DNA from: an uncultured Clostridium sp.
GTDB taxonomy: Bacteria; Bacillota; Clostridia; TANB77; CAG-508
Reading direction: 5' to 3'
DNA: 64,000 bases
NCBI GenBank assembly: GCA_947647595.1
Contig: CANSKZ010000005.1
Location: 53,569-117,568, forward strand
The notes under the pieces were generated by a model, which was not told the DNA's origin, searched no databases, and worked only from the letters and a program-made list of their open reading frames with translations. A program made the translations under genes and the position numbers. Shown one piece after another: positions 1-64,000 of the stretch. Position 1 is the stretch's first letter, and the number at the start of each line of letters is the position of its first letter.

Positions 1-108
1 CTAAAAAAACATAAAGTTATTATATCATATTTATGTGATATTTGCAATCTTTTTTTCTCACAGAAACTTCGAAGGATTATTTCAAACAAACATTTTAATG
101 AAACATAA

Positions 109-141
109 AAAGAATATACTACCAATAATAGTATATTCTTT
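109..141 (-). terminator. Rho-independent terminator-like hairpin downstream of the 201..482 gene
   Basis: Inverted repeat agaatatacta / tagtatattct around a 7-nt loop. On the minus strand it is followed by a T-run. Confidence 0.5.
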
Positions 142-200
142 AATATTATCTATTTTTTATCTCATCAATCCATTCTTTTATTCAACATAAATTTCAAAAA

Positions 201-482
201 TCAATTAATAGATGAACCAATTTCTGGATATTCCTTATCTTTCCAATACCACCACTTTAACTTTTCCTCTTCCCAATCAGTATGCTCTGCATAATACACA
301 GCCATTCTAAAAAGATATAATTGGCATTTATCTTCTTGAAATCCCTTCACAAAACAATCTTTATCATATAATTCCTCTGGATTCTCTCCTTTTAAATCTT
401 CAACACACGTAATCCCTATATTTTGTAACGCTTGTTTTGTTCTTTCTCCAACATTTGGAATGGTTGTTAAATCTGTTTTCAT
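201..482 (-). CDS. Helix-hairpin-helix domain protein (Cdd1-like)
   Basis: 93-aa ORF. N-terminal LTTIPNVGERTKQALQNIGI resembles an HhH DNA-binding motif. Family assignment is from memory. Confidence 0.55.
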   Translation of the reverse strand: MKTDLTTIPNVGERTKQALQNIGITCVEDLKGENPEELYDKDCFVKGFQEDKCQLYLFRMAVYYAEHTDWEEEKLKWWYWKDKEYPEIGSSIN

Positions 483-507
483 TTTACTCCTACCTTATGT
501 CATATCA

Positions 508-1071
508 TTATCTAAAACTTGCAATTGTACATTTTCCAGTTTCGTTATTAAAGGTTGCATATAAAACTTGTTTATATTTATCAACCCACATATAACTTTT
601 AGAGCCATTTGTTTTACCAGCAAGTACTCCTTGTATTCCATTTAATTTTAAAACTAATTCTTCATAAGTAAAAGAACCTTCATTCAATAATTGTTTTAGT
701 TCAGATGCTGAAGGCAATTTTACTTCTTCACTTATAATTTTTTCTTTATCTATTGTAGCTTGCAAAATTGGACTATCTCCTGCATACTTCAATACAATAC
801 TATTTTTATCATCTAACTTCCAAGTATATTCTTCACTATACTCGCTTTTTTCTGCTTCAAATCCAATAATGTTATTTAGTTCCTCTACTGTATTAGATGT
901 TTCGATATGATTCATACATTCTATAACTGTATAATTTCCTCTTGCCTCTACAACTTCCACGTTATTTACAGTTTCTTCTTCATTTTTTCCATTTGTTTGA
1001 AAAAATACAATGCCTAATATTATTATAGCAATCACGCTAACAATACCATTCATAATTTTTTTACTTTTCAT
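508..1071 (-). CDS. Membrane-anchored hypothetical protein
   Basis: 187-aa ORF with a single N-terminal hydrophobic helix (IVSVIAIIILGIVFF). No domain recognised. Confidence 0.5.
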   Translation of the reverse strand: MKSKKIMNGIVSVIAIIILGIVFFQTNGKNEEETVNNVEVVEARGNYTVIECMNHIETSNTVEELNNIIGFEAEKSEYSEEYTWKLDDKNSIVLKYAGDSPILQATIDKEKIISEEVKLPSASELKQLLNEGSFTYEELVLKLNGIQGVLAGKTNGSKSYMWVDKYKQVLYATFNNETGKCTIASFR

Positions 1072-1140
1072 AATTTTTCCTCCCTATTACATTATTACTA
1101 TAAAAAGAAATCCTTCATGTTTGGAGGATTTCAACATTTT

Positions 1141-1216
1141 TGGAGCTTCCAGCCGGAATTGAACCGGCGACCCCAGCCTTACCATGGCTGTGCTCTACCT
1201 ACTGAGCTATAGAAGC
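1141..1216 (-). tRNA. tRNA-Thr (anticodon GGU)
   Basis: The reverse complement folds as a cloverleaf: acceptor GCTTCTA/TGGAAGC, T-loop GGTTCAATTCC, anticodon loop ATGGTAA, encoded CCA end. Confidence 0.9.
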
Positions 1217-1232
1217 ATCTATAGAAGGAGAT

Positions 1233-1874
1233 TTATTCTCCTTCCTCTAAACATTTTATGGCTTTTTTACGAATTCTTTGAATTGCATTATCCACTGATT
1301 TTACAGGCGCATCTAGACGATCAGCTATCGCAACATAGCTTTGCCCTTGTATGTATTGATTTAAAACATCCTTCTCAAATTTACTTAGGTTTTGATTGAT
1401 TTTGTTTTCTATACTTATATAATATTCTCTTTTAATAATTGTCTCTAAAGGATCTTCTACGGTTTTAGTATCTAATACATCTAAAACAGACATATCATCA
1501 TTTTCATCATAAGCAGAAACATTTAGCGAAAAAGATGAATTCAGTGGAATATTTTTCTGCCTGTTTGAAGTTTTGATTGCTGTAATTAATTGTCGCTCAA
1601 TACAAAGATTAGCAAATGTTCGAAAAGAATTTTGTTTTTCTGTATCAAATGATTGAATCGCTTTATACAAGCCCCAAAATCCTTCTTGAATCATATCATC
1701 TCTTTCTGCGCCAATGATAAAGAATCGATTTGCCTTCATAGTAACAATATCTCGATATTTATTCAGCAAATAATCTAACGCTTTTTTATTTTCCTCTTTT
1801 ATCATCTGAACCAAAGTTTCATCTGATAAATCAGCATATTCACTTTCAAAATGATATTTCTTCGCATCTAACAT
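1233..1874 (-). CDS. sigH: RNA polymerase sporulation sigma factor SigH
   Basis: 213 aa. FRTFANLCIERQLITAIKTSNRQKNIPLNSSFSL matches the SigH-specific region, and a sigma-70 region 4 HTH lies at the C-terminus. Confidence 0.8.
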   Translation of the reverse strand: MLDAKKYHFESEYADLSDETLVQMIKEENKKALDYLLNKYRDIVTMKANRFFIIGAERDDMIQEGFWGLYKAIQSFDTEKQNSFRTFANLCIERQLITAIKTSNRQKNIPLNSSFSLNVSAYDENDDMSVLDVLDTKTVEDPLETIIKREYYISIENKINQNLSKFEKDVLNQYIQGQSYVAIADRLDAPVKSVDNAIQRIRKKAIKCLEEGE

Positions 1875-1953
1875 TCCTTATTTTGTACCTCCCATAAGCT
1901 GATTATACATGCATTATATTCACAAAATGCTGGTATGTCAAGAGATTTTTGAA

Positions 1954-4782
1954 TTATTTTTCCAAATATTTTTCCAAAAACTTTCCTGTATACGATTTTT
2001 CATTTTTCACAATCTGCTCTGGCGTTCCAATGGCGATAACTTGACCGCCATTCTCCCCACCTTCTGGACCTAAATCAATAATATGGTCAGCTGTTTTAAT
2101 CAAATCCAAATTGTGTTCAATTACAACAATTGTATTTCCTGTATCCACTAATCTTTGTAAAATATCAATCAACTTATGAACATCGCCAATATGGAGTCCT
2201 GTTGTTGGTTCATCTAAAATATACAAAGTTTTACCTGTTGCTCTTTTCGATAATTCTGTCGCTAATTTTACACGTTGTGCCTCGCCACCCGAAAGCGTCG
2301 TCGAAGGTTGTCCCAGTTTAATATAGCCTAACCCAACATCTGCTAAAGTTTGCATTTTATCACGTATACGAGGAATATTGCTAAAGAATTCAAGTGCCTC
2401 TTCTACTGTCATATTTAGCACATCGGAAATTGATTTGCCTTTATATTTTACCTCTAATGTTTCGCGATTATAACGTTTTCCATTACAAACTTCACAAGGC
2501 ACATAAATGTCTGGCAAAAAATTCATTTCAATTTTAACCACACCATCACCTTGACAAGCCTCACAACGTCCACCAGAAACATTAAAACTAAATCTTCCTT
2601 TTTGATAACCACGCATCTTTGCTTCATTTGTACCAGCATAAATATCACGAATGATGTCAAATACGCCAGTATAAGTTGCTGGATTCGAACGTGGGGTTCG
2701 GCCAATAGGAGATTGGTCAATATTAATGATTTTGTCAATATTCGAAATCCCTTTTATTTTTTCACACTTTCCAGGTTTTTCATTCGAACGATTAATCTCT
2801 CTTGCTAAATATTTATAAAGTATTTCATTAATTAGCGTCGATTTTCCTGAACCGGAAACCCCTGTCACACAATTAAAAACACCTAGCGGAATTTTGACAT
2901 TTACATTTTTCAAGTTATGTTCTGTCGCCCCAACAATTTCAATCGATTTTCCAGCACTTCCTTTTCTTCTCGTTTTTGGAACTGCAATTTTTTTTCTACC
3001 ACTCAAATATTGACCTGTAATCGAATCCGTAATCTTTTTAATTTCTTCTGCGGTTCCTTGTGCCACAACTTTTCCACCATGCACACCTGCCCCTGGTCCA
3101 ATATCAATAATTTGGTCTGCTGCGTACATTGTATCTTCATCATGTTCTACTACAATCAAGGTATTTCCTAAATTACGCAATTTCTTTAATGTTTCCAATA
3201 ATTTATCATTATCCCTCTGGTGAAGTCCAATGCTTGGTTCATCTAAAATATACAAAACGCCTGAAAGTCCAGAACCAATCTGTGTTGCCAAACGAATACG
3301 TTGTGCTTCGCCACCAGACAATGTCCCACTACTTCTAGAAAGCGTCAAATATTCTAAACCAACATCCATCAAAAATTGTAATCTCATGTTTAATTCACGA
3401 AAAATTAACTCTGCAATCATTTTTTCTTTTTTACTTAAATTCAAATTTGCTAAATAATTCTTAATTTTGTGAATTGGCATATCAGACAATTCATTGATAT
3501 TTTGGTCGCCTACTTTGACTGATAATACTTCTTTTTTCAGTCTTGCCCCATGACAACAAGGGCAAGGACTTTCACTCATATACATCTCATAAAAACGACG
3601 CATTCCTTCTGATTTTGTTTCACGGTAACGTCTATCCAAAGTTGGAATAACGCCCTCAAATGGACTCGTAAACTTCCTAGTACCTGTGGAGGAAGTATAT
3701 TCAAAATCAATTTCTTCGTCACCTGTTCCATATAAAATCTTTTCTAGAAACTCACGTGGCAATTTTTTAATCGGCTTTTTAATATCCACTCCATAATGCT
3801 TGCTAATGCTTTCAAAATACATTTTTGCCATCGTGTCACCACGTTTCATGCTACTGCTTCCAAACGCTTTTACTCCATCGTATAATGTTTTCTCTTTGTC
3901 TGGAATAATCAAATCTTCATCAATTCTCATCAAATAACCAATTCCTGTACATTCTGGACACGCTCCCATTGGATTGTTAAACGAAAACATACGTGGTGTC
4001 AATTCCTCAAAACTGATATTGCAATCTGGGCAAGCATAATTGCCACTAAACAATTTTTCTCCTTCGCCCACAACGTCAATTTTCACAAGATTTTCGGCAT
4101 GCATCATAGCCGTTTCAATCGATTCTGCCAGACGATTACGAATTTCTTCTTTAATGACAACTCTATCAACAACAATGTCAATTCTATGTTTTTTATTTCG
4201 ATCTAACTCAATATCATCTGTCAATTCATACATTTCACCATCGATTCGAACACGTACAAAGCCTTCTTTTTGCAGATTAGCAAAAAGTTTTGTATATTCT
4301 CCTTTTTTGCCACGTATGACTGGTGCTAAAATTTGAATTTTAGTTCCTTCCTCATATTGCATCACACAATCTACAATTTGGTCAATGGTTTGCTTTTCTA
4401 TTTTTTTACCGCAATTTGGGCAATAGGGAATACCGATTCTAGCATATAATAAACGAATATAATCGTAAATTTCTGTTACTGTTCCAACTGTCGAACGTGG
4501 ATTTTTCGAAGTTGTTTTTTGGTCGATGGAAATGGCTGGTGAAAGTCCATCAATCGATTCTACATTTGGTTTTTCCATCATTCCCAAAAACTGTCTCGCA
4601 TAGGATGATAAACTTTCGACATATCTTCTTTGTCCTTCTGCATAAATGGTATCAAAAGCAAGCGAAGATTTTCCTGAACCAGAAAGTCCTGTAATCACCA
4701 CCAATTCATTTTTTGGAATTTCAATACTGACATTTTTCAGATTATGTTCTTTTGCACCTTTTATAATAATTTTATCGTTCAT
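1954..4782 (-). CDS. uvrA: Excinuclease ABC subunit A
   Basis: 942 aa with two ABC ATPase modules ([18 protein letters not shown]), LSGGE signatures and zinc-finger cysteines. Collinear with UvrA. Confidence 0.97.
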
Positions 4783-4904
4783 GGTTTGTCCCCCTTATTT
4801 TTTCGATAATATTATAACATATCTTAATTTAAAAATAAAGTATTTACACACTTTTTTCTGTCTTTTTTAATAAAAAAAGGACACACTATTTGTGCCCTCT
4901 TCAA

Positions 4905-7900
4905 TTATTTCTTTTTCTTTCTATAAAACACATCATACAAAACTGGTACAAAGAATAACGTTAACAGTGTTGCATATAACAATCCTCCAATTGCGACAAT
5001 GCCTAGTGGCTGAGTCATCTCTGCTCCTTCTCCAATGCCGAGTGCCATCGATAATAAACCAAGAATGGTTGTTAAGGCTGTCATTAAAATTGGTCTTAAA
5101 CGTAATTTTCCAGTTAATTTAATAGCCTCTATTTTTTCCATTCCTTCTTCTACTAATTGATTTACACAATCAATAAATACAATTCCATTATTCACAACTA
5201 CACCTGCTAATACCAAAAATCCTAACATCGCAATTATGCTGATTGGTTGACCTGTAAAGAATAAGGCTAACAATCCTCCTGTAAAAGCAAGTGGAATGGT
5301 AAACATTACAATAAATGGCAATTTTAGCGATTGGAATTGTGCTACCATAATTAAATAAATGAACATGATAGCTACTACTATCATTAATAACAAGTCTTGG
5401 ATATATTCCATCGTACTATCCATTTCGCCTTCCATTTCCACGGTATAGCCTTCTGGTACTTCATAATTTTTAAACTTGTTTTCCACATCTCTGCTGACTA
5501 ATGTCATACTAGCGTCTTCTTTCACCGTTGCAGTTACTGTGATATAACGGTTATTATTTTCTCGCATAATGCTTTCTAAGCCAGTATTATCTTCTACAAT
5601 AGCAATGTCGGATAAATAAATCGTTTTTTCTTCTTCATTGACTGTTACATCAAATTCAATATTCATCAGATTGTTAGTATCAATTTTGTCGTTGTCTGGT
5701 TTTTGAATTATGACTTGATATTCTTTATTGTCTAATTCAATTTTTGTCCCCTCAATTTCTGACTTTATTTCGCTCGCAATTGTAGCATATACTTGTGCAA
5801 CTGTTAAATTGTACTTCATTGCTTTGTTTTTATCGACTGTAATTCTTTTTTCTGGTGAAGAATTTTCCTTGATTCCTTCAATTTCATCAATGCCTTCAAT
5901 CTCAGCTAATTTACTTTCTACATCAGCTGAAATTTCTTTCAGTTTGTCAATTTCGTTTCCTTTTATTTTTATCGAAATTCCAGAAGCCATCATGGCACTC
6001 ATATCCATTTCAGAAGTACTTACTTGAATTTCTGCATTGATATCTGCTGTTAATTCTTCAATTCTCTTGGCAATTTCTTCGTTTGTTATCGTTCTTTCTT
6101 CGTCAAGCACAAGATACATACTAACGCCTGAAGTAGAAGATGTGCCCATATTGGTAGATGCCGTATCATTATCAATTGCTCCTACTTTGTAAACATCTTG
6201 GATGGTTAAAATTCTTTCCATAGTTGTGTCTGCTACATTTCTTAATTCTTCTTTTGTTGCTTCTTCTGGCATCGTAATAGAAATCGACATTTCATTGCTT
6301 GCTACATCTGGTATAAATTCTAAATCCATTCTTGTCATCAAATAAATACTACTTCCAAGCAATACCACTACAAGTAGAATAACAACTGCTTTAAATCGTA
6401 AAGCAACTCCTAATAATTTAGCATATCCATTGCTTAATTTTTCTACCAATTTATTTTCTTTATTGCTCACTTTATGGAACATTTTCGAACTCATCGCTGG
6501 CACAACGGTTAATGCGATGATTAAACTTGCTATCAAAGAATACGCAATGGTAAGTCCAATATCTTGGAATAATTGCCTTGCCATTCCTGTAACAAATACA
6601 ATTGGCAAAAATACACAAACTGTTGTAAGGGTTGATGCAATAATCGCTCCTGCCACTTTTTTCGCACCTTCTTTGGCAGCCTCTTTGGTTTCTTTGCCTT
6701 CTTTTCTTAATCGATAAATATTTTCAATTACAACAATTGAATTATCTACCAACATTCCAACACCTAATGCTAAACCAGACAACGACATAATATTAATTGT
6801 AACACCTGTAAAATACATCATTGCGATTGCAAAAACTAAACTAACTGGAATGGAAACAGCTACAATAATGGTTGGTTTCAATTCTTTTAAGAAGAAATAC
6901 AATATTAAAATCGCTAAAATTCCACCAACAAGCAAGCTTTGTAGCACAGAACCAATAATAATATCGATGTAAATGCCTTGATCCATTAAAGTAGTAAAAG
7001 AAATATCTTCATATTTTTCTTCTAACTGTGCTAATTTCTTTTGAATCGCTTCTGATACATCTTTTGTAGAAGCTGTACTTTGTTTTGAAAAAGATAGAAC
7101 AATCCCATTGTTTCCATTGACTTTGGCATAAATTTCATCTCGATTGTCTCCTGTTTCAATTTCAGCAATATCTGCCAATTTAATTTCTTTTAAGCCTTCC
7201 ATCTCAAAGCTAAATAATACTAAATTTTTAATTTCATCTAAATTGGAAAATTTTTCTCCTACTTTTACGGTAATATCATTATCAATATAACCTGCTGGCA
7301 TAGAAAAATTCTCGGCTGTTAAAATTTGAGAAATCATATCTGTTGTAATGATTCCTTCTAGCGATGCTTTTTGATAAGCTTCTTCTCTTGCATCTTCAAA
7401 CTGTTTTAAGCCTTCTTCTAATTCTTCTTTGGCGATATCTAATTCTGTAGCAGCCTTCGTTGTTTCACTGACTAAAGTACTTTGTGCTACTTGTAATTCA
7501 GAGCTGGTTTTTTCTAATTCTGTTTTTTTATTGGCAATTGTTGTTTGTGCTTCTTGCATTTGGGCTAATCCACTATTGACTTGCGCTAAACCAGCTGTTA
7601 AAGATAGATAATTTTCATTTGATTTTATTTGCTGGATAGCTTCATTTAATGGTGGAATGGTGTTTTCTATTTTGTATAATTCTATTAATTCTTCGCCTGT
7701 TATGGTTCCTGTTTCGCGTTTAATCATTAATTCAGATTTTCTGGTTTCTAATTGTGATTTCTGTGTTTCTAATTCTTGAATTTTTGTCTCAAAAGCAAGC
7801 ATTCCTTGTTCTATTTCTGTTTTTGTTGCTGTTAATTCATTGGCTTTCGAATTTAATTCCATTTCTGCTTTTGTAATTTCGTTTCTACCACTTTCTATAG

Positions 7901-8648
7901 CGGATAAACCTTCTGCAATTTGTTTTGTTTTTTCAGTTTTGGTTTTTTCTAATTCTGCTGAACCAGAATTAATTTGACTTTTGGCTTGGTCTAAATCTTT
8001 TTTTGTTTTTGCTAGCTCTGAACTGACATTTTCAAGCATTTTATCATTAATGCGATTAATTTTTTCTTGGTTTAATTGGATAACGATTTCGTCTTCTACT
8101 GCTCCATAAGTTTCTACTGAGGCTACTCCTGCAACACTTTCTAACTCAGGAACTAAAGTATTTTCTACAAATTCTGTAATTTCACTACTGTTTTTGCCTT
8201 CCATATCTACTGCACTCATTAAAACAGGCATCATATCTGGATTGATTTGCATCACGATTGGCGTTGTTATTCCGTCTTCTAAAACTGATTTTAAGACATC
8301 TAATTCTTGACTAATTTCAATCATAACTGAATCCATGTTGCTATCACCTGCAAATTCTAGTAGCACCATGGAATAATTTTCTGCTGATGTGGAAGTAACA
8401 TTTTCAATATTACTAATTCCCATCATTCCTTGTTCAATCACTTTACTGACAGATTCTTCTACTTTTTCTGGATTAGCACCTGGATAGGTGGTAATAATTG
8501 CAACATAAGGCAATTCCATACTAGGTAATAAATCAGTTGTTAAATTGGTAAAGGATATGATTCCTAAAATCATAATGATAATTACACCCACAAAAACAGT
8601 GTATGGTTTTTTTACACTAAAACCTGACATTTCAACATCCCCTTTCAA
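4905..8648 (-). CDS. RND-family efflux permease (AcrB/SwrC-like) with a long coiled-coil insertion
   Basis: 1247 aa. RND N-terminus (VKKPYTVFVGVIIIMILG) and C-terminal 12-TM-type architecture. About 240 aa of heptad-like K/E/Q/T-rich sequence (aa ~190-440) is inserted in the first periplasmic-type loop. The start is probably at Met7. Confidence 0.85.
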   Translation of the reverse strand: MKGDVEMSGFSVKKPYTVFVGVIIIMILGIISFTNLTTDLLPSMELPYVAIITTYPGANPEKVEESVSKVIEQGMMGISNIENVTSTSAENYSMVLLEFAGDSNMDSVMIEISQELDVLKSVLEDGITTPIVMQINPDMMPVLMSAVDMEGKNSSEITEFVENTLVPELESVAGVASVETYGAVEDEIVIQLNQEKINRINDKMLENVSSELAKTKKDLDQAKSQINSGSAELEKTKTEKTKQIAEGLSAIESGRNEITKAEMELNSKANELTATKTEIEQGMLAFETKIQELETQKSQLETRKSELMIKRETGTITGEELIELYKIENTIPPLNEAIQQIKSNENYLSLTAGLAQVNSGLAQMQEAQTTIANKKTELEKTSSELQVAQSTLVSETTKAATELDIAKEELEEGLKQFEDAREEAYQKASLEGIITTDMISQILTAENFSMPAGYIDNDITVKVGEKFSNLDEIKNLVLFSFEMEGLKEIKLADIAEIETGDNRDEIYAKVNGNNGIVLSFSKQSTASTKDVSEAIQKKLAQLEEKYEDISFTTLMDQGIYIDIIIGSVLQSLLVGGILAILILYFFLKELKPTIIVAVSIPVSLVFAIAMMYFTGVTINIMSLSGLALGVGMLVDNSIVVIENIYRLRKEGKETKEAAKEGAKKVAGAIIASTLTTVCVFLPIVFVTGMARQLFQDIGLTIAYSLIASLIIALTVVPAMSSKMFHKVSNKENKLVEKLSNGYAKLLGVALRFKAVVILLVVVLLGSSIYLMTRMDLEFIPDVASNEMSISITMPEEATKEELRNVADTTMERILTIQDVYKVGAIDNDTASTNMGTSSTSGVSMYLVLDEERTITNEEIAKRIEELTADINAEIQVSTSEMDMSAMMASGISIKIKGNEIDKLKEISADVESKLAEIEGIDEIEGIKENSSPEKRITVDKNKAMKYNLTVAQVYATIASEIKSEIEGTKIELDNKEYQVIIQKPDNDKIDTNNLMNIEFDVTVNEEEKTIYLSDIAIVEDNTGLESIMRENNNRYITVTATVKEDASMTLVSRDVENKFKNYEVPEGYTVEMEGEMDSTMEYIQDLLLMIVVAIMFIYLIMVAQFQSLKLPFIVMFTIPLAFTGGLLALFFTGQPISIIAMLGFLVLAGVVVNNGIVFIDCVNQLVEEGMEKIEAIKLTGKLRLRPILMTALTTILGLLSMALGIGEGAEMTQPLGIVAIGGLLYATLLTLFFVPVLYDVFYRKKKK

Positions 8649-8690
8649 ATTGACTATTGGTCGATATTATATCATATTTATGTAAGTTTG

Positions 8691-9926
8691 TCAATTTGCT
8701 ATTCTTTCTCTTTTGCGACTATATTTTTGAACTTTTCGTAATGTCTCTATTTTTGGTGTATGGGTTCTCATATAAATTAGTCGATAGGCTAATGTAATTT
8801 GAAAAATCATAAAAAAGGCGGATAAGCCAAACATATATTTCAGGCCTTTTTCATACATTAAGCCACAGAAAAACATGCCAATAGCTTCTCCTATATAACG
8901 AATCACATAACGAAAATTAGTAAAGGTCAATTGATGTTCATTTTCTACCGCATTTATATAATATCCATCACAAACATTTTCATACGCTGCTCCAATTAAC
9001 ATTGACCATGTAATCGCAATTATAGTTACAAATAAATTATCTGTAAAAAATGCCAATGTATACAATGAAAATCGAATGAAAAATTTAATCGTTATGGTAA
9101 TATAATCATTTTTTGGCGTTAAATATTTTAAGGCTAATACACCAATTAAATCACAAATTAGTCCAACAATCACTAAATAATTCGTTGCTATCCCTTCCGA
9201 AAACTGAAAATAATTCGTTAAAGTCAGCATTTTTAAACCTAAACCTGTTGACATCGCCATAGAACCAATAAAAGTATAAATACAATATACTTTTAAAATT
9301 TTATGATTGGCTATATATTTTACAATCGATGCTTTTGGATTTGGGTTGGATTTTACTTTTTTACAAGTTTTTAGGTTGAACATTACAAACATTGCCATTA
9401 CTAAAAATACAATGGAAATATATAAACAAATATTATAGTTGACGAATATTCCTAGCACACTTCTTCCAAATAAAAATCCACCAACTAAAATGCCAACATC
9501 ACGAAATAAATACTCGGTTAGTTTTCTTTTACTGTAAATGGTATTGTTTTTCACAAAAATGGTGATGAGTGGATAAACACTGGTTGTGATTAAATAGGAA
9601 GTCACAATATCAATGATAATTGTTAAATTAATGGAAAATGTCTGCATGGTATGATTTAAGTCATATAATATCACTAAATTTAAAAATTTTACGAAAATCG
9701 TAAAAGACATAAATCCTTTTAATTTACCTAAGGTAATCTTTCTTGAAACGCCTAAAATACCAATCACACTGACAAATGTTGCAATGCTTGTGATTTGGCT
9801 AATTTGCATAGCAGAAAAGCCATTATCTTCAAGCCATAATTGGCGAAAGTTTTCCCAAAGTCCAATGGACAAGCTTAAAAAAGCTAACATTTTTAAAATT
9901 TGATTTTCACTTTTTATTTTTTTCAT
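8691..9926 (-). CDS. MFS-type transporter
   Basis: 411 aa, about 12 hydrophobic segments, no soluble domain. Confidence 0.65.
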   Translation of the reverse strand: MKKIKSENQILKMLAFLSLSIGLWENFRQLWLEDNGFSAMQISQITSIATFVSVIGILGVSRKITLGKLKGFMSFTIFVKFLNLVILYDLNHTMQTFSINLTIIIDIVTSYLITTSVYPLITIFVKNNTIYSKRKLTEYLFRDVGILVGGFLFGRSVLGIFVNYNICLYISIVFLVMAMFVMFNLKTCKKVKSNPNPKASIVKYIANHKILKVYCIYTFIGSMAMSTGLGLKMLTLTNYFQFSEGIATNYLVIVGLICDLIGVLALKYLTPKNDYITITIKFFIRFSLYTLAFFTDNLFVTIIAITWSMLIGAAYENVCDGYYINAVENEHQLTFTNFRYVIRYIGEAIGMFFCGLMYEKGLKYMFGLSAFFMIFQITLAYRLIYMRTHTPKIETLRKVQKYSRKRERIAN

Positions 9927-9948
9927 CTTTTGCTCCTTTTAATTTTTA

Positions 9949-10875
9949 TTAATATGATTTCAAAAATGGTTCTGTTATTTCAAGTTTTGAATTATCGGAA
10001 TCAATTTTGCAATTGACGCCAATTGGGATAACTGCATTTACGATTTTGTGTCCAAAATCATTGCATTTGATAATTGGAAAGTTGTATTCTTTGGTGTATT
10101 CTAATAAAATATCCTCCATTTGTGGAAATGAATTTCCATGTTTTTGTAAATCGTAATTATACCCAACAATAATACCTTTTATTTTATCAAATATTCCAAT
10201 TTGTTTCAAGTGGGCAAATCGTCTTTGGCATTCGTTGGGCGAAGTTACAAAACTTTCGATGGCTAAAATTTTGTCTTGCATATTGGGCAAATATTCTGTT
10301 CCGAAGAAGATGCATCATACAGCCTAAATTAGTTCCGATTAATTTTCCCTCTACCTTCCCTTTACGAATTACTTTCTTTTCTCCTGTATGAAACTTTTTT
10401 ATTTTCTGATGTAGTAAAACGCTTTCAAATTCTTGATATCTTTCTTCTGCATTTTCTTCTGCAAAATCTAAAAAATCAGGTCCTTCAAATGTGACTAAAT
10501 TAGTTTTATGATAAATAGTTTGTAATAAAACAGTAATATCACTATAACCAATTATAATTTTGGGATTTTGTTTGATGACTTCGTAATCTAATAAATCGAT
10601 AAATGTATTGCAAGTTTGTCCCCACGAAGGCATATAATTGCTTTAACTTCTTGGTCTTGAAACATACGCATCATATCTTCTGCTTTTTGCTCTTTGGTTC
10701 CAGCTGAACCAAAGTAATTTTCAAACACATAATTTCCTCTTTTTACTTTAAATCCTTTGGATTGAAAAAATTTCTCTGCTTGATAAAAATTTTCTATTTT
10801 ATTTTCAAATTCGATACTATTAGAAACTCCTACAACGCCAATTGTATCTCCTATTTTTAATGCCTTTGCTAACAT
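9949..10875 (-). pseudogene. LD-carboxypeptidase (peptidase S66, LdcA/MccF-like), in three frame fragments
   Basis: ORFs 10588..10875, 10187..10633 and 9949..10290 are collinear with S66 peptidases (IGVVGVS..., GYSDITVL, IKGIIVGY). Break 1 lies in a G-run (plus strand cccc at 10620..10623). Break 2 lies at an in-frame CGG (plus strand ccg 10301..10303). Confidence 0.85.
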
Positions 10876-10891
10876 ATTTTTTTCTCCTTAT

Positions 10892-11440
10892 TTACAATTC
10901 AAATTCTCTTATTTCACAATTTTCAAATCCCGTTCTTGGCAAAATTCCATTTTCTCCAATGCCAATAAAATAACTGTTAATAACTCTAGCTATTCCTCTA
11001 TGCGTAACACATAAAACGTTTTTTCCAGCATATTTTTCTTTTATTTCTTCTATAAATTCCCAAACTCTTTGACAACAATCCACTACTGGTTCTATTTCTT
11101 TGATTTTTAAATTGGTATGATAATTCCAACAATCGTGTTGATTGAAAAAATAATCTGCCTCTTCCCCTTGGATTCCTTCAATTTTTCCCCAACTTCTTTC
11201 CAACAATTTTTCTTCATAAATCACAGGAATTCTTTTATCTTTATTCATTATTTCAATTGTTTTTCTAGTTCTCTTTAAAGGAGAACATAGAATCACATCA
11301 ATCGGATATTCCTCAAATTTTTCTTTTGCATTCTGTGCTTGGTTGATGCCATTTTCGTTTAATTCTGTATCGGTGCAACCTTGCACTTTTCTTAACACAT
11401 TCCAATCGGTTTGACCGTGTCTCATAACATATAGTTTCAT
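10892..11440 (-). CDS. Histidine phosphatase family protein (phosphoglycerate-mutase-like)
   Basis: MKLYVMRHGQTDWN contains the RHG catalytic motif. The ORF-track version (to 11578) carries a 46-aa N-terminal extension that is really the C-terminus of the upstream P-loop protein in this frame. Confidence 0.8.
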   Translation of the reverse strand: MKLYVMRHGQTDWNVLRKVQGCTDTELNENGINQAQNAKEKFEEYPIDVILCSPLKRTRKTIEIMNKDKRIPVIYEEKLLERSWGKIEGIQGEEADYFFNQHDCWNYHTNLKIKEIEPVVDCCQRVWEFIEEIKEKYAGKNVLCVTHRGIARVINSYFIGIGENGILPRTGFENCEIREFEL

Positions 11441-11540
11441 GGATTTTCCTTCATTTGGTTTTTTTCTGATTTCTTCAACTGCTTCATCAATTGTTTCCAA
11501 AAATCGATTACTGGTATCTATAAATTTTATGTTATATTGT

Positions 11541-12023
11541 TTACATTGTTCTTGAATTTGTTTGCTTTTCTCTATCAATCCGTTCCACTATTTTAAACAT
11601 TTCTTTGTCTTCCTGTCTTCGTGTCCAAGCATTCTTAGCATCATATTTTCTAATTTGTTCAAATTTTACTTGGGCTGAAATATTGGGATAACCTACAAAA
11701 TATACATCCCATTTTTCTTGATCAATATAAGGAACAATATCTTTTGGCATAATATGAGCAGAATCTACTATAAATTTTTCATTCGTTTCATTGATTTTTT
11801 CCATAATCGTAGACAAAAATAAAGACAATTTAATACTTCCTTCATCTATGATAACTCGATTATTAATTCCACAGTCTGGAAAATTATGTTGAAATGAGGT
11901 TGCAATATAATCTACTGGAATATGATTATACCTATTGTTTTTAGATAATCGCTCAGAAATGGTAGATTTTCCAGCACGTGCCACACCACCAATTAAAATA
12001 TTTTTTGTTGTATAATTATACAT
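11541..12023 (-). CDS. P-loop NTPase / kinase-like protein (0-frame fragment)
   Basis: Walker A GGVARAGKST at the N-terminus. The frame ends 13 codons after an in-frame CGG (ccg 11580..11582). Skipping the C joins it in frame to the downstream histidine phosphatase ORF. Confidence 0.7.
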   Translation of the reverse strand: MYNYTTKNILIGGVARAGKSTISERLSKNNRYNHIPVDYIATSFQHNFPDCGINNRVIIDEGSIKLSLFLSTIMEKINETNEKFIVDSAHIMPKDIVPYIDQEKWDVYFVGYPNISAQVKFEQIRKYDAKNAWTRRQEDKEMFKIVERIDREKQTNSRTM

Positions 12024-12038
12024 TTATTTTCTCCTTTT

Positions 12039-14424
12039 CTATTCTTCATTTTCAATTTCTTCCATTAAATTATCGTTCGTTTCTATATTATTAGATTCTA
12101 AATTTTGATTAGAATTCTCATTTCCTGTTTGATTTTCACTTTCCTCTGGAAGACTATTTTCTTTTTTAGTTTCCTCTTCCACAAAATTTGCAACCAGAAC
12201 ATCATTGGTTTCTTCTTGTGATTGCTTTATGTCTGGTATTGATTCTTCTGGCCTTTGATTGATTTCTGTTTTAACAGAATTCGCCGTATTTTTTACCGTA
12301 TCTTTTATTTTCTGCTTTGTGTTTGTATTTTCTACATTCTTTGGGGCATTTCCTTGATGAATTGTACAGATTTCTGGAGTGGTTCCTTTTATAAAATATT
12401 CGGTAAACGTATCTTGGCACCCACTATTGGCTACTTTTAAACTTTTTCGGCAAATTTTTAAATTTTCTACATTTTTAGCTTTTGCAAAATCACTATTCTT
12501 CAACTTTTTATGAATTTGGGTCATCACATTGGACCAAATGATGCCTGCTGGATTGTTTCCATGATAACGAATTGGCTCACTTAAATCAAATCCAAACCAC
12601 GTGACAGCTGTATAATAATTGGTAAATCCACAAAGCCAGCGGTCATAGTCTTCGTTTGTTGTTCCTGTTTTGGCTGCTACTTCCATTCCGGGAATCGAAC
12701 AATAAGTTGCTGTTCCGTTGTTTCCGACAACTGGTTCGGTTAACAACTGTTTTGTCACAAAAGCCACTGCTTCTGAAATAACGCGCCCGCTTTTTTGTTT
12801 GGAATTTAAAACGTTTTTTCCGCTGTTGTCTAGTATTTTGGTATAAAAAGTAGGTTCAATATAGACTCCATCGTTGGCAATCATAGCATACGCACCTGCC
12901 ATTTCTAAGGGCGATATGCCATTATCCAATCCTCCCAATGATAACGCTAAATTCTCGTCTTTTTCATTCAAGGTAGAAATACCCATTTTCTTCAAATATT
13001 GAATGGAAGTTGTTGGTGTGAGTTCTTCGATTATTTTGACAAAAGGAATATTTTGAGAAGATTCAACCGCACGTCTTACCGTGATTTTTCCTAAATAATC
13101 ATTATAATTAATGGGTGAATATTCTTCTTGATTGTAATCGATAAAAGTTGTTAAAGTATCCTCATAAGTACTAACTGGCGTGATGACTTTTTCAGCTAAG
13201 GCAGGAACCAAAACTGCCAATGGCTTACTACTAGAACCCGTTTGACGGATTGCTTGTGTGGCTCGATTAAATCCTCTGACTTCCTTTTTCTCGCCTAAAC
13301 CACCGTACGCATGCTAAAACCTTTCCTGTTTTATGGTCAATTATTACCATCGCTGCTTGGGATGTCATTTCTCCATTACTACTTTGTAGTTGATATTTCT
13401 TTTTGGAAAATTCATCTTCCATTTTTTCTTGTATTTCTGTATTTTGTGTGCTATAAATTTTGGCATTTGCCATGGATAAATAATTGGTTGCGAAATTTTT
13501 AGAAATGTTTTTTTGGCTCGATAAATCCGAAATCACTTCAAGCAATAGTGCATCTGTATGATAAGAATAAAGTCCGTTTCCTTCTGGATTGATTTCACCT
13601 TTTTGGAAATTGATTCCTTTTTCGACTTTGGCTAACGCACCATCATATTCCTCTTTTGTAATATTTTCTAATTCCAACATTTTGTTTAATACAATTTTGG
13701 TTCTTTTTTTGATTTTTTCTGTGTTGTCTTTTTCTTTATTAAACGGATTATACGCATTTGGTGCATGATTGATTCCTGCCAAAAAGGCACATTCTGCTAA
13801 ATCTAAATCAGATACGGTTTTGTCAAAATAGTAATTGGCTCCGCATTCAACACCGTATAAGTTTGGTCCAACATAAATGACATTTAGGTAACTTTCCAAG
13901 ATTTCGTCTTTATCCATGCACCATTCTAATTCAACAGCTTTGGTCCATTCTTTGACTTTTCTTGTAATGCTGTTGGCGTCGTCTCCTGTTAAATTTTTCA
14001 CTAATTGCTGGGTAATCGTGCTGGCTCCAAATGAAGCATTTCCAAAATGTATGACGTAAGAACCAATGGCTGCAGTGGTTCTTTTTATATCTACACCAAA
14101 GTGTTTGTAAAATCGTTCGTCTTCAATGGCAACATAGGCATTTTTTAGATTTTGTGGCATATCTTTTTCAAGCGAAACATTTTTGCGATTTTTCTCATTG
14201 CCAATTTCCGCAATGACATTTCCTTCCAAATCTAAAATCTGTGAAGGTTGATTGGCAATCATGGAAAGCGCAAGTTGTTGCCAAGTGTGAATGGACATTG
14301 CTGTTTTAATGGCAAACATTAGAATGACGATTATTAGAATGATACCGATTTTTCTTTTCCATTTTGATTTATTTTTGGTTTTCTTTTTTTGTTTTGTTTC
14401 AGGCTTATTTTTTAATTTGCTCAA
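12039..14424 (-). CDS. Class A penicillin-binding protein (PBP1A family: GT51 glycosyltransferase + transpeptidase), interrupted by one +1 break
   Basis: The N-terminal ORF 13267..14424 has GT51 motifs (EDERFYKHFGVD, STITQQLVKN). The C-terminal ORF 12039..13220 has KTGTT. The +1 frame read from ccg 13303..13305 gives GGLGEKKEVRGFNRATQAIRQTGSSSKP, containing the SxxK active site. Confidence 0.9.
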
Positions 14425-14527
14425 AATTTGTTATCCTCCTATATTTTTGCTATTGTATCATATCCTGAAAAAAAAGTCTATCTTGCGGAAAATAAAAAAG
14501 TAGTTTTTTCAACTACTTTTGGTTTTG

Positions 14528-15271
14528 TTATTTTATTAGTTTTTTAAATGAATTGGCATTTAATATGGTATTTGAAACAAATTCGCCTTGATAAAAATTC
14601 GCCCAATTGTTGAATATGCATGGTGCATTTTTGGCTTTTTCTAAGGAATCTATTTTGATGAAATTGATTTTTATATGATTTTCTTTTGCATATGCTGTTA
14701 ATTCTTTTACTTCATATTCCACATAAGGACACGCGGGGCTATAATAGATTGTAAAGTCTTTCTCATCAATTTTCATTTTTCTGGCGTTATCTCTAAATTT
14801 AGGCGTCTCATTTTTGTCAAATTGTAAAGCTAATAATTCATATTCTCCTATTGAATCTACCACTTTAAAACCATAATGTTCAAAAAATTTCTTTTCTCCT
14901 AAAAATGGTTTCTTCTTTTTAGAAGTCAATGTGCAAATTCCGCTCATGCTTTTTTGTTTTGAATCATTTATGGCATATTCTAATAATTCTTTGGCGATTC
15001 CTTTTCCTTTAAAACTGCCAGCTACCCATAAGCAATAAATATATTCATAATTTTTACCATTGATTGGAACCCAAGCTGTTTCGATTGGTTCGTATTCAAT
15101 AAATATTTTTCCTCTCGCGTTTAATTTTCTAAATACATGACCTTCCTTTTGTTTCCTTTTCAGCCATTCTTTTTTATTTTCAACACCTTCTTTGTGTTTT
15201 CGGTCTCCAATCGCACAACAAATATGCTCATGTTCAATATTTTCTAATGTTAAATTTATATATTCATTCAT
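14528..15271 (-). CDS. GNAT N-acetyltransferase with YoaP-like C-terminal domain
   Basis: 247 aa. Acetyl-CoA motif KGKGIAKELLEYAI and a C-terminal thioredoxin-like YoaP-type region (YYSPACPY). Confidence 0.65.
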   Translation of the reverse strand: MNEYINLTLENIEHEHICCAIGDRKHKEGVENKKEWLKRKQKEGHVFRKLNARGKIFIEYEPIETAWVPINGKNYEYIYCLWVAGSFKGKGIAKELLEYAINDSKQKSMSGICTLTSKKKKPFLGEKKFFEHYGFKVVDSIGEYELLALQFDKNETPKFRDNARKMKIDEKDFTIYYSPACPYVEYEVKELTAYAKENHIKINFIKIDSLEKAKNAPCIFNNWANFYQGEFVSNTILNANSFKKLIK

Positions 15272-15287
15272 ATTTTTATTTTCCTTT

Positions 15288-15920
15288 TTATTTATTTTTT
15301 ATGGGATGCCTTATCACTGTTTTTAATCTGCTTTCCGCACATCTTCTAGGGTCACTTAAATAAATTTCATGATGAAATCTGTTAGGCTTTATATCGATTT
15401 TATAACCATTTTCTTCTGCATAATTTTTCATTTTTTCTATTGTTGCAGGTTCTTTGTCATAGGAACCTATATGCATACATTGTACGCATAATCCTTCTTC
15501 ATAAGTTAAAAATTCGACTTTTGAAAAATCTTGTTTTTTCTTACTGGTTGCTTCGCCAATTGCCCAATCAAATTCTTCCTTTGTGACAAAATCTGGTAAT
15601 CGAATCATCGATATAAATTCCATCTCTTCTTTTTTATGATAGTCCAACTCTGTTGTCCCTTTTTGCCACCAAAAACCTTCTAGGGGTGGAACAACATAGT
15701 CAAAATAGCCTTCTATTTTATGTGAAGTTTTGTAGCTCATTTTTATCGTAAAAGCAATAGAATAGAGCAAACCTATCGATTGTTTATATTCGCTGTTTTC
15801 TTCGTTCGGATTGCCTTTTCCCTTGATTCCAATATAATTCATTTTTGGAATTTCGATGATGGTTGGTTTACTTTTGGGCAGATAAAATTCTTTGTATTCT
15901 TTTTTATAATCAAATGCCAT
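15288..15920 (-). CDS. GyrI-like small-molecule-binding domain protein
   Basis: 210 aa. MAFDYKKEYKEFYLPKSKP...IEIPKMNYIGIKGKGNPN is typical of the GyrI-like family. Confidence 0.65.
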   Translation of the reverse strand: MAFDYKKEYKEFYLPKSKPTIIEIPKMNYIGIKGKGNPNEENSEYKQSIGLLYSIAFTIKMSYKTSHKIEGYFDYVVPPLEGFWWQKGTTELDYHKKEEMEFISMIRLPDFVTKEEFDWAIGEATSKKKQDFSKVEFLTYEEGLCVQCMHIGSYDKEPATIEKMKNYAEENGYKIDIKPNRFHHEIYLSDPRRCAESRLKTVIRHPIKNK

Positions 15921-15922
15921 TT

Positions 15923-16177
15923 CTAATCCTCCAATGCAATATAAATATGAATTTCTTGCTTTTGTCTATCTTCAGAATTATTTTGATATTCTTCAAAATC
16001 GCAAGTATATTTTCTTTTTAAATTCATATTCCATATTTCTTGCCAAGCTTGTCCTACTGGCTTTTGCACATCACCAATTATAACAAACTTAGCATATTTT
16101 CCTTTTTCAATTATTTTATTTTTGATTTCAATCCCTTCTACTATTTTTTCTTCCAATTCCACAATTTCATAGTTCAT
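15923..16177 (-). CDS. Short GyrI-like/effector-binding domain protein
   Basis: 84 aa. The ends resemble AraC-effector-binding/GyrI-like proteins, but it is shorter than usual. Confidence 0.4.
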   Translation of the reverse strand: MNYEIVELEEKIVEGIEIKNKIIEKGKYAKFVIIGDVQKPVGQAWQEIWNMNLKRKYTCDFEEYQNNSEDRQKQEIHIYIALED

Positions 16178-16235
16178 AATTCTTACCTCCTAAAAAAATT
16201 ATAAACTATGAAATATGACATCTGTGTGTCATATT

Positions 16236-17126
16236 TTATGAATAATTTTTTAAAGTCTTTTGCAATTTTTCTATTACTCTATTTTGGGCATATTCGGGGC
16301 TTAATACTTTTATAAATTCTCCAAAAGACAATATAAAACTATATACCCATTCATTTTCTGGAAACTCCACTTTGACAATAAAATTGCCATCCGCTTTTTT
16401 CGTTATTTCATTCATTTCAAATTCATCATATACTCTAAAAGCCATTTCTTTTGAAATTTCTAATTCTAGTAAAATATTTTTAAACGTTTTTTCTATTTCT
16501 GGTTGGTTTGGTATTTCTCTTTCAAAATGCTCTTCTAAACATTTTATTTCCTTTATTCTGGTTAACTTAAAAAATCGGTAATCCTTTTTTAATCTGCAAT
16601 AACTGATTACATACCAAAATTTATCTTTAAACCAAATTTGCAACGGTTCAACCACTCGTTTCGTTTGCTCGCCAGTCGAATTATAATAAGTGAATTCTAT
16701 TAATTGTTTATTTAATATTGCGGACTTAATTATTTGAAACGTATTTTCTTTAGAAGGTGACCAATTCGAAAAATCAATTTTAATCCAATCTGTTACTTTC
16801 TTATGAAAGATTGTACTCATTTTTTCCAAAACGTCCTTTTCGGTTTGAACATTCATTTTCTCTAAACTTTGCAGGGCAAATAAAATTTGATTTTGTTCCT
16901 CTTCCGAAAGAATCGATTTGTTCAAAACAAATTCTTCTAAAATACCAATTCCGCCATCTTTTCCTGGCATAGCATAAATGGGTATATTCGCACTGCTTAA
17001 TGTCTCAATATCTCGATATATCGTTCTGGTTGATACTTCAAATTTTTCCGCTAACTCTTTGGCTGTGATTTTTTTCTTTTGAAGTAATAGATATACTATT
17101 TCAAATAATCGATGATTTACTTGCAT
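16236..17126 (-). CDS. YafY-family transcriptional regulator (HTH + WYL domain)
   Basis: 296 aa. N-terminal ITAKELAEKFEVSTRTIYRDIETL HTH, then a WYL-type middle domain. Confidence 0.8.
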   Translation of the reverse strand: MQVNHRLFEIVYLLLQKKKITAKELAEKFEVSTRTIYRDIETLSSANIPIYAMPGKDGGIGILEEFVLNKSILSEEEQNQILFALQSLEKMNVQTEKDVLEKMSTIFHKKVTDWIKIDFSNWSPSKENTFQIIKSAILNKQLIEFTYYNSTGEQTKRVVEPLQIWFKDKFWYVISYCRLKKDYRFFKLTRIKEIKCLEEHFEREIPNQPEIEKTFKNILLELEISKEMAFRVYDEFEMNEITKKADGNFIVKVEFPENEWVYSFILSFGEFIKVLSPEYAQNRVIEKLQKTLKNYS

Positions 17127-17313
17127 AAATTCCTCCTATCTCATATTGTATCACATTTTTTCAATTTTGTAACAAATGGATGTATATTTTTCATAAATTG
17201 GGAGATATTAAGATTAGTTTTTATAAGGAGGTGCCTTGAAAGATGGAAAAAAAGGATAAGAAAAATAACAAAAGTAACCAAAATAATGAAAACAACTAAG
17301 GTATAAAATTTTT

Positions 17314-17342
17314 AAAAAGTGAACAGTTTTGTTCACTTTTTT
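17314..17342. terminator. Bidirectional terminator hairpin after the lepA-sortase unit
   Basis: aaagtgaac / gttcacttt stem flanked by A-run and T-run. Confidence 0.55.
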
Positions 17343-17351
17343 CATTTTATT

Positions 17352-17963
17352 TTAACGGCTTGCTTTAATAATCAATCTTTTATTATTTAAGTTGTCACAA
17401 GTGACTAAAGTTAAATCATATTTTCGATTGGCTTTTAGGCATTCAAAATCATCGGGTTGGACTTTTTGTTTGTCATAGACAATATAGCGATAATTTTCCC
17501 CCGCAAGTGTTTGAAGAAAAATAGAATCGCCATTTTTTAAGGTTTCTAAATTTCCAAAAAATCGATTATCATCATAATTATGACCTGCAATAGCAATATT
17601 TCCTTTTTCTCCTAAATTAACACCATAAAATTTACAAGGCAATATTCTCAAAAGTTCATCATTACATTCATTAAAAATACTATACTCTAAATTGATTTTA
17701 GGAATTAAAATTTTTCCAAAATAGGGACTTTTCTTCGTCGAAATTTCTTGCCTACTTTTTTGGGCTGAATACATTGTTTCCATTTTAAATGCTTTATTTA
17801 ATGTATTTGAAATCTGTGTCATCTCTTGATTTCTTTTCCAATTTTGCAAATAGTTTATCCCTAAAATAAACACCACTAAAATCGATATTATAAATTGTAT
17901 TTTGAAAAAATTTTTTTGTTTTTTATAAATTTGTTTTACGACTATAATTTGATTCATATTCAT
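17352..17963 (-). CDS. Sortase family transpeptidase
   Basis: 203 aa. N-terminal TM helix, IAGHNY motif and LTLVTC catalytic-cysteine motif. Confidence 0.8.
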   Translation of the reverse strand: MNMNQIIVVKQIYKKQKNFFKIQFIISILVVFILGINYLQNWKRNQEMTQISNTLNKAFKMETMYSAQKSRQEISTKKSPYFGKILIPKINLEYSIFNECNDELLRILPCKFYGVNLGEKGNIAIAGHNYDDNRFFGNLETLKNGDSIFLQTLAGENYRYIVYDKQKVQPDDFECLKANRKYDLTLVTCDNLNNKRLIIKASR

Positions 17964-17992
17964 AGTATGGCAAGGTTGCCTTTTTTTATGCT

Positions 17993-19810
17993 TTATTTGT
18001 CGTCGTCGTTTAATTTTAAAACAGCTAAAAATGCTTCTTGTGGCACTTGTACATTACCAATTTCACGCATTTTCTTTTTGCCTCGTTTTTGCTTTTCAAG
18101 CAATTTCTTTTTTCTTGTAATATCGCCACCATAACATTTAGCAAGTACATCTTTTCGCATCGCTGAAATGGTTTCTCTGGCAATAATTTTTCCGCCAACA
18201 ACCGCTTGAATTGGCACTTCAAATAATTGCCTTGGAATCACAGTTTTTAATTTTTCTGCCATTTTACGACCACGTTCATAAGCAGAATCTTTGTGTACAA
18301 TAAATGACAACGCATCCACTGCTTCATTATTAATATGCAAATCCAATTTGACTAAATCGGCTTTGCGATATTCTTTAAATTCATAATCCACCGAAGCATA
18401 GCCTTTTGTTTTGGATTTTATGGTATCGAAAAAATCGTAAATAATTTCATTGAGTGGCAAATCGTATTCTAAAGTGACTCTGGTTTCATCCAGATAACGC
18501 ATGTCGATATACGTTCCACGCCTTTCTTGACACACATTCATGACATTTCCGACAAATTCCTTTGGAATCATAATTTCGGATTTCATAATTGGTTCTTCCA
18601 TCATGCGAATTTCAGTCGTTGGTGGCAAATCAATGGGATTGTATAATTCGATAATTTCGCCATTGGTTTTGTGAATTTTGTAAATAACGGAAGGCGCAGT
18701 TGTAATTAAGCCAATATCAAATTCTCGCTCTAGTCGTTCCATGACAATTTCTAAATGCAACAATCCTAAAAATCCACAACGAAATCCGAATCCTAAAGCC
18801 ACCGATGTTTCTGGTTCATAATTTAAAGCGGCATCATTCAATTTTAGTTTTTCTAAGGCTTCTTTTAATGGCTCATATTCACTTCCATCAATGGGATACA
18901 TTCCACAATACACCATAGAATTGGCTTTTTTATAGCCTGGTAATGCTTCTTTAGCAGGATTATTTTTTAAGGTAATTGTATCTCCCACATGCAAATCAGA
19001 AACGGTCTTTACGCTAGCAGAAATATAGCCAACTTCACCAGCTGTTAAGTTGTCAGCTGGTTGGTAGCCTCCTGCTTTAAAATAGCCAACTTCTGTTACG
19101 GTAAATACTTTTCCAGTTGCCATAAATAAAATCTCATCATTTGGTTTAACGCTTCCATTTTTGATTCTGACATAACTTAATGCGCCTTTATAATTATCGT
19201 AAACTGAATCAAAGATTAAAGCTTGTAATGGCACTTCTATTTTTCCAGAAGGTGCAGGAATATCGGTTACAATTCTTTCTAAAACCTCCTCAACATGCAA
19301 ACCTGTTTTAGCAGAAATGCAGGGAGCATCTTGGGCAGGAATTCCAATAATTTCTTCAATTTCATTTTTCACTTCATCTGCTCTGGCATTGGGCAAATCA
19401 ACTTTATTGATAACGGGCAAAATCTCTAAATTATCATCTAATGCCAAATATACATTAGCAAGGGTTTGCGCTTCCACACCCTGTGTACTATCCACCACTA
19501 AAATAGCACCTTCACAAGCTGCTAAACTTCTGGATACTTCATAATTAAAATCGACATGACCTGGTGTATCAATTAAATTGAATTCATAAGTTTGCCCATC
19601 TTTGGCGGTATAATTCATTTTGACAGCTTGGGATTTGATGGTGATTCCTCTTTCGCGTTCAATATCCATATTATCTAGGACTTGTGACTCCATTTCACGT
19701 TCGGATAAAGCGCCTGTCATTTCGATAATGCGGTCTGCTAAAGTGGATTTTCCGTGATCAATGTGAGCAATAATGCTAAAATTTCTGATTTGTTTTTGTT
19801 TGTCTTGCAA
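17993..19810 (-). CDS. lepA: Translation elongation factor 4
   Basis: 605 aa. GTPase motifs [18 protein letters not shown], and the LepA-specific C-terminus. Confidence 0.97.
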
Positions 19811-19872
19811 ATTTTTTTCCTCCGATTTTGATTTTGTTTATTATACCTTATTTAACTAAAATTTGCAAGCCT

Positions 19873-20577
19873 TTATTCCAACACGTTCAAAACATCATCC
19901 TGCTTCATTCCATTGAAATTGTAGAACGTATCTGGTATTTCACCAACGATTATTGCCTCAGTTAATAAAACTTGGGAAGCCACTTCTTTGCTAAAAGAAC
20001 CAATTGGTGTTAAAATGCCAATGGAACCATTTAATTCCAAATAAATTTTATGTAAGGTTTGGTTAATACCAACACTTTCAAATTGGGATTTTACTTGTGT
20101 CGTAATTGCTCCTGCCGTTTCTAGTTCAATCTCAAATTTGGGTCCAAAATTTTTCAAAATGCTTATCCCGCTGACACTTCCATAATTGATATAAACCATC
20201 GTAGTTGGCGTTTGGTCAATTCTGGTTTGAATATCGTTTGTAATTTTGCTAATAATTTGATTTAGCAAAACGGTATTGGCTTGCATTAAAGTAACTTGAC
20301 CTGCTTCGTTTTTTTCGATTTTAATAAAGTCACTGTATGTATAATAATTCATTCGATTTTCCACTTCTTCTTGTATAATATGAGTCGCCTTAGAACCTGC
20401 TGCGGTTTTGCAACTGGCTACAAAAATTGGATATGAGGCAAACACAAAACTAACAATCGACACAACAAAAAGCAAAAAAATCAGGTTCAAGCATAATTTA
20501 ATTGGATTTCTTTTTTTTGGTTTTGGCTTTTTTATCATTGGAATTCGTATTCTTTTTCTAGAATAAATTTTATCCAT
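19873..20577 (-). CDS. yunB: Sporulation protein YunB
   Basis: 234 aa. N-terminal TM helix, then INYGSVSG...GPKFEIELETAG...FESVGINQTLHKIYLEL..., which matches the YunB family. Confidence 0.7.
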   Translation of the reverse strand: MDKIYSRKRIRIPMIKKPKPKKRNPIKLCLNLIFLLFVVSIVSFVFASYPIFVASCKTAAGSKATHIIQEEVENRMNYYTYSDFIKIEKNEAGQVTLMQANTVLLNQIISKITNDIQTRIDQTPTTMVYINYGSVSGISILKNFGPKFEIELETAGAITTQVKSQFESVGINQTLHKIYLELNGSIGILTPIGSFSKEVASQVLLTEAIIVGEIPDTFYNFNGMKQDDVLNVLE

Positions 20578-20641
20578 GATTTGTTCTCCCTAAAAATAAT
20601 TGATATGGAAGAAGGGCAAGGATGTAAGCCTTGCCCTTATA

Positions 20642-22114
20642 TTATTTCATAATGTATAATTTTTCACCGACATTGATTTTTGCATTATCTTGTAAATTAT
20701 TCGTTTGAATGATACTATCCATAGTAACTTTAAAATCTCGTGCAATATTCCAAATCGTATCTCCATCTTTGACAAAATAAACTATCATCGCATAATCATT
20801 TTCCTCTTGACATTCTTCTTCTTCCACTTCATCAATCAGATGAATGGTTTTGTAATTGCTACTATTTGGTTTTAAGGCTAATTCAATATCACATACAACA
20901 TCTTCGTTATTTAATTTGAAATGTTTTTTGGTAAAATTAATTTCAATATCGTCTGTATGGCAATCGAGTTTTGCCATAAATGGAATTTTAGTCGTTTTGA
21001 CGCCTAGATGATTGCCTGTATCAAAATAAATATTAACAACACATTCTCCTTCGTAATTGGCGCCACTGCCCATTGGCGTTTTATTGGTGATGTTTGCCCT
21101 GCAATCTACATCATAAAGTGATCGAATATCTTCTACTAAAATATTTTCATTAATATTTACTATTTCCGTAGAAACTTCAGCATCGGTTTGTACTTCAATG
21201 GACTTTTGATTAAAGGTAATATTTTTATTAATTCCATACATATCTTGCACCAATTCAATGCTCTTTTTTTGATATACTTCACATGTCACTTCAAAATCAA
21301 TTTGACAACTAATTGTTTTCATTTCTTTGCTATTTGGCTTAAAATTCATATTGCGGACTTTATAATCCATTTGACAAATATCTTCATCGGTCACTTTTTC
21401 CATATCAATAAAATTCATAATGGGAACCGTTGCTTCACAATTACCGATTTTTCCTGTTTCCGTAATATATAGCATTTTGATGCTAACATCTGCTTTTGAC
21501 AACACTTTATTATAACTCATTTTATTTTCCATATTGCTAAGTGAAATATCACTTCTCAAAATATCAGAAATCGCTTCTGTTTCGTCAATACTAACATCCT
21601 CTTTTAGCGATGTTTTAATCGTATTGCTTGCTACAACCGTGTTTAAATTGACAGTTTCTTGTAGTTTTTCCACACCAGATAACATGTTCAAATTATCAAT
21701 ATACTCAATATTTTTACATTCAAAAAAGTTAAAACATAGTTTCAAATTCACGCATACACTAATTTTTCTCTCATTCAATATTTTCGTATCAACACTCACA
21801 ATTTCAATTCGATATTTGGTAGACATTTGACTGTTTATTCCAGCATCGTCAATCACATCCATGAAATCCAAAGTTGTTTGGATGCATTTGGTTTCTCCGT
21901 TATCCGATAAATAAATGATGTGGGCATCCATGTTTCCATCAAATCGATATTTTCCTTCTGTACATTCTTCTTTATAAATGTAGGGATTTGCATTAGTACC
22001 CATAATATTTACAATATCTGGTTTAGTATCTGGAACAATAATATCACCCTTCACTTCTATATTTTTGATTTTTTCCGTCATTTTTTTATGAATGGATAGC
22101 GTATTTTTTTCCAT
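20642..22114 (-). CDS. SPOCS (DUF3794) domain protein with C-terminal LysM
   Basis: C-terminal YFVKDGDTIWNIARDFKVTMDSIIQTNNL...GEKLYI is a LysM domain. The upstream repeats are SPOCS-like. The likely start is the ATG at 22114, preceded by AAGGAGGA. Confidence 0.65.
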   Translation of the reverse strand: MEKNTLSIHKKMTEKIKNIEVKGDIIVPDTKPDIVNIMGTNANPYIYKEECTEGKYRFDGNMDAHIIYLSDNGETKCIQTTLDFMDVIDDAGINSQMSTKYRIEIVSVDTKILNERKISVCVNLKLCFNFFECKNIEYIDNLNMLSGVEKLQETVNLNTVVASNTIKTSLKEDVSIDETEAISDILRSDISLSNMENKMSYNKVLSKADVSIKMLYITETGKIGNCEATVPIMNFIDMEKVTDEDICQMDYKVRNMNFKPNSKEMKTISCQIDFEVTCEVYQKKSIELVQDMYGINKNITFNQKSIEVQTDAEVSTEIVNINENILVEDIRSLYDVDCRANITNKTPMGSGANYEGECVVNIYFDTGNHLGVKTTKIPFMAKLDCHTDDIEINFTKKHFKLNNEDVVCDIELALKPNSSNYKTIHLIDEVEEEECQEENDYAMIVYFVKDGDTIWNIARDFKVTMDSIIQTNNLQDNAKINVGEKLYIMK

Positions 22115-22260
22115 AAAAAAAATCCTCCTTTTTGTTATTTTAAGTTTATATAACATTTATATGGAGGATTTTTCAAAAAAATACCTATTTTATTAAATTT
22201 CTAAAAATTTTTTAAAAGCGAGTGAAATTTTACTTGCAAAATTCCTCGTGCTTTTTATTT

Positions 22261-22638
22261 TTATGCAATTCCTGCTGGTAATTCAGAATCTGCAATTGGT
22301 TTTCCCATAATTTTACCTTCTACTTGCTCTGGTGACAACTTATGCAGTTTATTTTTTCGGTCTGCCACGTCTGGAATATCTAGTGGAATATATTCATTTC
22401 CATCAAACATACTTACTTGTACTGTTTTCATGAATAAGTCCGTATAATTATAGGAACTCACACGATTAACTTGGTCAAATCGAACCATAAAATAATCTTT
22501 ATAGGTTCTTTCAATCGTAGCTTCCCTTTCTTCTGGCTTACTCCTTTTTCCTGCTGGTTCTTTTATAATAATTTTTTGTCCTACGTTTTCTCCAATATTT
22601 TTTCTCATGTTTGCAATTTCTGCTTTATAAATTCCCAT
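22261..22638 (-). CDS. veg: Veg family protein
   Basis: NIGENVGQKIIIKE...RSKPEEREATIERTYKDYFMVRFD...VSSYNYTDL matches Veg. It has a C-terminal extension. Confidence 0.7.
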   Translation of the reverse strand: MGIYKAEIANMRKNIGENVGQKIIIKEPAGKRSKPEEREATIERTYKDYFMVRFDQVNRVSSYNYTDLFMKTVQVSMFDGNEYIPLDIPDVADRKNKLHKLSPEQVEGKIMGKPIADSELPAGIA

Positions 22639-22783
22639 TTCATTACACTCCTATTCTTCTGTCATTGACTTTTTTATATCACAGCAAATAGCGAATGTCA
22701 AAATAGGAATTGTTCTCATTTTTTTGTCTATCACATAATTTTCAAGCAATTTATGTGTTAAAACTCAAAATATATCATTTGTA

Positions 22784-23263
22784 TTACTTTTTTGTTACAA
22801 GAATGTTACATTCTTCATTTTCATAATCTATAATGGTGCTATTAGGATTTTCTCCCTCTTCTTCAACCACAAGTTGCATCTTTTTATCTTGTAAAACATC
22901 TTTATTAATATCGCATTCTATTTTTGATTCGATATTATTTTCAGTTGCCTTTATATTATAAATTTCATGTTCTTCTCCCTTTTCATCTTTTTGCTTTGTA
23001 ACAGTATAATTATCTTTATTGAGTTTTACAACCACAATTTCTTCATATTTTTCTCTAATATCTTCTACCAACTTTCCATCGGTTGCTGCATTAACTGACA
23101 ACAAGCTACCAGATAATAAAATCACTGCTACAGCGCACATCGAAATCACGCGTTTTCTTGCTCTTAATTTCATACTTTCCTCTCTTTCTAAATTAGATAC
23201 AACTATTTTATTTCGGACATTTTTCATTATTCTCTTATTTAATTCCTGATTTTCCATAGTCAT
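22784..23263 (-). CDS. Putative anti-sigma factor / membrane protein
   Basis: 159 aa. It overlaps the 3' end of the ECF sigma gene, with a single TM helix after a short cytoplasmic segment. Confidence 0.45.
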   Translation of the reverse strand: MTMENQELNKRIMKNVRNKIVVSNLEREESMKLRARKRVISMCAVAVILLSGSLLSVNAATDGKLVEDIREKYEEIVVVKLNKDNYTVTKQKDEKGEEHEIYNIKATENNIESKIECDINKDVLQDKKMQLVVEEEGENPNSTIIDYENEECNILVTKK

Positions 23264-23798
23264 ACCCTCTTTCTTTTAATTTCTTTTTAATTTTTTTGCG
23301 AAGCCTATGCAATGTTACTTTTACTTTCGTTTCCGAAATCTTAAGCTCACGTGAGATTTCTTTTACCTTTTGAGAACGATAATAAAATCGCATAAAAATT
23401 TGTTGTTCCTGTAATTTCATATTTTCTACTGTCTCTTCTATGATTTTGCTTTTTTCATTTTCTTCTATTAAATATAAAATATCAATCTCATCACTTATTT
23501 GATTATCACAGTCCTCAAGATTTCCAAAATGTTTTTCAAAATTTATGGTTCGATATTTTTTTCGCACCAAATTTTTTGTAATGCCCATCAAATATGGTTT
23601 TACTTTCATTTCTTTATCCATTCGTTCATAATTTTTCCAAAAAATCACAAACACATCTGATAAAATTTCCTCTATATCTTCCTGATTACTCATACCATTT
23701 TTTAAAATGGTATAAACATAACCATTGTAAGTTTCTATGATTTCTTCTATATTCAATTGATTCTCATTCTCAAAATCAGCAACAGTTTTTGGCTCCAA
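23235..23798 (-). CDS. ECF-type RNA polymerase sigma-70 factor
   Basis: 187 aa with a region 2-like segment and a C-terminal region 4 HTH (QKVKEISRELKISETKVKVTLHRLRKK). Confidence 0.8.
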   Translation of the reverse strand: MEPKTVADFENENQLNIEEIIETYNGYVYTILKNGMSNQEDIEEILSDVFVIFWKNYERMDKEMKVKPYLMGITKNLVRKKYRTINFEKHFGNLEDCDNQISDEIDILYLIEENEKSKIIEETVENMKLQEQQIFMRFYYRSQKVKEISRELKISETKVKVTLHRLRKKIKKKLKERGYDYGKSGIK

Positions 23799-23884
23799 TT
23801 TAAGTTTAAACTCCTTTATTGAAAAGTACTTTCATTTATACAATCCCTTTTTTTCCAAAAAGGTTACAAAAATCTTAACATAAA

Positions 23885-24796
23885 TTATTCTTCCCCATAC
23901 ATTTTACCTTCCGAATCCAATTGAATTTCATAACCATACTCAAAAATATATGCCATACTAAACAAAAATAAAATATAAATCAAATCCAACAAATCCAATC
24001 CAAGCTTCAAATCCTCACCAATAATTTTTTCTGCCATGACACCAGCAATATTAGGCAACAAAATTAACGCAATCATAAAAATCGCCATTTTCTTAATATG
24101 GTTCACATTTTCTAGCGTAAACGGCGTTTCCCCCTGATGAATATTCACAAACAAACACTCCAAATGTCTCAACATTTTTCTAATCAAAACTAACATGATT
24201 AGCATAACAACAAATATAACTTCCACCCAACCAATGAATTCAAACTTAGAATCAAAATGAAACATTCTATTTTTTACGTTTACCATTTCTTTCTCATTTT
24301 CTATTCTCTGTTTTTGTTCTTTTATGGTAACTTCCATACCTGCATTTTCACCATATTTATATTCTAATTTCTGCCCAAAAATTTCAATGGTATCATCCGT
24401 GATTTTCACATTGTTTATCACAACTGGCACGATTCCCATTATAATAATTAAACAAATCAAACCTAGCATACAAAAAATTCTGCCAATTCTTGCTATTACA
24501 TAAATAACTTTGCTTAACAGTTTCACCTTTTCCTGTTTTTCCTTTTTAAATTTTACTACCTTCATTTTTATCTCTTCATCTAATGCATTAAAATCGGTGA
24601 TTTCTTGGTGCACCAAATCATTTAATTTACAATGGAAAATATGGCACAACTGCAAAATATGCTCCATTTCTGGATAACTTTCTCCACATTCCCATTTCGA
24701 AACACTTTGTCTTGATACCCCTACTTTTTCCGCCAATTTCTCCTGAGATAGCTTTTTGGCCTTTCGCAAATTTCTCAAATTATCTCCAAATTTCAT
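23885..24796 (-). CDS. XRE-family HTH regulator fused to a multi-TM (DUF2975-like) domain
   Basis: LRNLRKAKKLSQEKLAEKVGVSRQSVSKWECGESYP HTH followed by 4-5 hydrophobic helices. Start is the ATG at 24796, behind a GGAGGAAG RBS. Confidence 0.75.
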   Translation of the reverse strand: MKFGDNLRNLRKAKKLSQEKLAEKVGVSRQSVSKWECGESYPEMEHILQLCHIFHCKLNDLVHQEITDFNALDEEIKMKVVKFKKEKQEKVKLLSKVIYVIARIGRIFCMLGLICLIIIMGIVPVVINNVKITDDTIEIFGQKLEYKYGENAGMEVTIKEQKQRIENEKEMVNVKNRMFHFDSKFEFIGWVEVIFVVMLIMLVLIRKMLRHLECLFVNIHQGETPFTLENVNHIKKMAIFMIALILLPNIAGVMAEKIIGEDLKLGLDLLDLIYILFLFSMAYIFEYGYEIQLDSEGKMYGEE

Positions 24797-24965
24797 TAGA
24801 TTACTTCCTCCTTCATATTTAGGATAAAACTTTTTAAGCCTTTTTTCTACCAACTTTTTGTTGCATTTTATTAAAATATCCTTTTGCAACTTAAAGTTGC
24901 AAAATTCATTTCTTTTTTATCCTATCATAAAAGGAAGTAATGTTCAAATCATTACTTCCTTTTCC

Positions 24966-25631
24966 TTATATTTCTTTTTCAAAATGTTGATAATCTGGAT
25001 TTTTCCATTCACCGCCCCATTTCCAACCTCGTTTAATAAACGCCTGATAGACTGCATCACCTTTTTCTATCATACCTTTTTCTCGATTCTCTCGATTGGC
25101 AAACTTTTCCGAAACGCTGGGATACACGATTCCATTTTTAATTTGCGGATTTTGCAAAGGATTAATATCAATCGCACAACCTTTGGCATGATTCGACAAT
25201 CGATTCGTTCCTTCTACTAAACGATAACAAAATCCAGAGCTATTGTTGGCTTCCATTGATTTTACATCATTGGCATCATATTGGTCAATTCTTTCTACTT
25301 TTTCAATAGGATATTTCTTTTCATACAGTTCCCTAAAAATTTCCACAACTTCCTCACCTAACTTTTGATGAACAACAATTTCGCCTTGATGCAGTTTTTC
25401 ATCAAATCCATAATAACTAACCGTTACATACGCCAAATCTTTTGTATCAATTTGTGCATTTTCTGGAAGTGATTTCCCTTTCATGTCATTTTGTATTTCT
25501 TCTGGAATCGTAGAACAACTAAAAATCGGTTTTCTTTCCCATTCTTGCTGTTTTATAATTTCCACATTTTGTTGATTAAAATTTACTATCATATTCATTA
25601 TCATCCCTATCAGAAATATTGTTTTATTCAT
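24966..25631 (-). CDS. M15-family D-Ala-D-Ala carboxypeptidase/dipeptidase-like metallopeptidase
   Basis: 221 aa. SNHAKGCAIDINP matches the zinc-binding SxHxxGxAxD motif of VanY/M15 peptidases. Confidence 0.7.
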   Translation of the reverse strand: MNKTIFLIGMIMNMIVNFNQQNVEIIKQQEWERKPIFSCSTIPEEIQNDMKGKSLPENAQIDTKDLAYVTVSYYGFDEKLHQGEIVVHQKLGEEVVEIFRELYEKKYPIEKVERIDQYDANDVKSMEANNSSGFCYRLVEGTNRLSNHAKGCAIDINPLQNPQIKNGIVYPSVSEKFANRENREKGMIEKGDAVYQAFIKRGWKWGGEWKNPDYQHFEKEI

Positions 25632-25701
25632 ATTATACTATATGTTGTTTAGAGAAAAATAGACGTTGGGGATAAATAAACTAATTTTAAAAAAATACAT
25701 C

Positions 25702-25727
25702 AAAAGTGACCCCATTAGGTCACTTTT
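25702..25727 (-). terminator. Terminator hairpin after the 25740..26678 gene
   Basis: aaaagtgacc / ggtcactttt 10-bp stem with a 6-nt loop. Confidence 0.55.
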
Positions 25728-25739
25728 GTGAAATTCAAA

Positions 25740-26678
25740 TCAAGTATTCTCTGATAAAAACGTTTTTAAATCCTTTGATAATAAAAATCTAAATCTACGA
25801 CTCTCTCTTTCATTTATTTTTTGTGTAGAAATATGTTTTTTAACAATACCATTTTCCACATTAATTTGAGAAGAAATCTCTTCTTTTATTTTTGCTACAA
25901 TAGAAATAGAAATATTTTTCTCCTTAACTTGTGTGCATAGCCATACTAATATAGGAAATACATCATTATAGCAAGACTTTGTTTCCGCAATTTCTAAAAG
26001 ATATTTTTGAACCTTTTTATCCAAATCATCATTCATTGTCGGATAAGTAATTACTATTTGTCTATCATATTTATATGACTTTGATATAGCTATTGTAGTA
26101 ACCTTTTTGGTATCGTAAGAAATATTAACAGAAACATCTTTATTATTACCATTCCTGTCAATTTCTAATATTCCGGTTTCGAGAAATGAAATGCCATCAT
26201 CTTTAAATATTTTAAATGTAAAATCTCTATCAACAAATGGCTCTAATGTACTGTTTCGTCTGCCTATTACATAAATATCAGAATAATACCCATCATTTAT
26301 CAAATAGTATTTTTCTTGTTTACTATCTATCAAATATGCGTGTATTGAAAAAAGACCAGTGCATTCTATCACTTTAACTGGAAACTGAACCTCATCTAAT
26401 TGGGTAAATAAATCTTTAAATTTCCTAACTTTTATGTGTTTGTATTTCTGTAAATTTAGAACCCAAATCGCAAAACTTTCTTTGCAACTATTTTCTACAG
26501 ACTTATTTTTAAAATTAACTCCTTCGAAAAACTTAGACCGTAATAGATACAATAACATTACTTTAAATTTGTTTCTTAATACATCACATACGGATATTAT
26601 TCTTTCTTGTAAATTTTCCTTTTTTGATTTCATAATTTTCCTCCTTTTTTGTAATAACAAAAATGAATTACTACCCAA
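25740..26678 (-). CDS. Hypothetical protein
   Basis: 312-aa ORF with no recognisable domain. It contains one in-frame CGG (ccg 26538..26540) that does NOT coincide with a frame break. Confidence 0.5.
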   Translation of the reverse strand: MGSNSFLLLQKRRKIMKSKKENLQERIISVCDVLRNKFKVMLLYLLRSKFFEGVNFKNKSVENSCKESFAIWVLNLQKYKHIKVRKFKDLFTQLDEVQFPVKVIECTGLFSIHAYLIDSKQEKYYLINDGYYSDIYVIGRRNSTLEPFVDRDFTFKIFKDDGISFLETGILEIDRNGNNKDVSVNISYDTKKVTTIAISKSYKYDRQIVITYPTMNDDLDKKVQKYLLEIAETKSCYNDVFPILVWLCTQVKEKNISISIVAKIKEEISSQINVENGIVKKHISTQKINERESRRFRFLLSKDLKTFLSENT

Positions 26679-26879
26679 TTTTGCTATATTCTATCACAAC
26701 AATATACATAAGTCAATTTAAATAAGAGCTTGTATCATATTATGATATGGGAGTAACTTATATAAAGAAATGATGTTTTATGTACTTATTATAGCGGACA
26801 TGAAATAAATAATATATATAATATCTGCATAAATAAAAAATGTCCTTATAGAACATTACATCCTATAAGAACTTCTTAT

Positions 26880-26954
26880 TGGCTGGGCTGGTGGGATTCG
26901 AACACACGCATGCCAGAGTCAAAGTCTGGTGCCTTACCGCTTGGCTACAGCCCA
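26880..26954 (-). tRNA. tRNA-Gln (anticodon UUG)
   Basis: Reverse complement TGGGCTGTAGCCAAGCGGTAAGGCA...CTTTGAC anticodon loop...GTTCGAATCC...CAGCCCAGCCA. Confidence 0.9.
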
Positions 26955-26977
26955 ATATGTTAATCAAATTTAATAAA

Positions 26978-27055
26978 TGGGGTGGAAGATGGGACTCGAA
27001 CCCACGGTCTCCAGTGCCACAAACTGGCGCGTTAACCAGCTACGCTACATCCACC
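26978..27055 (-). tRNA. tRNA-His (anticodon GUG) with G-1
   Basis: Reverse complement GGTGGATGTAGCGTAGCTGGTTAACGC...anticodon loop TTGTGGC...GGTTCGAGTCC...CCACCCCA. An extra 5' G is typical of tRNA-His. Confidence 0.9.
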
Positions 27056-27208
27056 ATTTATTATTTGCATTTTTTCAAGTGCTATTCTATTTTAAAACAT
27101 TATTTCTCATTTGTCAATATTATTTTTGTTTTTTTTCCATTATTTTAGAAGAAAAGCAGAAATAATTTCTTACCTCTGCCATTTTATCCATTCATTTTCA
27201 AGTAATCA

Positions 27209-27691
27209 TTAGTTCATTGCTTTAATCGTAAAATCATAAGCATTTGCAAAATCTTCTGGATTTGCAATACTCAATGGAACCGTTTGCCCTGGTTCTACAT
27301 CACCAATTACACCTGTGATTGTTTTGATTTCTTTTCCACCTTTTTCTAATAAAGTTACTTCAACATTTGTAACATTCGCTTTTTCAGAACCAATATTTTT
27401 TACATCTCCAACCAATAATGATTGTCCATCTTGTACTGTTAAATGAATATTGGATATTTCATAATTTCCAAATGTTTTTGTTTGTGCTAATTTATCACTC
27501 GTATTTTGTTTTGTACCATCTTCTAATACTTCTACAAACTCGCCTACTACTTCTCCTCTTATATTTTCTCCTGTTCCAACATTTCCGCCATTTGTATTAT
27601 TTTTCTTATTTCTCATATTCACTAATACTGCTATAATAATTATTCCAATAATTACTAATAATAATATCATTCTTCTTTCCTTCTTTTTCAT
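27209..27691 (-). CDS. Membrane-anchored hypothetical protein
   Basis: 160 aa. N-terminal TM helix and a beta-rich extracytoplasmic domain. Confidence 0.5.
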   Translation of the reverse strand: MKKKERRMILLLVIIGIIIIAVLVNMRNKKNNTNGGNVGTGENIRGEVVGEFVEVLEDGTKQNTSDKLAQTKTFGNYEISNIHLTVQDGQSLLVGDVKNIGSEKANVTNVEVTLLEKGGKEIKTITGVIGDVEPGQTVPLSIANPEDFANAYDFTIKAMN

Positions 27692-27877
27692 TTGTTCTAC
27701 CTCCCTAAATCTTCTTTAAAATTTAAACAATAATTTACAATAATAAGTATATTTTAAAATGAAGACATTGTCAATATAAAAAATAAAATTTTTTGTAACC
27801 AATTTTCCCATTTCGAATATTATATAACATACAAATGATTTTTGAAAAGAATCATCATTAAAAAGGGGGGAAATACT

Positions 27878-27997
27878 ATGCCAGAAAACAGAGGATGCGG
27901 ATGTGGATTCGGTTTTGACAGTGACTGCATTTGGATAATTGTTCTTATCTTAATATTATGCTGTTGCTGTGGTGGAAACAACAGAGGATGTTGCTAA
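27878..27997 (+). CDS. 39-aa Cys/Gly-rich small membrane peptide (below the ORF-track cutoff)
   Basis: ATG at 27878, 8 nt after AAAAAGGGGGGAAA. Product MPENRGCGCGFGFDSDCIWIIVLILILCCCCGGNNRGCC. Followed by its own terminator at 28021..28050. Confidence 0.55.
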   Translation: MPENRGCGCGFGFDSDCIWIIVLILILCCCCGGNNRGCC

Positions 27998-28020
27998 TTC
28001 CATACGCTTAAAACGCAAAA

Positions 28021-28050
28021 AAGGAAGCTTTTTGATAAAGCTTCCTTTTT
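28021..28050 (+). terminator. Rho-independent terminator of the Cys-rich micro-ORF
   Basis: aaggaagctt / aagcttcctt 10-bp stem followed by ttt. Confidence 0.6.
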
Positions 28051-28079
28051 CTTTATGCTTTTTTATCGTTTTCCCAAAA

Positions 28080-28106
28080 AAGCCCACGTTTATTAAACGT
28101 GGGCTT
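28080..28106 (-). terminator. groESL terminator
   Basis: aagcccacgtt / aacgtgggctt stem. On the minus strand it is followed by TTTTTT. Confidence 0.65.
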
Positions 28107-28149
28107 CTTTTAATTATATTTTATCACATTTTTGTCATATTGTCAACTA

Positions 28150-29817
<1,668 letters not shown>

Positions 29818-29850
29818 TTAGTTTAGTAAACAAATCTTACCTGTACATTT

Positions 29851-30135
<285 letters not shown>

Positions 30136-30157
30136 TTATTCCTCCTTTATAAATAAA

Positions 30158-30184
30158 TTAGCAGTCTATATGTTCGACTGCTAA
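30158..30184 (-). promoter_or_regulatory. CIRCE operator (HrcA binding site)
   Basis: TTAGCAGTC-N9-GACTGCTAA is a perfect inverted repeat matching the CIRCE consensus TTAGCACTC-N9-GAGTGCTAA. It lies 26 nt upstream of groES. Confidence 0.85.
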
Positions 30185-30221
30185 TACTTTATACCCATTT
30201 TTAAAAAATGTCAATAGTTTT

Positions 30222-30842
30222 TTAGGATTTTTTTAATTGAATATGATTTATATTCCAACCTACAATTTTAATCCCATATTCTTTAAAAATATTGATACTT
30301 GAACGAATGGCTTCCTCTTTTATTTTATATTCCTCTGGATGCTCTTTTATGAATAAAGTAACGATTTTCGTAATTCTTTCACGAATCTGCTCTAATAATT
30401 CTTCTCGTGAATAATAACTTCTTACTTGAATTACTTTATTAAATAATTTAATTGGTTGTTCAATTTGAAATTCAAACATGCCTTCTCCCTGAAAATGATT
30501 CATGAATTTCTTTTTGAGATAAATTTTATTATGCGTAATAATATTCAGGTTGAAAAATAATATGCATAATTGATCTTGATTATTTTTTATTTTATAGTCA
30601 TTTAATTCTTCTGGGAAAGAAGAATTGGGTTCTGTTTTTATCGTATAAATTCCTTCTTCTTTTACCAAATCATAAATTTGCCCTTTTTCAAAAAGAACGG
30701 CACATTGATTGTTTTTTAGTTTTAGCAAATAATGTTGATTTTCATCTAGCTTTTGTTTATAGACTAAAATATTATTATCTAGTTTCGTGCATTCGATGAT
30801 TTGATATTCTTCATCATCTTCCAAACGTTTTGAAAAATGCAT
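30222..30842 (-). CDS. Hypothetical protein
   Basis: 206-aa ORF. There is a weak resemblance to SPFH/virion-core-like N-termini that I cannot substantiate. Confidence 0.45.
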   Translation of the reverse strand: MHFSKRLEDDEEYQIIECTKLDNNILVYKQKLDENQHYLLKLKNNQCAVLFEKGQIYDLVKEEGIYTIKTEPNSSFPEELNDYKIKNNQDQLCILFFNLNIITHNKIYLKKKFMNHFQGEGMFEFQIEQPIKLFNKVIQVRSYYSREELLEQIRERITKIVTLFIKEHPEEYKIKEEAIRSSINIFKEYGIKIVGWNINHIQLKKS

Positions 30843-30863
30843 TTTATTTTTCCTTTCTGTATT

Positions 30864-32466
<1,603 letters not shown>

Positions 32467-32560
32467 AACTTTCTCCTTTTCCTTTATTTGATAAATTTCG
32501 CCAAAATAAATAAAAAACAGATTAAAATAAAGTTTTTTTTTAATCTGTTTTCGCCTGCTT

Positions 32561-32635
32561 TGGTGACCCCTACGGGAATCGAACCCATGATTCCACCTTG
32601 AGAGGGTGGCGTCTTAACCGCTTGACCAAGGGGCC
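32561..32635 (-). tRNA. tRNA-Glu (anticodon CUC)
   Basis: Reverse complement GGCCCCTTGGTCAAGCGGTTAAGACG CCACC CTCTCAA GGTGG ... GGTTCGATTCC ... AGGGGTCACCA. Confidence 0.85.
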
Positions 32636-32793
32636 ACATGTCTTTCTTTATTTATAACACAAATTTTTAAATTAGTCAATAGTTAAATCAAGCATCCTGC
32701 ATAAAATATATTATATTTTTTAGGTTTATTATGCTATTAATTTTATAGTAAACATTTTGTAATCAAAAAAGAGAAGAATTTTTACATTCTTCC

Positions 32794-35481
32794 CTAAAAA
32801 TCTTCTATTTTTTGCAATCTTTCCTCTACCGCCTTCAACATATTTTTATAATTTTCCAATTTAGCTTTTTCTTCTTCAATTTTAGCTTGTGGCGCTTTGG
32901 CAACAAATCCTGGATTTGATAGCATTTTCTCGCCTCTTGTGACCTCTGCTTGTAATTTCGCTTTCTCGTTTTCCAAACGCTTGATTTCCTCTTCTACATT
33001 AACCAACTCTTCAAACGGAATAAACACTTTCAAATCTTCCACTATAATTGAAATCGCATTTTCTGGAATTTCTTTCTCATCACTTTGTACCATAATTTCT
33101 GATGCAAAACCTAATTTACACAAAAACTCCTCTGATTCTTTTATCACGTTTTGTTTTTCCTTTGTCACAAAAATAAGTTTTGATTTTTTACTTGGATGAA
33201 CATTCATTGTACTACGTACATTTCGAATTTCCACAATCACTTTTTTCAAAATTTCTAATACATTTTCTTCTTCCTCAAAAACAAACTTATCTCTTAGCGT
33301 TGGCCATTTACTCATCATCAAATCTGGTGTTCCAAAACAAATCAATTGTGTATAAATTTCGGAAGTAACAAATGGCATAAATGGATGAAGCAATTTTAAA
33401 GCAGTTCCAAAAACATGGTTTAAAATATCACTTACAGCTACTTTTATCTTCTCATCTTCGCTATAAATTCTTGGTTTTACAATTTCAATATACCAATCGC
33501 AAAATTCGTTCCACAAGAAATTGTAAATTTTATCCAAAGCAACGCCCAAATCGTAATTTTCAATATTTTGCGTAACTTCTGATACCAATTTATCTAATTT
33601 ATTTAAAATCCATTTATCTTCTATTTTTAATAATTCTGCATTATAAGCTTTATTTTTTTCATATACTTCGTAGCAAAATTCTTTTACTTTTTCGTCATCT
33701 GCCAAATTCATCGTAATAAACTTCGCAGCATTCCAAATTTTATTCGCAAAATTCGAAGCTTGCTCCAATTTCTCTTTCGAAAAACGAATATCATTTCCCA
33801 TCGTAATTCCAGAAATCACGGAAAAACGTAGGCTATCTGCGCCATATTCATCAATTACATCCAATGGGTCAATTCCGTTGCCTAATGTTTTCGACATCTT
33901 TCGCCCTTGACTATCACGAATAATGCCATGAATCAGCACATCTTTAAATGGCTCTATTCCAGTAAATTCTAAACCTTGTGTCATCATTCTTGAAACCCAA
34001 AATGTAATAATATCAAACCCAGTTACCAATACATTGGTTGGATAATATCGTTTATAATCTTCCGATTCTTCATTTGGCCACCCCAATGTCGAAAACGGCC
34101 ACAAAGCTGAACTAAACCAAGTATCCAATGTATCTTCATCTTGCTTTAAATTTGTAGAATTACATTTTTCACATTTTTCTGGTTCAATTTTAGATACATT
34201 AATATGCCCACAATCTTCACAATAATACGCAGGAATTCGATGTCCCCACCACAATTGACGCGAAATACACCAGTCTTGGATATTATCTAACCAATGAAAA
34301 TACTGTTTTTCATAACGTTGTGGCACAAATCTTGTTTTTTCTTCTCGTACACTATCTGCAGCACGTTTTGCCAAATCCTTCATCGCCACAAACCATTGCT
34401 CCGAAATTTTCGGTTCAATCGTGTTTTTACATCTTTCACATTTAGCTACATTATGCGTATATTCTTCTTCCTTTACCAAAGCCCCAATTTCTTTTAATTT
34501 TTCGACAATTTTCTTTCTTGCCTCTAACAAATCCATTCCTTGATATTCTGGAATCAAATCTCCCATTTTGAAATTTTCATCAAAGACTTCAATCATTTCC
34601 AAATTGTGTCTTTTTCCTGCCTCATAATCGTTCATATCATGCGCAGGCGTTAATTTTACACAGCCTGTTCCAAATTCTTTTTCCACAAAATCATCTGCTA
34701 CAATTGGAATTTCTTTATTCATAATTGGCAAAATACACGTTTTTCCCACCAAATTTTGATATCTTTCATCTTCTGGGTGAACCGCAACGCCTGTATCACC
34801 AAGCATTGTTTCTGGACGTGTTGTCGCAACCGTTATATACTCATTTTCGGTTCCTGTAATTTTATAGCGGATATGCCACAAATGCGCATTTTCTTCTTTG
34901 TATTCCACTTCTGCATCAGAAATCGAAGTATTACAGCTGGTACACCAATTTACCATTCTTTTTCCTTTATAAATTAAACCTTTTCGATATAAATCCACAA
35001 ACTGTTCTAAAACGCTATCAGACATGCCTTCATCTAATGTAAAACGATTTCTTTCCCAATCACAAGAACAACCCAATTTCTTTTGTTGTTCTTGAATCAT
35101 ACCACCATATTTATGTGTCCAATTCCAAGCTTCTTCTAGGAATTTTTCTCGCCCCAATTCTTGTTTTGATTTTCCTTCTTCCTTTAATTTTTGAACCACT
35201 TTCATTTCTGTCGAAATGGAAGCATGGTCTGTTCCTGGAAGCCATAAAGTATCAAAACCTTGCATACGTTTAAAACGAATTAAAATATCCTGAATGGTTC
35301 CATCCAAGGCATGCCCCATGTGTAATTTTCCTGTTACATTTGGTGGTGGCATCATAATACAAAATGGCTCTTTGCTTGTATCTCTAGATGGTTTAAAATA
35401 GCCTTTTTTCTCCCAATCTTGATACAATCTTTCTTCAAAATCTTTCGGATTAAATTTGTCATTTAATTTGTGATAACTCAT
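32794..35481 (-). CDS. valS: Valine--tRNA ligase
   Basis: HIGH-type PPPNVTGKLHMGHAL, KMSKT, C-terminal coiled coil. The start is taken as MSYHKLN (35481) behind an AAGGAGGAATTG RBS. The longer ORF-track start overlaps the T-box terminator. Confidence 0.96.
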   Translation of the reverse strand: MSYHKLNDKFNPKDFEERLYQDWEKKGYFKPSRDTSKEPFCIMMPPPNVTGKLHMGHALDGTIQDILIRFKRMQGFDTLWLPGTDHASISTEMKVVQKLKEEGKSKQELGREKFLEEAWNWTHKYGGMIQEQQKKLGCSCDWERNRFTLDEGMSDSVLEQFVDLYRKGLIYKGKRMVNWCTSCNTSISDAEVEYKEENAHLWHIRYKITGTENEYITVATTRPETMLGDTGVAVHPEDERYQNLVGKTCILPIMNKEIPIVADDFVEKEFGTGCVKLTPAHDMNDYEAGKRHNLEMIEVFDENFKMGDLIPEYQGMDLLEARKKIVEKLKEIGALVKEEEYTHNVAKCERCKNTIEPKISEQWFVAMKDLAKRAADSVREEKTRFVPQRYEKQYFHWLDNIQDWCISRQLWWGHRIPAYYCEDCGHINVSKIEPEKCEKCNSTNLKQDEDTLDTWFSSALWPFSTLGWPNEESEDYKRYYPTNVLVTGFDIITFWVSRMMTQGLEFTGIEPFKDVLIHGIIRDSQGRKMSKTLGNGIDPLDVIDEYGADSLRFSVISGITMGNDIRFSKEKLEQASNFANKIWNAAKFITMNLADDEKVKEFCYEVYEKNKAYNAELLKIEDKWILNKLDKLVSEVTQNIENYDLGVALDKIYNFLWNEFCDWYIEIVKPRIYSEDEKIKVAVSDILNHVFGTALKLLHPFMPFVTSEIYTQLICFGTPDLMMSKWPTLRDKFVFEEEENVLEILKKVIVEIRNVRSTMNVHPSKKSKLIFVTKEKQNVIKESEEFLCKLGFASEIMVQSDEKEIPENAISIIVEDLKVFIPFEELVNVEEEIKRLENEKAKLQAEVTRGEKMLSNPGFVAKAPQAKIEEEKAKLENYKNMLKAVEERLQKIEDF

Positions 35482-35499
35482 AAACAATTCCTCCTTAAA

Positions 35500-35770
35500 A
35501 TAAACATAAGCCATCTCATCCACATAGGACGAAATGGCTTTAAATTCCGCGGTACCACCTAATTTAAAAGATTAGCAAATCTTTTCTCTTAAATGAGATT
35601 TTAACGTTTCTCAAACGAGCATAGCTACTTTCTAAAATTAGTTTCACTTATGCCAACTCCAAAGCTACCTTCTATCTATCTTTTCCATAAGAAGCTTTCA
35701 GCGCATCACTTCTTTTCTCTTGTCTGGAAGTCCTAGATTTACTCCTCTTTTTCATCGTTTTTTATCGATA
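35500..35770 (-). promoter_or_regulatory. T-box leader riboswitch of valS
   Basis: The minus strand contains AATTAGGTGGTACCGCGG (T-box sequence, plus 35547..35564), then a terminator hairpin (35508..35540). Upstream are AGAGA / GTGATGCGC stem I elements. The candidate specifier is GUA (Val) in AGAAGGUAGC (plus 35666..35668). Confidence 0.8.
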
Positions 35771-35775
35771 TTGTT

Positions 35776-35804
35776 ATTTTACACCTTTTTTTCCAAAAAG
35801 TCAA
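35776..35804 (-). promoter_or_regulatory. Sigma-A-type promoter of the valS leader
   Basis: Minus strand TTGACT-17 nt-TAAAAT. Confidence 0.5.
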
Positions 35805-35818
35805 TCTTTTTTTACTTT

Positions 35819-36724
35819 TTATTCAATCACTGCACCAATCATTCCAGCATCATTTCCTAAAATGGCAGTTTCAATTATGATGTCTTCCCTTTCGTTAAAC
35901 AACTGTGTTTTTTCAAGAATCTTGTTCTTTAGCCTTTGCAATAATACTTCTTCAAAATAAACAAAACTACCGCCTATCCCAATTGCTTCTGGTTCAAAAA
36001 TATTGACTAAATTACAAATTCCTATGCTCAAATCTTCGATATATTCTTCTAATATCTTTTCTATTTTTTCATAATTTTCTTGCCCTTGTTTATTATTTTT
36101 AATAAGATTCAATAAATCTTCTCCACTTGTTGTTTCATCATATCCTAACTCTTTTCGCAAATTATCTTTTAACGCTTTCATAGAGGCATATTGTTGCCAA
36201 CATCCTTTTTTGCCACATTTGCATAGTTTTCCATTTTTTTCAATTGCCATATGACCTACTTCACAACCTGGTTTATCTCCCGTATCCAACAGTTTATGTT
36301 CAATAATAACCGCTCCACCAATTCCTGTACCCAACGTGAAAAATAAACTTCTTTTATATTTTTTCAAAAGTCCATATGCATCTTCCGCAATGGCTGCACA
36401 TTTTGCATCATTTCTCATTTTTATGGGAAGCTTTATTTTTTCTTGTAACTTTTTTACTATTTCATAATTCTCAAACCCAAGATTAGATGCTTTTATAATT
36501 GTATCATGACCTACATTTCCTGGCACAGACAATCCCATTCCTGTTATTTTATATTTTTTCATAAAGTCATTTGTCTGTTCAACAATATAAGTTTCAATTG
36601 CTTTTTCAACATCTTGTTTTTCAGCACTCATCAGTCTTTTTTCACTTTTTTCTATTATCTTACCATTGGTGTCTACAATTCCAACCCCAATATGACTTCC
36701 ACCAATATCAATTCCTATCTTCAT
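35819..36724 (-). CDS. ROK-family sugar kinase (glucokinase-like)
   Basis: MKIGIDIGGSHIGVGIVD ATP-binding N-terminus and CKCGKKGCWQQYAS ROK zinc motif. It has its own RBS AAAGGAGAAAAAAATG. In the ORF track it is fused to the upstream DUF2207 ORF. Confidence 0.85.
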   Translation of the reverse strand: MKIGIDIGGSHIGVGIVDTNGKIIEKSEKRLMSAEKQDVEKAIETYIVEQTNDFMKKYKITGMGLSVPGNVGHDTIIKASNLGFENYEIVKKLQEKIKLPIKMRNDAKCAAIAEDAYGLLKKYKRSLFFTLGTGIGGAVIIEHKLLDTGDKPGCEVGHMAIEKNGKLCKCGKKGCWQQYASMKALKDNLRKELGYDETTSGEDLLNLIKNNKQGQENYEKIEKILEEYIEDLSIGICNLVNIFEPEAIGIGGSFVYFEEVLLQRLKNKILEKTQLFNEREDIIIETAILGNDAGMIGAVIE

Positions 36725-36746
36725 TTTTTTCTCCTTTTTGAAATTT

Positions 36747-38632
36747 TTAACGTCCGCCCATTCCGACCACCGCCTCCACCGGCCGCCGCCTCCGCTAGAG
36801 AATCCTCCACCAGAACCTGAACCGCTACTTGAACTAGAATGCGCCGCTGAATAAGCTGACTTATAAGCCGAATAAGCACTATTGGTACTTTTATTTAAGT
36901 CCCCTATAAATCCATTCGCAAATCTTGTATCTGACATCAAATATAGATACGTATAAGTCCTGTTATCCAAATTTTCCATTTGTGGATAAACTACTTTCAA
37001 TTGTTTCACTACTTTATCCGAAATTCCAAAAACCGTAGCATACACTAAATATTTTTCCCATAAAACTAAATCTGGAATCTCTTTGTCTTTCAGTAATGAA
37101 AAATCTTCCATATAATTTTTAAGACCCGCCCATTGTTGCTTTTCTATTTCTCCTTGTTCTGTTAGTACAGGAATTCGTTTCGCTGTTTTCGATAAAAGAA
37201 TCGCACTAATTATCCATTCTAATATAATTGGTGCCAAAAGCATTGATATGGGAGCTAAGAAAAGCCCACAACCAATCGTCACCATGATATAAATCATTGA
37301 TTTTGCTGTATATCTTGAAGCTTGCTCTCCTGCTACTAAATCATAATTTTGACATTCTTCTTGTGCTTCTTTAGCGTAGTCTCTTAAATCATTCATAAGC
37401 AATTCACATTTATCATAATGTTTTTGCATGCATTTTTCGATTTGCTCCATTGTAACTGTCTTTTCTTTTGAAACTCCAGCTGGCCATGTTAAAATCCCAT
37501 AAACAAGTCTTTCTGTCTTTTTTAAAGCATTATCCATTGGTTTTAGCAAACGAATTCGAATGTCCTTTTTCCCTTCTTTTTCAAAAGAAATATAACCTTT
37601 TAAGCATAATTGCAATAGAGTAGCTGAAATAATATAATTTTCTTTTCCTTTCAGCTTTAAATAGTATAAAAATGCAGCATCTGCTGGTGTCGCATCCTTT
37701 TCTCTTGGAATATCTCTAAAATATTTTCCAATATCAATCTCATAAGGATTTTTCGGAAACGACTTCATTTCTTTCCAATAACGTAATACTTTTTTTCCAA
37801 AAAATAAAAATATAACAATATAAATTACCGCTATTCCTATAAAAATTGCCTTCGCTTTTCTTCTTTCGCGATTTGCTTGATTCGCCCATTCTGTCTCCTC
37901 AACGATAATTTCCTCAAGTTTTCTTTGAGGCGAATTTCTTATACTTTTTGAAAAAATAGGTTCTTCTACAACAACTCTTACTTCCAACATTGTTTGTGGT
38001 TCCAAATCTTCTATCTCAAACTTCACAGCATCCTTGGAAATCCTAGAAATCTCCCCATTTAATGGACCATGTGCCCATACTCGTAAACTTTCCAAATCAA
38101 GAACTGCTTGAGGCAATTTTATCGTTCCTGTTATTTTCTTAGCTGACATCCCATTATTGATTCCTATAAACTGCCAATACAATTCACTACAATCCTGATA
38201 CACCGAAACTACATTTTCAACTGTATAAGAAATCTCATATTGTTTTCTTGCAGAAGAATTATCCAATCCGACACCCCAAGCAATCTCAAATTTCCCATTA
38301 GAAACTGGCAAACCATAATAACATCCTTTTGTTACATGATACATTTCTTCATCAATTTTACTTAATGCCAATTCTGTATCCAAATCTTTTACCTTCACAT
38401 TTGTTATTCCAGAATATTTACTTTTATCTAAGTCAAAATCTTTAAATACTGTATTGGTTTCGCGAATCTCAATATCCCAAGTTTCAACGACTTCCATATC
38501 GCCATTCTCGTTTAATTGAACATCATAGTGCAATGAATTTAGTTTTTGGGTTCCTGCATAACAACGATTTTGCAAGCAAAAAATCATTCCTAGAAAAAAT
38601 AAAGCAAACAAAATCTTTTGATTTCGTGTCAT
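36747..38632 (-). CDS. DUF2207-family membrane protein with Gly-rich C-terminal tail
   Basis: Signal/TM N-terminus, DUF2207-like extracellular domain, TM helices, SSSSGSGSGGGFSSGGGG tail. The 3' end depends on how two CGG codons (36779..36781 and 36763..36765) are read. The end given assumes both are skipped (stop TAA at 36747..36749). Confidence 0.7.
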
Positions 38633-38656
38633 CTTTCTTTCCTCCCTTTCTTATGT

Positions 38657-39580
38657 TTATTCTTCAAATATTTTATCGATTACTTTGCGATAAATTTCTT
38701 TTCCAATTTCATAGCCATTTGGCATCAATTCGCAAAATTTTTTAATACATACCTTTGAATTTACTTCCATAATCGAAATTTCTTTATCTTTCGTTACAAC
38801 AATATCCACTGAAGCAAAAGTAAGTCCTAGTACATTCCCTGCTTTTTTCGCAATCGTTTTTATTTTTTCTGCATATACATCATTTTCATCAACAAACAAT
38901 GGAATCGCACCATTGCTTAAATTATGTTTCCAGCCAACCATTACTTTTTCATCTTGATTAAGAATTTTTTGAAAATCTAAATTGGAATCTGGTTCTTCTA
39001 AATATTTTAATTGCTTTTCTATTAATTCTCGTATATTTGATTTTCCATCACCAACCACAAATGGTTTTTGTTTTTTATAAAGATAAATAATTTCTCCTGC
39101 TAAAAATATTGCTCGATACTCATATTCCACTTCCAAATAAGGACATACCACAACTGCTGGTATTTCTTTTTCAAATATTTCTTTTACAATTTGCTTTTTT
39201 TCATTTTCTATTTCAGACACATAAACATCTTTTCCCTGTAAAGAATCATTTGCTTTTATAACCTGCTTTTTCGTATTTTTTAAAATTTCATAATCACCAT
39301 TAATCGTCTCAACATTTGGCATCATTTTTTCATTAAAAAGGACAGCATGCTCAATTATAGGCAAATCGTAATAGCGTAATAATTCATACGTCGAATATTT
39401 ATCCTTAGCAATTTCTGAACTTATTTTGGTATTCAAATAAAAATTTCCGTTGATGAGTTTTTTATGAACATTTCCTTTTTTCAAGATTGAAATCCAGTCG
39501 TAAGAAATATCGATTTTTTCGATTCCTTTTTCCCTGCAAATCTCTTCAATCCACTTTTTTTTATTATTTTCTTCTTTCAT
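38657..39580 (-). CDS. ATP-grasp fold protein (function unknown)
   Basis: 307 aa. C-terminal ISIMEVNSK (E-x-N metal-binding motif) and general ATP-grasp spacing. Low-resolution call. Confidence 0.45.
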   Translation of the reverse strand: MKEENNKKKWIEEICREKGIEKIDISYDWISILKKGNVHKKLINGNFYLNTKISSEIAKDKYSTYELLRYYDLPIIEHAVLFNEKMMPNVETINGDYEILKNTKKQVIKANDSLQGKDVYVSEIENEKKQIVKEIFEKEIPAVVVCPYLEVEYEYRAIFLAGEIIYLYKKQKPFVVGDGKSNIRELIEKQLKYLEEPDSNLDFQKILNQDEKVMVGWKHNLSNGAIPLFVDENDVYAEKIKTIAKKAGNVLGLTFASVDIVVTKDKEISIMEVNSKVCIKKFCELMPNGYEIGKEIYRKVIDKIFEE

Positions 39581-39646
39581 TTTTTAAGCACCATTCTTTC
39601 ATTTTTATTCTATCTAATTTATTACGAACAGTCAAGAGAATTTTTC

Positions 39647-39675
39647 TTGACATTTCAATTATTTTATGTTATACT
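39647..39675 (+). promoter_or_regulatory. Consensus sigma-A promoter with no annotated downstream gene
   Basis: TTGACA (39647..39652), a 17-nt spacer, then TATACT (39670..39675). Confidence 0.6.
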
Positions 39676-39834
39676 ATAATTGTAAACACGATATATATTA
39701 CATAAAAGGAAGGTGATGCAAATGCAATCATCCCAAAATACCCGGAAACTTAGGAGAAAAAAATTGAGGTATGGCACTGTTTTTTAGTGTTAACCCAAAT
39801 TCCTCCTTAATTATGGGTTTATGTACAAGTGCAG

Positions 39835-39873
39835 AGAATCCTATGGAAAACCATAGGATTCTTTGTTTTATTT
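39835..39873 (+). terminator. Rho-independent terminator closing the orphan ~190-nt transcription unit
   Basis: agaatcctatgg-aaaa-ccataggattct 12-bp perfect stem followed by ttgttttattt. Confidence 0.7.
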
Positions 39874-39879
39874 CATTTT

Positions 39880-40551
39880 CTATTTTTCTCTTGCTAAAAT
39901 AACTAATCTGGCACTAGAATCATTATTACAGGTTGAAAGTGAAATCTCTCTTGCACCTTCTGTATCTCTTTGCATGTATTTTGCATCACTTGGCGTTGTT
40001 TGGAACATATCATAAATTGAATAGGTAATTCTGGTTCCCGTTTGGTCTGTAATATAAATCACATCGCCTTTGGATAATTTGCGGTTGTCTGAAAAGAACA
40101 ATCCATTTCGATAATTATGCCCTACAATGGTTGTATTTCCTGGTTTGTTCAAACCAGTACCATATAAAATAGCAACTGATGTTTCTAACGATTTTTTCGT
40201 TACTTCTGATAAAATTGGAAGATTGACATTGGTTTTAGGAATCTCAATGGTTCCCATTACTTCATACCCTTCCATATAAACTTTTTTGGCTTCTGTTTTT
40301 GTCTGAGAACTTTCGATTCCATTAATCGAATCCAATGGATTTTGTACTTCCCCTTCTTCCTTATCACTACCATTCTCAAATTCTCTTCTTACGGAAGCAT
40401 TCGAAAATTGGTCGATAATTTCCTTTGCTTTTTCATTTTTAGATTTTACGGCATACATATCATATACAAAATATCCCACTGTTCCGACAATTCCAATAAT
40501 AACAATTATCAAAATAACCGTTAATACTTTACTATATTTACTATTAAACAT
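39880..40551 (-). CDS. Sortase family transpeptidase
   Basis: 223 aa. N-terminal TM helix, IVGHNY motif and LSTC catalytic-cysteine motif. Paralogous in layout to 17352..17963. Confidence 0.8.
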   Translation of the reverse strand: MFNSKYSKVLTVILIIVIIGIVGTVGYFVYDMYAVKSKNEKAKEIIDQFSNASVRREFENGSDKEEGEVQNPLDSINGIESSQTKTEAKKVYMEGYEVMGTIEIPKTNVNLPILSEVTKKSLETSVAILYGTGLNKPGNTTIVGHNYRNGLFFSDNRKLSKGDVIYITDQTGTRITYSIYDMFQTTPSDAKYMQRDTEGAREISLSTCNNDSSARLVILAREK

Positions 40552-40599
40552 ATTATTTCATCTCCTTTTTCTTAAGTTTATATAATATTCTTATTTATA

Positions 40600-41473
40600 T
40601 TATAACATATTTCTTTTGTTTTTGCAAGTTTTATGTCGATTTTTCACGCTCTTTTCCCTCAAAAACTTTAAATATATCAGTTTTCGTAATTTACTTGGCA
40701 TAAGACATACCAATGTATGTCCTCCCATTGTCATCATATAATCTTTCAAAGAATAAAACCCATTTTGATATTGTTCTGTTTTAAATTTCAACATTTGTTT
40801 TAAATAAAATAATCCGTCCTCTTCTTTGATAAAAATTTTCCTCTGTTCTCATATAAACCAAAACTTCTTGTAAATTGTAAAATTGACAGCCATTTTTAAG
40901 CATTCGAATCCATAAATCATAATCTTCAAAATATAAATAATCGCGATAATTTCCAACTTCTAACACTTTACTTTTTCGTAACATCATGGACGAATGAGCA
41001 CATGGATTTCTTTTTTTGGCAAATTCACAAATTTTTTCGTTTTTCTCTGGTAAAAGACGATAGCCTGTTATTTGTTTGATAGATTTCTCAAATTCAGCCA
41101 CAATACTGCCAACGGCGTCAATTTTTGTGTTTTCATTTAATATTTGTATTTCCTTTTCACAGCGATTGCTAACTGCAATATCATCTGAATCCATTCTTGC
41201 AATATATTCAAAATTACATTTTTCGACACCAATGGCTAATGATTTTCCAAGACCTAAATTCTTCGGATTTTGGAAAACTAAAAATGGAATTTTACTTTGT
41301 TTTTCATATTTTTCAATTATCAATTCTAATTCTTTTGGTAATTTTCCATCTTTTATTAATACAAATTCAGATGGTAAAATTGTTTGTTTTAGCATACTAT
41401 CTATAGCTTCTTGTAAATGTTGCGGTTTTTCTTCTTTATATACACTCATTAATACACTATATTTTTGTTCCAT
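40600..41473 (-). CDS. Family 2 glycosyltransferase, interrupted by one +1 break
   Basis: YSVLMSVYKEEKPQHLQEAIDSMLKQT and DSDD motifs. The 0-frame ends 10 codons after an in-frame CGG (ccg 40814..40816). Skipping the C gives RRGGLFYLKQMLKFKTEQYQNGFYSLKDYMM..., continuous with ORF 40600..40794. Confidence 0.85.
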
Positions 41474-43995
41474 TTTTCTCTATTTCCTCTATTTGGTTCT
41501 GCGCTTTTTGCTTGTATTCCAACAAAGCTTTTAAATATTCTTCTTGTTCTTCATTCGCTTTCATGCTTTCTTCGATATAGGTTTTACTTTCTTCGTATTC
41601 GTCTAAATTTAGTTGATAAAATTTTCGTGCTAATTCTCTCAATTGTATTTGTTCTAACTCTTTTTCTACTATTTGACTTTTTTCTAATAATTTTTGTGCT
41701 GTCTGATTGATTTCACTCATTCTTTTTAAATAGCTATACGAATTATAACGTCTTTGCACTTTATTCTTTTGGAACAAATTCAAGCCTTCTTCAATATTTT
41801 TTATCATTTCTTCATTTTTTCCTTGTCCTAGTAAATGAAGGGAACAATTGATAAATCTGGTTTGCATATCAAATCGTTCATAATATTTTTCATGTTTTAA
41901 TAATGCTTTCACATTTTCTAAGATTTCTTCTGTATACAAAATATCTTTTTCAGGATATTTAACCTGATAAGCCTCAATCAACTTAATTTGCTTTACCTTA
42001 AATTCACGATTATAAGGCAACTTTTGATTCCATTTCCTATATAAATTATATTTTTCTTCGAAACTTGTTTCAACTGTAACTTTATATCTTAATTCTATAT
42101 CACTCCAAAAAAGTTTTATATTCATACATAAAAAGAGAATATTGATTCCAATGAAAATTCCTTTTGTTATCCAATTTTCTTTTCCTGCTTTTTTAGAATC
42201 TACTGTAGAATTAGGAAACGTATTTAATATTCCAAAACAAACAAATGTTATAAATAATAGATAATAAAAAGATAAATCAAAATCCAAAAAGCTATGTAAA
42301 ATCATGGTTAGCACTGCAAAAAGAATAGAATGATATACAACATGAGACATTTCTTTTTCAATCAAATAACCAATTTTCAATACCATAACAAGAATTCCCA
42401 AATAAGCTACCACTCCGCACAACACCAAATTCTAACAAAATTTGTACTGGATAACTATGTACTTCTCTTGCTACATAATTATAATCTTGTATTTCGCCAT
42501 AACGATAATGCCATCCGTCTCCCCCAATGCCAAACAACCAGTTATCTTTGGCTAACGTCAAAGCATCTGTTATGTATACTCCCCTTTCCCATACACTCTG
42601 TGTTTTAAAATTAATATTTTCTACTTTGCTCACCAAATCATACGGCAAAAATTTATAATTTAGATAATGCTGTTTTCCATTAATTTCGAAATTTTTAATT
42701 TCCAATTTTGTATTTTCTGTTGAATACGCAGTTATAAATTCTAAGTAAATATCCGTTGTTAAGGAATCTGTATGAACTTCTATTTCTTTTTTGCCTTGGT
42801 AATCTCCAAAAGAAATTTTGGTATTTTTTATATTTTCCCAATATTTATCTTTTTCCAAAACAATAATTTGAAAAATATCTTGCTCATCAATTGTTTTAGC
42901 TTCTAAATCAAAGGTAAGAAAATACGTTTCATCGCCTTTGATATTACTTAAATGTCTTTCTATTTTCTTTTCTGCATTTGGCGTATGAAATAAAATTAAA
43001 TTTTCTGGTGTTTTTACCATTAAAATTAAACACACAAGTAATAAAATACTACTTACTATACTTATTTTTACTATGGTTTGTTTTTCAATTACAAATAATT
43101 TTTTATTGATTTTTTTGAAAATTATAGAAAACATAAAAGCGATTATCGAAAAACATAAAAAACTCATCCAAATCCCAAAATCATTTCCCGAAGCTAAAAA
43201 TTTTCGAAATACTGCCGCCTGTAAAATAGCTAAAATTCCTGTAACAATAAATATCTCTATGATTTCAATTCGTGCCTTTTTTTCTCTCGTTAGTAAAATA
43301 AATATCAAACTCATAAATCCCATCATTAAAAACATCATTCTTGATAGAGTTAAAATTAGACCTGAAAAAAGAATTACTATCATGGCTTGGTTTAGACCTT
43401 TGATTACTACTTTTGAGGATTTTAGAATTTGTCCTAATGCTAAAAATATACCAAATCCAGCTGTAACAGCTAAACTATTAGCATAACTAAAAAACGAGGT
43501 AAGTCGTACTTCTCCTTGGTATAAATTGGTAGTATTTAAAATTTCATTTAAGGGTTCAAAATAATTGGTTGTTAATCGATCTATGCCTAATAAAACTAAT
43601 AAAACTGAAATTATAAGCATAGTATACACCAAACAATCGATTGCCATTTCGTTTTTATTTATGGTTTCTTTTGCAATTAAATAAGCAAAAAAAATGGATT
43701 CATATTTTGATACAAAAAGAATACTATCGCAAAAACTGGTATACGTTTTAAATAGAATGGGAATGCAGGAAGAAAGGCATAATAAAAACACAAAAATGTC
43801 CATTTTATTTTGAAATATTTTTTCTCTTTTCCTTGCCTTTTGGACTAAATAAAGAATCGCAACCACATTCATTAAAACATATATGATTTGTACATTATTT
43901 TTAGCTGGTGAACCAACAAGAATTCCTGATAAAAAGATTATAACTACTAATATTAATGTTAATATTGTTTTTACATTCAGTTGTACTTTCTCCAC
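41457..43995 (-). CDS. Large O-antigen-ligase/polymerase-like polytopic membrane protein with C-terminal helical repeat domain, interrupted by one +1 break
   Basis: ORF 42358..43995 has more than 10 TM helices plus an extracytoplasmic domain. ORF 41457..42428 continues with TM helices and TPR-like helices. They join at an in-frame CGG (ccg 42415..42417): EFGVV-G-VVAYLGILVMVL. GTG start behind AAGGAG. Confidence 0.7.
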
Positions 43996-44317
43996 TTTTT
44001 GCTCCTTTTTTGGTTTATTTTTGACTGTTTTTATTATATCTTTATTTCAAAAAAATGACAATAACTTTTGGCATAAAATTAAAAAGAAATAATCTAAATG
44101 ATTATTTCTTTGAACTCTCCTTATCTTTTATTTATCATGTTTATGTCAATTTGTCAATTGACTGAGAATGGTAAAGCTCGCTTGTTACACTCTTTAGTAG
44201 CTACCCCATAAGTTATTAGTTTCTTCCCATAAATATTTCTACTATTTTAAGGTATAGCACCACTAATTAAACATGGTGCTACTTGTCCTCTTTCTTCAAA
44301 TCCCATAAAGCATTGAT

Positions 44318-45211
44318 TTATTTGTAATTATAATTAATCGTTGCATTTTTTAGCGCATTATTACTACTCCCTATATTTATTGAATTCCATTGTGATTCCG
44401 TTCCTGCATAATTTACTGTTGATAAATTATCACACCCACCGAAAACCATATAGCCGATACTTTTTAAAGTTGTAGGTAATTCGACTTCTGTTAAATTTTT
44501 TGTATTATAAAGCGCCTCAAGCTCAATACTTTCTATTCCTGTATTAAAAACTATTTTAGTAATTTGACTAGGATACCTCAAGTAGCAATCTGTTGGATTT
44601 GTATCACAAATTTCTTCAGCCCATATATTGATTCGATTCTCATCCACAGTCGCTCTACCAACTTTAGTAATGCTTATATTTCCATTGTCTGTTTTTATGA
44701 GGCTAGGAATTATCACCGTTCCGCTACTCGTATCGCCCTTGTATTGCAACAATGTAGCATTCCCGAAGGAATCAACCTCATATTTCCAGTCCTTTGGATT
44801 TAAATAAACTTTTTCATCTTCAGTTTTCATTATTAATCCTTTTTCTGCACTATAACTTCCTACAACTTTACTATCTGTTCCCTCTTTATCTTTAAGCCTT
44901 ACTTCTCCAGTATCCTGAGCAAATATTATTGTTCCTGATGGTATGTCCTTTCCATTTAATTTATTTTGGATATATTCATCTGCTGAAGCAAATGTTTCTT
45001 TATCTTCATAATACGCAATTCTTAATTCCGAAATTGCTAATTCAATTTCTTCTTTCAAACTTTCTGTATTACTTTTGCTTACTGCTTTTTCTGCTCGATT
45101 TAATATTCCTTCGTTTCCTGCTACTAATCTTAGCGAAACGCCTGCTAAAATTAATAATACAATAATTGTAATTACTAACGCTATAAGCGTTATACCTCTA
45201 TTTTCTTTCAT
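44318..45211 (-). CDS. Prepilin-type N-terminal methylation-domain protein fused to a BspA-type leucine-rich repeat domain
   Basis: MKENRGITLIALVITIIVLLILAGVSL is a class III (type IV pilin-like) signal. The C-terminus IESIELEALYNTKNLTEVELPTTLKSIGYMVFGGCDNLSTVNY is LRR_5-like. Confidence 0.75.
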   Translation of the reverse strand: MKENRGITLIALVITIIVLLILAGVSLRLVAGNEGILNRAEKAVSKSNTESLKEEIELAISELRIAYYEDKETFASADEYIQNKLNGKDIPSGTIIFAQDTGEVRLKDKEGTDSKVVGSYSAEKGLIMKTEDEKVYLNPKDWKYEVDSFGNATLLQYKGDTSSGTVIIPSLIKTDNGNISITKVGRATVDENRINIWAEEICDTNPTDCYLRYPSQITKIVFNTGIESIELEALYNTKNLTEVELPTTLKSIGYMVFGGCDNLSTVNYAGTESQWNSINIGSSNNALKNATINYNYK

Positions 45212-45363
45212 TTTCTTCTCCTTTTCTAATAATTTTATTTTCTGTCTTTTAATTTTGCACGTAAAAAAACAATCTATACCATATTAAGGTGGGTCAAGAC
45301 CTCCTTTTACGTATAAATTGTTTTTGTTTGCATGATTATAAAACGCATTTATTGCGTTATTTT

Positions 45364-45462
<99 letters not shown>

Positions 45463-45484
45463 CTTTTGTTCTCCTTTTATATTA

Positions 45485-45513
45485 AATATACTTTATCTCC
45501 TAAATTTTGTCAA
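45485..45513 (-). promoter_or_regulatory. Near-consensus sigma-A promoter driving the micro-ORF / pilin-LRR gene
   Basis: Minus strand TTGACA (plus 45508..45513), 17 nt, then TATATT (plus 45485..45490). Confidence 0.55.
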
Positions 45514-45635
45514 GATAATTTCAATCCTACTTCTCATCTACTTGAAAAAATAAATAGAGAGTATAAGAATTACTTTCTCTCTCATTAAAAATAATTCTTA
45601 TACTCTCTATCAGCTAATTTTTTTCGAATAAAATT

Positions 45636-45974
45636 TTAGGATTGCTTTAACTCCAACGTTGAAACTCTTTTTTCAAGACCAAAAATATTCACTTCATTTC
45701 GATCAACTCTTTGATCTAATTTGCGAATTTTCTCAGATTTTTCTAAATTTTTGTCCATCTCTAAACTGACTGAATCAAAAATAACATCAATTTTTCTACC
45801 ATACTCACTTTCGAATAAAAATTGTTGATCCAAAATTTCTTTTGTTCGTTGATTCATTTCTTCTCGTAAATCATCGATTTTTTCATCGATTTTGTTATCC
45901 ATTTCATCAAGCCTTTGATCTATTCCAGCGAGTTTTTTCTTGATTTCAAGCAATATCACCATATTCTCTTCCAT
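45636..45974 (-). CDS. Coiled-coil hypothetical protein
   Basis: Likely start MEENMVILLE at 45974 behind AAAGGAGGAAG. The sequence is heptad-rich. Confidence 0.5.
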   Translation of the reverse strand: MEENMVILLEIKKKLAGIDQRLDEMDNKIDEKIDDLREEMNQRTKEILDQQFLFESEYGRKIDVIFDSVSLEMDKNLEKSEKIRKLDQRVDRNEVNIFGLEKRVSTLELKQS

Positions 45975-46151
45975 TTTTCTTCCTCCTTTCTTAATTAATT
46001 TGTGTTTAAATCTTAGCATATTTTCAACAATTTTGCAAGAAAATTTTATTTTTTGATTCGACTTTTTTCGACATCTTCCTTCCAAATAGCCCCTCTTGCT
46101 TTTTTCTATCCTTTTATGATATAATATTCAAAAATCAAAGGAGGACAAAAA

Positions 46152-47366
46152 ATGAACCCTATTTTTGACGTTTTACAAAAACGTGGCTATATAGAACAAT
46201 TAACCCATCCCAATGAAATTAAAGAACTTTTAGAAGAAAAATCTGTACCATTTTATATTGGAATCGATCCAACTGCGGATAGTTTGCATGTTGGTCATTT
46301 TGTTTCTTTAATGGTAGCTTCTCATTTACAAAAAGCAGGTCATAAACCAATTATTCTTGTGGGTGGCGGAACAGCCATTATTGGTGACCCTTCTGGAAAA
46401 ACCGATATGCGCAAAATGTTAACCAAAGAAGACATTCTACATAATGTTGAATGCATCCAAAAACAAGTAGCAAAATTTGTTAGCTTTGAAGGTGAAAATG
46501 CTGCTATCATTGTCAACAATGCCGACTGGATTTTAGATTTAAATTTCGTCGATTTCATGCGTGAAATTGGAAGCCTTTTTTCTGTCAATAAAATGCTTGC
46601 TGCTGAATGCTACAAACAAAGATTAGAAACGGGTCTTACTTTTTTTGAAATGGGTTACATGCTAATGCAATCTTACGACTTTTTACATTTATATAACACC
46701 TATGGTTGCAAACTCGAAATCGGCGGAAACGACCAATGGTCAAACATTATTGGTGGTGTCGACTTAATCCGAAAAATTGGAAAAGATGATTCTTTTGGAC
46801 TTACCTTCAAACTTCTTACCACCAAAGAAGGCAAAAAAATGGGAAAAACCGAAAAAGGTGCTTTATGGCTAGACGCTGAGAAAGTATCACCTTATGAATT
46901 TTACCAATATTGGCGAAATATTGACGATGCCGATGTTACAAACGTTGCCAAATTGCTTACCTTTTTACCAATCGATGAAATTAACACTATGTCAGAATTA
47001 AAAGATGAACAAATCAATGAAGCTAAGAAAAAAGTCGCTTTCGAAATCACCCAATTGGTGCATGGTCCCATCGAAGCAAAAAAAGCTGAAGAAGCTTCTA
47101 ATGCGCTATTTGGTGGTCAAGGAAATCTAGAAAATATGCCAACGACTAAATTAGAAAATATTGACATTACAATTGCAGATGCTTTAGTTCAAACAGGAAT
47201 TGCCCCTTCCAAAGGACAAGCCAAAACTTTAATTTCACAAGGTGCTATTACATTAAATGACGAAAAAATATCAGATATCACTTATCTTTTATCTGATAAA
47301 GATTTTAAAAATGGTTATGCTATATTAAAAAAAGGCAAAAAAGTCTATCATAAACTGGAAAAATAA
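46152..47366 (+). CDS. tyrS: Tyrosine--tRNA ligase
   Basis: 404 aa. HVGH (HIGH) motif, KMGKT (KMSKS) motif, C-terminal S4 domain. Confidence 0.96.
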   Translation: MNPIFDVLQKRGYIEQLTHPNEIKELLEEKSVPFYIGIDPTADSLHVGHFVSLMVASHLQKAGHKPIILVGGGTAIIGDPSGKTDMRKMLTKEDILHNVECIQKQVAKFVSFEGENAAIIVNNADWILDLNFVDFMREIGSLFSVNKMLAAECYKQRLETGLTFFEMGYMLMQSYDFLHLYNTYGCKLEIGGNDQWSNIIGGVDLIRKIGKDDSFGLTFKLLTTKEGKKMGKTEKGALWLDAEKVSPYEFYQYWRNIDDADVTNVAKLLTFLPIDEINTMSELKDEQINEAKKKVAFEITQLVHGPIEAKKAEEASNALFGGQGNLENMPTTKLENIDITIADALVQTGIAPSKGQAKTLISQGAITLNDEKISDITYLLSDKDFKNGYAILKKGKKVYHKLEK

Positions 47367-47426
47367 TTGACTAATTTTATAAAATAGTGTATGATAATTT
47401 ATTATATACATTTAAGGAGAAAATTT

Positions 47427-49736
47427 ATGTTATGTTCAAATTGCAATAAAAACACAGCTGTTGTGTTTATCAATAAAACCGAAAATGGTCAAACTTCAAC
47501 AGAAGGCTTATGCTACAATTGTGCAAAACAACGTGGCATCAACCCGATTGATGTGATTGTCAAAAATGCAAATCTAAGCCAAGATGAATTAGAAGACATG
47601 TCCAATCAATTCGAAGAAATTATGCAAGATTTTTCAGGAAATTTGAATCTTGAAAATCTAACCGAAGAAGATTTTGCAAACGAAAAAAATCCTCTTAGCG
47701 GTTTTTTCACAATGTTTAAATCAAACTTTAATCAACATGCTAACGAAAATTCCGAAAATGCAAATGCTTCTAACAATTCATCTGGTCCCAAAAAAGCTGT
47801 AAAAGTCAGCAAAAAAGCCAAAAATAATAAAAAGAAATTTTTAGATACATTTGGTACTAATTTAACAGAAAAAGCTAAAAATAATCAATTGGATGAAGTC
47901 ATTGGAAGAGAGTGTGAAATTCAACGTATCACACAAATCTTAAATCGACGTTCTAAAAATAATCCTTGTCTAATTGGCGAACCCGGCGTTGGTAAAACCG
48001 CAATTGCACAAGGTTTGGCAATCAAAATTGCAAAACAACAAGTGCCTGCAAAACTATTAAACAAAGAAGTTTATTTAATTGATATTACAGCTATTATTGC
48101 TGGAACACAATTCAGAGGTCAATTTGAAGGACGTATGAAATCTTTAATTGACGAATGCAAAACTTATGGAAATATTATTTTAGTTATTGATGAAGTTCAT
48201 AATATTATCGGTGCTGGTGATGCTGAACATTCGATGAATGCTGCTAATATCCTAAAACCAGCTTTATCCAATGGCGAAATTCAATTAATTGGAACCACGA
48301 CTTTAAAAGAATATCGAAAATACATCGAAAAAGATACCGCTTTAGAAAGAAGATTCCAACCTGTTATCATTGAAGAACCTTCGATTGAGGATTCCATTGG
48401 CATTTTAAAAGGAATCAAAAAATATTACGAGGAATTTCATAAAGTGTTGATTTCCGATGATGTGATTGAAAAAACAGTTAAGATGTCTGAAAAATACATT
48501 CACGACCGATTCTTACCAGACAAAGCCATTGATTTAATTGATGAAGCTTGTTCTAAAATCAATTTAGGAAATAAAGATTTATATGAACTTGAAATCATTC
48601 GAAACGAACTTGCCAAATTGGCAGATGAAAAAGAAGAAGCTGTTTCTTCTGATTCCATTGAAGATTATCAAAAAGCAGCTGATTTAAAAACCAAGGAATG
48701 TTCCTTAACCGAACGTTTGCAACAAATCGAAAGTACCCTTCAACCTTCTGTTTTAACCACACAAGATATCGCAGAAGTCATTGAACGTTGGACAAAAATA
48801 CCAGTTACCAAAATTACAGAAGCCGAAACACAAAAATTATTAAACTTGGAAGCTAACCTTCATACTCATATTATGGGTCAAAATACTGCTGTAGAAGCTG
48901 TTTCAAAAGCGATTCGTCGAAATCGTGCAGGACTTCAAAGTACGAAACGTCCACCATCTTTCATTTTTGTTGGACCAACTGGCGTTGGAAAAACAGAACT
49001 TGCAAAATCATTAGCTTTTGAAATGTTCGGCTCAGAAGATTCAATTATTCGAATTGATATGTCAGAATACATGGAAAGTCATTCTACTTCTAAATTAATC
49101 GGCTCTCCTCCAGGCTATGTTGGATACGACGATGCGGGTCAATTGACTGAAAAAGTAAAGCGTAAACCTTATTCCATTATTTTGTTAGACGAAATTGAAA
49201 AAGCACATCCAGATGTATTTAATGTTTTATTACAAGTTTTAGATGACGGAAAATTAACAGATTCACAAGGAAATACCGTAAATTTCGAAAATACAATCAT
49301 TATCATGACTTCTAATGCAGGTTCTAATTTGAATAATAATTCCATTGGATTTGGCTCAAAATCCATTATGGACAATGATAAAATGATTGCTGCTTTAAAA
49401 GATTTATTCCGTCCAGAATTTCTAAATAGAGTTGACGAAATTGTTGCCTTTTCACCACTTACAGAAGATGAATTATTGCAAATTGTGGATTTATTATTAT
49501 CCAAAACGCAATTAGCCTTGGACACCAAAGACATCAAATTAGATATTTCATTAGAAGCAAAAAAATTCTTACTTTCTAAAGGAACCGACTTAAAATATGG
49601 TGCAAGACCACTTCGTCGCTCGATTCAAAGATATATTGAAGATGAAATTTCAGATATGATTTTAAAATCAGAAGTCATCGCAGGTCAGACCATCCATATT
49701 GATTGTAAAAATGAAGAGTTGAAATTTAGTATATAA
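47427..49736 (+). CDS. clpE: ATP-dependent Clp protease ATP-binding subunit, ClpE type
   Basis: N-terminal zinc ribbon MLCSNCNK...CYNCAK, two AAA+ modules ([16 protein letters not shown]), no Clp_N repeats. Start at 47427 behind AAGGAGA. Confidence 0.85.
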
Positions 49737-49743
49737 ATAACAA

Positions 49744-49772
49744 AAAGGAGTTTCAGAATTGAAACTTCCTTT
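49744..49772 (+). terminator. clpE terminator
   Basis: aaggagtttc / gaaacttcctt imperfect hairpin followed by a T-run. Confidence 0.55.
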
Positions 49773-50235
49773 TCATTTTACATTTACTTATTCTTTGGCA
49801 GTGAATTAACCCATACGCCATACGATGTAAAGACTCTGCCACATGCCTCGCACTTTAGACATTTGTTAGGTTTCTTTTCCGCTTTGCAATTATTTGCAGG
49901 CTTATATTGCGGTTCCTCAAAATCTTTTTTTGGTTCTTATTATTGGTAAGTCTCTTGCACTTGTTGCCATAACTCTACCTCCTTTTCCTTCATGCCATAA
50001 CATACCTATACTACTTGTTGCCTTTGCGTGTTTTATGTTCGAAAATTTTTCTCTCCATGATAACACACCTCCACTTCTAAATCTTAATATAAATTTTATA
50101 ATTGTTATTATTATACAATATTTTGTAAACAAAGTCAATGACAAAACCAAAATAATTACAATTGTAAAAACAGAAAGAGAAGTTCTCATTTCCTAAACAA
50201 AAACCTCTCTTTCTTTAAATCTTTTAATTGGAATT

Positions 50236-50406
50236 TTATTTTTCGCTGGCTCGTATCGATTTTATCATCGCTTCCAGCTTTTCCAGCTCTCCTGGCTTCA
50301 AAACATAGTCTTCCTCAATCAGTAACACAGACTTCAAACAACCAAACTGCTTCTTCCGAGCTTCTTTCCGTGCTTTCATTATTTCCAGAAATCTTCCACA
50401 AAACAT
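50236..50406 (-). CDS. 56-aa ORF in a locally GC-richer patch (possible mobile-DNA remnant)
   Basis: AGGAGGTG RBS then ATG at 50406. Product MFCGRFLEIMKARKEARKKQFGCLKSVLLIEEDYVLKPGELEKLEAMIKSIRASEK. It contains two in-frame CGG codons without a frame break. Confidence 0.3.
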   Translation of the reverse strand: MFCGRFLEIMKARKEARKKQFGCLKSVLLIEEDYVLKPGELEKLEAMIKSIRASEK

Positions 50407-50483
50407 TATAACACCTCCTATTTTATTTACATAACTTTATTTTACCATGTTTTATGAAGAATGTCAACAATTGTAAATCTATG

Positions 50484-51062
50484 TTATTCAAAATCCTCCA
50501 ACACTGCACTCAATTTTCCTTCTCCAAAAACCGTAATTCCTTCTTCTAAGTCCTCAACATCTTCTTCTGGCAGATAATCTCTAGCAATATCCGTTTTCTT
50601 ATATTCTTTTAATTCTCCTAGTGTCCCCATTTGATAAACATTAACAGCATCATTCTCCAAACGAATCAAAAAATGCTCGTCACAATATCCATTAATTTCT
50701 TTGCTAAGTACCAATTTGCCTTTCGAAAATTCTTCCACTTCCCAATCTGCATAATATTCTTCTACTTCTTGCTTATTCAAATTGACTAATTCTGCTGGCA
50801 ATTCCGCCTCCTCATAATCAAAATGATTACATTCATCATAATATTTTTTCAGTGCAAAACCAGAATTAGGAGATATTTTTTCTTCATCAACAGCTGTTGT
50901 AACTGTCGTTTCATTAGCATATAGTTTTTCCACATTTTCGTTAGATTTTGCTTCTTGCGTTTTATATGCTGTATTCAGCAAACCAACAATTCCCCATATA
51001 ACGCCTACAATACATACAACTAATGCACCAATATATACATAATCTTTTCTCATAAAAATCAC
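50484..51062 (-). CDS. Membrane-anchored protein with BofC C-terminal-like domain
   Basis: N-terminal TM helix. The C-terminus FLIRLENDAVNVYQ...DIARDYLPEEDVEDLEEGITVFGEGKLSAVLEDFE resembles the BofC_C pattern. Assignment from memory. Confidence 0.5.
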   Translation of the reverse strand: MIFMRKDYVYIGALVVCIVGVIWGIVGLLNTAYKTQEAKSNENVEKLYANETTVTTAVDEEKISPNSGFALKKYYDECNHFDYEEAELPAELVNLNKQEVEEYYADWEVEEFSKGKLVLSKEINGYCDEHFLIRLENDAVNVYQMGTLGELKEYKKTDIARDYLPEEDVEDLEEGITVFGEGKLSAVLEDFE

Positions 51063-51194
51063 CTTTCGCTAGTAGTATGGATGATTTCTGGAAAATTATA
51101 CATATTTTTATAGCAAAAATGCCTAAATACGAAGTCTTTTCTTCGCACTTAGACATTTTATTTATATATTAAATTAAATATATACTATAGTATA

Positions 51195-51872
51195 TTAAAC
51201 AACCTCCTCTGTTGTTTCTTCTACTTGGGTTGTTTCGTCATTTTTTTCTACAATTTCCAAACTAGCCACTGAAACTTCATATGCAACTCTTTCTTCTACT
51301 GTTCCATCTTCATGCTTTTTCTCATAAATTCTACTTTGCACTCTACCAACTAAACGTACTTCTGTTCCAACCTCCATGTTTTCACAAAATCTGGCGTTAC
51401 GTCCCCAAGCAATACATGGTATGTAATCTGATTTGTTATATGCACGATTAACGGCTAGTAAAATATCTGCAATTTCTCTGCCAAATGGTGTTTGTCTGTA
51501 AATTGGTTTTTTACAAATATAGCCTAATAATTTTACTTCATTTGATACTTCTTCTTTTACTGCTTCTGCATCAACTTCTATAATTTCTTTGGCAAAAACA
51601 GTTAATATTAATCTGTTTTTCTCGTTTTCATAATTATTATAGGATCTGAATTGTCCTTCTACTTTAAGGCTATTTCCCATTTCTAAATTAATACTTGTTA
51701 ATAATCTTTCAGATACAGTAATTGGAATAATATCTACAGTCGAACTTAATCTTACGACTTCTAAATTGAAGATATAAAATTTTTCTCCATAGATTTCATG
51801 ACTATATCTTTTTTCGCTCGCAACTTTCCCAACCAACACTAAGTGGTTGTTTTCTAAATAATTTGTATTCAA
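51195..51872 (-). CDS. OB-fold single-stranded DNA-binding family protein (two OB-like halves)
   Basis: 225 aa. LVGRVQSRIYEKKHEDGTVEERVAYEVSV is SSB-like, with an acidic C-terminal tail. Confidence 0.55.
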   Translation of the reverse strand: MNTNYLENNHLVLVGKVASEKRYSHEIYGEKFYIFNLEVVRLSSTVDIIPITVSERLLTSINLEMGNSLKVEGQFRSYNNYENEKNRLILTVFAKEIIEVDAEAVKEEVSNEVKLLGYICKKPIYRQTPFGREIADILLAVNRAYNKSDYIPCIAWGRNARFCENMEVGTEVRLVGRVQSRIYEKKHEDGTVEERVAYEVSVASLEIVEKNDETTQVEETTEEVV

Positions 51873-52059
51873 TTTAAATTCCTCCTTAAATTCATCTAAT
51901 GTATTTCATATATGCATTCTTTTCTTATATTTATTACTATTATAACATACTTTTTTAGCTTTGTCTACATAAAATTTCATTTTTTTCTATTTTTTTACAA
52001 TTTTACTATATTTTTCGGTTAACAAATATGTTTTTTATCAACGTTTTGTTCTATTTTAA

Positions 52060-53445
52060 TTATGTCAAATTATTATTTTTGTTCGTTTTTATGTCATCTA
52101 ATATGAATTTCTTAAATAAATTTCCTCGCTCTTGAAAATTTTTAAAAAATCCATAACTTGAAGCTGCTGGAGATAATACACAAATCGTGTTTTTCTTCGT
52201 CACTTCCTTTGCAATTTTAACCGCTTCTTGCAAATTTTGTACTTTATATAATATCTTATTTTCCACATTTTTTAGAGCATCATAGATAATTTCACCAGTT
52301 TTTGGTAAACAAATAATGTGTTCGACTTCAGAATGTTTCAAAAAGTCAACTAATTCTTTTTGAGATACTCCTCTATCTTTTCCACCTACAATCAGCGTGT
52401 TTACGTTTTGTAAGGCTGTAATCGTATTAATGGTGGATTGTGGGATAGTGGCAATAGAATCGTTGTAATATTCAATAGAATCTATTTGGGCTACAAATTC
52501 CATGCGATGTTCTAACGGTTCAAAATTTTGAATGGTTTTGACAGCTTTTGCAAAGTCCAAATTCATGATATCACACACAGCTAAAACAAACATAATATTA
52601 TGAATATGGTGTATTCCTTTTAACTTCAGCTTTGTTCTTAAATCCATAACGCATACATTATTACAATATATGTCGTTTTTTTCTATCCATACCGAATTTT
52701 TTGTTTTTGGCTTGTTTTCCAAACTGACTGCATAGTCAGTTGTTTTAAAATCATACTTTTTTAAAAGTTCGTTGTCTGCATTATAAATTAAGTATTCTTC
52801 TTCTTTTTGAAAGTTAGTGATATTTAATTTAGCTTGTGCGTATTCTTCAACAGAAGTATAATGATCAAGATGTTCTTCATATAGATTTAGTAAAATTGCA
52901 ATATTGGGTGAATTTTTTACATATTGTAAACTGTGAGAGGATAATTCCAATACGATAATGCTATTGGGTTTCAAATTCTCAATTTCATCAAAAATCGGTT
53001 CTCCAATATTGCTCAATAAAAATACATCTTTGTCTTGATTTTTAAGTACTTGATAAAGAATACTACTGGTGGTACTTTTCCCTTTTGTTCCTGTCACACC
53101 AATTGTAAATACAGGAACAAATTCGAATAATAATTGAACTTGATTGGTTATTTTATTTTGAAAAGTTTTCGTATTTATATTTTTAAACGAAATTCCAGGC
53201 GTTTTTATAATTAAATCATATTCCTCTATACCATTTAAATAGCCTTCTCCCATACTGACTTCTAAATTAATATCCTCTAAAAATTCTGGATATTTTTCAA
53301 GCAAATCAGTGCTTTTGTCCGCCATAAAAAGTTCTTTTTCTGGAAAATTTTTTCTTAAAAATCGATAGGTTGATTTTCCTTCTACTCCTACGCCTAATAT
53401 CAATATCTTTTTATTTTCTAAAAATTCTAATAATTTTTCTAACAT
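52060..53445 (-). CDS. murD: Mur ligase, MurD family (possibly MurD2-type)
   Basis: 461 aa. GVTGTKGKSTT P-loop and Mur ligase middle and C domains. The N-terminal ILILGVGVEGKSTYRFL differs from the canonical MurD GLGKSG. Confidence 0.8.
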   Translation of the reverse strand: MLEKLLEFLENKKILILGVGVEGKSTYRFLRKNFPEKELFMADKSTDLLEKYPEFLEDINLEVSMGEGYLNGIEEYDLIIKTPGISFKNINTKTFQNKITNQVQLLFEFVPVFTIGVTGTKGKSTTSSILYQVLKNQDKDVFLLSNIGEPIFDEIENLKPNSIIVLELSSHSLQYVKNSPNIAILLNLYEEHLDHYTSVEEYAQAKLNITNFQKEEEYLIYNADNELLKKYDFKTTDYAVSLENKPKTKNSVWIEKNDIYCNNVCVMDLRTKLKLKGIHHIHNIMFVLAVCDIMNLDFAKAVKTIQNFEPLEHRMEFVAQIDSIEYYNDSIATIPQSTINTITALQNVNTLIVGGKDRGVSQKELVDFLKHSEVEHIICLPKTGEIIYDALKNVENKILYKVQNLQEAVKIAKEVTKKNTICVLSPAASSYGFFKNFQERGNLFKKFILDDIKTNKNNNLT

Positions 53446-54788
53446 TCAAAAATTTTTCCTCTCAAAATTTCATCAAATTCTTTGGGCAAATTATTATTTT
53501 GGTTATAATAATTTAAAAGATTAGAATCAAATTGTTCAAAATGTTCTTTGTAGTATTGTAATAAAAATGGCAATTTTCCATTTGTGTTTTGGATTGTTTT
53601 GGAAATAGCATATCTTACTTCTTCATATGTTCCAACGCATTCAAATGGTTTGTTTTCTGCATAGCCACAAAGTTCAATTAAGGTTTGAAGTAAATTTTCT
53701 TTTTCAAATAAATCTTCTCCAAAAATGGAAATTAATTTTTCTTTATATAAGAATGGGCTTAAAATAATAAATGGGAATAAACATTTTGGGCAATTACAAC
53801 ACCATTTCCATGGTTTGCTTTTACTTCCTAAATTGCAACTTTTAAAAATAGGATGATAGTCTTCTAATTGCGAAAATAATTTTGCGATTTGTAATTCATT
53901 AATTGGACGTAAAAAACTAAAATATTCTGGTCCATTGAAACAAATATATTGTTTCACATAAGTTCTAAAATCATTCTCAAATTCAATTGTTTTTGAATAT
54001 TGATGATTAATATTTTCTCCTTTAATATTGGATTCATTAGCACTGTCTTCATTGGATAACACAATATATCTTTTGCCAAGCGTAACTGCTGTAAAATACG
54101 TAATAAAAGCTAATAACGCAGAAAATGGTGTATGACCATTTAAAAAACCTTTTTGATTTAAATCTAATAAATTAGAATCGATTGTTCGATTGACTTCAAT
54201 GATTTCATTTTCCTCTAAACCAGCAATTTTAGCACACTTTTTAGAAACTTCTTCGAGATTCATACGAAAACCAAATCTTTTTTGCTTAGTTTCTTTCAAT
54301 AATTCTAATGTGACATTCGAATCTTTTCCTCCACCAATGGGAATGATAGCATCTGTTAGCGTTTCTGATAAAGTTTCTGTTTTGTATTCTTGCCCTTGTG
54401 TTATGATTTGCACAAAATTTTCTTGTGAAACTTGAATTTTGTTTTTGTATCGAAATTCACCAAGTCCCAAATAAATTAACTTTTTGAACCAATCAATTTG
54501 TTTTTGATTTAACTTCCCACAATTAATATAAAAATTTTTGCTACAGGTTGCTTTCCAATAGCTAATTGCTTCAATAATTCCAATATGAAAAGCAATATTT
54601 TGAACAATATTTTTGTTTAAGTAATGCCACTTAAAATCTTTTTTTAAAATTTTTAATGTTGGATGAAAGGTCGTTAAACCTTGTATTTCAAATTCATATT
54701 TTAAATAAATATTTTCTTCATCTTGTTCTATTTTGTAATTTTGATAAATAAATTTATCGTATTTTTCTCTTAGAATTTCATATTCCAT
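53439..54788 (-). CDS. Conserved protein with PP-loop-like motif, candidate MurL-type epimerase
   Basis: 449 aa. PIGGGKDSNVTLELL resembles an SGGKDS PP-loop. Its stop overlaps the murD-like start by 7 nt (translational coupling). Confidence 0.4.
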   Translation of the reverse strand: MEYEILREKYDKFIYQNYKIEQDEENIYLKYEFEIQGLTTFHPTLKILKKDFKWHYLNKNIVQNIAFHIGIIEAISYWKATCSKNFYINCGKLNQKQIDWFKKLIYLGLGEFRYKNKIQVSQENFVQIITQGQEYKTETLSETLTDAIIPIGGGKDSNVTLELLKETKQKRFGFRMNLEEVSKKCAKIAGLEENEIIEVNRTIDSNLLDLNQKGFLNGHTPFSALLAFITYFTAVTLGKRYIVLSNEDSANESNIKGENINHQYSKTIEFENDFRTYVKQYICFNGPEYFSFLRPINELQIAKLFSQLEDYHPIFKSCNLGSKSKPWKWCCNCPKCLFPFIILSPFLYKEKLISIFGEDLFEKENLLQTLIELCGYAENKPFECVGTYEEVRYAISKTIQNTNGKLPFLLQYYKEHFEQFDSNLLNYYNQNNNLPKEFDEILRGKIFEC

Positions 54789-54831
54789 AGGACTCTTTTC
54801 CTCCTTTAATGGATTGATAAATGTTAAATAA

Positions 54832-54859
54832 TAATATCAAACATTCGTTCTTTTGTCAA
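54832..54859 (-). promoter_or_regulatory. Sigma-A-type promoter of the 53439..54788 / murD operon
   Basis: Minus strand TTGACA-16 nt-TATTAT. Confidence 0.45.
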
Positions 54860-54883
54860 TCCTTTTTTTGAGATTTCATAAAA

Positions 54884-54916
54884 ATACACCTCTGTTATTT
54901 TTAGAGGTGTATTTTT
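54884..54916 (-). terminator. Terminator after the spoIIID 3' segment
   Basis: aatacacctct / agaggtgtatt stem. On the minus strand it is followed by TTTTTAT. Confidence 0.6.
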
Positions 54917-54920
54917 CGTT

Positions 54921-55085
54921 TTAAGAAGCATTGGTTTTATGACTATATTTCATTTTGGTTGCCATTCCGCCTCGAATGTGCCTTTCTGCTTTGTTTTCAT
55001 CTAGCACTTTGCGTACTTCCATTGCTAAGGTGTAATTAATGTTGAGCAAACGTTGACTGACATCTTTATGTACCGACGTTACTAT
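54921..55085 (-). pseudogene. spoIIID: 3' segment of spoIIID (mother-cell transcription factor), severed from its 5' half by the inserted element
   Basis: The frame reads (I)VTSVHKDVSQRLLNINYTLAMEVRKVLDENKAERHIRGGMATKMKYSHKTNAS*. This matches the C-terminal half of SpoIIID (STVHKDL...RHLRGGEATKLKY). A TGA stop lies immediately upstream in that frame, and there is no N-terminal HTH half. Confidence 0.75.
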
Positions 55086-56616
55086 TCAGAACGGTCGGTG
55101 GATTGATTCCAATCTCGTTCAAAAGTTTTAATCTTACTTCAATATTTGCTTCGCTGTCAACTTCAATGACATCAATAATTGTTTTTAACATCGCATTTGT
55201 AATCGTTTCATTATTCAAGATGTCATCTACCGTGCTAATCGTTCTCGACAACTCTTTTTCCAAAACATCTTTTTCTTTGATTTCAGAAGTGATTAATTTG
55301 AGCTCCCTTTCTAGCCTTGCGATATCTTCATTTAATGGATTGGTATATTTCTTCAATTCTTGAATGTTAATCACTTCATTTTGAAACATTTCCATATACT
55401 TTTGTTTCTTAACCGTAATTTTTTCAATCTCTTGAAGTAAACTTTTCTCACTCCTTTCGTGATTTTCCCTTAATTTCGTGATTTTATCAAACTCTTTTTG
55501 TACTGATTTCATAAATTCCTTCTTATTGGAAATAATGTTTTTCAAATATTCTTTGATAGCATTTAGCAATTCTTCTTCATCAATGACAGTTGTATTAGGG
55601 CACGAACTAACACCCAGCGAATTTCTACCACTACAAACCCAGCGAATATATTCTTTACCATTTTCGGAATATTTCCTTTTGGTTCGTCGATACGAATATC
55701 CACAATGTTTGCAATAAATAAGTGTACTAAACACATAGCTTGTCTTTTCTCGTTTGCAATTCAACTTGAACTCTGTTGACCTTTGTGCCAAAATTTCTTG
55801 GGCTTTGTTGAATAATTCGTCAGATATAATTCGCATTTCTGGCTTTTCAACGACAATCCATTCTTCTTCTGGCAAGTCTTTTCTGGTCCCTGTAATGAAA
55901 TCCGTTACTTCGGATTTTTTGTTTGTTACTCTGCCTGTATAAATTGGATTTTTGAGCATTCTGACAATCGAAGTTTGCACCCATCTTGATTTTGTTTTTT
56001 TGGTGCGGATGCCTCGTTCATTTAATTCCCAAGCAATTTTTGTTGTTCCCATTCCTTTATAGACATAGTTTTCAAAAATTTCTTTGACAATTTTGGCTTC
56101 TTCTTCATTGATTTTTAGTGTATATCTTTCATCTGGCATTTTGTCATAGCCAAAAACGATGTTGGGAACTCGTCCTTTTTGGGCCGTAATGTCTTTTCCG
56201 AATTTTACCCTTTTGGACATATTGGCACTTTCTTGTTGAGCCATTGCGCCTAAAATCGTCAAAATAAATTCGGAGCCACCTTCCATAATTTCGCCATTGT
56301 TTAGGAAATCGACTTCGATTCCATAAGACTTCAATTCTCGAATGCTTTGCAATAAATCAACGGTGTTTCTAGCAAAACGGCTGACATCTTTTACAACTAC
56401 TTTTTCAAATTTTTTTGCTTTGGCATCTTGCATCATTGCCTGAAATTGTTTTCTGTGTTTGATTTGTTTTCCTGATATTCCTTCGTCTGCATATAACTTG
56501 TACAATTCGTATCCATTTTTCTTTGTGAATTCGTTGAAGAATTCGATTTGCTTTTCAAGCGAATCAATTTGGGCTTCTTTTTCGGTTGATACTCTACAAT
56601 AGGCTGCAATTTTCAT
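55066..56616 (-). CDS. Large serine recombinase (SpoIVCA-like)
   Basis: 516 aa. Resolvase catalytic N-terminus MKIAAYCRVSTEKE...VKDVSRFARN, recombinase domain, zinc ribbon CKHCGYSY...WVCSGR, C-terminal coiled coil. Confidence 0.93.
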   Translation of the reverse strand: MKIAAYCRVSTEKEAQIDSLEKQIEFFNEFTKKNGYELYKLYADEGISGKQIKHRKQFQAMMQDAKAKKFEKVVVKDVSRFARNTVDLLQSIRELKSYGIEVDFLNNGEIMEGGSEFILTILGAMAQQESANMSKRVKFGKDITAQKGRVPNIVFGYDKMPDERYTLKINEEEAKIVKEIFENYVYKGMGTTKIAWELNERGIRTKKTKSRWVQTSIVRMLKNPIYTGRVTNKKSEVTDFITGTRKDLPEEEWIVVEKPEMRIISDELFNKAQEILAQRSTEFKLNCKREKTSYVFSTLIYCKHCGYSYRRTKRKYSENGKEYIRWVCSGRNSLGVSSCPNTTVIDEEELLNAIKEYLKNIISNKKEFMKSVQKEFDKITKLRENHERSEKSLLQEIEKITVKKQKYMEMFQNEVINIQELKKYTNPLNEDIARLERELKLITSEIKEKDVLEKELSRTISTVDDILNNETITNAMLKTIIDVIEVDSEANIEVRLKLLNEIGINPPTVLNSNVGT

Positions 56617-56743
56617 GGTTTATTTTCTCCTTTTCTGTTGTTTCGGTTTCGTTCTGTTACATTGTAGCATATCTGTTGTGAAAAAGCAAGAAAAAACTAC
56701 TCTTTTTTAAGAATAGTTTTTTAATCCCTAGTGTTTCAAAAAA

Positions 56744-57625
56744 TTAAGATAAAAATTCCTTTACTATAAGTGGCAAATATGTCTCATTTTCATTTTTTAT
56801 TACTTTATCTGATAAACATGCTACAAATTTTAATGGAAAGGATTCTTCCTCGGTATTTGTAATATACTTAAAGGGACTATTTCTTATAGAATTTCTTACC
56901 TTGTCTTTTAAATAATTAGGCACTTGATTCATGAAATCATCAAAAAGTGAATCGTCAAAATCAAAACTTGCTAACAATTCTTCATCTTTTTGAATTACAG
57001 CCAAAAAAGTAAATTTACTATCACTTAATCTATATATATCATTAATATAACAATTAGAAAATTTTTGCAATATATCTTGAGTTATTCCTTGTTTTATGCA
57101 CCATAGTCCAAAATCATTTTTATAATTAAAAATATGAGGATTTATAAATGCTGCTGGACTTAAAAGTTCAAATACCTGCTCCCAATTTTTTTCACTTGCA
57201 TTTCCAAGATAAAAATGTAATAATGGCTCTTCTTTATCTACATCAAATATACTTATTTCTTTACCATTACATAAGACAAAACGTTTTATTTGTACTTTTC
57301 TATTAATTGCATAACTATAAGCTTGTTCAACATTTTTTCCCTTACAAATATTTTCTAGTGGAGATTTTGCTTCTATAATAAAAGCATTCTTACCTTTAAC
57401 TTTAATAAGATAATCTGGAATTATATCATTTTTAACATTTTTTGTTCCAAATCTGGTAAATGGATGCTCTAAATGTGGCCCTCTCACAATACAATTTGAT
57501 TTATCAAAAGCTGAATATCCTAGAATTTTTAACAGAGGTGCAATAATATCTTCTCTTACACCATCTTCATTATAACCTTCTGGTAAATTATTAAAATCTA
57601 TATTTTCAAATATGCTCATTTCCAT
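56744..57625 (-). CDS. PD-(D/E)XK nuclease-like protein with type I restriction HsdR N-terminal-type domain
   Basis: 293 aa. GVREDIIAPLLKILGY ... IPDYLI ... FIIEAKSP is the HSDR_N pattern (D...EAK). Confidence 0.6.
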   Translation of the reverse strand: MEMSIFENIDFNNLPEGYNEDGVREDIIAPLLKILGYSAFDKSNCIVRGPHLEHPFTRFGTKNVKNDIIPDYLIKVKGKNAFIIEAKSPLENICKGKNVEQAYSYAINRKVQIKRFVLCNGKEISIFDVDKEEPLLHFYLGNASEKNWEQVFELLSPAAFINPHIFNYKNDFGLWCIKQGITQDILQKFSNCYINDIYRLSDSKFTFLAVIQKDEELLASFDFDDSLFDDFMNQVPNYLKDKVRNSIRNSPFKYITNTEEESFPLKFVACLSDKVIKNENETYLPLIVKEFLS

Positions 57626-57685
57626 TGCTCCTTTATTAATCTATTTTTATTAATACATCTAAAATTACAAATTTTAACATTTATA

Positions 57686-58517
57686 TTAATATTTTAACAC
57701 TTCTTCTTTACATAATTTACCATCTTCGTAATATTCTAAATTTACTCGTTGTTCTTTTATATTTATATCATAAAAGATTCCTATTGCATACATGCAAATA
57801 TGTCTGGGTAATTCTTCAAAATTTATTTCATTATAGTACGAATTTTTAGTCATATATTCTAATCGTTCTCTATCTTCTTTTCTCTTTTTGCTATTGGTAG
57901 ATTTTTTCATCTCTATAGCAATTAAATTATCCTGTTGCTTATTATGACCTCTACTATGTACTATAAGATCACATTCTATTCTGATTATTTTCAATTCATT
58001 ATTTATTATTGTCTTCATCATATGGTTATTTCTGTCATAATCTGTATCTGCCCAATATCCATTTACCCCGCATTTCTTTCATGGTATCTCTCAAATAATT
58101 TGCTAGATTTTGACAAAGATTTCTTTCCGAAATATTACGATTAATATTTTCTTTTTCTTCTTTTAAAAATTTTCTATTTGCATTTTTAAAAATTTTATAA
58201 GCTATAGTCCTATTCTTTTTTACATTAGTATTATATTCAGCAAGTCTTTTCTTCAATTCTTCTCTGTCCAACCTTAATTGTTCTCTTCCTAAATCAGTAA
58301 TTATATATCTTCCTCTATCAATCTTTTTTATCATTCCTAAATTGCATAATCTAGTTATAGCAAATCCAATTGTAAATTGAAATTTACTTTCTTCCTCTTT
58401 GGTCAGTAGCAATATCCTTCTTTGTTCGTTTATCATCGATTGTCTTGAATATTCTATGTTATTTCTCATATTATTTAATATTTCAATAGATAAATCTTCT
58501 ACTTTTGGTATAGCCAT
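57686..58517 (-). CDS. Mrr_N winged-helix + PD-(D/E)XK-like nuclease protein, interrupted by one +1 break
   Basis: ORF 58035..58517 has an Mrr N-terminal-like wHTH. ORF 57686..58021 has CDLIVHSRG...NLIAIEMKK. They join at an in-frame CGG (ccg 58068..58070): KEM-G-VNGYWADTDYDRNNHMMKTII. Confidence 0.65.
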
Positions 58518-58527
58518 AATTACTCCT

Positions 58528-59931
58528 TTATTTACTACTAATATATTTCTGATTCTTACTTTTCGGCTTATCTGGTATTGTCATTTTCATTTTTCCACTA
58601 TCTACTAATGGTTTCAAATAATTTCTTTTAAATCGATCCACACTTTTATACCCACAATATTCCGCAATTTCTTTTGCCGTTCTTTCTTCTGTGCAAAATT
58701 GTAGTATTTTTTCTTGCGTTTTATCATACGTCTTTTCATACGTCTTTTCATACGTCTTTTTTTCTTCATTTTTACTATTTTGTGTTAAATCATACAACTC
58801 TTCATCCGTCTTCCTATAAAAAATAACACTAAATCCATTTTTCTTTATTTTAAATTCCACTTTTACATTTTCTTTTTGACATTCTTCATAAATTCTTTTA
58901 AAACCAGAACCCCATTTTTCAATATCTTTCGATAAATACAAAGTATTTGCAATCAACGGATTTCGTGGCATAGAACCTTCTTTGCCTTCAATGAAATCCT
59001 CTGGCGTATATCCTTCTGGAAATTCGCCTGGATTAAAAATTTCAATTCTATCCTTATAAATTGCAATTTCATTGCTTTTCGGATTTTTGAAATCTCTGTG
59101 TATAATCGAATTGATTAAAGCCTCTCTTATCGCTTCGATTGGGATTTCTGGGATTTCTATTCGTTCCATACTTCCACTTTTAAAATTAACAGGCCATTTT
59201 ATATTTTTCCTAATGTAACCTTCGCCAATTTCAATCAATTCAAAAATATTTCCAAAAACTTGGTCAATATCCAAAAAAGTTAGTTTCGTTTCTGTTGCAA
59301 AAATAGCCATTTGCATTTCGAGTTTTGCTTCCTTAGCAAACAAAATATATCCTGCATTCAATAATTCGCTATTTTTATTGATAAAAGACAATTTTTTCAA
59401 GATTTCCTCTTTGTTTGTATATGGAAAATTGATTCTTTTTGCTTCTCTACCTTTTTCAATAAAGCCTTTTAGCAATTCTTCATCAATATCTTGCATTGTA
59501 TAATCAGAAACTTTATTTTCCCATTTACCGACTTCGTTCTCATCTTTTAAAATGATATTCCTAATTTCCTTCATTGACAATTGTCTATCTTCATCGCCAA
59601 CTCTCATGTAAGCTCGTCCAAATGCTAAATAAGGAATATCGTCGCCTTCAAACTCAACTAATATACAGTCTTTATCATTCAACTTAATTTTATTCACGGT
59701 TGGATATATTTTCGGTTCTATATTTTCCGATATTGCCTTTGAAACATCTCGTATTGTCTTTGTTGAAACTTCTTGTCCAATAATCTCGCCATTATCTTTT
59801 ATTCCAAAATACAATTTTCCGTTCTGATGCTTATTCAATATCGAAACAATTGAAATAATTCCTTCTTTTAGTTCGCCAGTTGTTTTCTTGAATTCAATCA
59901 CTTCGTTTTCTAAAAAATTGATATTTGCCAT
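58528..59931 (-). CDS. AlbA_2/Schlafen-like DNA-binding domain + ATPase-like domain + wHTH protein
   Basis: 467 aa. ENEVIEFKKTTGELKEGI...NGKLYFGIKDNGEIIGQ is the AlbA_2 (divergent AAA_4) signature, with a C-terminal HTH. It contains a 3x12-nt in-frame tandem repeat. Confidence 0.65.
   Translation of the reverse strand: MANINFLENEVIEFKKTTGELKEGIISIVSILNKHQNGKLYFGIKDNGEIIGQEVSTKTIRDVSKAISENIEPKIYPTVNKIKLNDKDCILVEFEGDDIPYLAFGRAYMRVGDEDRQLSMKEIRNIILKDENEVGKWENKVSDYTMQDIDEELLKGFIEKGREAKRINFPYTNKEEILKKLSFINKNSELLNAGYILFAKEAKLEMQMAIFATETKLTFLDIDQVFGNIFELIEIGEGYIRKNIKWPVNFKSGSMERIEIPEIPIEAIREALINSIIHRDFKNPKSNEIAIYKDRIEIFNPGEFPEGYTPEDFIEGKEGSMPRNPLIANTLYLSKDIEKWGSGFKRIYEECQKENVKVEFKIKKNGFSVIFYRKTDEELYDLTQNSKNEEKKTYEKTYEKTYDKTQEKILQFCTEERTAKEIAEYCGYKSVDRFKRNYLKPLVDSGKMKMTIPDKPKSKNQKYISSK
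58725..58760. repeat. 3 x 12-nt perfect tandem repeat (catacgtctttt)
   Basis: Read directly. It encodes the (EKTY)3-like KTYEKTYEKTYDKT in the 467-aa protein. Confidence 0.9.
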
Positions 59932-60009
59932 AAACTTTTCTCCTATAAAATTATATTTTATATTGTAACATACTTTTTTTAATATTAGTAGCCTTTTTTC
60001 AAAATTTTA

Positions 60010-60222
60010 TCATTCCCATTCCTCTTCTTCCTCAATTTCTCGCTTCTTCTTATAACCAAAAACAACCTTTTCTTCCTTTTCAGCCAAATTATAAGCAAGC
60101 ACACTTGCCATAGCTTGTACAATTTGCTCTTCTGTATTAGGATTCACAAAAGTTATATTTAGCCCTCTTTTTTCCTTCAAATGCCTCTCCTGCCTTTCCT
60201 TTAATTGTATTTTTTCTAACAA
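60010..60222 (-). CDS. Hypothetical small protein
   Basis: 70-aa ORF with an acidic C-terminus. No homology recognised. Confidence 0.35.
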   Translation of the reverse strand: MLEKIQLKERQERHLKEKRGLNITFVNPNTEEQIVQAMASVLAYNLAEKEEKVVFGYKKKREIEEEEEWE

Positions 60223-60373
60223 AAAATATTACAATTTATTTTTCTATATATTAAGAACACGAAAAATTTTTTAAATGTTGAATTTTTTCAAAATTTTTTT
60301 AATTTTTTATAAAAACAGACCACTTCATTAAAGTAATCTGCTTAAAATAACTTAAAAGGCATTTGATATACTC

Positions 60374-60731
60374 TCATTTCTTCTCATAAAATGTCTCGAG
60401 CAAAATTCGCATTGCATCACTTATTCCGTTGTTTATAAACCTGCTCAGCATAAAAGCAATTTTTTCTCTCTACATTTTTTTGATATTCCTCAAAAATCGT
60501 TTCAAACTTTTTTCTCAAATCCTCATTCCCATGACAAACCAATTTTATTTGTTTTATCAATTCATTCTCATGTTTACTTACAATATCTTGAAATACCTCA
60601 AAATTTCTTTTAAATTGTTTTGTCAATATTTTCCCTTTATTTTGAAAATCATCATACAAAACACTTAAAATACTTTCTTCCTTTTTCATAAATATTTCTT
60701 CTAACATTTTCTCTTCCATAACTTTCTCCAC
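60374..60731 (-). CDS. Hypothetical protein (104 aa in the 0-frame, 118 aa if the CGG at 60426..60428 is skipped)
   Basis: The 0-frame ends ...VYKQ-R-NK*. The +1 reading gives ...VYKQ-G-ISDAMRILLETFYEKK* (stop at 60374..60376). Confidence 0.45.
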
Positions 60732-61097
60732 CTTTCCTTAATTTGTGTTTGATGTTAACTCTGTGTAGAAAATTAGTCAAGTCTTTTTCAAGATTTATTA
60801 TGTTTATTCCAATTTTTCTTCTTGCCTAATAGAAAAATAAATACAATGATTTTACTCCATGTAGCTCAAAAATTGCCTTAGGCAATTTTGCAGGATCAGG
60901 GTGACTACTCGTTACCCGTCAAACAGCCTAAAAGCGTGGCTTTTAGCAGGGTGCTATTGAAAAATCAAGTCATCAATCAGACGTCTCCACTTTTCTCTAC
61001 TTTATTCAACATTTTCGTTCTACCATCCATACAAAATCCCTCATTTATTCACACCACAATCGATTTTGTGGCATTTTATATCATAAATAGGTATTGC

Positions 61098-61863
61098 TCA
61101 TAATTTAAAGATAAATATATATTCATGTGCTAACAAATAAAAATCTCTGTTTACATTCTGACTCCAATAACCTGTCCTTTTGCAATTATGCTGTTCTTTT
61201 ATAATTATCTCTTTTAAAATGAAACCTGTTTTGATAAAAATATTCATGATATAAAAACCTAATGGAATAACATTTTTATTTTTTCTAATGTCTCCTATTA
61301 AAACTGCACAATACTTATTTCTCTTTAAGATTCTAAAACATTCTTTTGAAAATAACTTCATTTGATCTAAAAACTCATTTAATTCTAATCTTGATATGTC
61401 TTCTTTAATATCCTTACTATATTTTATAATATTTGCATATGGTGGATGTGCAAATAAAAAGTCTATACAATTATCTGGTACTATTCCTTTTAAATTTGTG
61501 GAATCTGCTCTTATTAATTTAGGTTCGTATAAATTGTTATTTTTGAAATTGATTCGTGCTTTTGCTATTCTAAGAGCATTGCTATTTACATCAATTCCGT
61601 ACTCCTTTTCTATTTAGTAACTTTGTTTCTATCATTGTCGTACCACTTCCACAAAATGTATCTAATACAATTTCTCCTTCTTTTGTATATTTTAAAATTA
61701 AGTTTCTAGGAACTTGTGGTGGACAATTACCTCTGTAATCTCCTTTGTGTGTTGCCCAGTTTCCTCTTTCTTCAAAATTCCATATTGTTGTATCTTCTAA
61801 TTCAAAATGTTCTGGTTTATCTTTCAAATTCATTCCTCCTATCTTAAAATACAAAAGGGACAA
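61098..61863 (-). CDS. DNA methyltransferase (N6-A/N4-C type), interrupted by one +1 break
   Basis: ORF 61591..61863 has motif I (DTFCGSGTT). Reading +1 from ccg 61597..61599 gives GIDVNSNALRIAKARINF...DFLFAHPPYANII (motif IV), continuous with ORF 61098..61361. Confidence 0.8.
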
Positions 61864-61904
61864 CTAATAAAAGTTGCCCCCACAATCTTTTTTATTTATC
61901 TATA

Positions 61905-62432
61905 TTAATCTTCTTCTGGTACTGGTAATCCCAATTTCTTTAGTGGTATGTATTCAAAATAATATTGACATCTTACACTTATGATATAATCTAACACATC
62001 TTTATACTGTGGCTTTTTAAACCAGTCACTTAGTAAATAAACATATTCCACTTCAATATTAGCTCTTGATAAAAGTTTTTGATACTGTTTCTTCTTAAAA
62101 TCACATGTTTGCAATTTCTCATCAACGGAACCTGCAACTTGTTGAAACTTACATTCTATAATAAATAAAGTATTATCAATTATGACATAAATACAATCAT
62201 CTGGTAATAATTGTTTTGATAAAATTTCTTTCCAATTTATATCATATTCTTCTAAAAATTTATAAAATTGATGTTTCTTAAATACTCTCGCTACTAATTC
62301 ATCCCTATAATATACCTTATCTTTTTCTACTTTATAACCTTTTTGTTTATTCAAAAAAGTTGCTAAATCTGTCTTTCCTTCAAATGCTAAACCTGTTAAG
62401 GTATTAGCTCCTCCTATTCCATCTTTTATCAT
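61905..62432 (-). CDS. Small PD-(D/E)XK restriction endonuclease candidate
   Basis: 175 aa. PDDCIYVIIDNTLFIIECKFQ fits the D-Xn-E-X-K pattern. It is sandwiched between methyltransferase genes and overlaps the upstream one by 4 nt. Confidence 0.6.
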   Translation of the reverse strand: MIKDGIGGANTLTGLAFEGKTDLATFLNKQKGYKVEKDKVYYRDELVARVFKKHQFYKFLEEYDINWKEILSKQLLPDDCIYVIIDNTLFIIECKFQQVAGSVDEKLQTCDFKKKQYQKLLSRANIEVEYVYLLSDWFKKPQYKDVLDYIISVRCQYYFEYIPLKKLGLPVPEED

Positions 62433-63215
62433 TTCATTTCCTCCTTTATTTCTTCATATCTTCTTATCGATAAATCCAAATACTCTTTTTCTCTTTCTAT
62501 TCCAATATAATTTCTTCCTAACTTATATGCTGCAATTCCTGTTGTTCCACTTCCACTGAAAGGATCTAAAACTATATCATTTTCATCTGTAGATGTTAGT
62601 ATTATTCTCTCTAATATTTCTAATGGTTTCTGTGTTGGATGTTTACCACATTTCTTTTCTGATGGTTTTGTTAAACTTGTCGTCCAAACATCTTTCATCT
62701 GCTTTCCATTATTGATTTCTTTCATCAATTCATAATTAAACTTATATTTACATTTCTCTATATCTTTTCTTGCCCAAATAATCGTTTCTGTTGAATGTGT
62801 AAATGTTTTACAAGCTAAGTTAGGTGGCGGATTTGTTTTCTGCCAAGTTATATTGTTTATTATTTTAAAACCTTCCTCTTCCAGTGCCATACCGATTGAA
62901 TAAATATTGTGTAATGTTCCACTTATCCAAATTGTTCCATTATCCTTCAAAATTCTATAACATTCTTTTATCCACTTTTTATTAAATTTATGTTTATATT
63001 TCAATGAATCCGATTCATCCCATTTGCCTTTATTTACGGATACCATTTTTCCACCGCCTACAGGTTATTCCATCATTGGATAAAAAATATGGTGGATCGG
63101 CAAATATTGTATCAATTGATTTATTTTCAAACTTTTTTAATACTTTAAATATATCACCTTTTATTAATTTGAAATGTTCCTGATTATAATAGTATTTTCC
63201 TGTATACATTATCAC
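62429..63215 (-). CDS. DNA methyltransferase (DpnA-like N6-A/N4-C type), interrupted by one +1 break
   Basis: ORF 63030..63215 has the FADPPY motif. Skipping the C at ccg 63054..63056 gives ITCR-G-GKMVSVNKGKWDE..., continuous with ORF 62429..63046 (DPFSGSGTT motif I). Confidence 0.85.
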
Positions 63216-63221
63216 ACTCCA

Positions 63222-64000
63222 TTATACATCATAATTGGTTACTAATATTTCTGATATCTTTCCTCTTCCATTTGAATTTGCATTTATCATTCTACTTGCC
63301 TGTATTTCATCTATATGAAAACCTTGATATATGTTATCAAAAAATGTATCCTCTTTGTTGATATTTTTAGGATTTGAATTACTTAGCATTAGCTTGGCGT
63401 TTCGTTCATTTAGATTTCGATAAAATACTGCCAACTCTTTTTGATTATCATCATTAAAATCTTCTTTCGTATAAGATGTAAAGCCAGACGTTACATTTAG
63501 TGGTCTGTATGGTGGATCAAAATACACAAATGTATTTTCTGTTACATATTCCATACTTCTACTATAATCTCCATACTGAAATTGAACATTTTGGATTAAT
63601 TTTGATAAATTTCTTAAATTTTCTTCATCACATATAGTAGGATTTTTATAACTTCCAACTGGAACATTAAATTTCCCAGCTTTATTCACTCGATATAATC
63701 CATTAAAGCAAGTCCTGTTCAAGTATATAAATTGTACTGCCCTTTGAACATTTTGCTCATTTTCTTTTAATATGTAATTGTTATATTTATCTCTTATTCT
63801 ATAAAAATAGTCTTTTCTTTCTTCCTGTCCTAACTCCAAATATTGCGTTTCCATTTGCTTTAAGTTTGTTATCAATTCTTCTACATTATTTTTAATAACA
63901 TGATAAGAATTAATTAAATCCATATTGATATCAAATGCATATGCTTCCTGCACCTTATATTTTTGCAATATATCAATTAACACTGCTCCACCACCAACAA
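63222..64000 (-). CDS. Dam-type (D12 class) N6-adenine DNA methyltransferase, 5' end beyond the window
   Basis: YFDPPYRPL motif IV. The frame stays open to the window edge, where it reads VGGGAVLIDIL (FxGxG motif I region). Confidence 0.85.
   Translation of the reverse strand, partial: VGGGAVLIDILQKYKVQEAYAFDINMDLINSYHVIKNNVEELITNLKQMETQYLELGQEERKDYFYRIRDKYNNYILKENEQNVQRAVQFIYLNRTCFNGLYRVNKAGKFNVPVGSYKNPTICDEENLRNLSKLIQNVQFQYGDYSRSMEYVTENTFVYFDPPYRPLNVTSGFTSYTKEDFNDDNQKELAVFYRNLNERNAKLMLSNSNPKNINKEDTFFDNIYQGFHIDEIQASRMINANSNGRGKISEILVTNYDV

Follow-up and report, generated by a model that had tools for sequence, protein, structure and literature searches.

Sequence comparison indicates that an integrated mobile element with a large serine recombinase splits spoIIID in an uncultured gut Clostridium

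By sequence comparison, the spoIIID gene of the gut bacterium studied here, an uncultured Clostridium species, is split by an integrated mobile element, and the gene for a large serine recombinase (LSR) at the edge of this element adjoins the 3' fragment of spoIIID. The analysis covered a stretch of 64,000 nucleotides, called the window below, and the element runs past its right end. The case is not an isolated oddity: uncultured gut bacteria represented by at least 157 species-level genomes carry members of one close LSR family at the same codons of spoIIID. Gene-splitting elements of this kind are known, and the one in spoIIID is a new and widespread case. We consider it probable that this is an integrative LSR element of about 14 kb that is excised from spoIIID, with the aid of a recombination directionality factor (RDF), in the sporulating mother cell.

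Programmed DNA rearrangement has a classic example in elements that interrupt sporulation genes and leave the chromosome in the mother cell alone. Work on them has so far covered a few cultured strains of Bacillus and Clostridium, and mostly late genes such as sigK, spsM, spoVFB, spoVR, gerE and yabG. Downstream of sigma-E, SpoIIID is the first transcription factor dedicated to the mother cell, and its gene stands one step above those late genes. In Bacillus subtilis and Clostridioides difficile, SpoIIID belongs to the circuit that triggers skin excision and, therefore, an element that splits spoIIID must be triggered without SpoIIID and delays everything downstream.

Results

The spoIIID fragment and the element boundary

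The 3' part of spoIIID lies at 55073..54921 on the minus strand (VHKDVSQRL...KYSHKTNAS and a stop) and is host-derived from within a 14-bp core onward. The open reading frame that contains it, 55085..54921 on the minus strand, reads IVTSVHKDVSQRLLNINYTLAMEVRKVLDENKAERHIRGGMATKMKYSHKTNAS up to its stop codon and is directly preceded by a TGA at 55088..55086. Its product covers profile positions 35-81/82 of Pfam PF12116 (SpoIIID) with an E value of 2.3e-20 and 72.9 bits, which is far above chance (the cut-off is 27 bits). The fragment is free of frameshifts and stops and is 94% identical to an intact SpoIIID (P0002); the open reading frame that contains it is overlapped by the final 20 nt of the LSR reading frame. 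The fragment is followed by an intrinsic terminator on the same strand (54874..54916, with the hairpin at about 54916..54880) that has a 14-bp stem, a 9-nt loop and a T-run. The RNA fold has an energy of -16.9 kcal/mol (z -7.5), which was equalled by 0 of 200 shuffles; a simple consensus terminator scan missed this terminator because of the 9-nt loop. These results bear out the preliminary description of this DNA, in which the frame had been taken for the C-terminal half of SpoIIID with its own terminator, opening after a TGA and overlapping the 3' end of a 516-aa recombinase gene in the same orientation.

When full-length SpoIIID was compared with the 64-kb window by tblastn, residues 35-79 alone matched and, therefore, the window contains neither an N-terminal half nor a second copy of spoIIID. 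Homology to the uninterrupted locus of a relative (L003) starts exactly at 55073. The foreign DNA thus extends from 55074 to past 64000, at least 8.9 kb, in keeping with the element of about 9 kb or more that had been proposed to the right of the fragment. The breakpoint is inside the reading frame, at the STVHKDV codons of the helix-turn-helix region, and many independent N-terminal (..STVHKDVT..) and C-terminal (..VTSVHKDVS..) SpoIIID fragments were present in the protein collection. The interrupted coding sequence is that of a gene whose sigma-E-dependent expression in the mother cell is established in B. subtilis and C. difficile (PMC3789822). The genes sipL and yunB are present in the window, and cotF, yabG, sipL and yunB flank spoIIID in relatives.

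The recombinase gene

The LSR gene (56616..55066, minus strand) is intact, encodes 516 aa and ends with a TAA within the core of the right attachment site, attR. The N-terminus of the protein, MKIAAYCRVST, bears the catalytic-serine motif RVS(T), as read from the sequence. The domains of the LSR class were found in order: an N-terminal resolvase catalytic domain (Resolvase, PF00239, residues 3-149, E 1.3e-34), followed by C-terminal recombinase (Recombinase, PF07508, residues 171-279, E 5.4e-26) and zinc-ribbon (Zn_ribbon_recom, PF13408, residues 296-359, E 7.2e-13) domains. The protein also gave a full-length match to the SPbeta SprA/YokA structures 9dxh and 9dxd (residues 11-503, E 2.8e-13). 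The heptad-rich, charged sequence at about residues 370-470 suggests a coiled-coil.

Upstream of the LSR gene, a promoter-like region on the same strand (56647..56689) consists of TTGCTT, a spacer of 17 nt and TACAAT, with a TG before the latter (extended -10), and is conserved in an alignment of 73 distinct upstream regions. Its sequence points to a sigma-A-like promoter of the vegetative type that is apparently constitutive. A generic sigma-70 scan of the window was uninformative, with 28 matches compared to 31.6 expected in this AT-rich DNA. The leader after the promoter, TGTAACAGAACGAAA, is nearly invariant and fits 8 of the 9 positions of the C. difficile SpoIIID box KRTAACARK (consensus from PMC5025042). 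Farther upstream, a terminator-like hairpin (56691..56722, minus strand; RNA fold -12.4 kcal/mol, z -3.65) is present in most of the aligned loci and is predicted to insulate the LSR gene from the upstream cargo genes.

Related loci, rejoining and empty sites

Relatives of the LSR were found in at least 157 species-representative genomes, and 80 of them, 87-99% identical, were kept for examination. In 77 of the 80, the spoIIID 3' fragment directly follows the LSR gene at the same codon, with the LSR stop inside the attR core. To our knowledge, none of the carrier organisms has been cultured. Twenty-three of the elements are complete, with lengths of 4.7-11.2 kb and the attL and attR cores in register. 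Deleting the DNA between the two 14-bp cores (GTACAYAARGAYGT) in silico gave an intact SpoIIID frame for all 23, and six of 10 rejoined proteins have exact, intact counterparts in public assemblies, on up to 204 contigs. The closest element is a metagenomic one, 94% identical (L094), which has 13,886 bp between spoIIID halves on the same strand and carries the 5' half and attL at its far end. The same orientation of the halves and their in-frame joining at the core were thus seen in L094 and the 23 complete relatives.

Natural empty sites were also found. Two loci, L107 and L108, carry the predicted empty site with a downstream flank that is 99.2-99.4% identical to that of the occupied locus L053, and occupied and empty alleles coexist within species. 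An uninterrupted spoIIID stands at the syntenic position between murL and murD in L003, as anticipated in the preliminary description, which had pointed to the murD locus of relatives. The skin-like split of spoIIID proposed there is upheld by the in-frame rejoining of the 23 complete relatives and by the empty sites in conspecific genomes. A dead gene remnant, the opposing outcome that it had named, is not the rule in the relatives, but one of them (L046) is visibly decayed, with no gene for the 56-aa protein described below, an IS fragment and no attR.

Between hosts whose flanking genes (MurL) share about 72-75% identity, the LSR reaches 97-99%. This much stronger conservation of the LSR means that the elements also move horizontally. 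Many insertions may thus be recent, so the intact halves are no proof of selection for rejoining, and the conserved split halves were ruled out as an argument of this kind.

Attachment sites

The 14-bp core, GTACATAAAGATGT, lies at 55060..55073 on the minus strand and is common to attR of the window, attL and the unoccupied site, attB. It was defined by aligning attB (L003), attL (L002) and attR together with 23 attL/attR pairs of relatives. Differences between attL and attR begin at core position 8, and the crossover would fall within GTACAYA of the core, probably at CA (core positions 4-5). The element-derived (P) arm of attR in the window (55074..55095, minus strand) is ACCGTT followed by 16 nt (CTGAATAGTAACGTCG). 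The ..ACCGTT-N16-core geometry is also found in the listed attR junctions of relatives, an inverted partner, AACGGT, stands 10 nt past the core at attL, and the arm and core in the window match the family geometry exactly. The reconstructed attP is an imperfect palindrome, ..ACCGTT-N16-GTACAYAARGAYGT-N10-AACGGT..., with its ACCGTT and AACGGT arms 40 nt apart and its symmetry centre at core positions 4-5 (CA). Short att sites (about 40-50 bp) whose imperfect dyad symmetry surrounds a central crossover dinucleotide are a mark of the LSR class, and the sites found here, with their presumed crossover position, are of this type.

From the family pattern, the other end of the window's element, expected about 4.9 kb past 64000, is predicted to carry the spoIIID 5' half on the minus strand, MKG.SIEERAIKLAQYIIDTKDTVRGAA.KFG.SKSTVH.., together with an attL that reads ..AGTACN-GTACAYANNGANGT-AACAC-N5-AACGGT... 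The attP pattern had 0 matches in 2.9 million viral contigs and, therefore, these contigs provide no evidence for phage carriage or captured free circles of the family. Among 99 loci, the pattern was found at the tandem junction of L077 only, which is a tandem double insertion.

A candidate excision factor

The LSR and a 56-aa acidic orphan protein are the only proteins whose genes are common to all 23 complete elements. The gene for the latter (MKEKRGLNITFVNPNTEEQIVQAMASVLAYNLAEKEEKVVFGYKKKREIEEEEEWE; 60010..60180, minus strand) is intact in the window, was found in 74 of 88 LSR loci as well as in 23 of the 23 complete elements, and is on the LSR strand in all loci but L027. The corresponding entry, P0241, is listed as encoded by the window and is consistent with a TTG start. 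A search of 5.8 billion proteins gave 147 homologues, with no Pfam domain and no name. Its AlphaFold2 model has two helices and a moderate pLDDT of 72, Foldseek gave no match in the PDB, and no homology or fold match to a known RDF was found; the fold thus speaks neither for nor against an RDF role. Judged by co-occurrence, size and charge, the protein is the best RDF candidate.

A promoter-like block 5' of this gene (60204..60232, minus strand) consists of GTAATATT, 13 nt and AATACAAT, and is conserved in 56 distinct upstream regions with otherwise unrelated surroundings. In the block, AATACAATTAAA is identical to the -10 region of the conserved host spoIIID promoter, and the -35 of the block fits that promoter poorly. 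The block is conserved and has some resemblance to a sigma-E promoter. Because the octamer AATACAAT is common in the AT-rich window (20 occurrences), a sigma-E assignment of the block would be inferential, and no sigma-E promoter is claimed.

Cargo of the element

The cargo, as annotated with Pfam and PADLOC, occupies 56744..64000 on the minus strand and continues past the window. It comprises an HSDR_N-type nuclease fragment, a 111-aa ORF, an Mrr_N protein, a Schlafen/AlbA_2-HATPase_c_4 protein, a 104-aa ORF, two N6_N4 DNA methyltransferases, both split into two pieces, a PD-(D/E)XK protein and a D12 (Dam-type) methyltransferase that continues past the end of the window. PADLOC reported type II methyltransferase and pAgo-associated-like matches, and by these annotations the cargo consists mostly of defence genes. 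The stretch 58768..64000 has 94% DNA identity to L007/L094. A MobV (Mob_Pre) relaxase was found in 14 of the 23 complete family elements, and no Mob_Pre homologue was detected in the window's part of the element or in the full 13.9-kb L094. The Pfam and PADLOC cargo matches of the window and L094 include no phage structural, packaging or lysis genes, and no replication or maintenance module for an excised circle was found in the parts of the element seen. A ToxN/AbiQ-like label for a recurrent protein of about 158 aa that adjoins the LSR in relatives was rejected since that protein has no Pfam or PADLOC match.

Discussion

Proposed mechanism

We propose that an integrative element of about 14 kb lies in the spoIIID coding sequence, with its right-hand 8.9 kb inside the window. 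As comparison of the sites shows, the element's LSR integrated it by recombining attP with an identical stretch of 14 bp in spoIIID (attB). For excision, the presumed actors are the same LSR and an element-encoded directionality factor, which would recombine attL with attR. The element would then leave as a circle and restore an intact 87-aa frame, the outcome obtained in silico and represented by the natural empty sites. With respect to timing, skin, the C. difficile skin element (skinCd), SPbeta and gin suggest by analogy that the LSR would be made constitutively from its sigma-A-type promoter, and that expression of the small factor would be limited to the early mother cell, driven by sigma-E RNA polymerase with no need for SpoIIID. 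From this analogy, we infer that excision occurs in the sporulating mother cell: spoIIID would be rebuilt in this terminally differentiating cell, and the forespore chromosome would retain the element. The family also spreads horizontally; many of its members have a MobV relaxase, and the cargo is mostly for defence.

The proposed division of labor between LSR and RDF would parallel that of the constitutive CD1231 and the sigma-E-dependent RDF CD1234 of C. difficile (PMC5025042). It also bears on a regulatory ordering puzzle that the preliminary description had seen in an element inside spoIIID. A plausible answer, again by analogy, is a sigma-A-like LSR promoter, as in the C. difficile skin element, with control by a small excision factor that is independent of SpoIIID.

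Comparison with known elements

An element in spoIIID has been noted once before, a precedent of which the preliminary description was unaware. For Ruminiclostridium cellulolyticum H10, Galperin et al. described a 64.7-kb skin-like element in spoIIID (Ccel_3110/Ccel_3179), given in one sentence and a table row (bioRxiv 10.1101/2022.02.25.481979), with a SpoIVCA-like LSR of 511 aa, Ccel_3111 (same source, supplementary table). The target is the same, and the fragment lengths, 126 nt and 144 nt, place the break close to the codons split here. In H10, however, the element measures about 65 kb and its LSR gene, on the opposite strand, adjoins the 5' fragment, whereas the window's family has elements of 4.7-14 kb in which the LSR gene adjoins the 3' fragment and shares its orientation. 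The H10 case is known as an annotation note only. The C. pasteurianum phage phi6013 was rejected as a precedent, since spoIIID is not interrupted by this phage, which instead carries a homologue of the gene.

Among the studied elements, skinCd (in C. difficile sigK, with the LSR CD1231 and the RDF CD1234) shares an LSR at the element edge, a split gene for a mother-cell regulator, a recombinase with a sigma-A-type promoter and a small acidic protein as the likely control point (CD1234, 72 aa and pI 5.5, PMC5025042, compared to 56 aa and acidic here). It differs in its target, sigK rather than spoIIID, and in that CD1234 needs both sigma-E and SpoIIID (PMC5025042). An element that splits spoIIID cannot require SpoIIID because spoIIID is the gene being rebuilt. 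Furthermore, the 56-aa protein belongs to an orphan family with no named-protein or solved-structure match, and it is by description that we set it beside CD1234.

In the B. subtilis elements skin (sigK; SpoIVCA) and SPbeta (spsM; SprA/SprB), an LSR likewise adjoins one fragment of a split mother-cell gene and rejoins the halves in frame at a short common core. Skin and SPbeta, at 48 and 134 kb, belong to the (defective) prophages. The spoIIID elements, in contrast, measure 4.7-14 kb, showed no genes for phage structural proteins in the parts covered and frequently encode a MobV relaxase. Skin also differs in that B. subtilis spoIVCA is itself dependent on sigma-E and SpoIIID (PMC5025042, PMC6957869). 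The gin element in gerE of B. cereus ATCC 10987 is another small non-prophage element; it interrupts the gene of a small DNA-binding regulator of the mother cell and has a core of a recombinase and a small accessory gene (PMC5595907). It has another target gene and host group, and the spoIIID family stands apart in its variable defence cargo, its mobilisation genes and its occurrence in at least 157 species.

The spoIIID elements also resemble the integrative mobilizable elements (IMEs) of Bacillota that combine a serine integrase with MobV. They are small, with the LSR at one end, Mob_Pre in 14 of 23 relatives, accessory cargo and evidence of recent transfer between species, but no relaxase is present in the part seen in the window or in L094. 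In-frame restoration in a developmental gene and a conserved small accessory protein are hallmarks of sporulation intervening elements and not of generic IMEs.

Alternative explanations

The element could be an ordinary IME for which spoIIID is a conserved integration site that is dispensable in growth. Excision would then be for transfer and not tied to sporulation, and the carriers would be sporulation-defective or would sporulate only after stochastic loss of the element. Such a life is suggested by the MobV relaxase of 14 of the 23 complete elements, defence-gene cargo typical of mobile islands, the recent horizontal spread implied by LSR identities of 97-99% against 72-75% for MurL, the occurrence of occupied and empty sites within one species and the constitutive-looking LSR promoter. 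We regard this explanation as unlikely, since the halves are always undamaged where visible among at least 157 species representatives and the hosts retain cotF, yabG, sipL and yunB, which fits poorly with a permanent loss of so central a regulator of the mother cell. The lack of a relaxase in the seen parts of the window's element and L094 also argues against it, as does a small conserved protein with its own conserved promoter-like block, and the experimentally studied LSR elements in mother-cell genes all excise developmentally (PMC4191935, PMC5595907, PMC5025042). Excision for transfer and developmental excision are not mutually exclusive.

Active lysogeny is known from the Listeria comK prophage, which excises and reintegrates. 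A reversible switch of this type, in which excision and reintegration in growing or stationary cells set the sporulation-competent fraction, would suit the apparently constitutive LSR and the coexistence of empty and occupied alleles in a species. The tandem double insertion of L077 indicates repeated integration activity, and the 'yin' element in C. botulinum yabG shows growth-phase-dependent heterogeneity of excision (PMC10747680). We nonetheless find a switch very improbable, as the seen parts of the element have no replication or maintenance module for the circle, and attP is absent from the viral contigs and confined, among the 99 loci, to the L077 tandem junction. Least credible of all is a dead remnant in the source genome, with the 5' half or attL lost and the function of spoIIID gone or supplied elsewhere. 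The absence of a 5' half within the window and the decay of L046 would agree with it, yet the 3' fragment, 94% identical to intact P0002, is clear of frameshifts and stops, the geometry of the attR arm and core is exactly that of the family, the LSR and 56-aa genes are intact and the 94%-identical L094 has both the 5' half and attL.

Implications

Excision in the mother cell, the reading that we prefer, has consequences for how such genomes are interpreted. Annotation and sporulation surveys of gut metagenomes will score spoIIID in them as missing or as a pseudogene, though the gene is probably restorable. The family data define the att sites well, reduce the common genes to those of the LSR and the 56-aa protein, a minimal set, and offer natural pairs of alleles, and an LSR with att sites of a 14-bp core is a candidate for the serine-integrase toolbox.

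A broader joint reading is possible but doubtful. One horizontally spreading family of small elements may place spoIIID under a DNA-rearrangement checkpoint in well over 100 gut Bacillota species. The small factor would be read from a sigma-E-type promoter, the spoIIID promoter would read into the left end of the element to give a conserved chimera (SpoIIID residues 1-43 fused to ..IPESIEIKKVFLAEKNPVVKLGLVIK), and rebuilt SpoIIID might repress the LSR through the SpoIIID-box-like leader TGTAACAGA. If this were true, a mobile element would set the timing, and perhaps the frequency, of sporulation in uncultured gut species.

Division of spoIIID in the window

The preliminary description reported a frame for the C-terminal half of SpoIIID that has its own terminator, begins after a TGA, and overlaps the gene for a 516-aa large serine recombinase (LSR) in the same orientation. 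This observation is correct in all details, since the open reading frames, Pfam matches, hairpin, and tblastn result all bear it out in the window. The LSR gene (56616..55066, minus strand) encodes 516 aa with Resolvase, Recombinase, and Zn_ribbon_recom domains, and its product aligns over nearly its full length to the solved SPbeta integrase SprA/YokA (9dxh, E 2.8e-13). The spoIIID 3' frame (55085..54921, minus strand), which has a TGA just before it, reads IVTSVHKDVSQRL...RHIRGGMATKMKYSHKTNAS*, overlaps the last 20 nt of the LSR ORF, and matches positions 35-81 of the 82 in the Pfam SpoIIID model (E 2.3e-20). A strong hairpin with a T-run lies downstream (-16.9 kcal/mol, z -7.5), and murL and murD, which come next, are served by a separate near-consensus promoter. 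No SpoIIID N-terminal half or second copy was found in the 64-kb window by tblastn with full-length SpoIIID as the query.

Two observations concern cell wall genes. Directly 3' of spoIIID, the murL-like epimerase gene overlaps the murD ligase gene (52060-54788, minus strand); it matches NF041275 at 252 bits, under the model's 700-bit cut-off. The murL-murD pairing is described for Xanthomonadales, with L-Glu addition followed by epimerisation. Here the pair occurs in a low-G+C member of the gut Bacillota, and it also lies 3' of intact spoIIID in L003, a locus of a relative. A PBP1A-family penicillin-binding protein is encoded by two adjoining ORFs (12039-14424, minus strand; glycosyltransferase 14424..13267, transpeptidase 13220..12039); a frameshift, decay to a pseudogene, or a true gene split could account for this arrangement.

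Comparison with relatives indicates that spoIIID is interrupted rather than merely truncated. The closest intact homologue, P0002 (87 aa), is 94% identical over the window fragment and is encoded on L003, where its gene directly precedes murL and a murD-like gene in synteny with the window; an uninterrupted spoIIID is thus present in a relative at the murD-side position where the preliminary description proposed to look for one. DNA homology between the window and L003 begins at 55073. By alignment, a 14-bp core, GTACATAA(A/G)GATGT, is common to the intact gene, the window junction, and the 5' junction of another contig (L002), and each junction has element-specific sequence on one side of it. 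The breakpoint is recurrent, because many independent gene calls in the protein collection are N-terminal fragments ending in ..SKSTVHKDVT.. plus foreign residues or C-terminal fragments in which foreign residues precede ..VTSVHKDVS...

A family of elements at one site

Relatives of the window LSR were sought in one genome per species (185,579 species) and found in 157 genomes, of which 80, with 87-99% identity, were kept. All the LSR-carrying genomes are MAGs of uncultured gut Bacillota labelled Clostridia bacterium or Clostridium sp., and one is a closed 1.70-Mb chromosome. A spoIIID 3' fragment directly follows the LSR gene in 77 of the 80 loci; of the other three, one lies at a contig end (L074), one belongs to a tandem array (L077), and one is a decayed copy (L046). 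In 23 complete elements, 4,658-11,210 bp long, the 5' fragment lies at most 10 kb upstream on the same strand, and deletion from core to core in silico gave an uninterrupted SpoIIID frame in every one.

L077 (11540-11620) carries two related elements in tandem within spoIIID: after the first LSR gene, the P arm, core, and P' arm of an attP-like junction lead into the left end of another element, which differs from the first. L046 (7993-11687) is an example of a true dead end; the 5' half and the LSR gene are kept, but the gene for a 56-aa acidic protein described below is absent, an IS-type transposase fragment is inserted, and neither attR nor a spoIIID 3' fragment follows the LSR gene.

Empty sites were also found. 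Six of 10 SpoIIID proteins rejoined in silico exist, with the exact sequence, as single intact proteins in public assemblies (on 204, 65, 52, 8, 7, and 4 contigs). L107 and L108, which encode one of these proteins, match the occupied locus L053 at 99.2-99.4% identity along a downstream flank of ~4.1 kb, and the two alignments meet with a 19-nt overlap at the core. Within a species, therefore, some genomes have the element and others lack it, and the junction is precisely the one predicted.

The nearest relative of the window element is L007/L094, with 94% identity to window positions 58768..64000 and 98.6% identity in the LSR. On L094, a metagenome contig, the attL core at 7631 and the attR core at 21517 delimit an element of 13,886 bp, and the same strand carries the spoIIID 5' half. 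By extrapolation from this length, the missing 5' half of the window gene should lie ~4.9 kb past coordinate 64000. With in-frame rejoining, the 5' half on L094, and the empty sites in hand, the finding is real, and the structural interpretation in the preliminary description, spoIIID split by a skin-like LSR element, is right.

An N6_N4 DNA methyltransferase gene in the window is split into 61-aa and 205-aa ORFs (62429-63215, minus strand) by a +1 frameshift, an extra G in AGGCGG. The same split occurs in L001, L007, and L094 and so was passed down in this lineage of elements. Another N6_N4 methyltransferase consists of two pieces of 90 and 87 aa, ~230 nt apart (61098-61863, minus strand), likewise in L094.

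Attachment sites and mobility

The att geometry was read directly from the conserved element arms, ..TCTACCGTT-N16 5' of the attR core and AACAC-N5-AACGGTAGA 3' of the attL core. The window attR fits this geometry exactly (ACCGTT 55095..55090, 16 nt, core 55073..55060). When joined, the arms give an attP with inverted ACCGTT/AACGGT 40 nt apart, centred on core positions 4-5 (CA), which are probably the crossover dinucleotide. The attL and attR cores frequently differ from position 8 on (e.g. codons VHTE, VHTD, and VHME), so the exchange must fall within GTACAYA.

The window LSR shares 97-99% identity with those of four other loci (L006 and L008-L010), whereas the adjoining MurL and MurD are only 70-75% identical; at most other loci the synteny differs as well, with LSR identity still at least 87%. 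Together with the relaxases, the L077 tandem, and the occupied/empty polymorphism, this shows that the family is actively spreading. Given such spread, intact gene halves alone are no evidence for long-term selection for rejoining. Rejoining is suggested by the prevalence of the element in hosts that keep sporulation genes, by its conserved module of LSR and small protein, and by how every studied element of this kind behaves. The window has intact copies of the sporulation genes sipL (SPOCS and LysM domains) and yunB (19873-22156, minus strand), and relatives have cotF, yabG, veg, sipL, and yunB in the vicinity of spoIIID. The order in L107, where spoIIID is intact, is cotF-spoIIID-yabG-veg-sipL-yunB.

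Shared genes and cargo

Besides the LSR gene, only that of a small acidic protein is present in all 23 complete elements. It was found at 74 of 88 LSR loci, and most loci without it have short flanks. In the window, this 56-aa protein is encoded at 60180..60010 (minus strand) with a TTG start after AGGAGAGG and has the sequence MKEKRGLNITFVNPNTEEQIVQAMASVLAYNLAEKEEKVVFGYKKKREIEEEEEWE. Only 147 homologues were found among 5.8 billion proteins, and neither it nor they have a Pfam domain or a name. Its predicted structure, of moderate confidence (pLDDT 72), has two helices and no PDB fold match. The size and charge of the protein and its strict linkage to the LSR are like those of known LSR directionality factors; that of the C. 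difficile skin element, CD1234, has 72 aa and a pI of 5.5 (PMC5025042). It is, as a lead, a candidate recombination directionality factor (RDF).

The other genes vary. Of the 23 complete elements, 14 have a MobV (Mob_Pre) relaxase, 13 a ~158-aa protein outside any recognised family, and six a Schlafen/AlbA_2-type protein. The ~158-aa protein (MIIEDGKFYFIKDEFFDVFKDYGLM..) is conserved just 5' of the LSR gene (e.g. L103:16395-16871 and L045) and has no Pfam or PADLOC match. The window cargo is defence-like (methyltransferases, nuclease fragments, and a Schlafen/AlbA_2 protein), and L094 additionally carries a TOTE-type primase-helicase and a PDC-S01 candidate. The cargo showed no genes for phage structural proteins.

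Precedent

The element belongs to the known class of LSR-borne elements that intervene in sporulation genes. The targets in papers on such elements are sigK, spsM, spoVFB, spoVR, gerE, and yabG, and spoIIID is not among them (Abe 2014; Abe 2017; Suzuki 2019; the 2023 yabG paper). The preliminary description knew of no report of spoIIID as a target. This stands for the family itself, as our literature search among openly available papers found no published description of it, but not for the gene. Galperin and co-workers give one sentence to the interruption of Ruminiclostridium cellulolyticum spoIIID by a skin-like element, and their supplementary table lists fragments Ccel_3110 and Ccel_3179 and an element of 64.7 kb; the LSR, Ccel_3111 (511 aa), lies beside the 5' fragment on the opposite strand (bioRxiv 10.1101/2022.02.25.481979). 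That element, which they did not analyze further, differs from the present family in architecture and size. The elements here are in fact a large, previously undescribed family whose target gene has a one-line precedent.

Putative promoters and regulation

Our statements on developmental timing, on the RDF, and on promoter types are inferences. The region upstream of the LSR gene is conserved across 73 distinct sequences as a terminator hairpin, TTG(CTT/AAA), 17 nt, and TGnTA(A/C)AAT, which suggests a sigma-A-type promoter with an extended -10. This arrangement parallels the C. difficile skin element, in which the recombinase is made constitutively and a sigma-E/SpoIIID-dependent RDF gates excision (PMC5025042). 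A nearly invariant leader, TGTAACAGAACGAAA, begins just after the -10 (window 56647-56661, minus strand). It fits the C. difficile SpoIIID box KRTAACARK at 8 of 9 positions, shares GTAACA with the attR element arm, and could be a site of SpoIIID feedback or recombinase autoregulation.

In 24 of the 28 left ends of elements, the 5' half of spoIIID runs in frame across attL into a conserved ~38-codon tail, ..TLKNGRK.GQVIPESIEIKKVFLAEKNPVVKLGLVIK* (L094:7631-7759 and the left ends of L015, L016, L029, L045, L053, and others). Some elements have an in-frame 24-nt palindromic insert in this region. Variation in the tail is mostly at third codon positions (entropy 0.95 vs 0.59 and 0.52), so expression from the spoIIID promoter before excision probably yields a chimeric SpoIIID(1-43)-tail protein.

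The 56-aa gene is preceded by a block, conserved although its surroundings are otherwise unrelated, of GTAATATT, 13-14 nt, AATA(C/G)(A/T)AT, and then a Shine-Dalgarno sequence. In the window subgroup, the -10 and next bases (AATACAATTAAA) match the host spoIIID promoter exactly in its -10 region; this promoter, GTTCTAATACAACCC-N7-GAATACAATTAAAC, is strongly conserved among the 29 distinct upstream sequences that were aligned. Both B. subtilis and C. difficile have a sigma-E-dependent spoIIID (ATA-N16-CATATATA; PMC3789822). Since the -10 octamer alone is frequent in this 31% G+C DNA, a sigma-E-type promoter for the 56-aa gene is offered only as a hypothesis. The preliminary description saw an ordering puzzle in an element inside spoIIID, as SpoIIID contributes to spoIVCA expression. 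If the sigma-E reading is true, this puzzle would be resolved, and excision would need sigma-E without SpoIIID.
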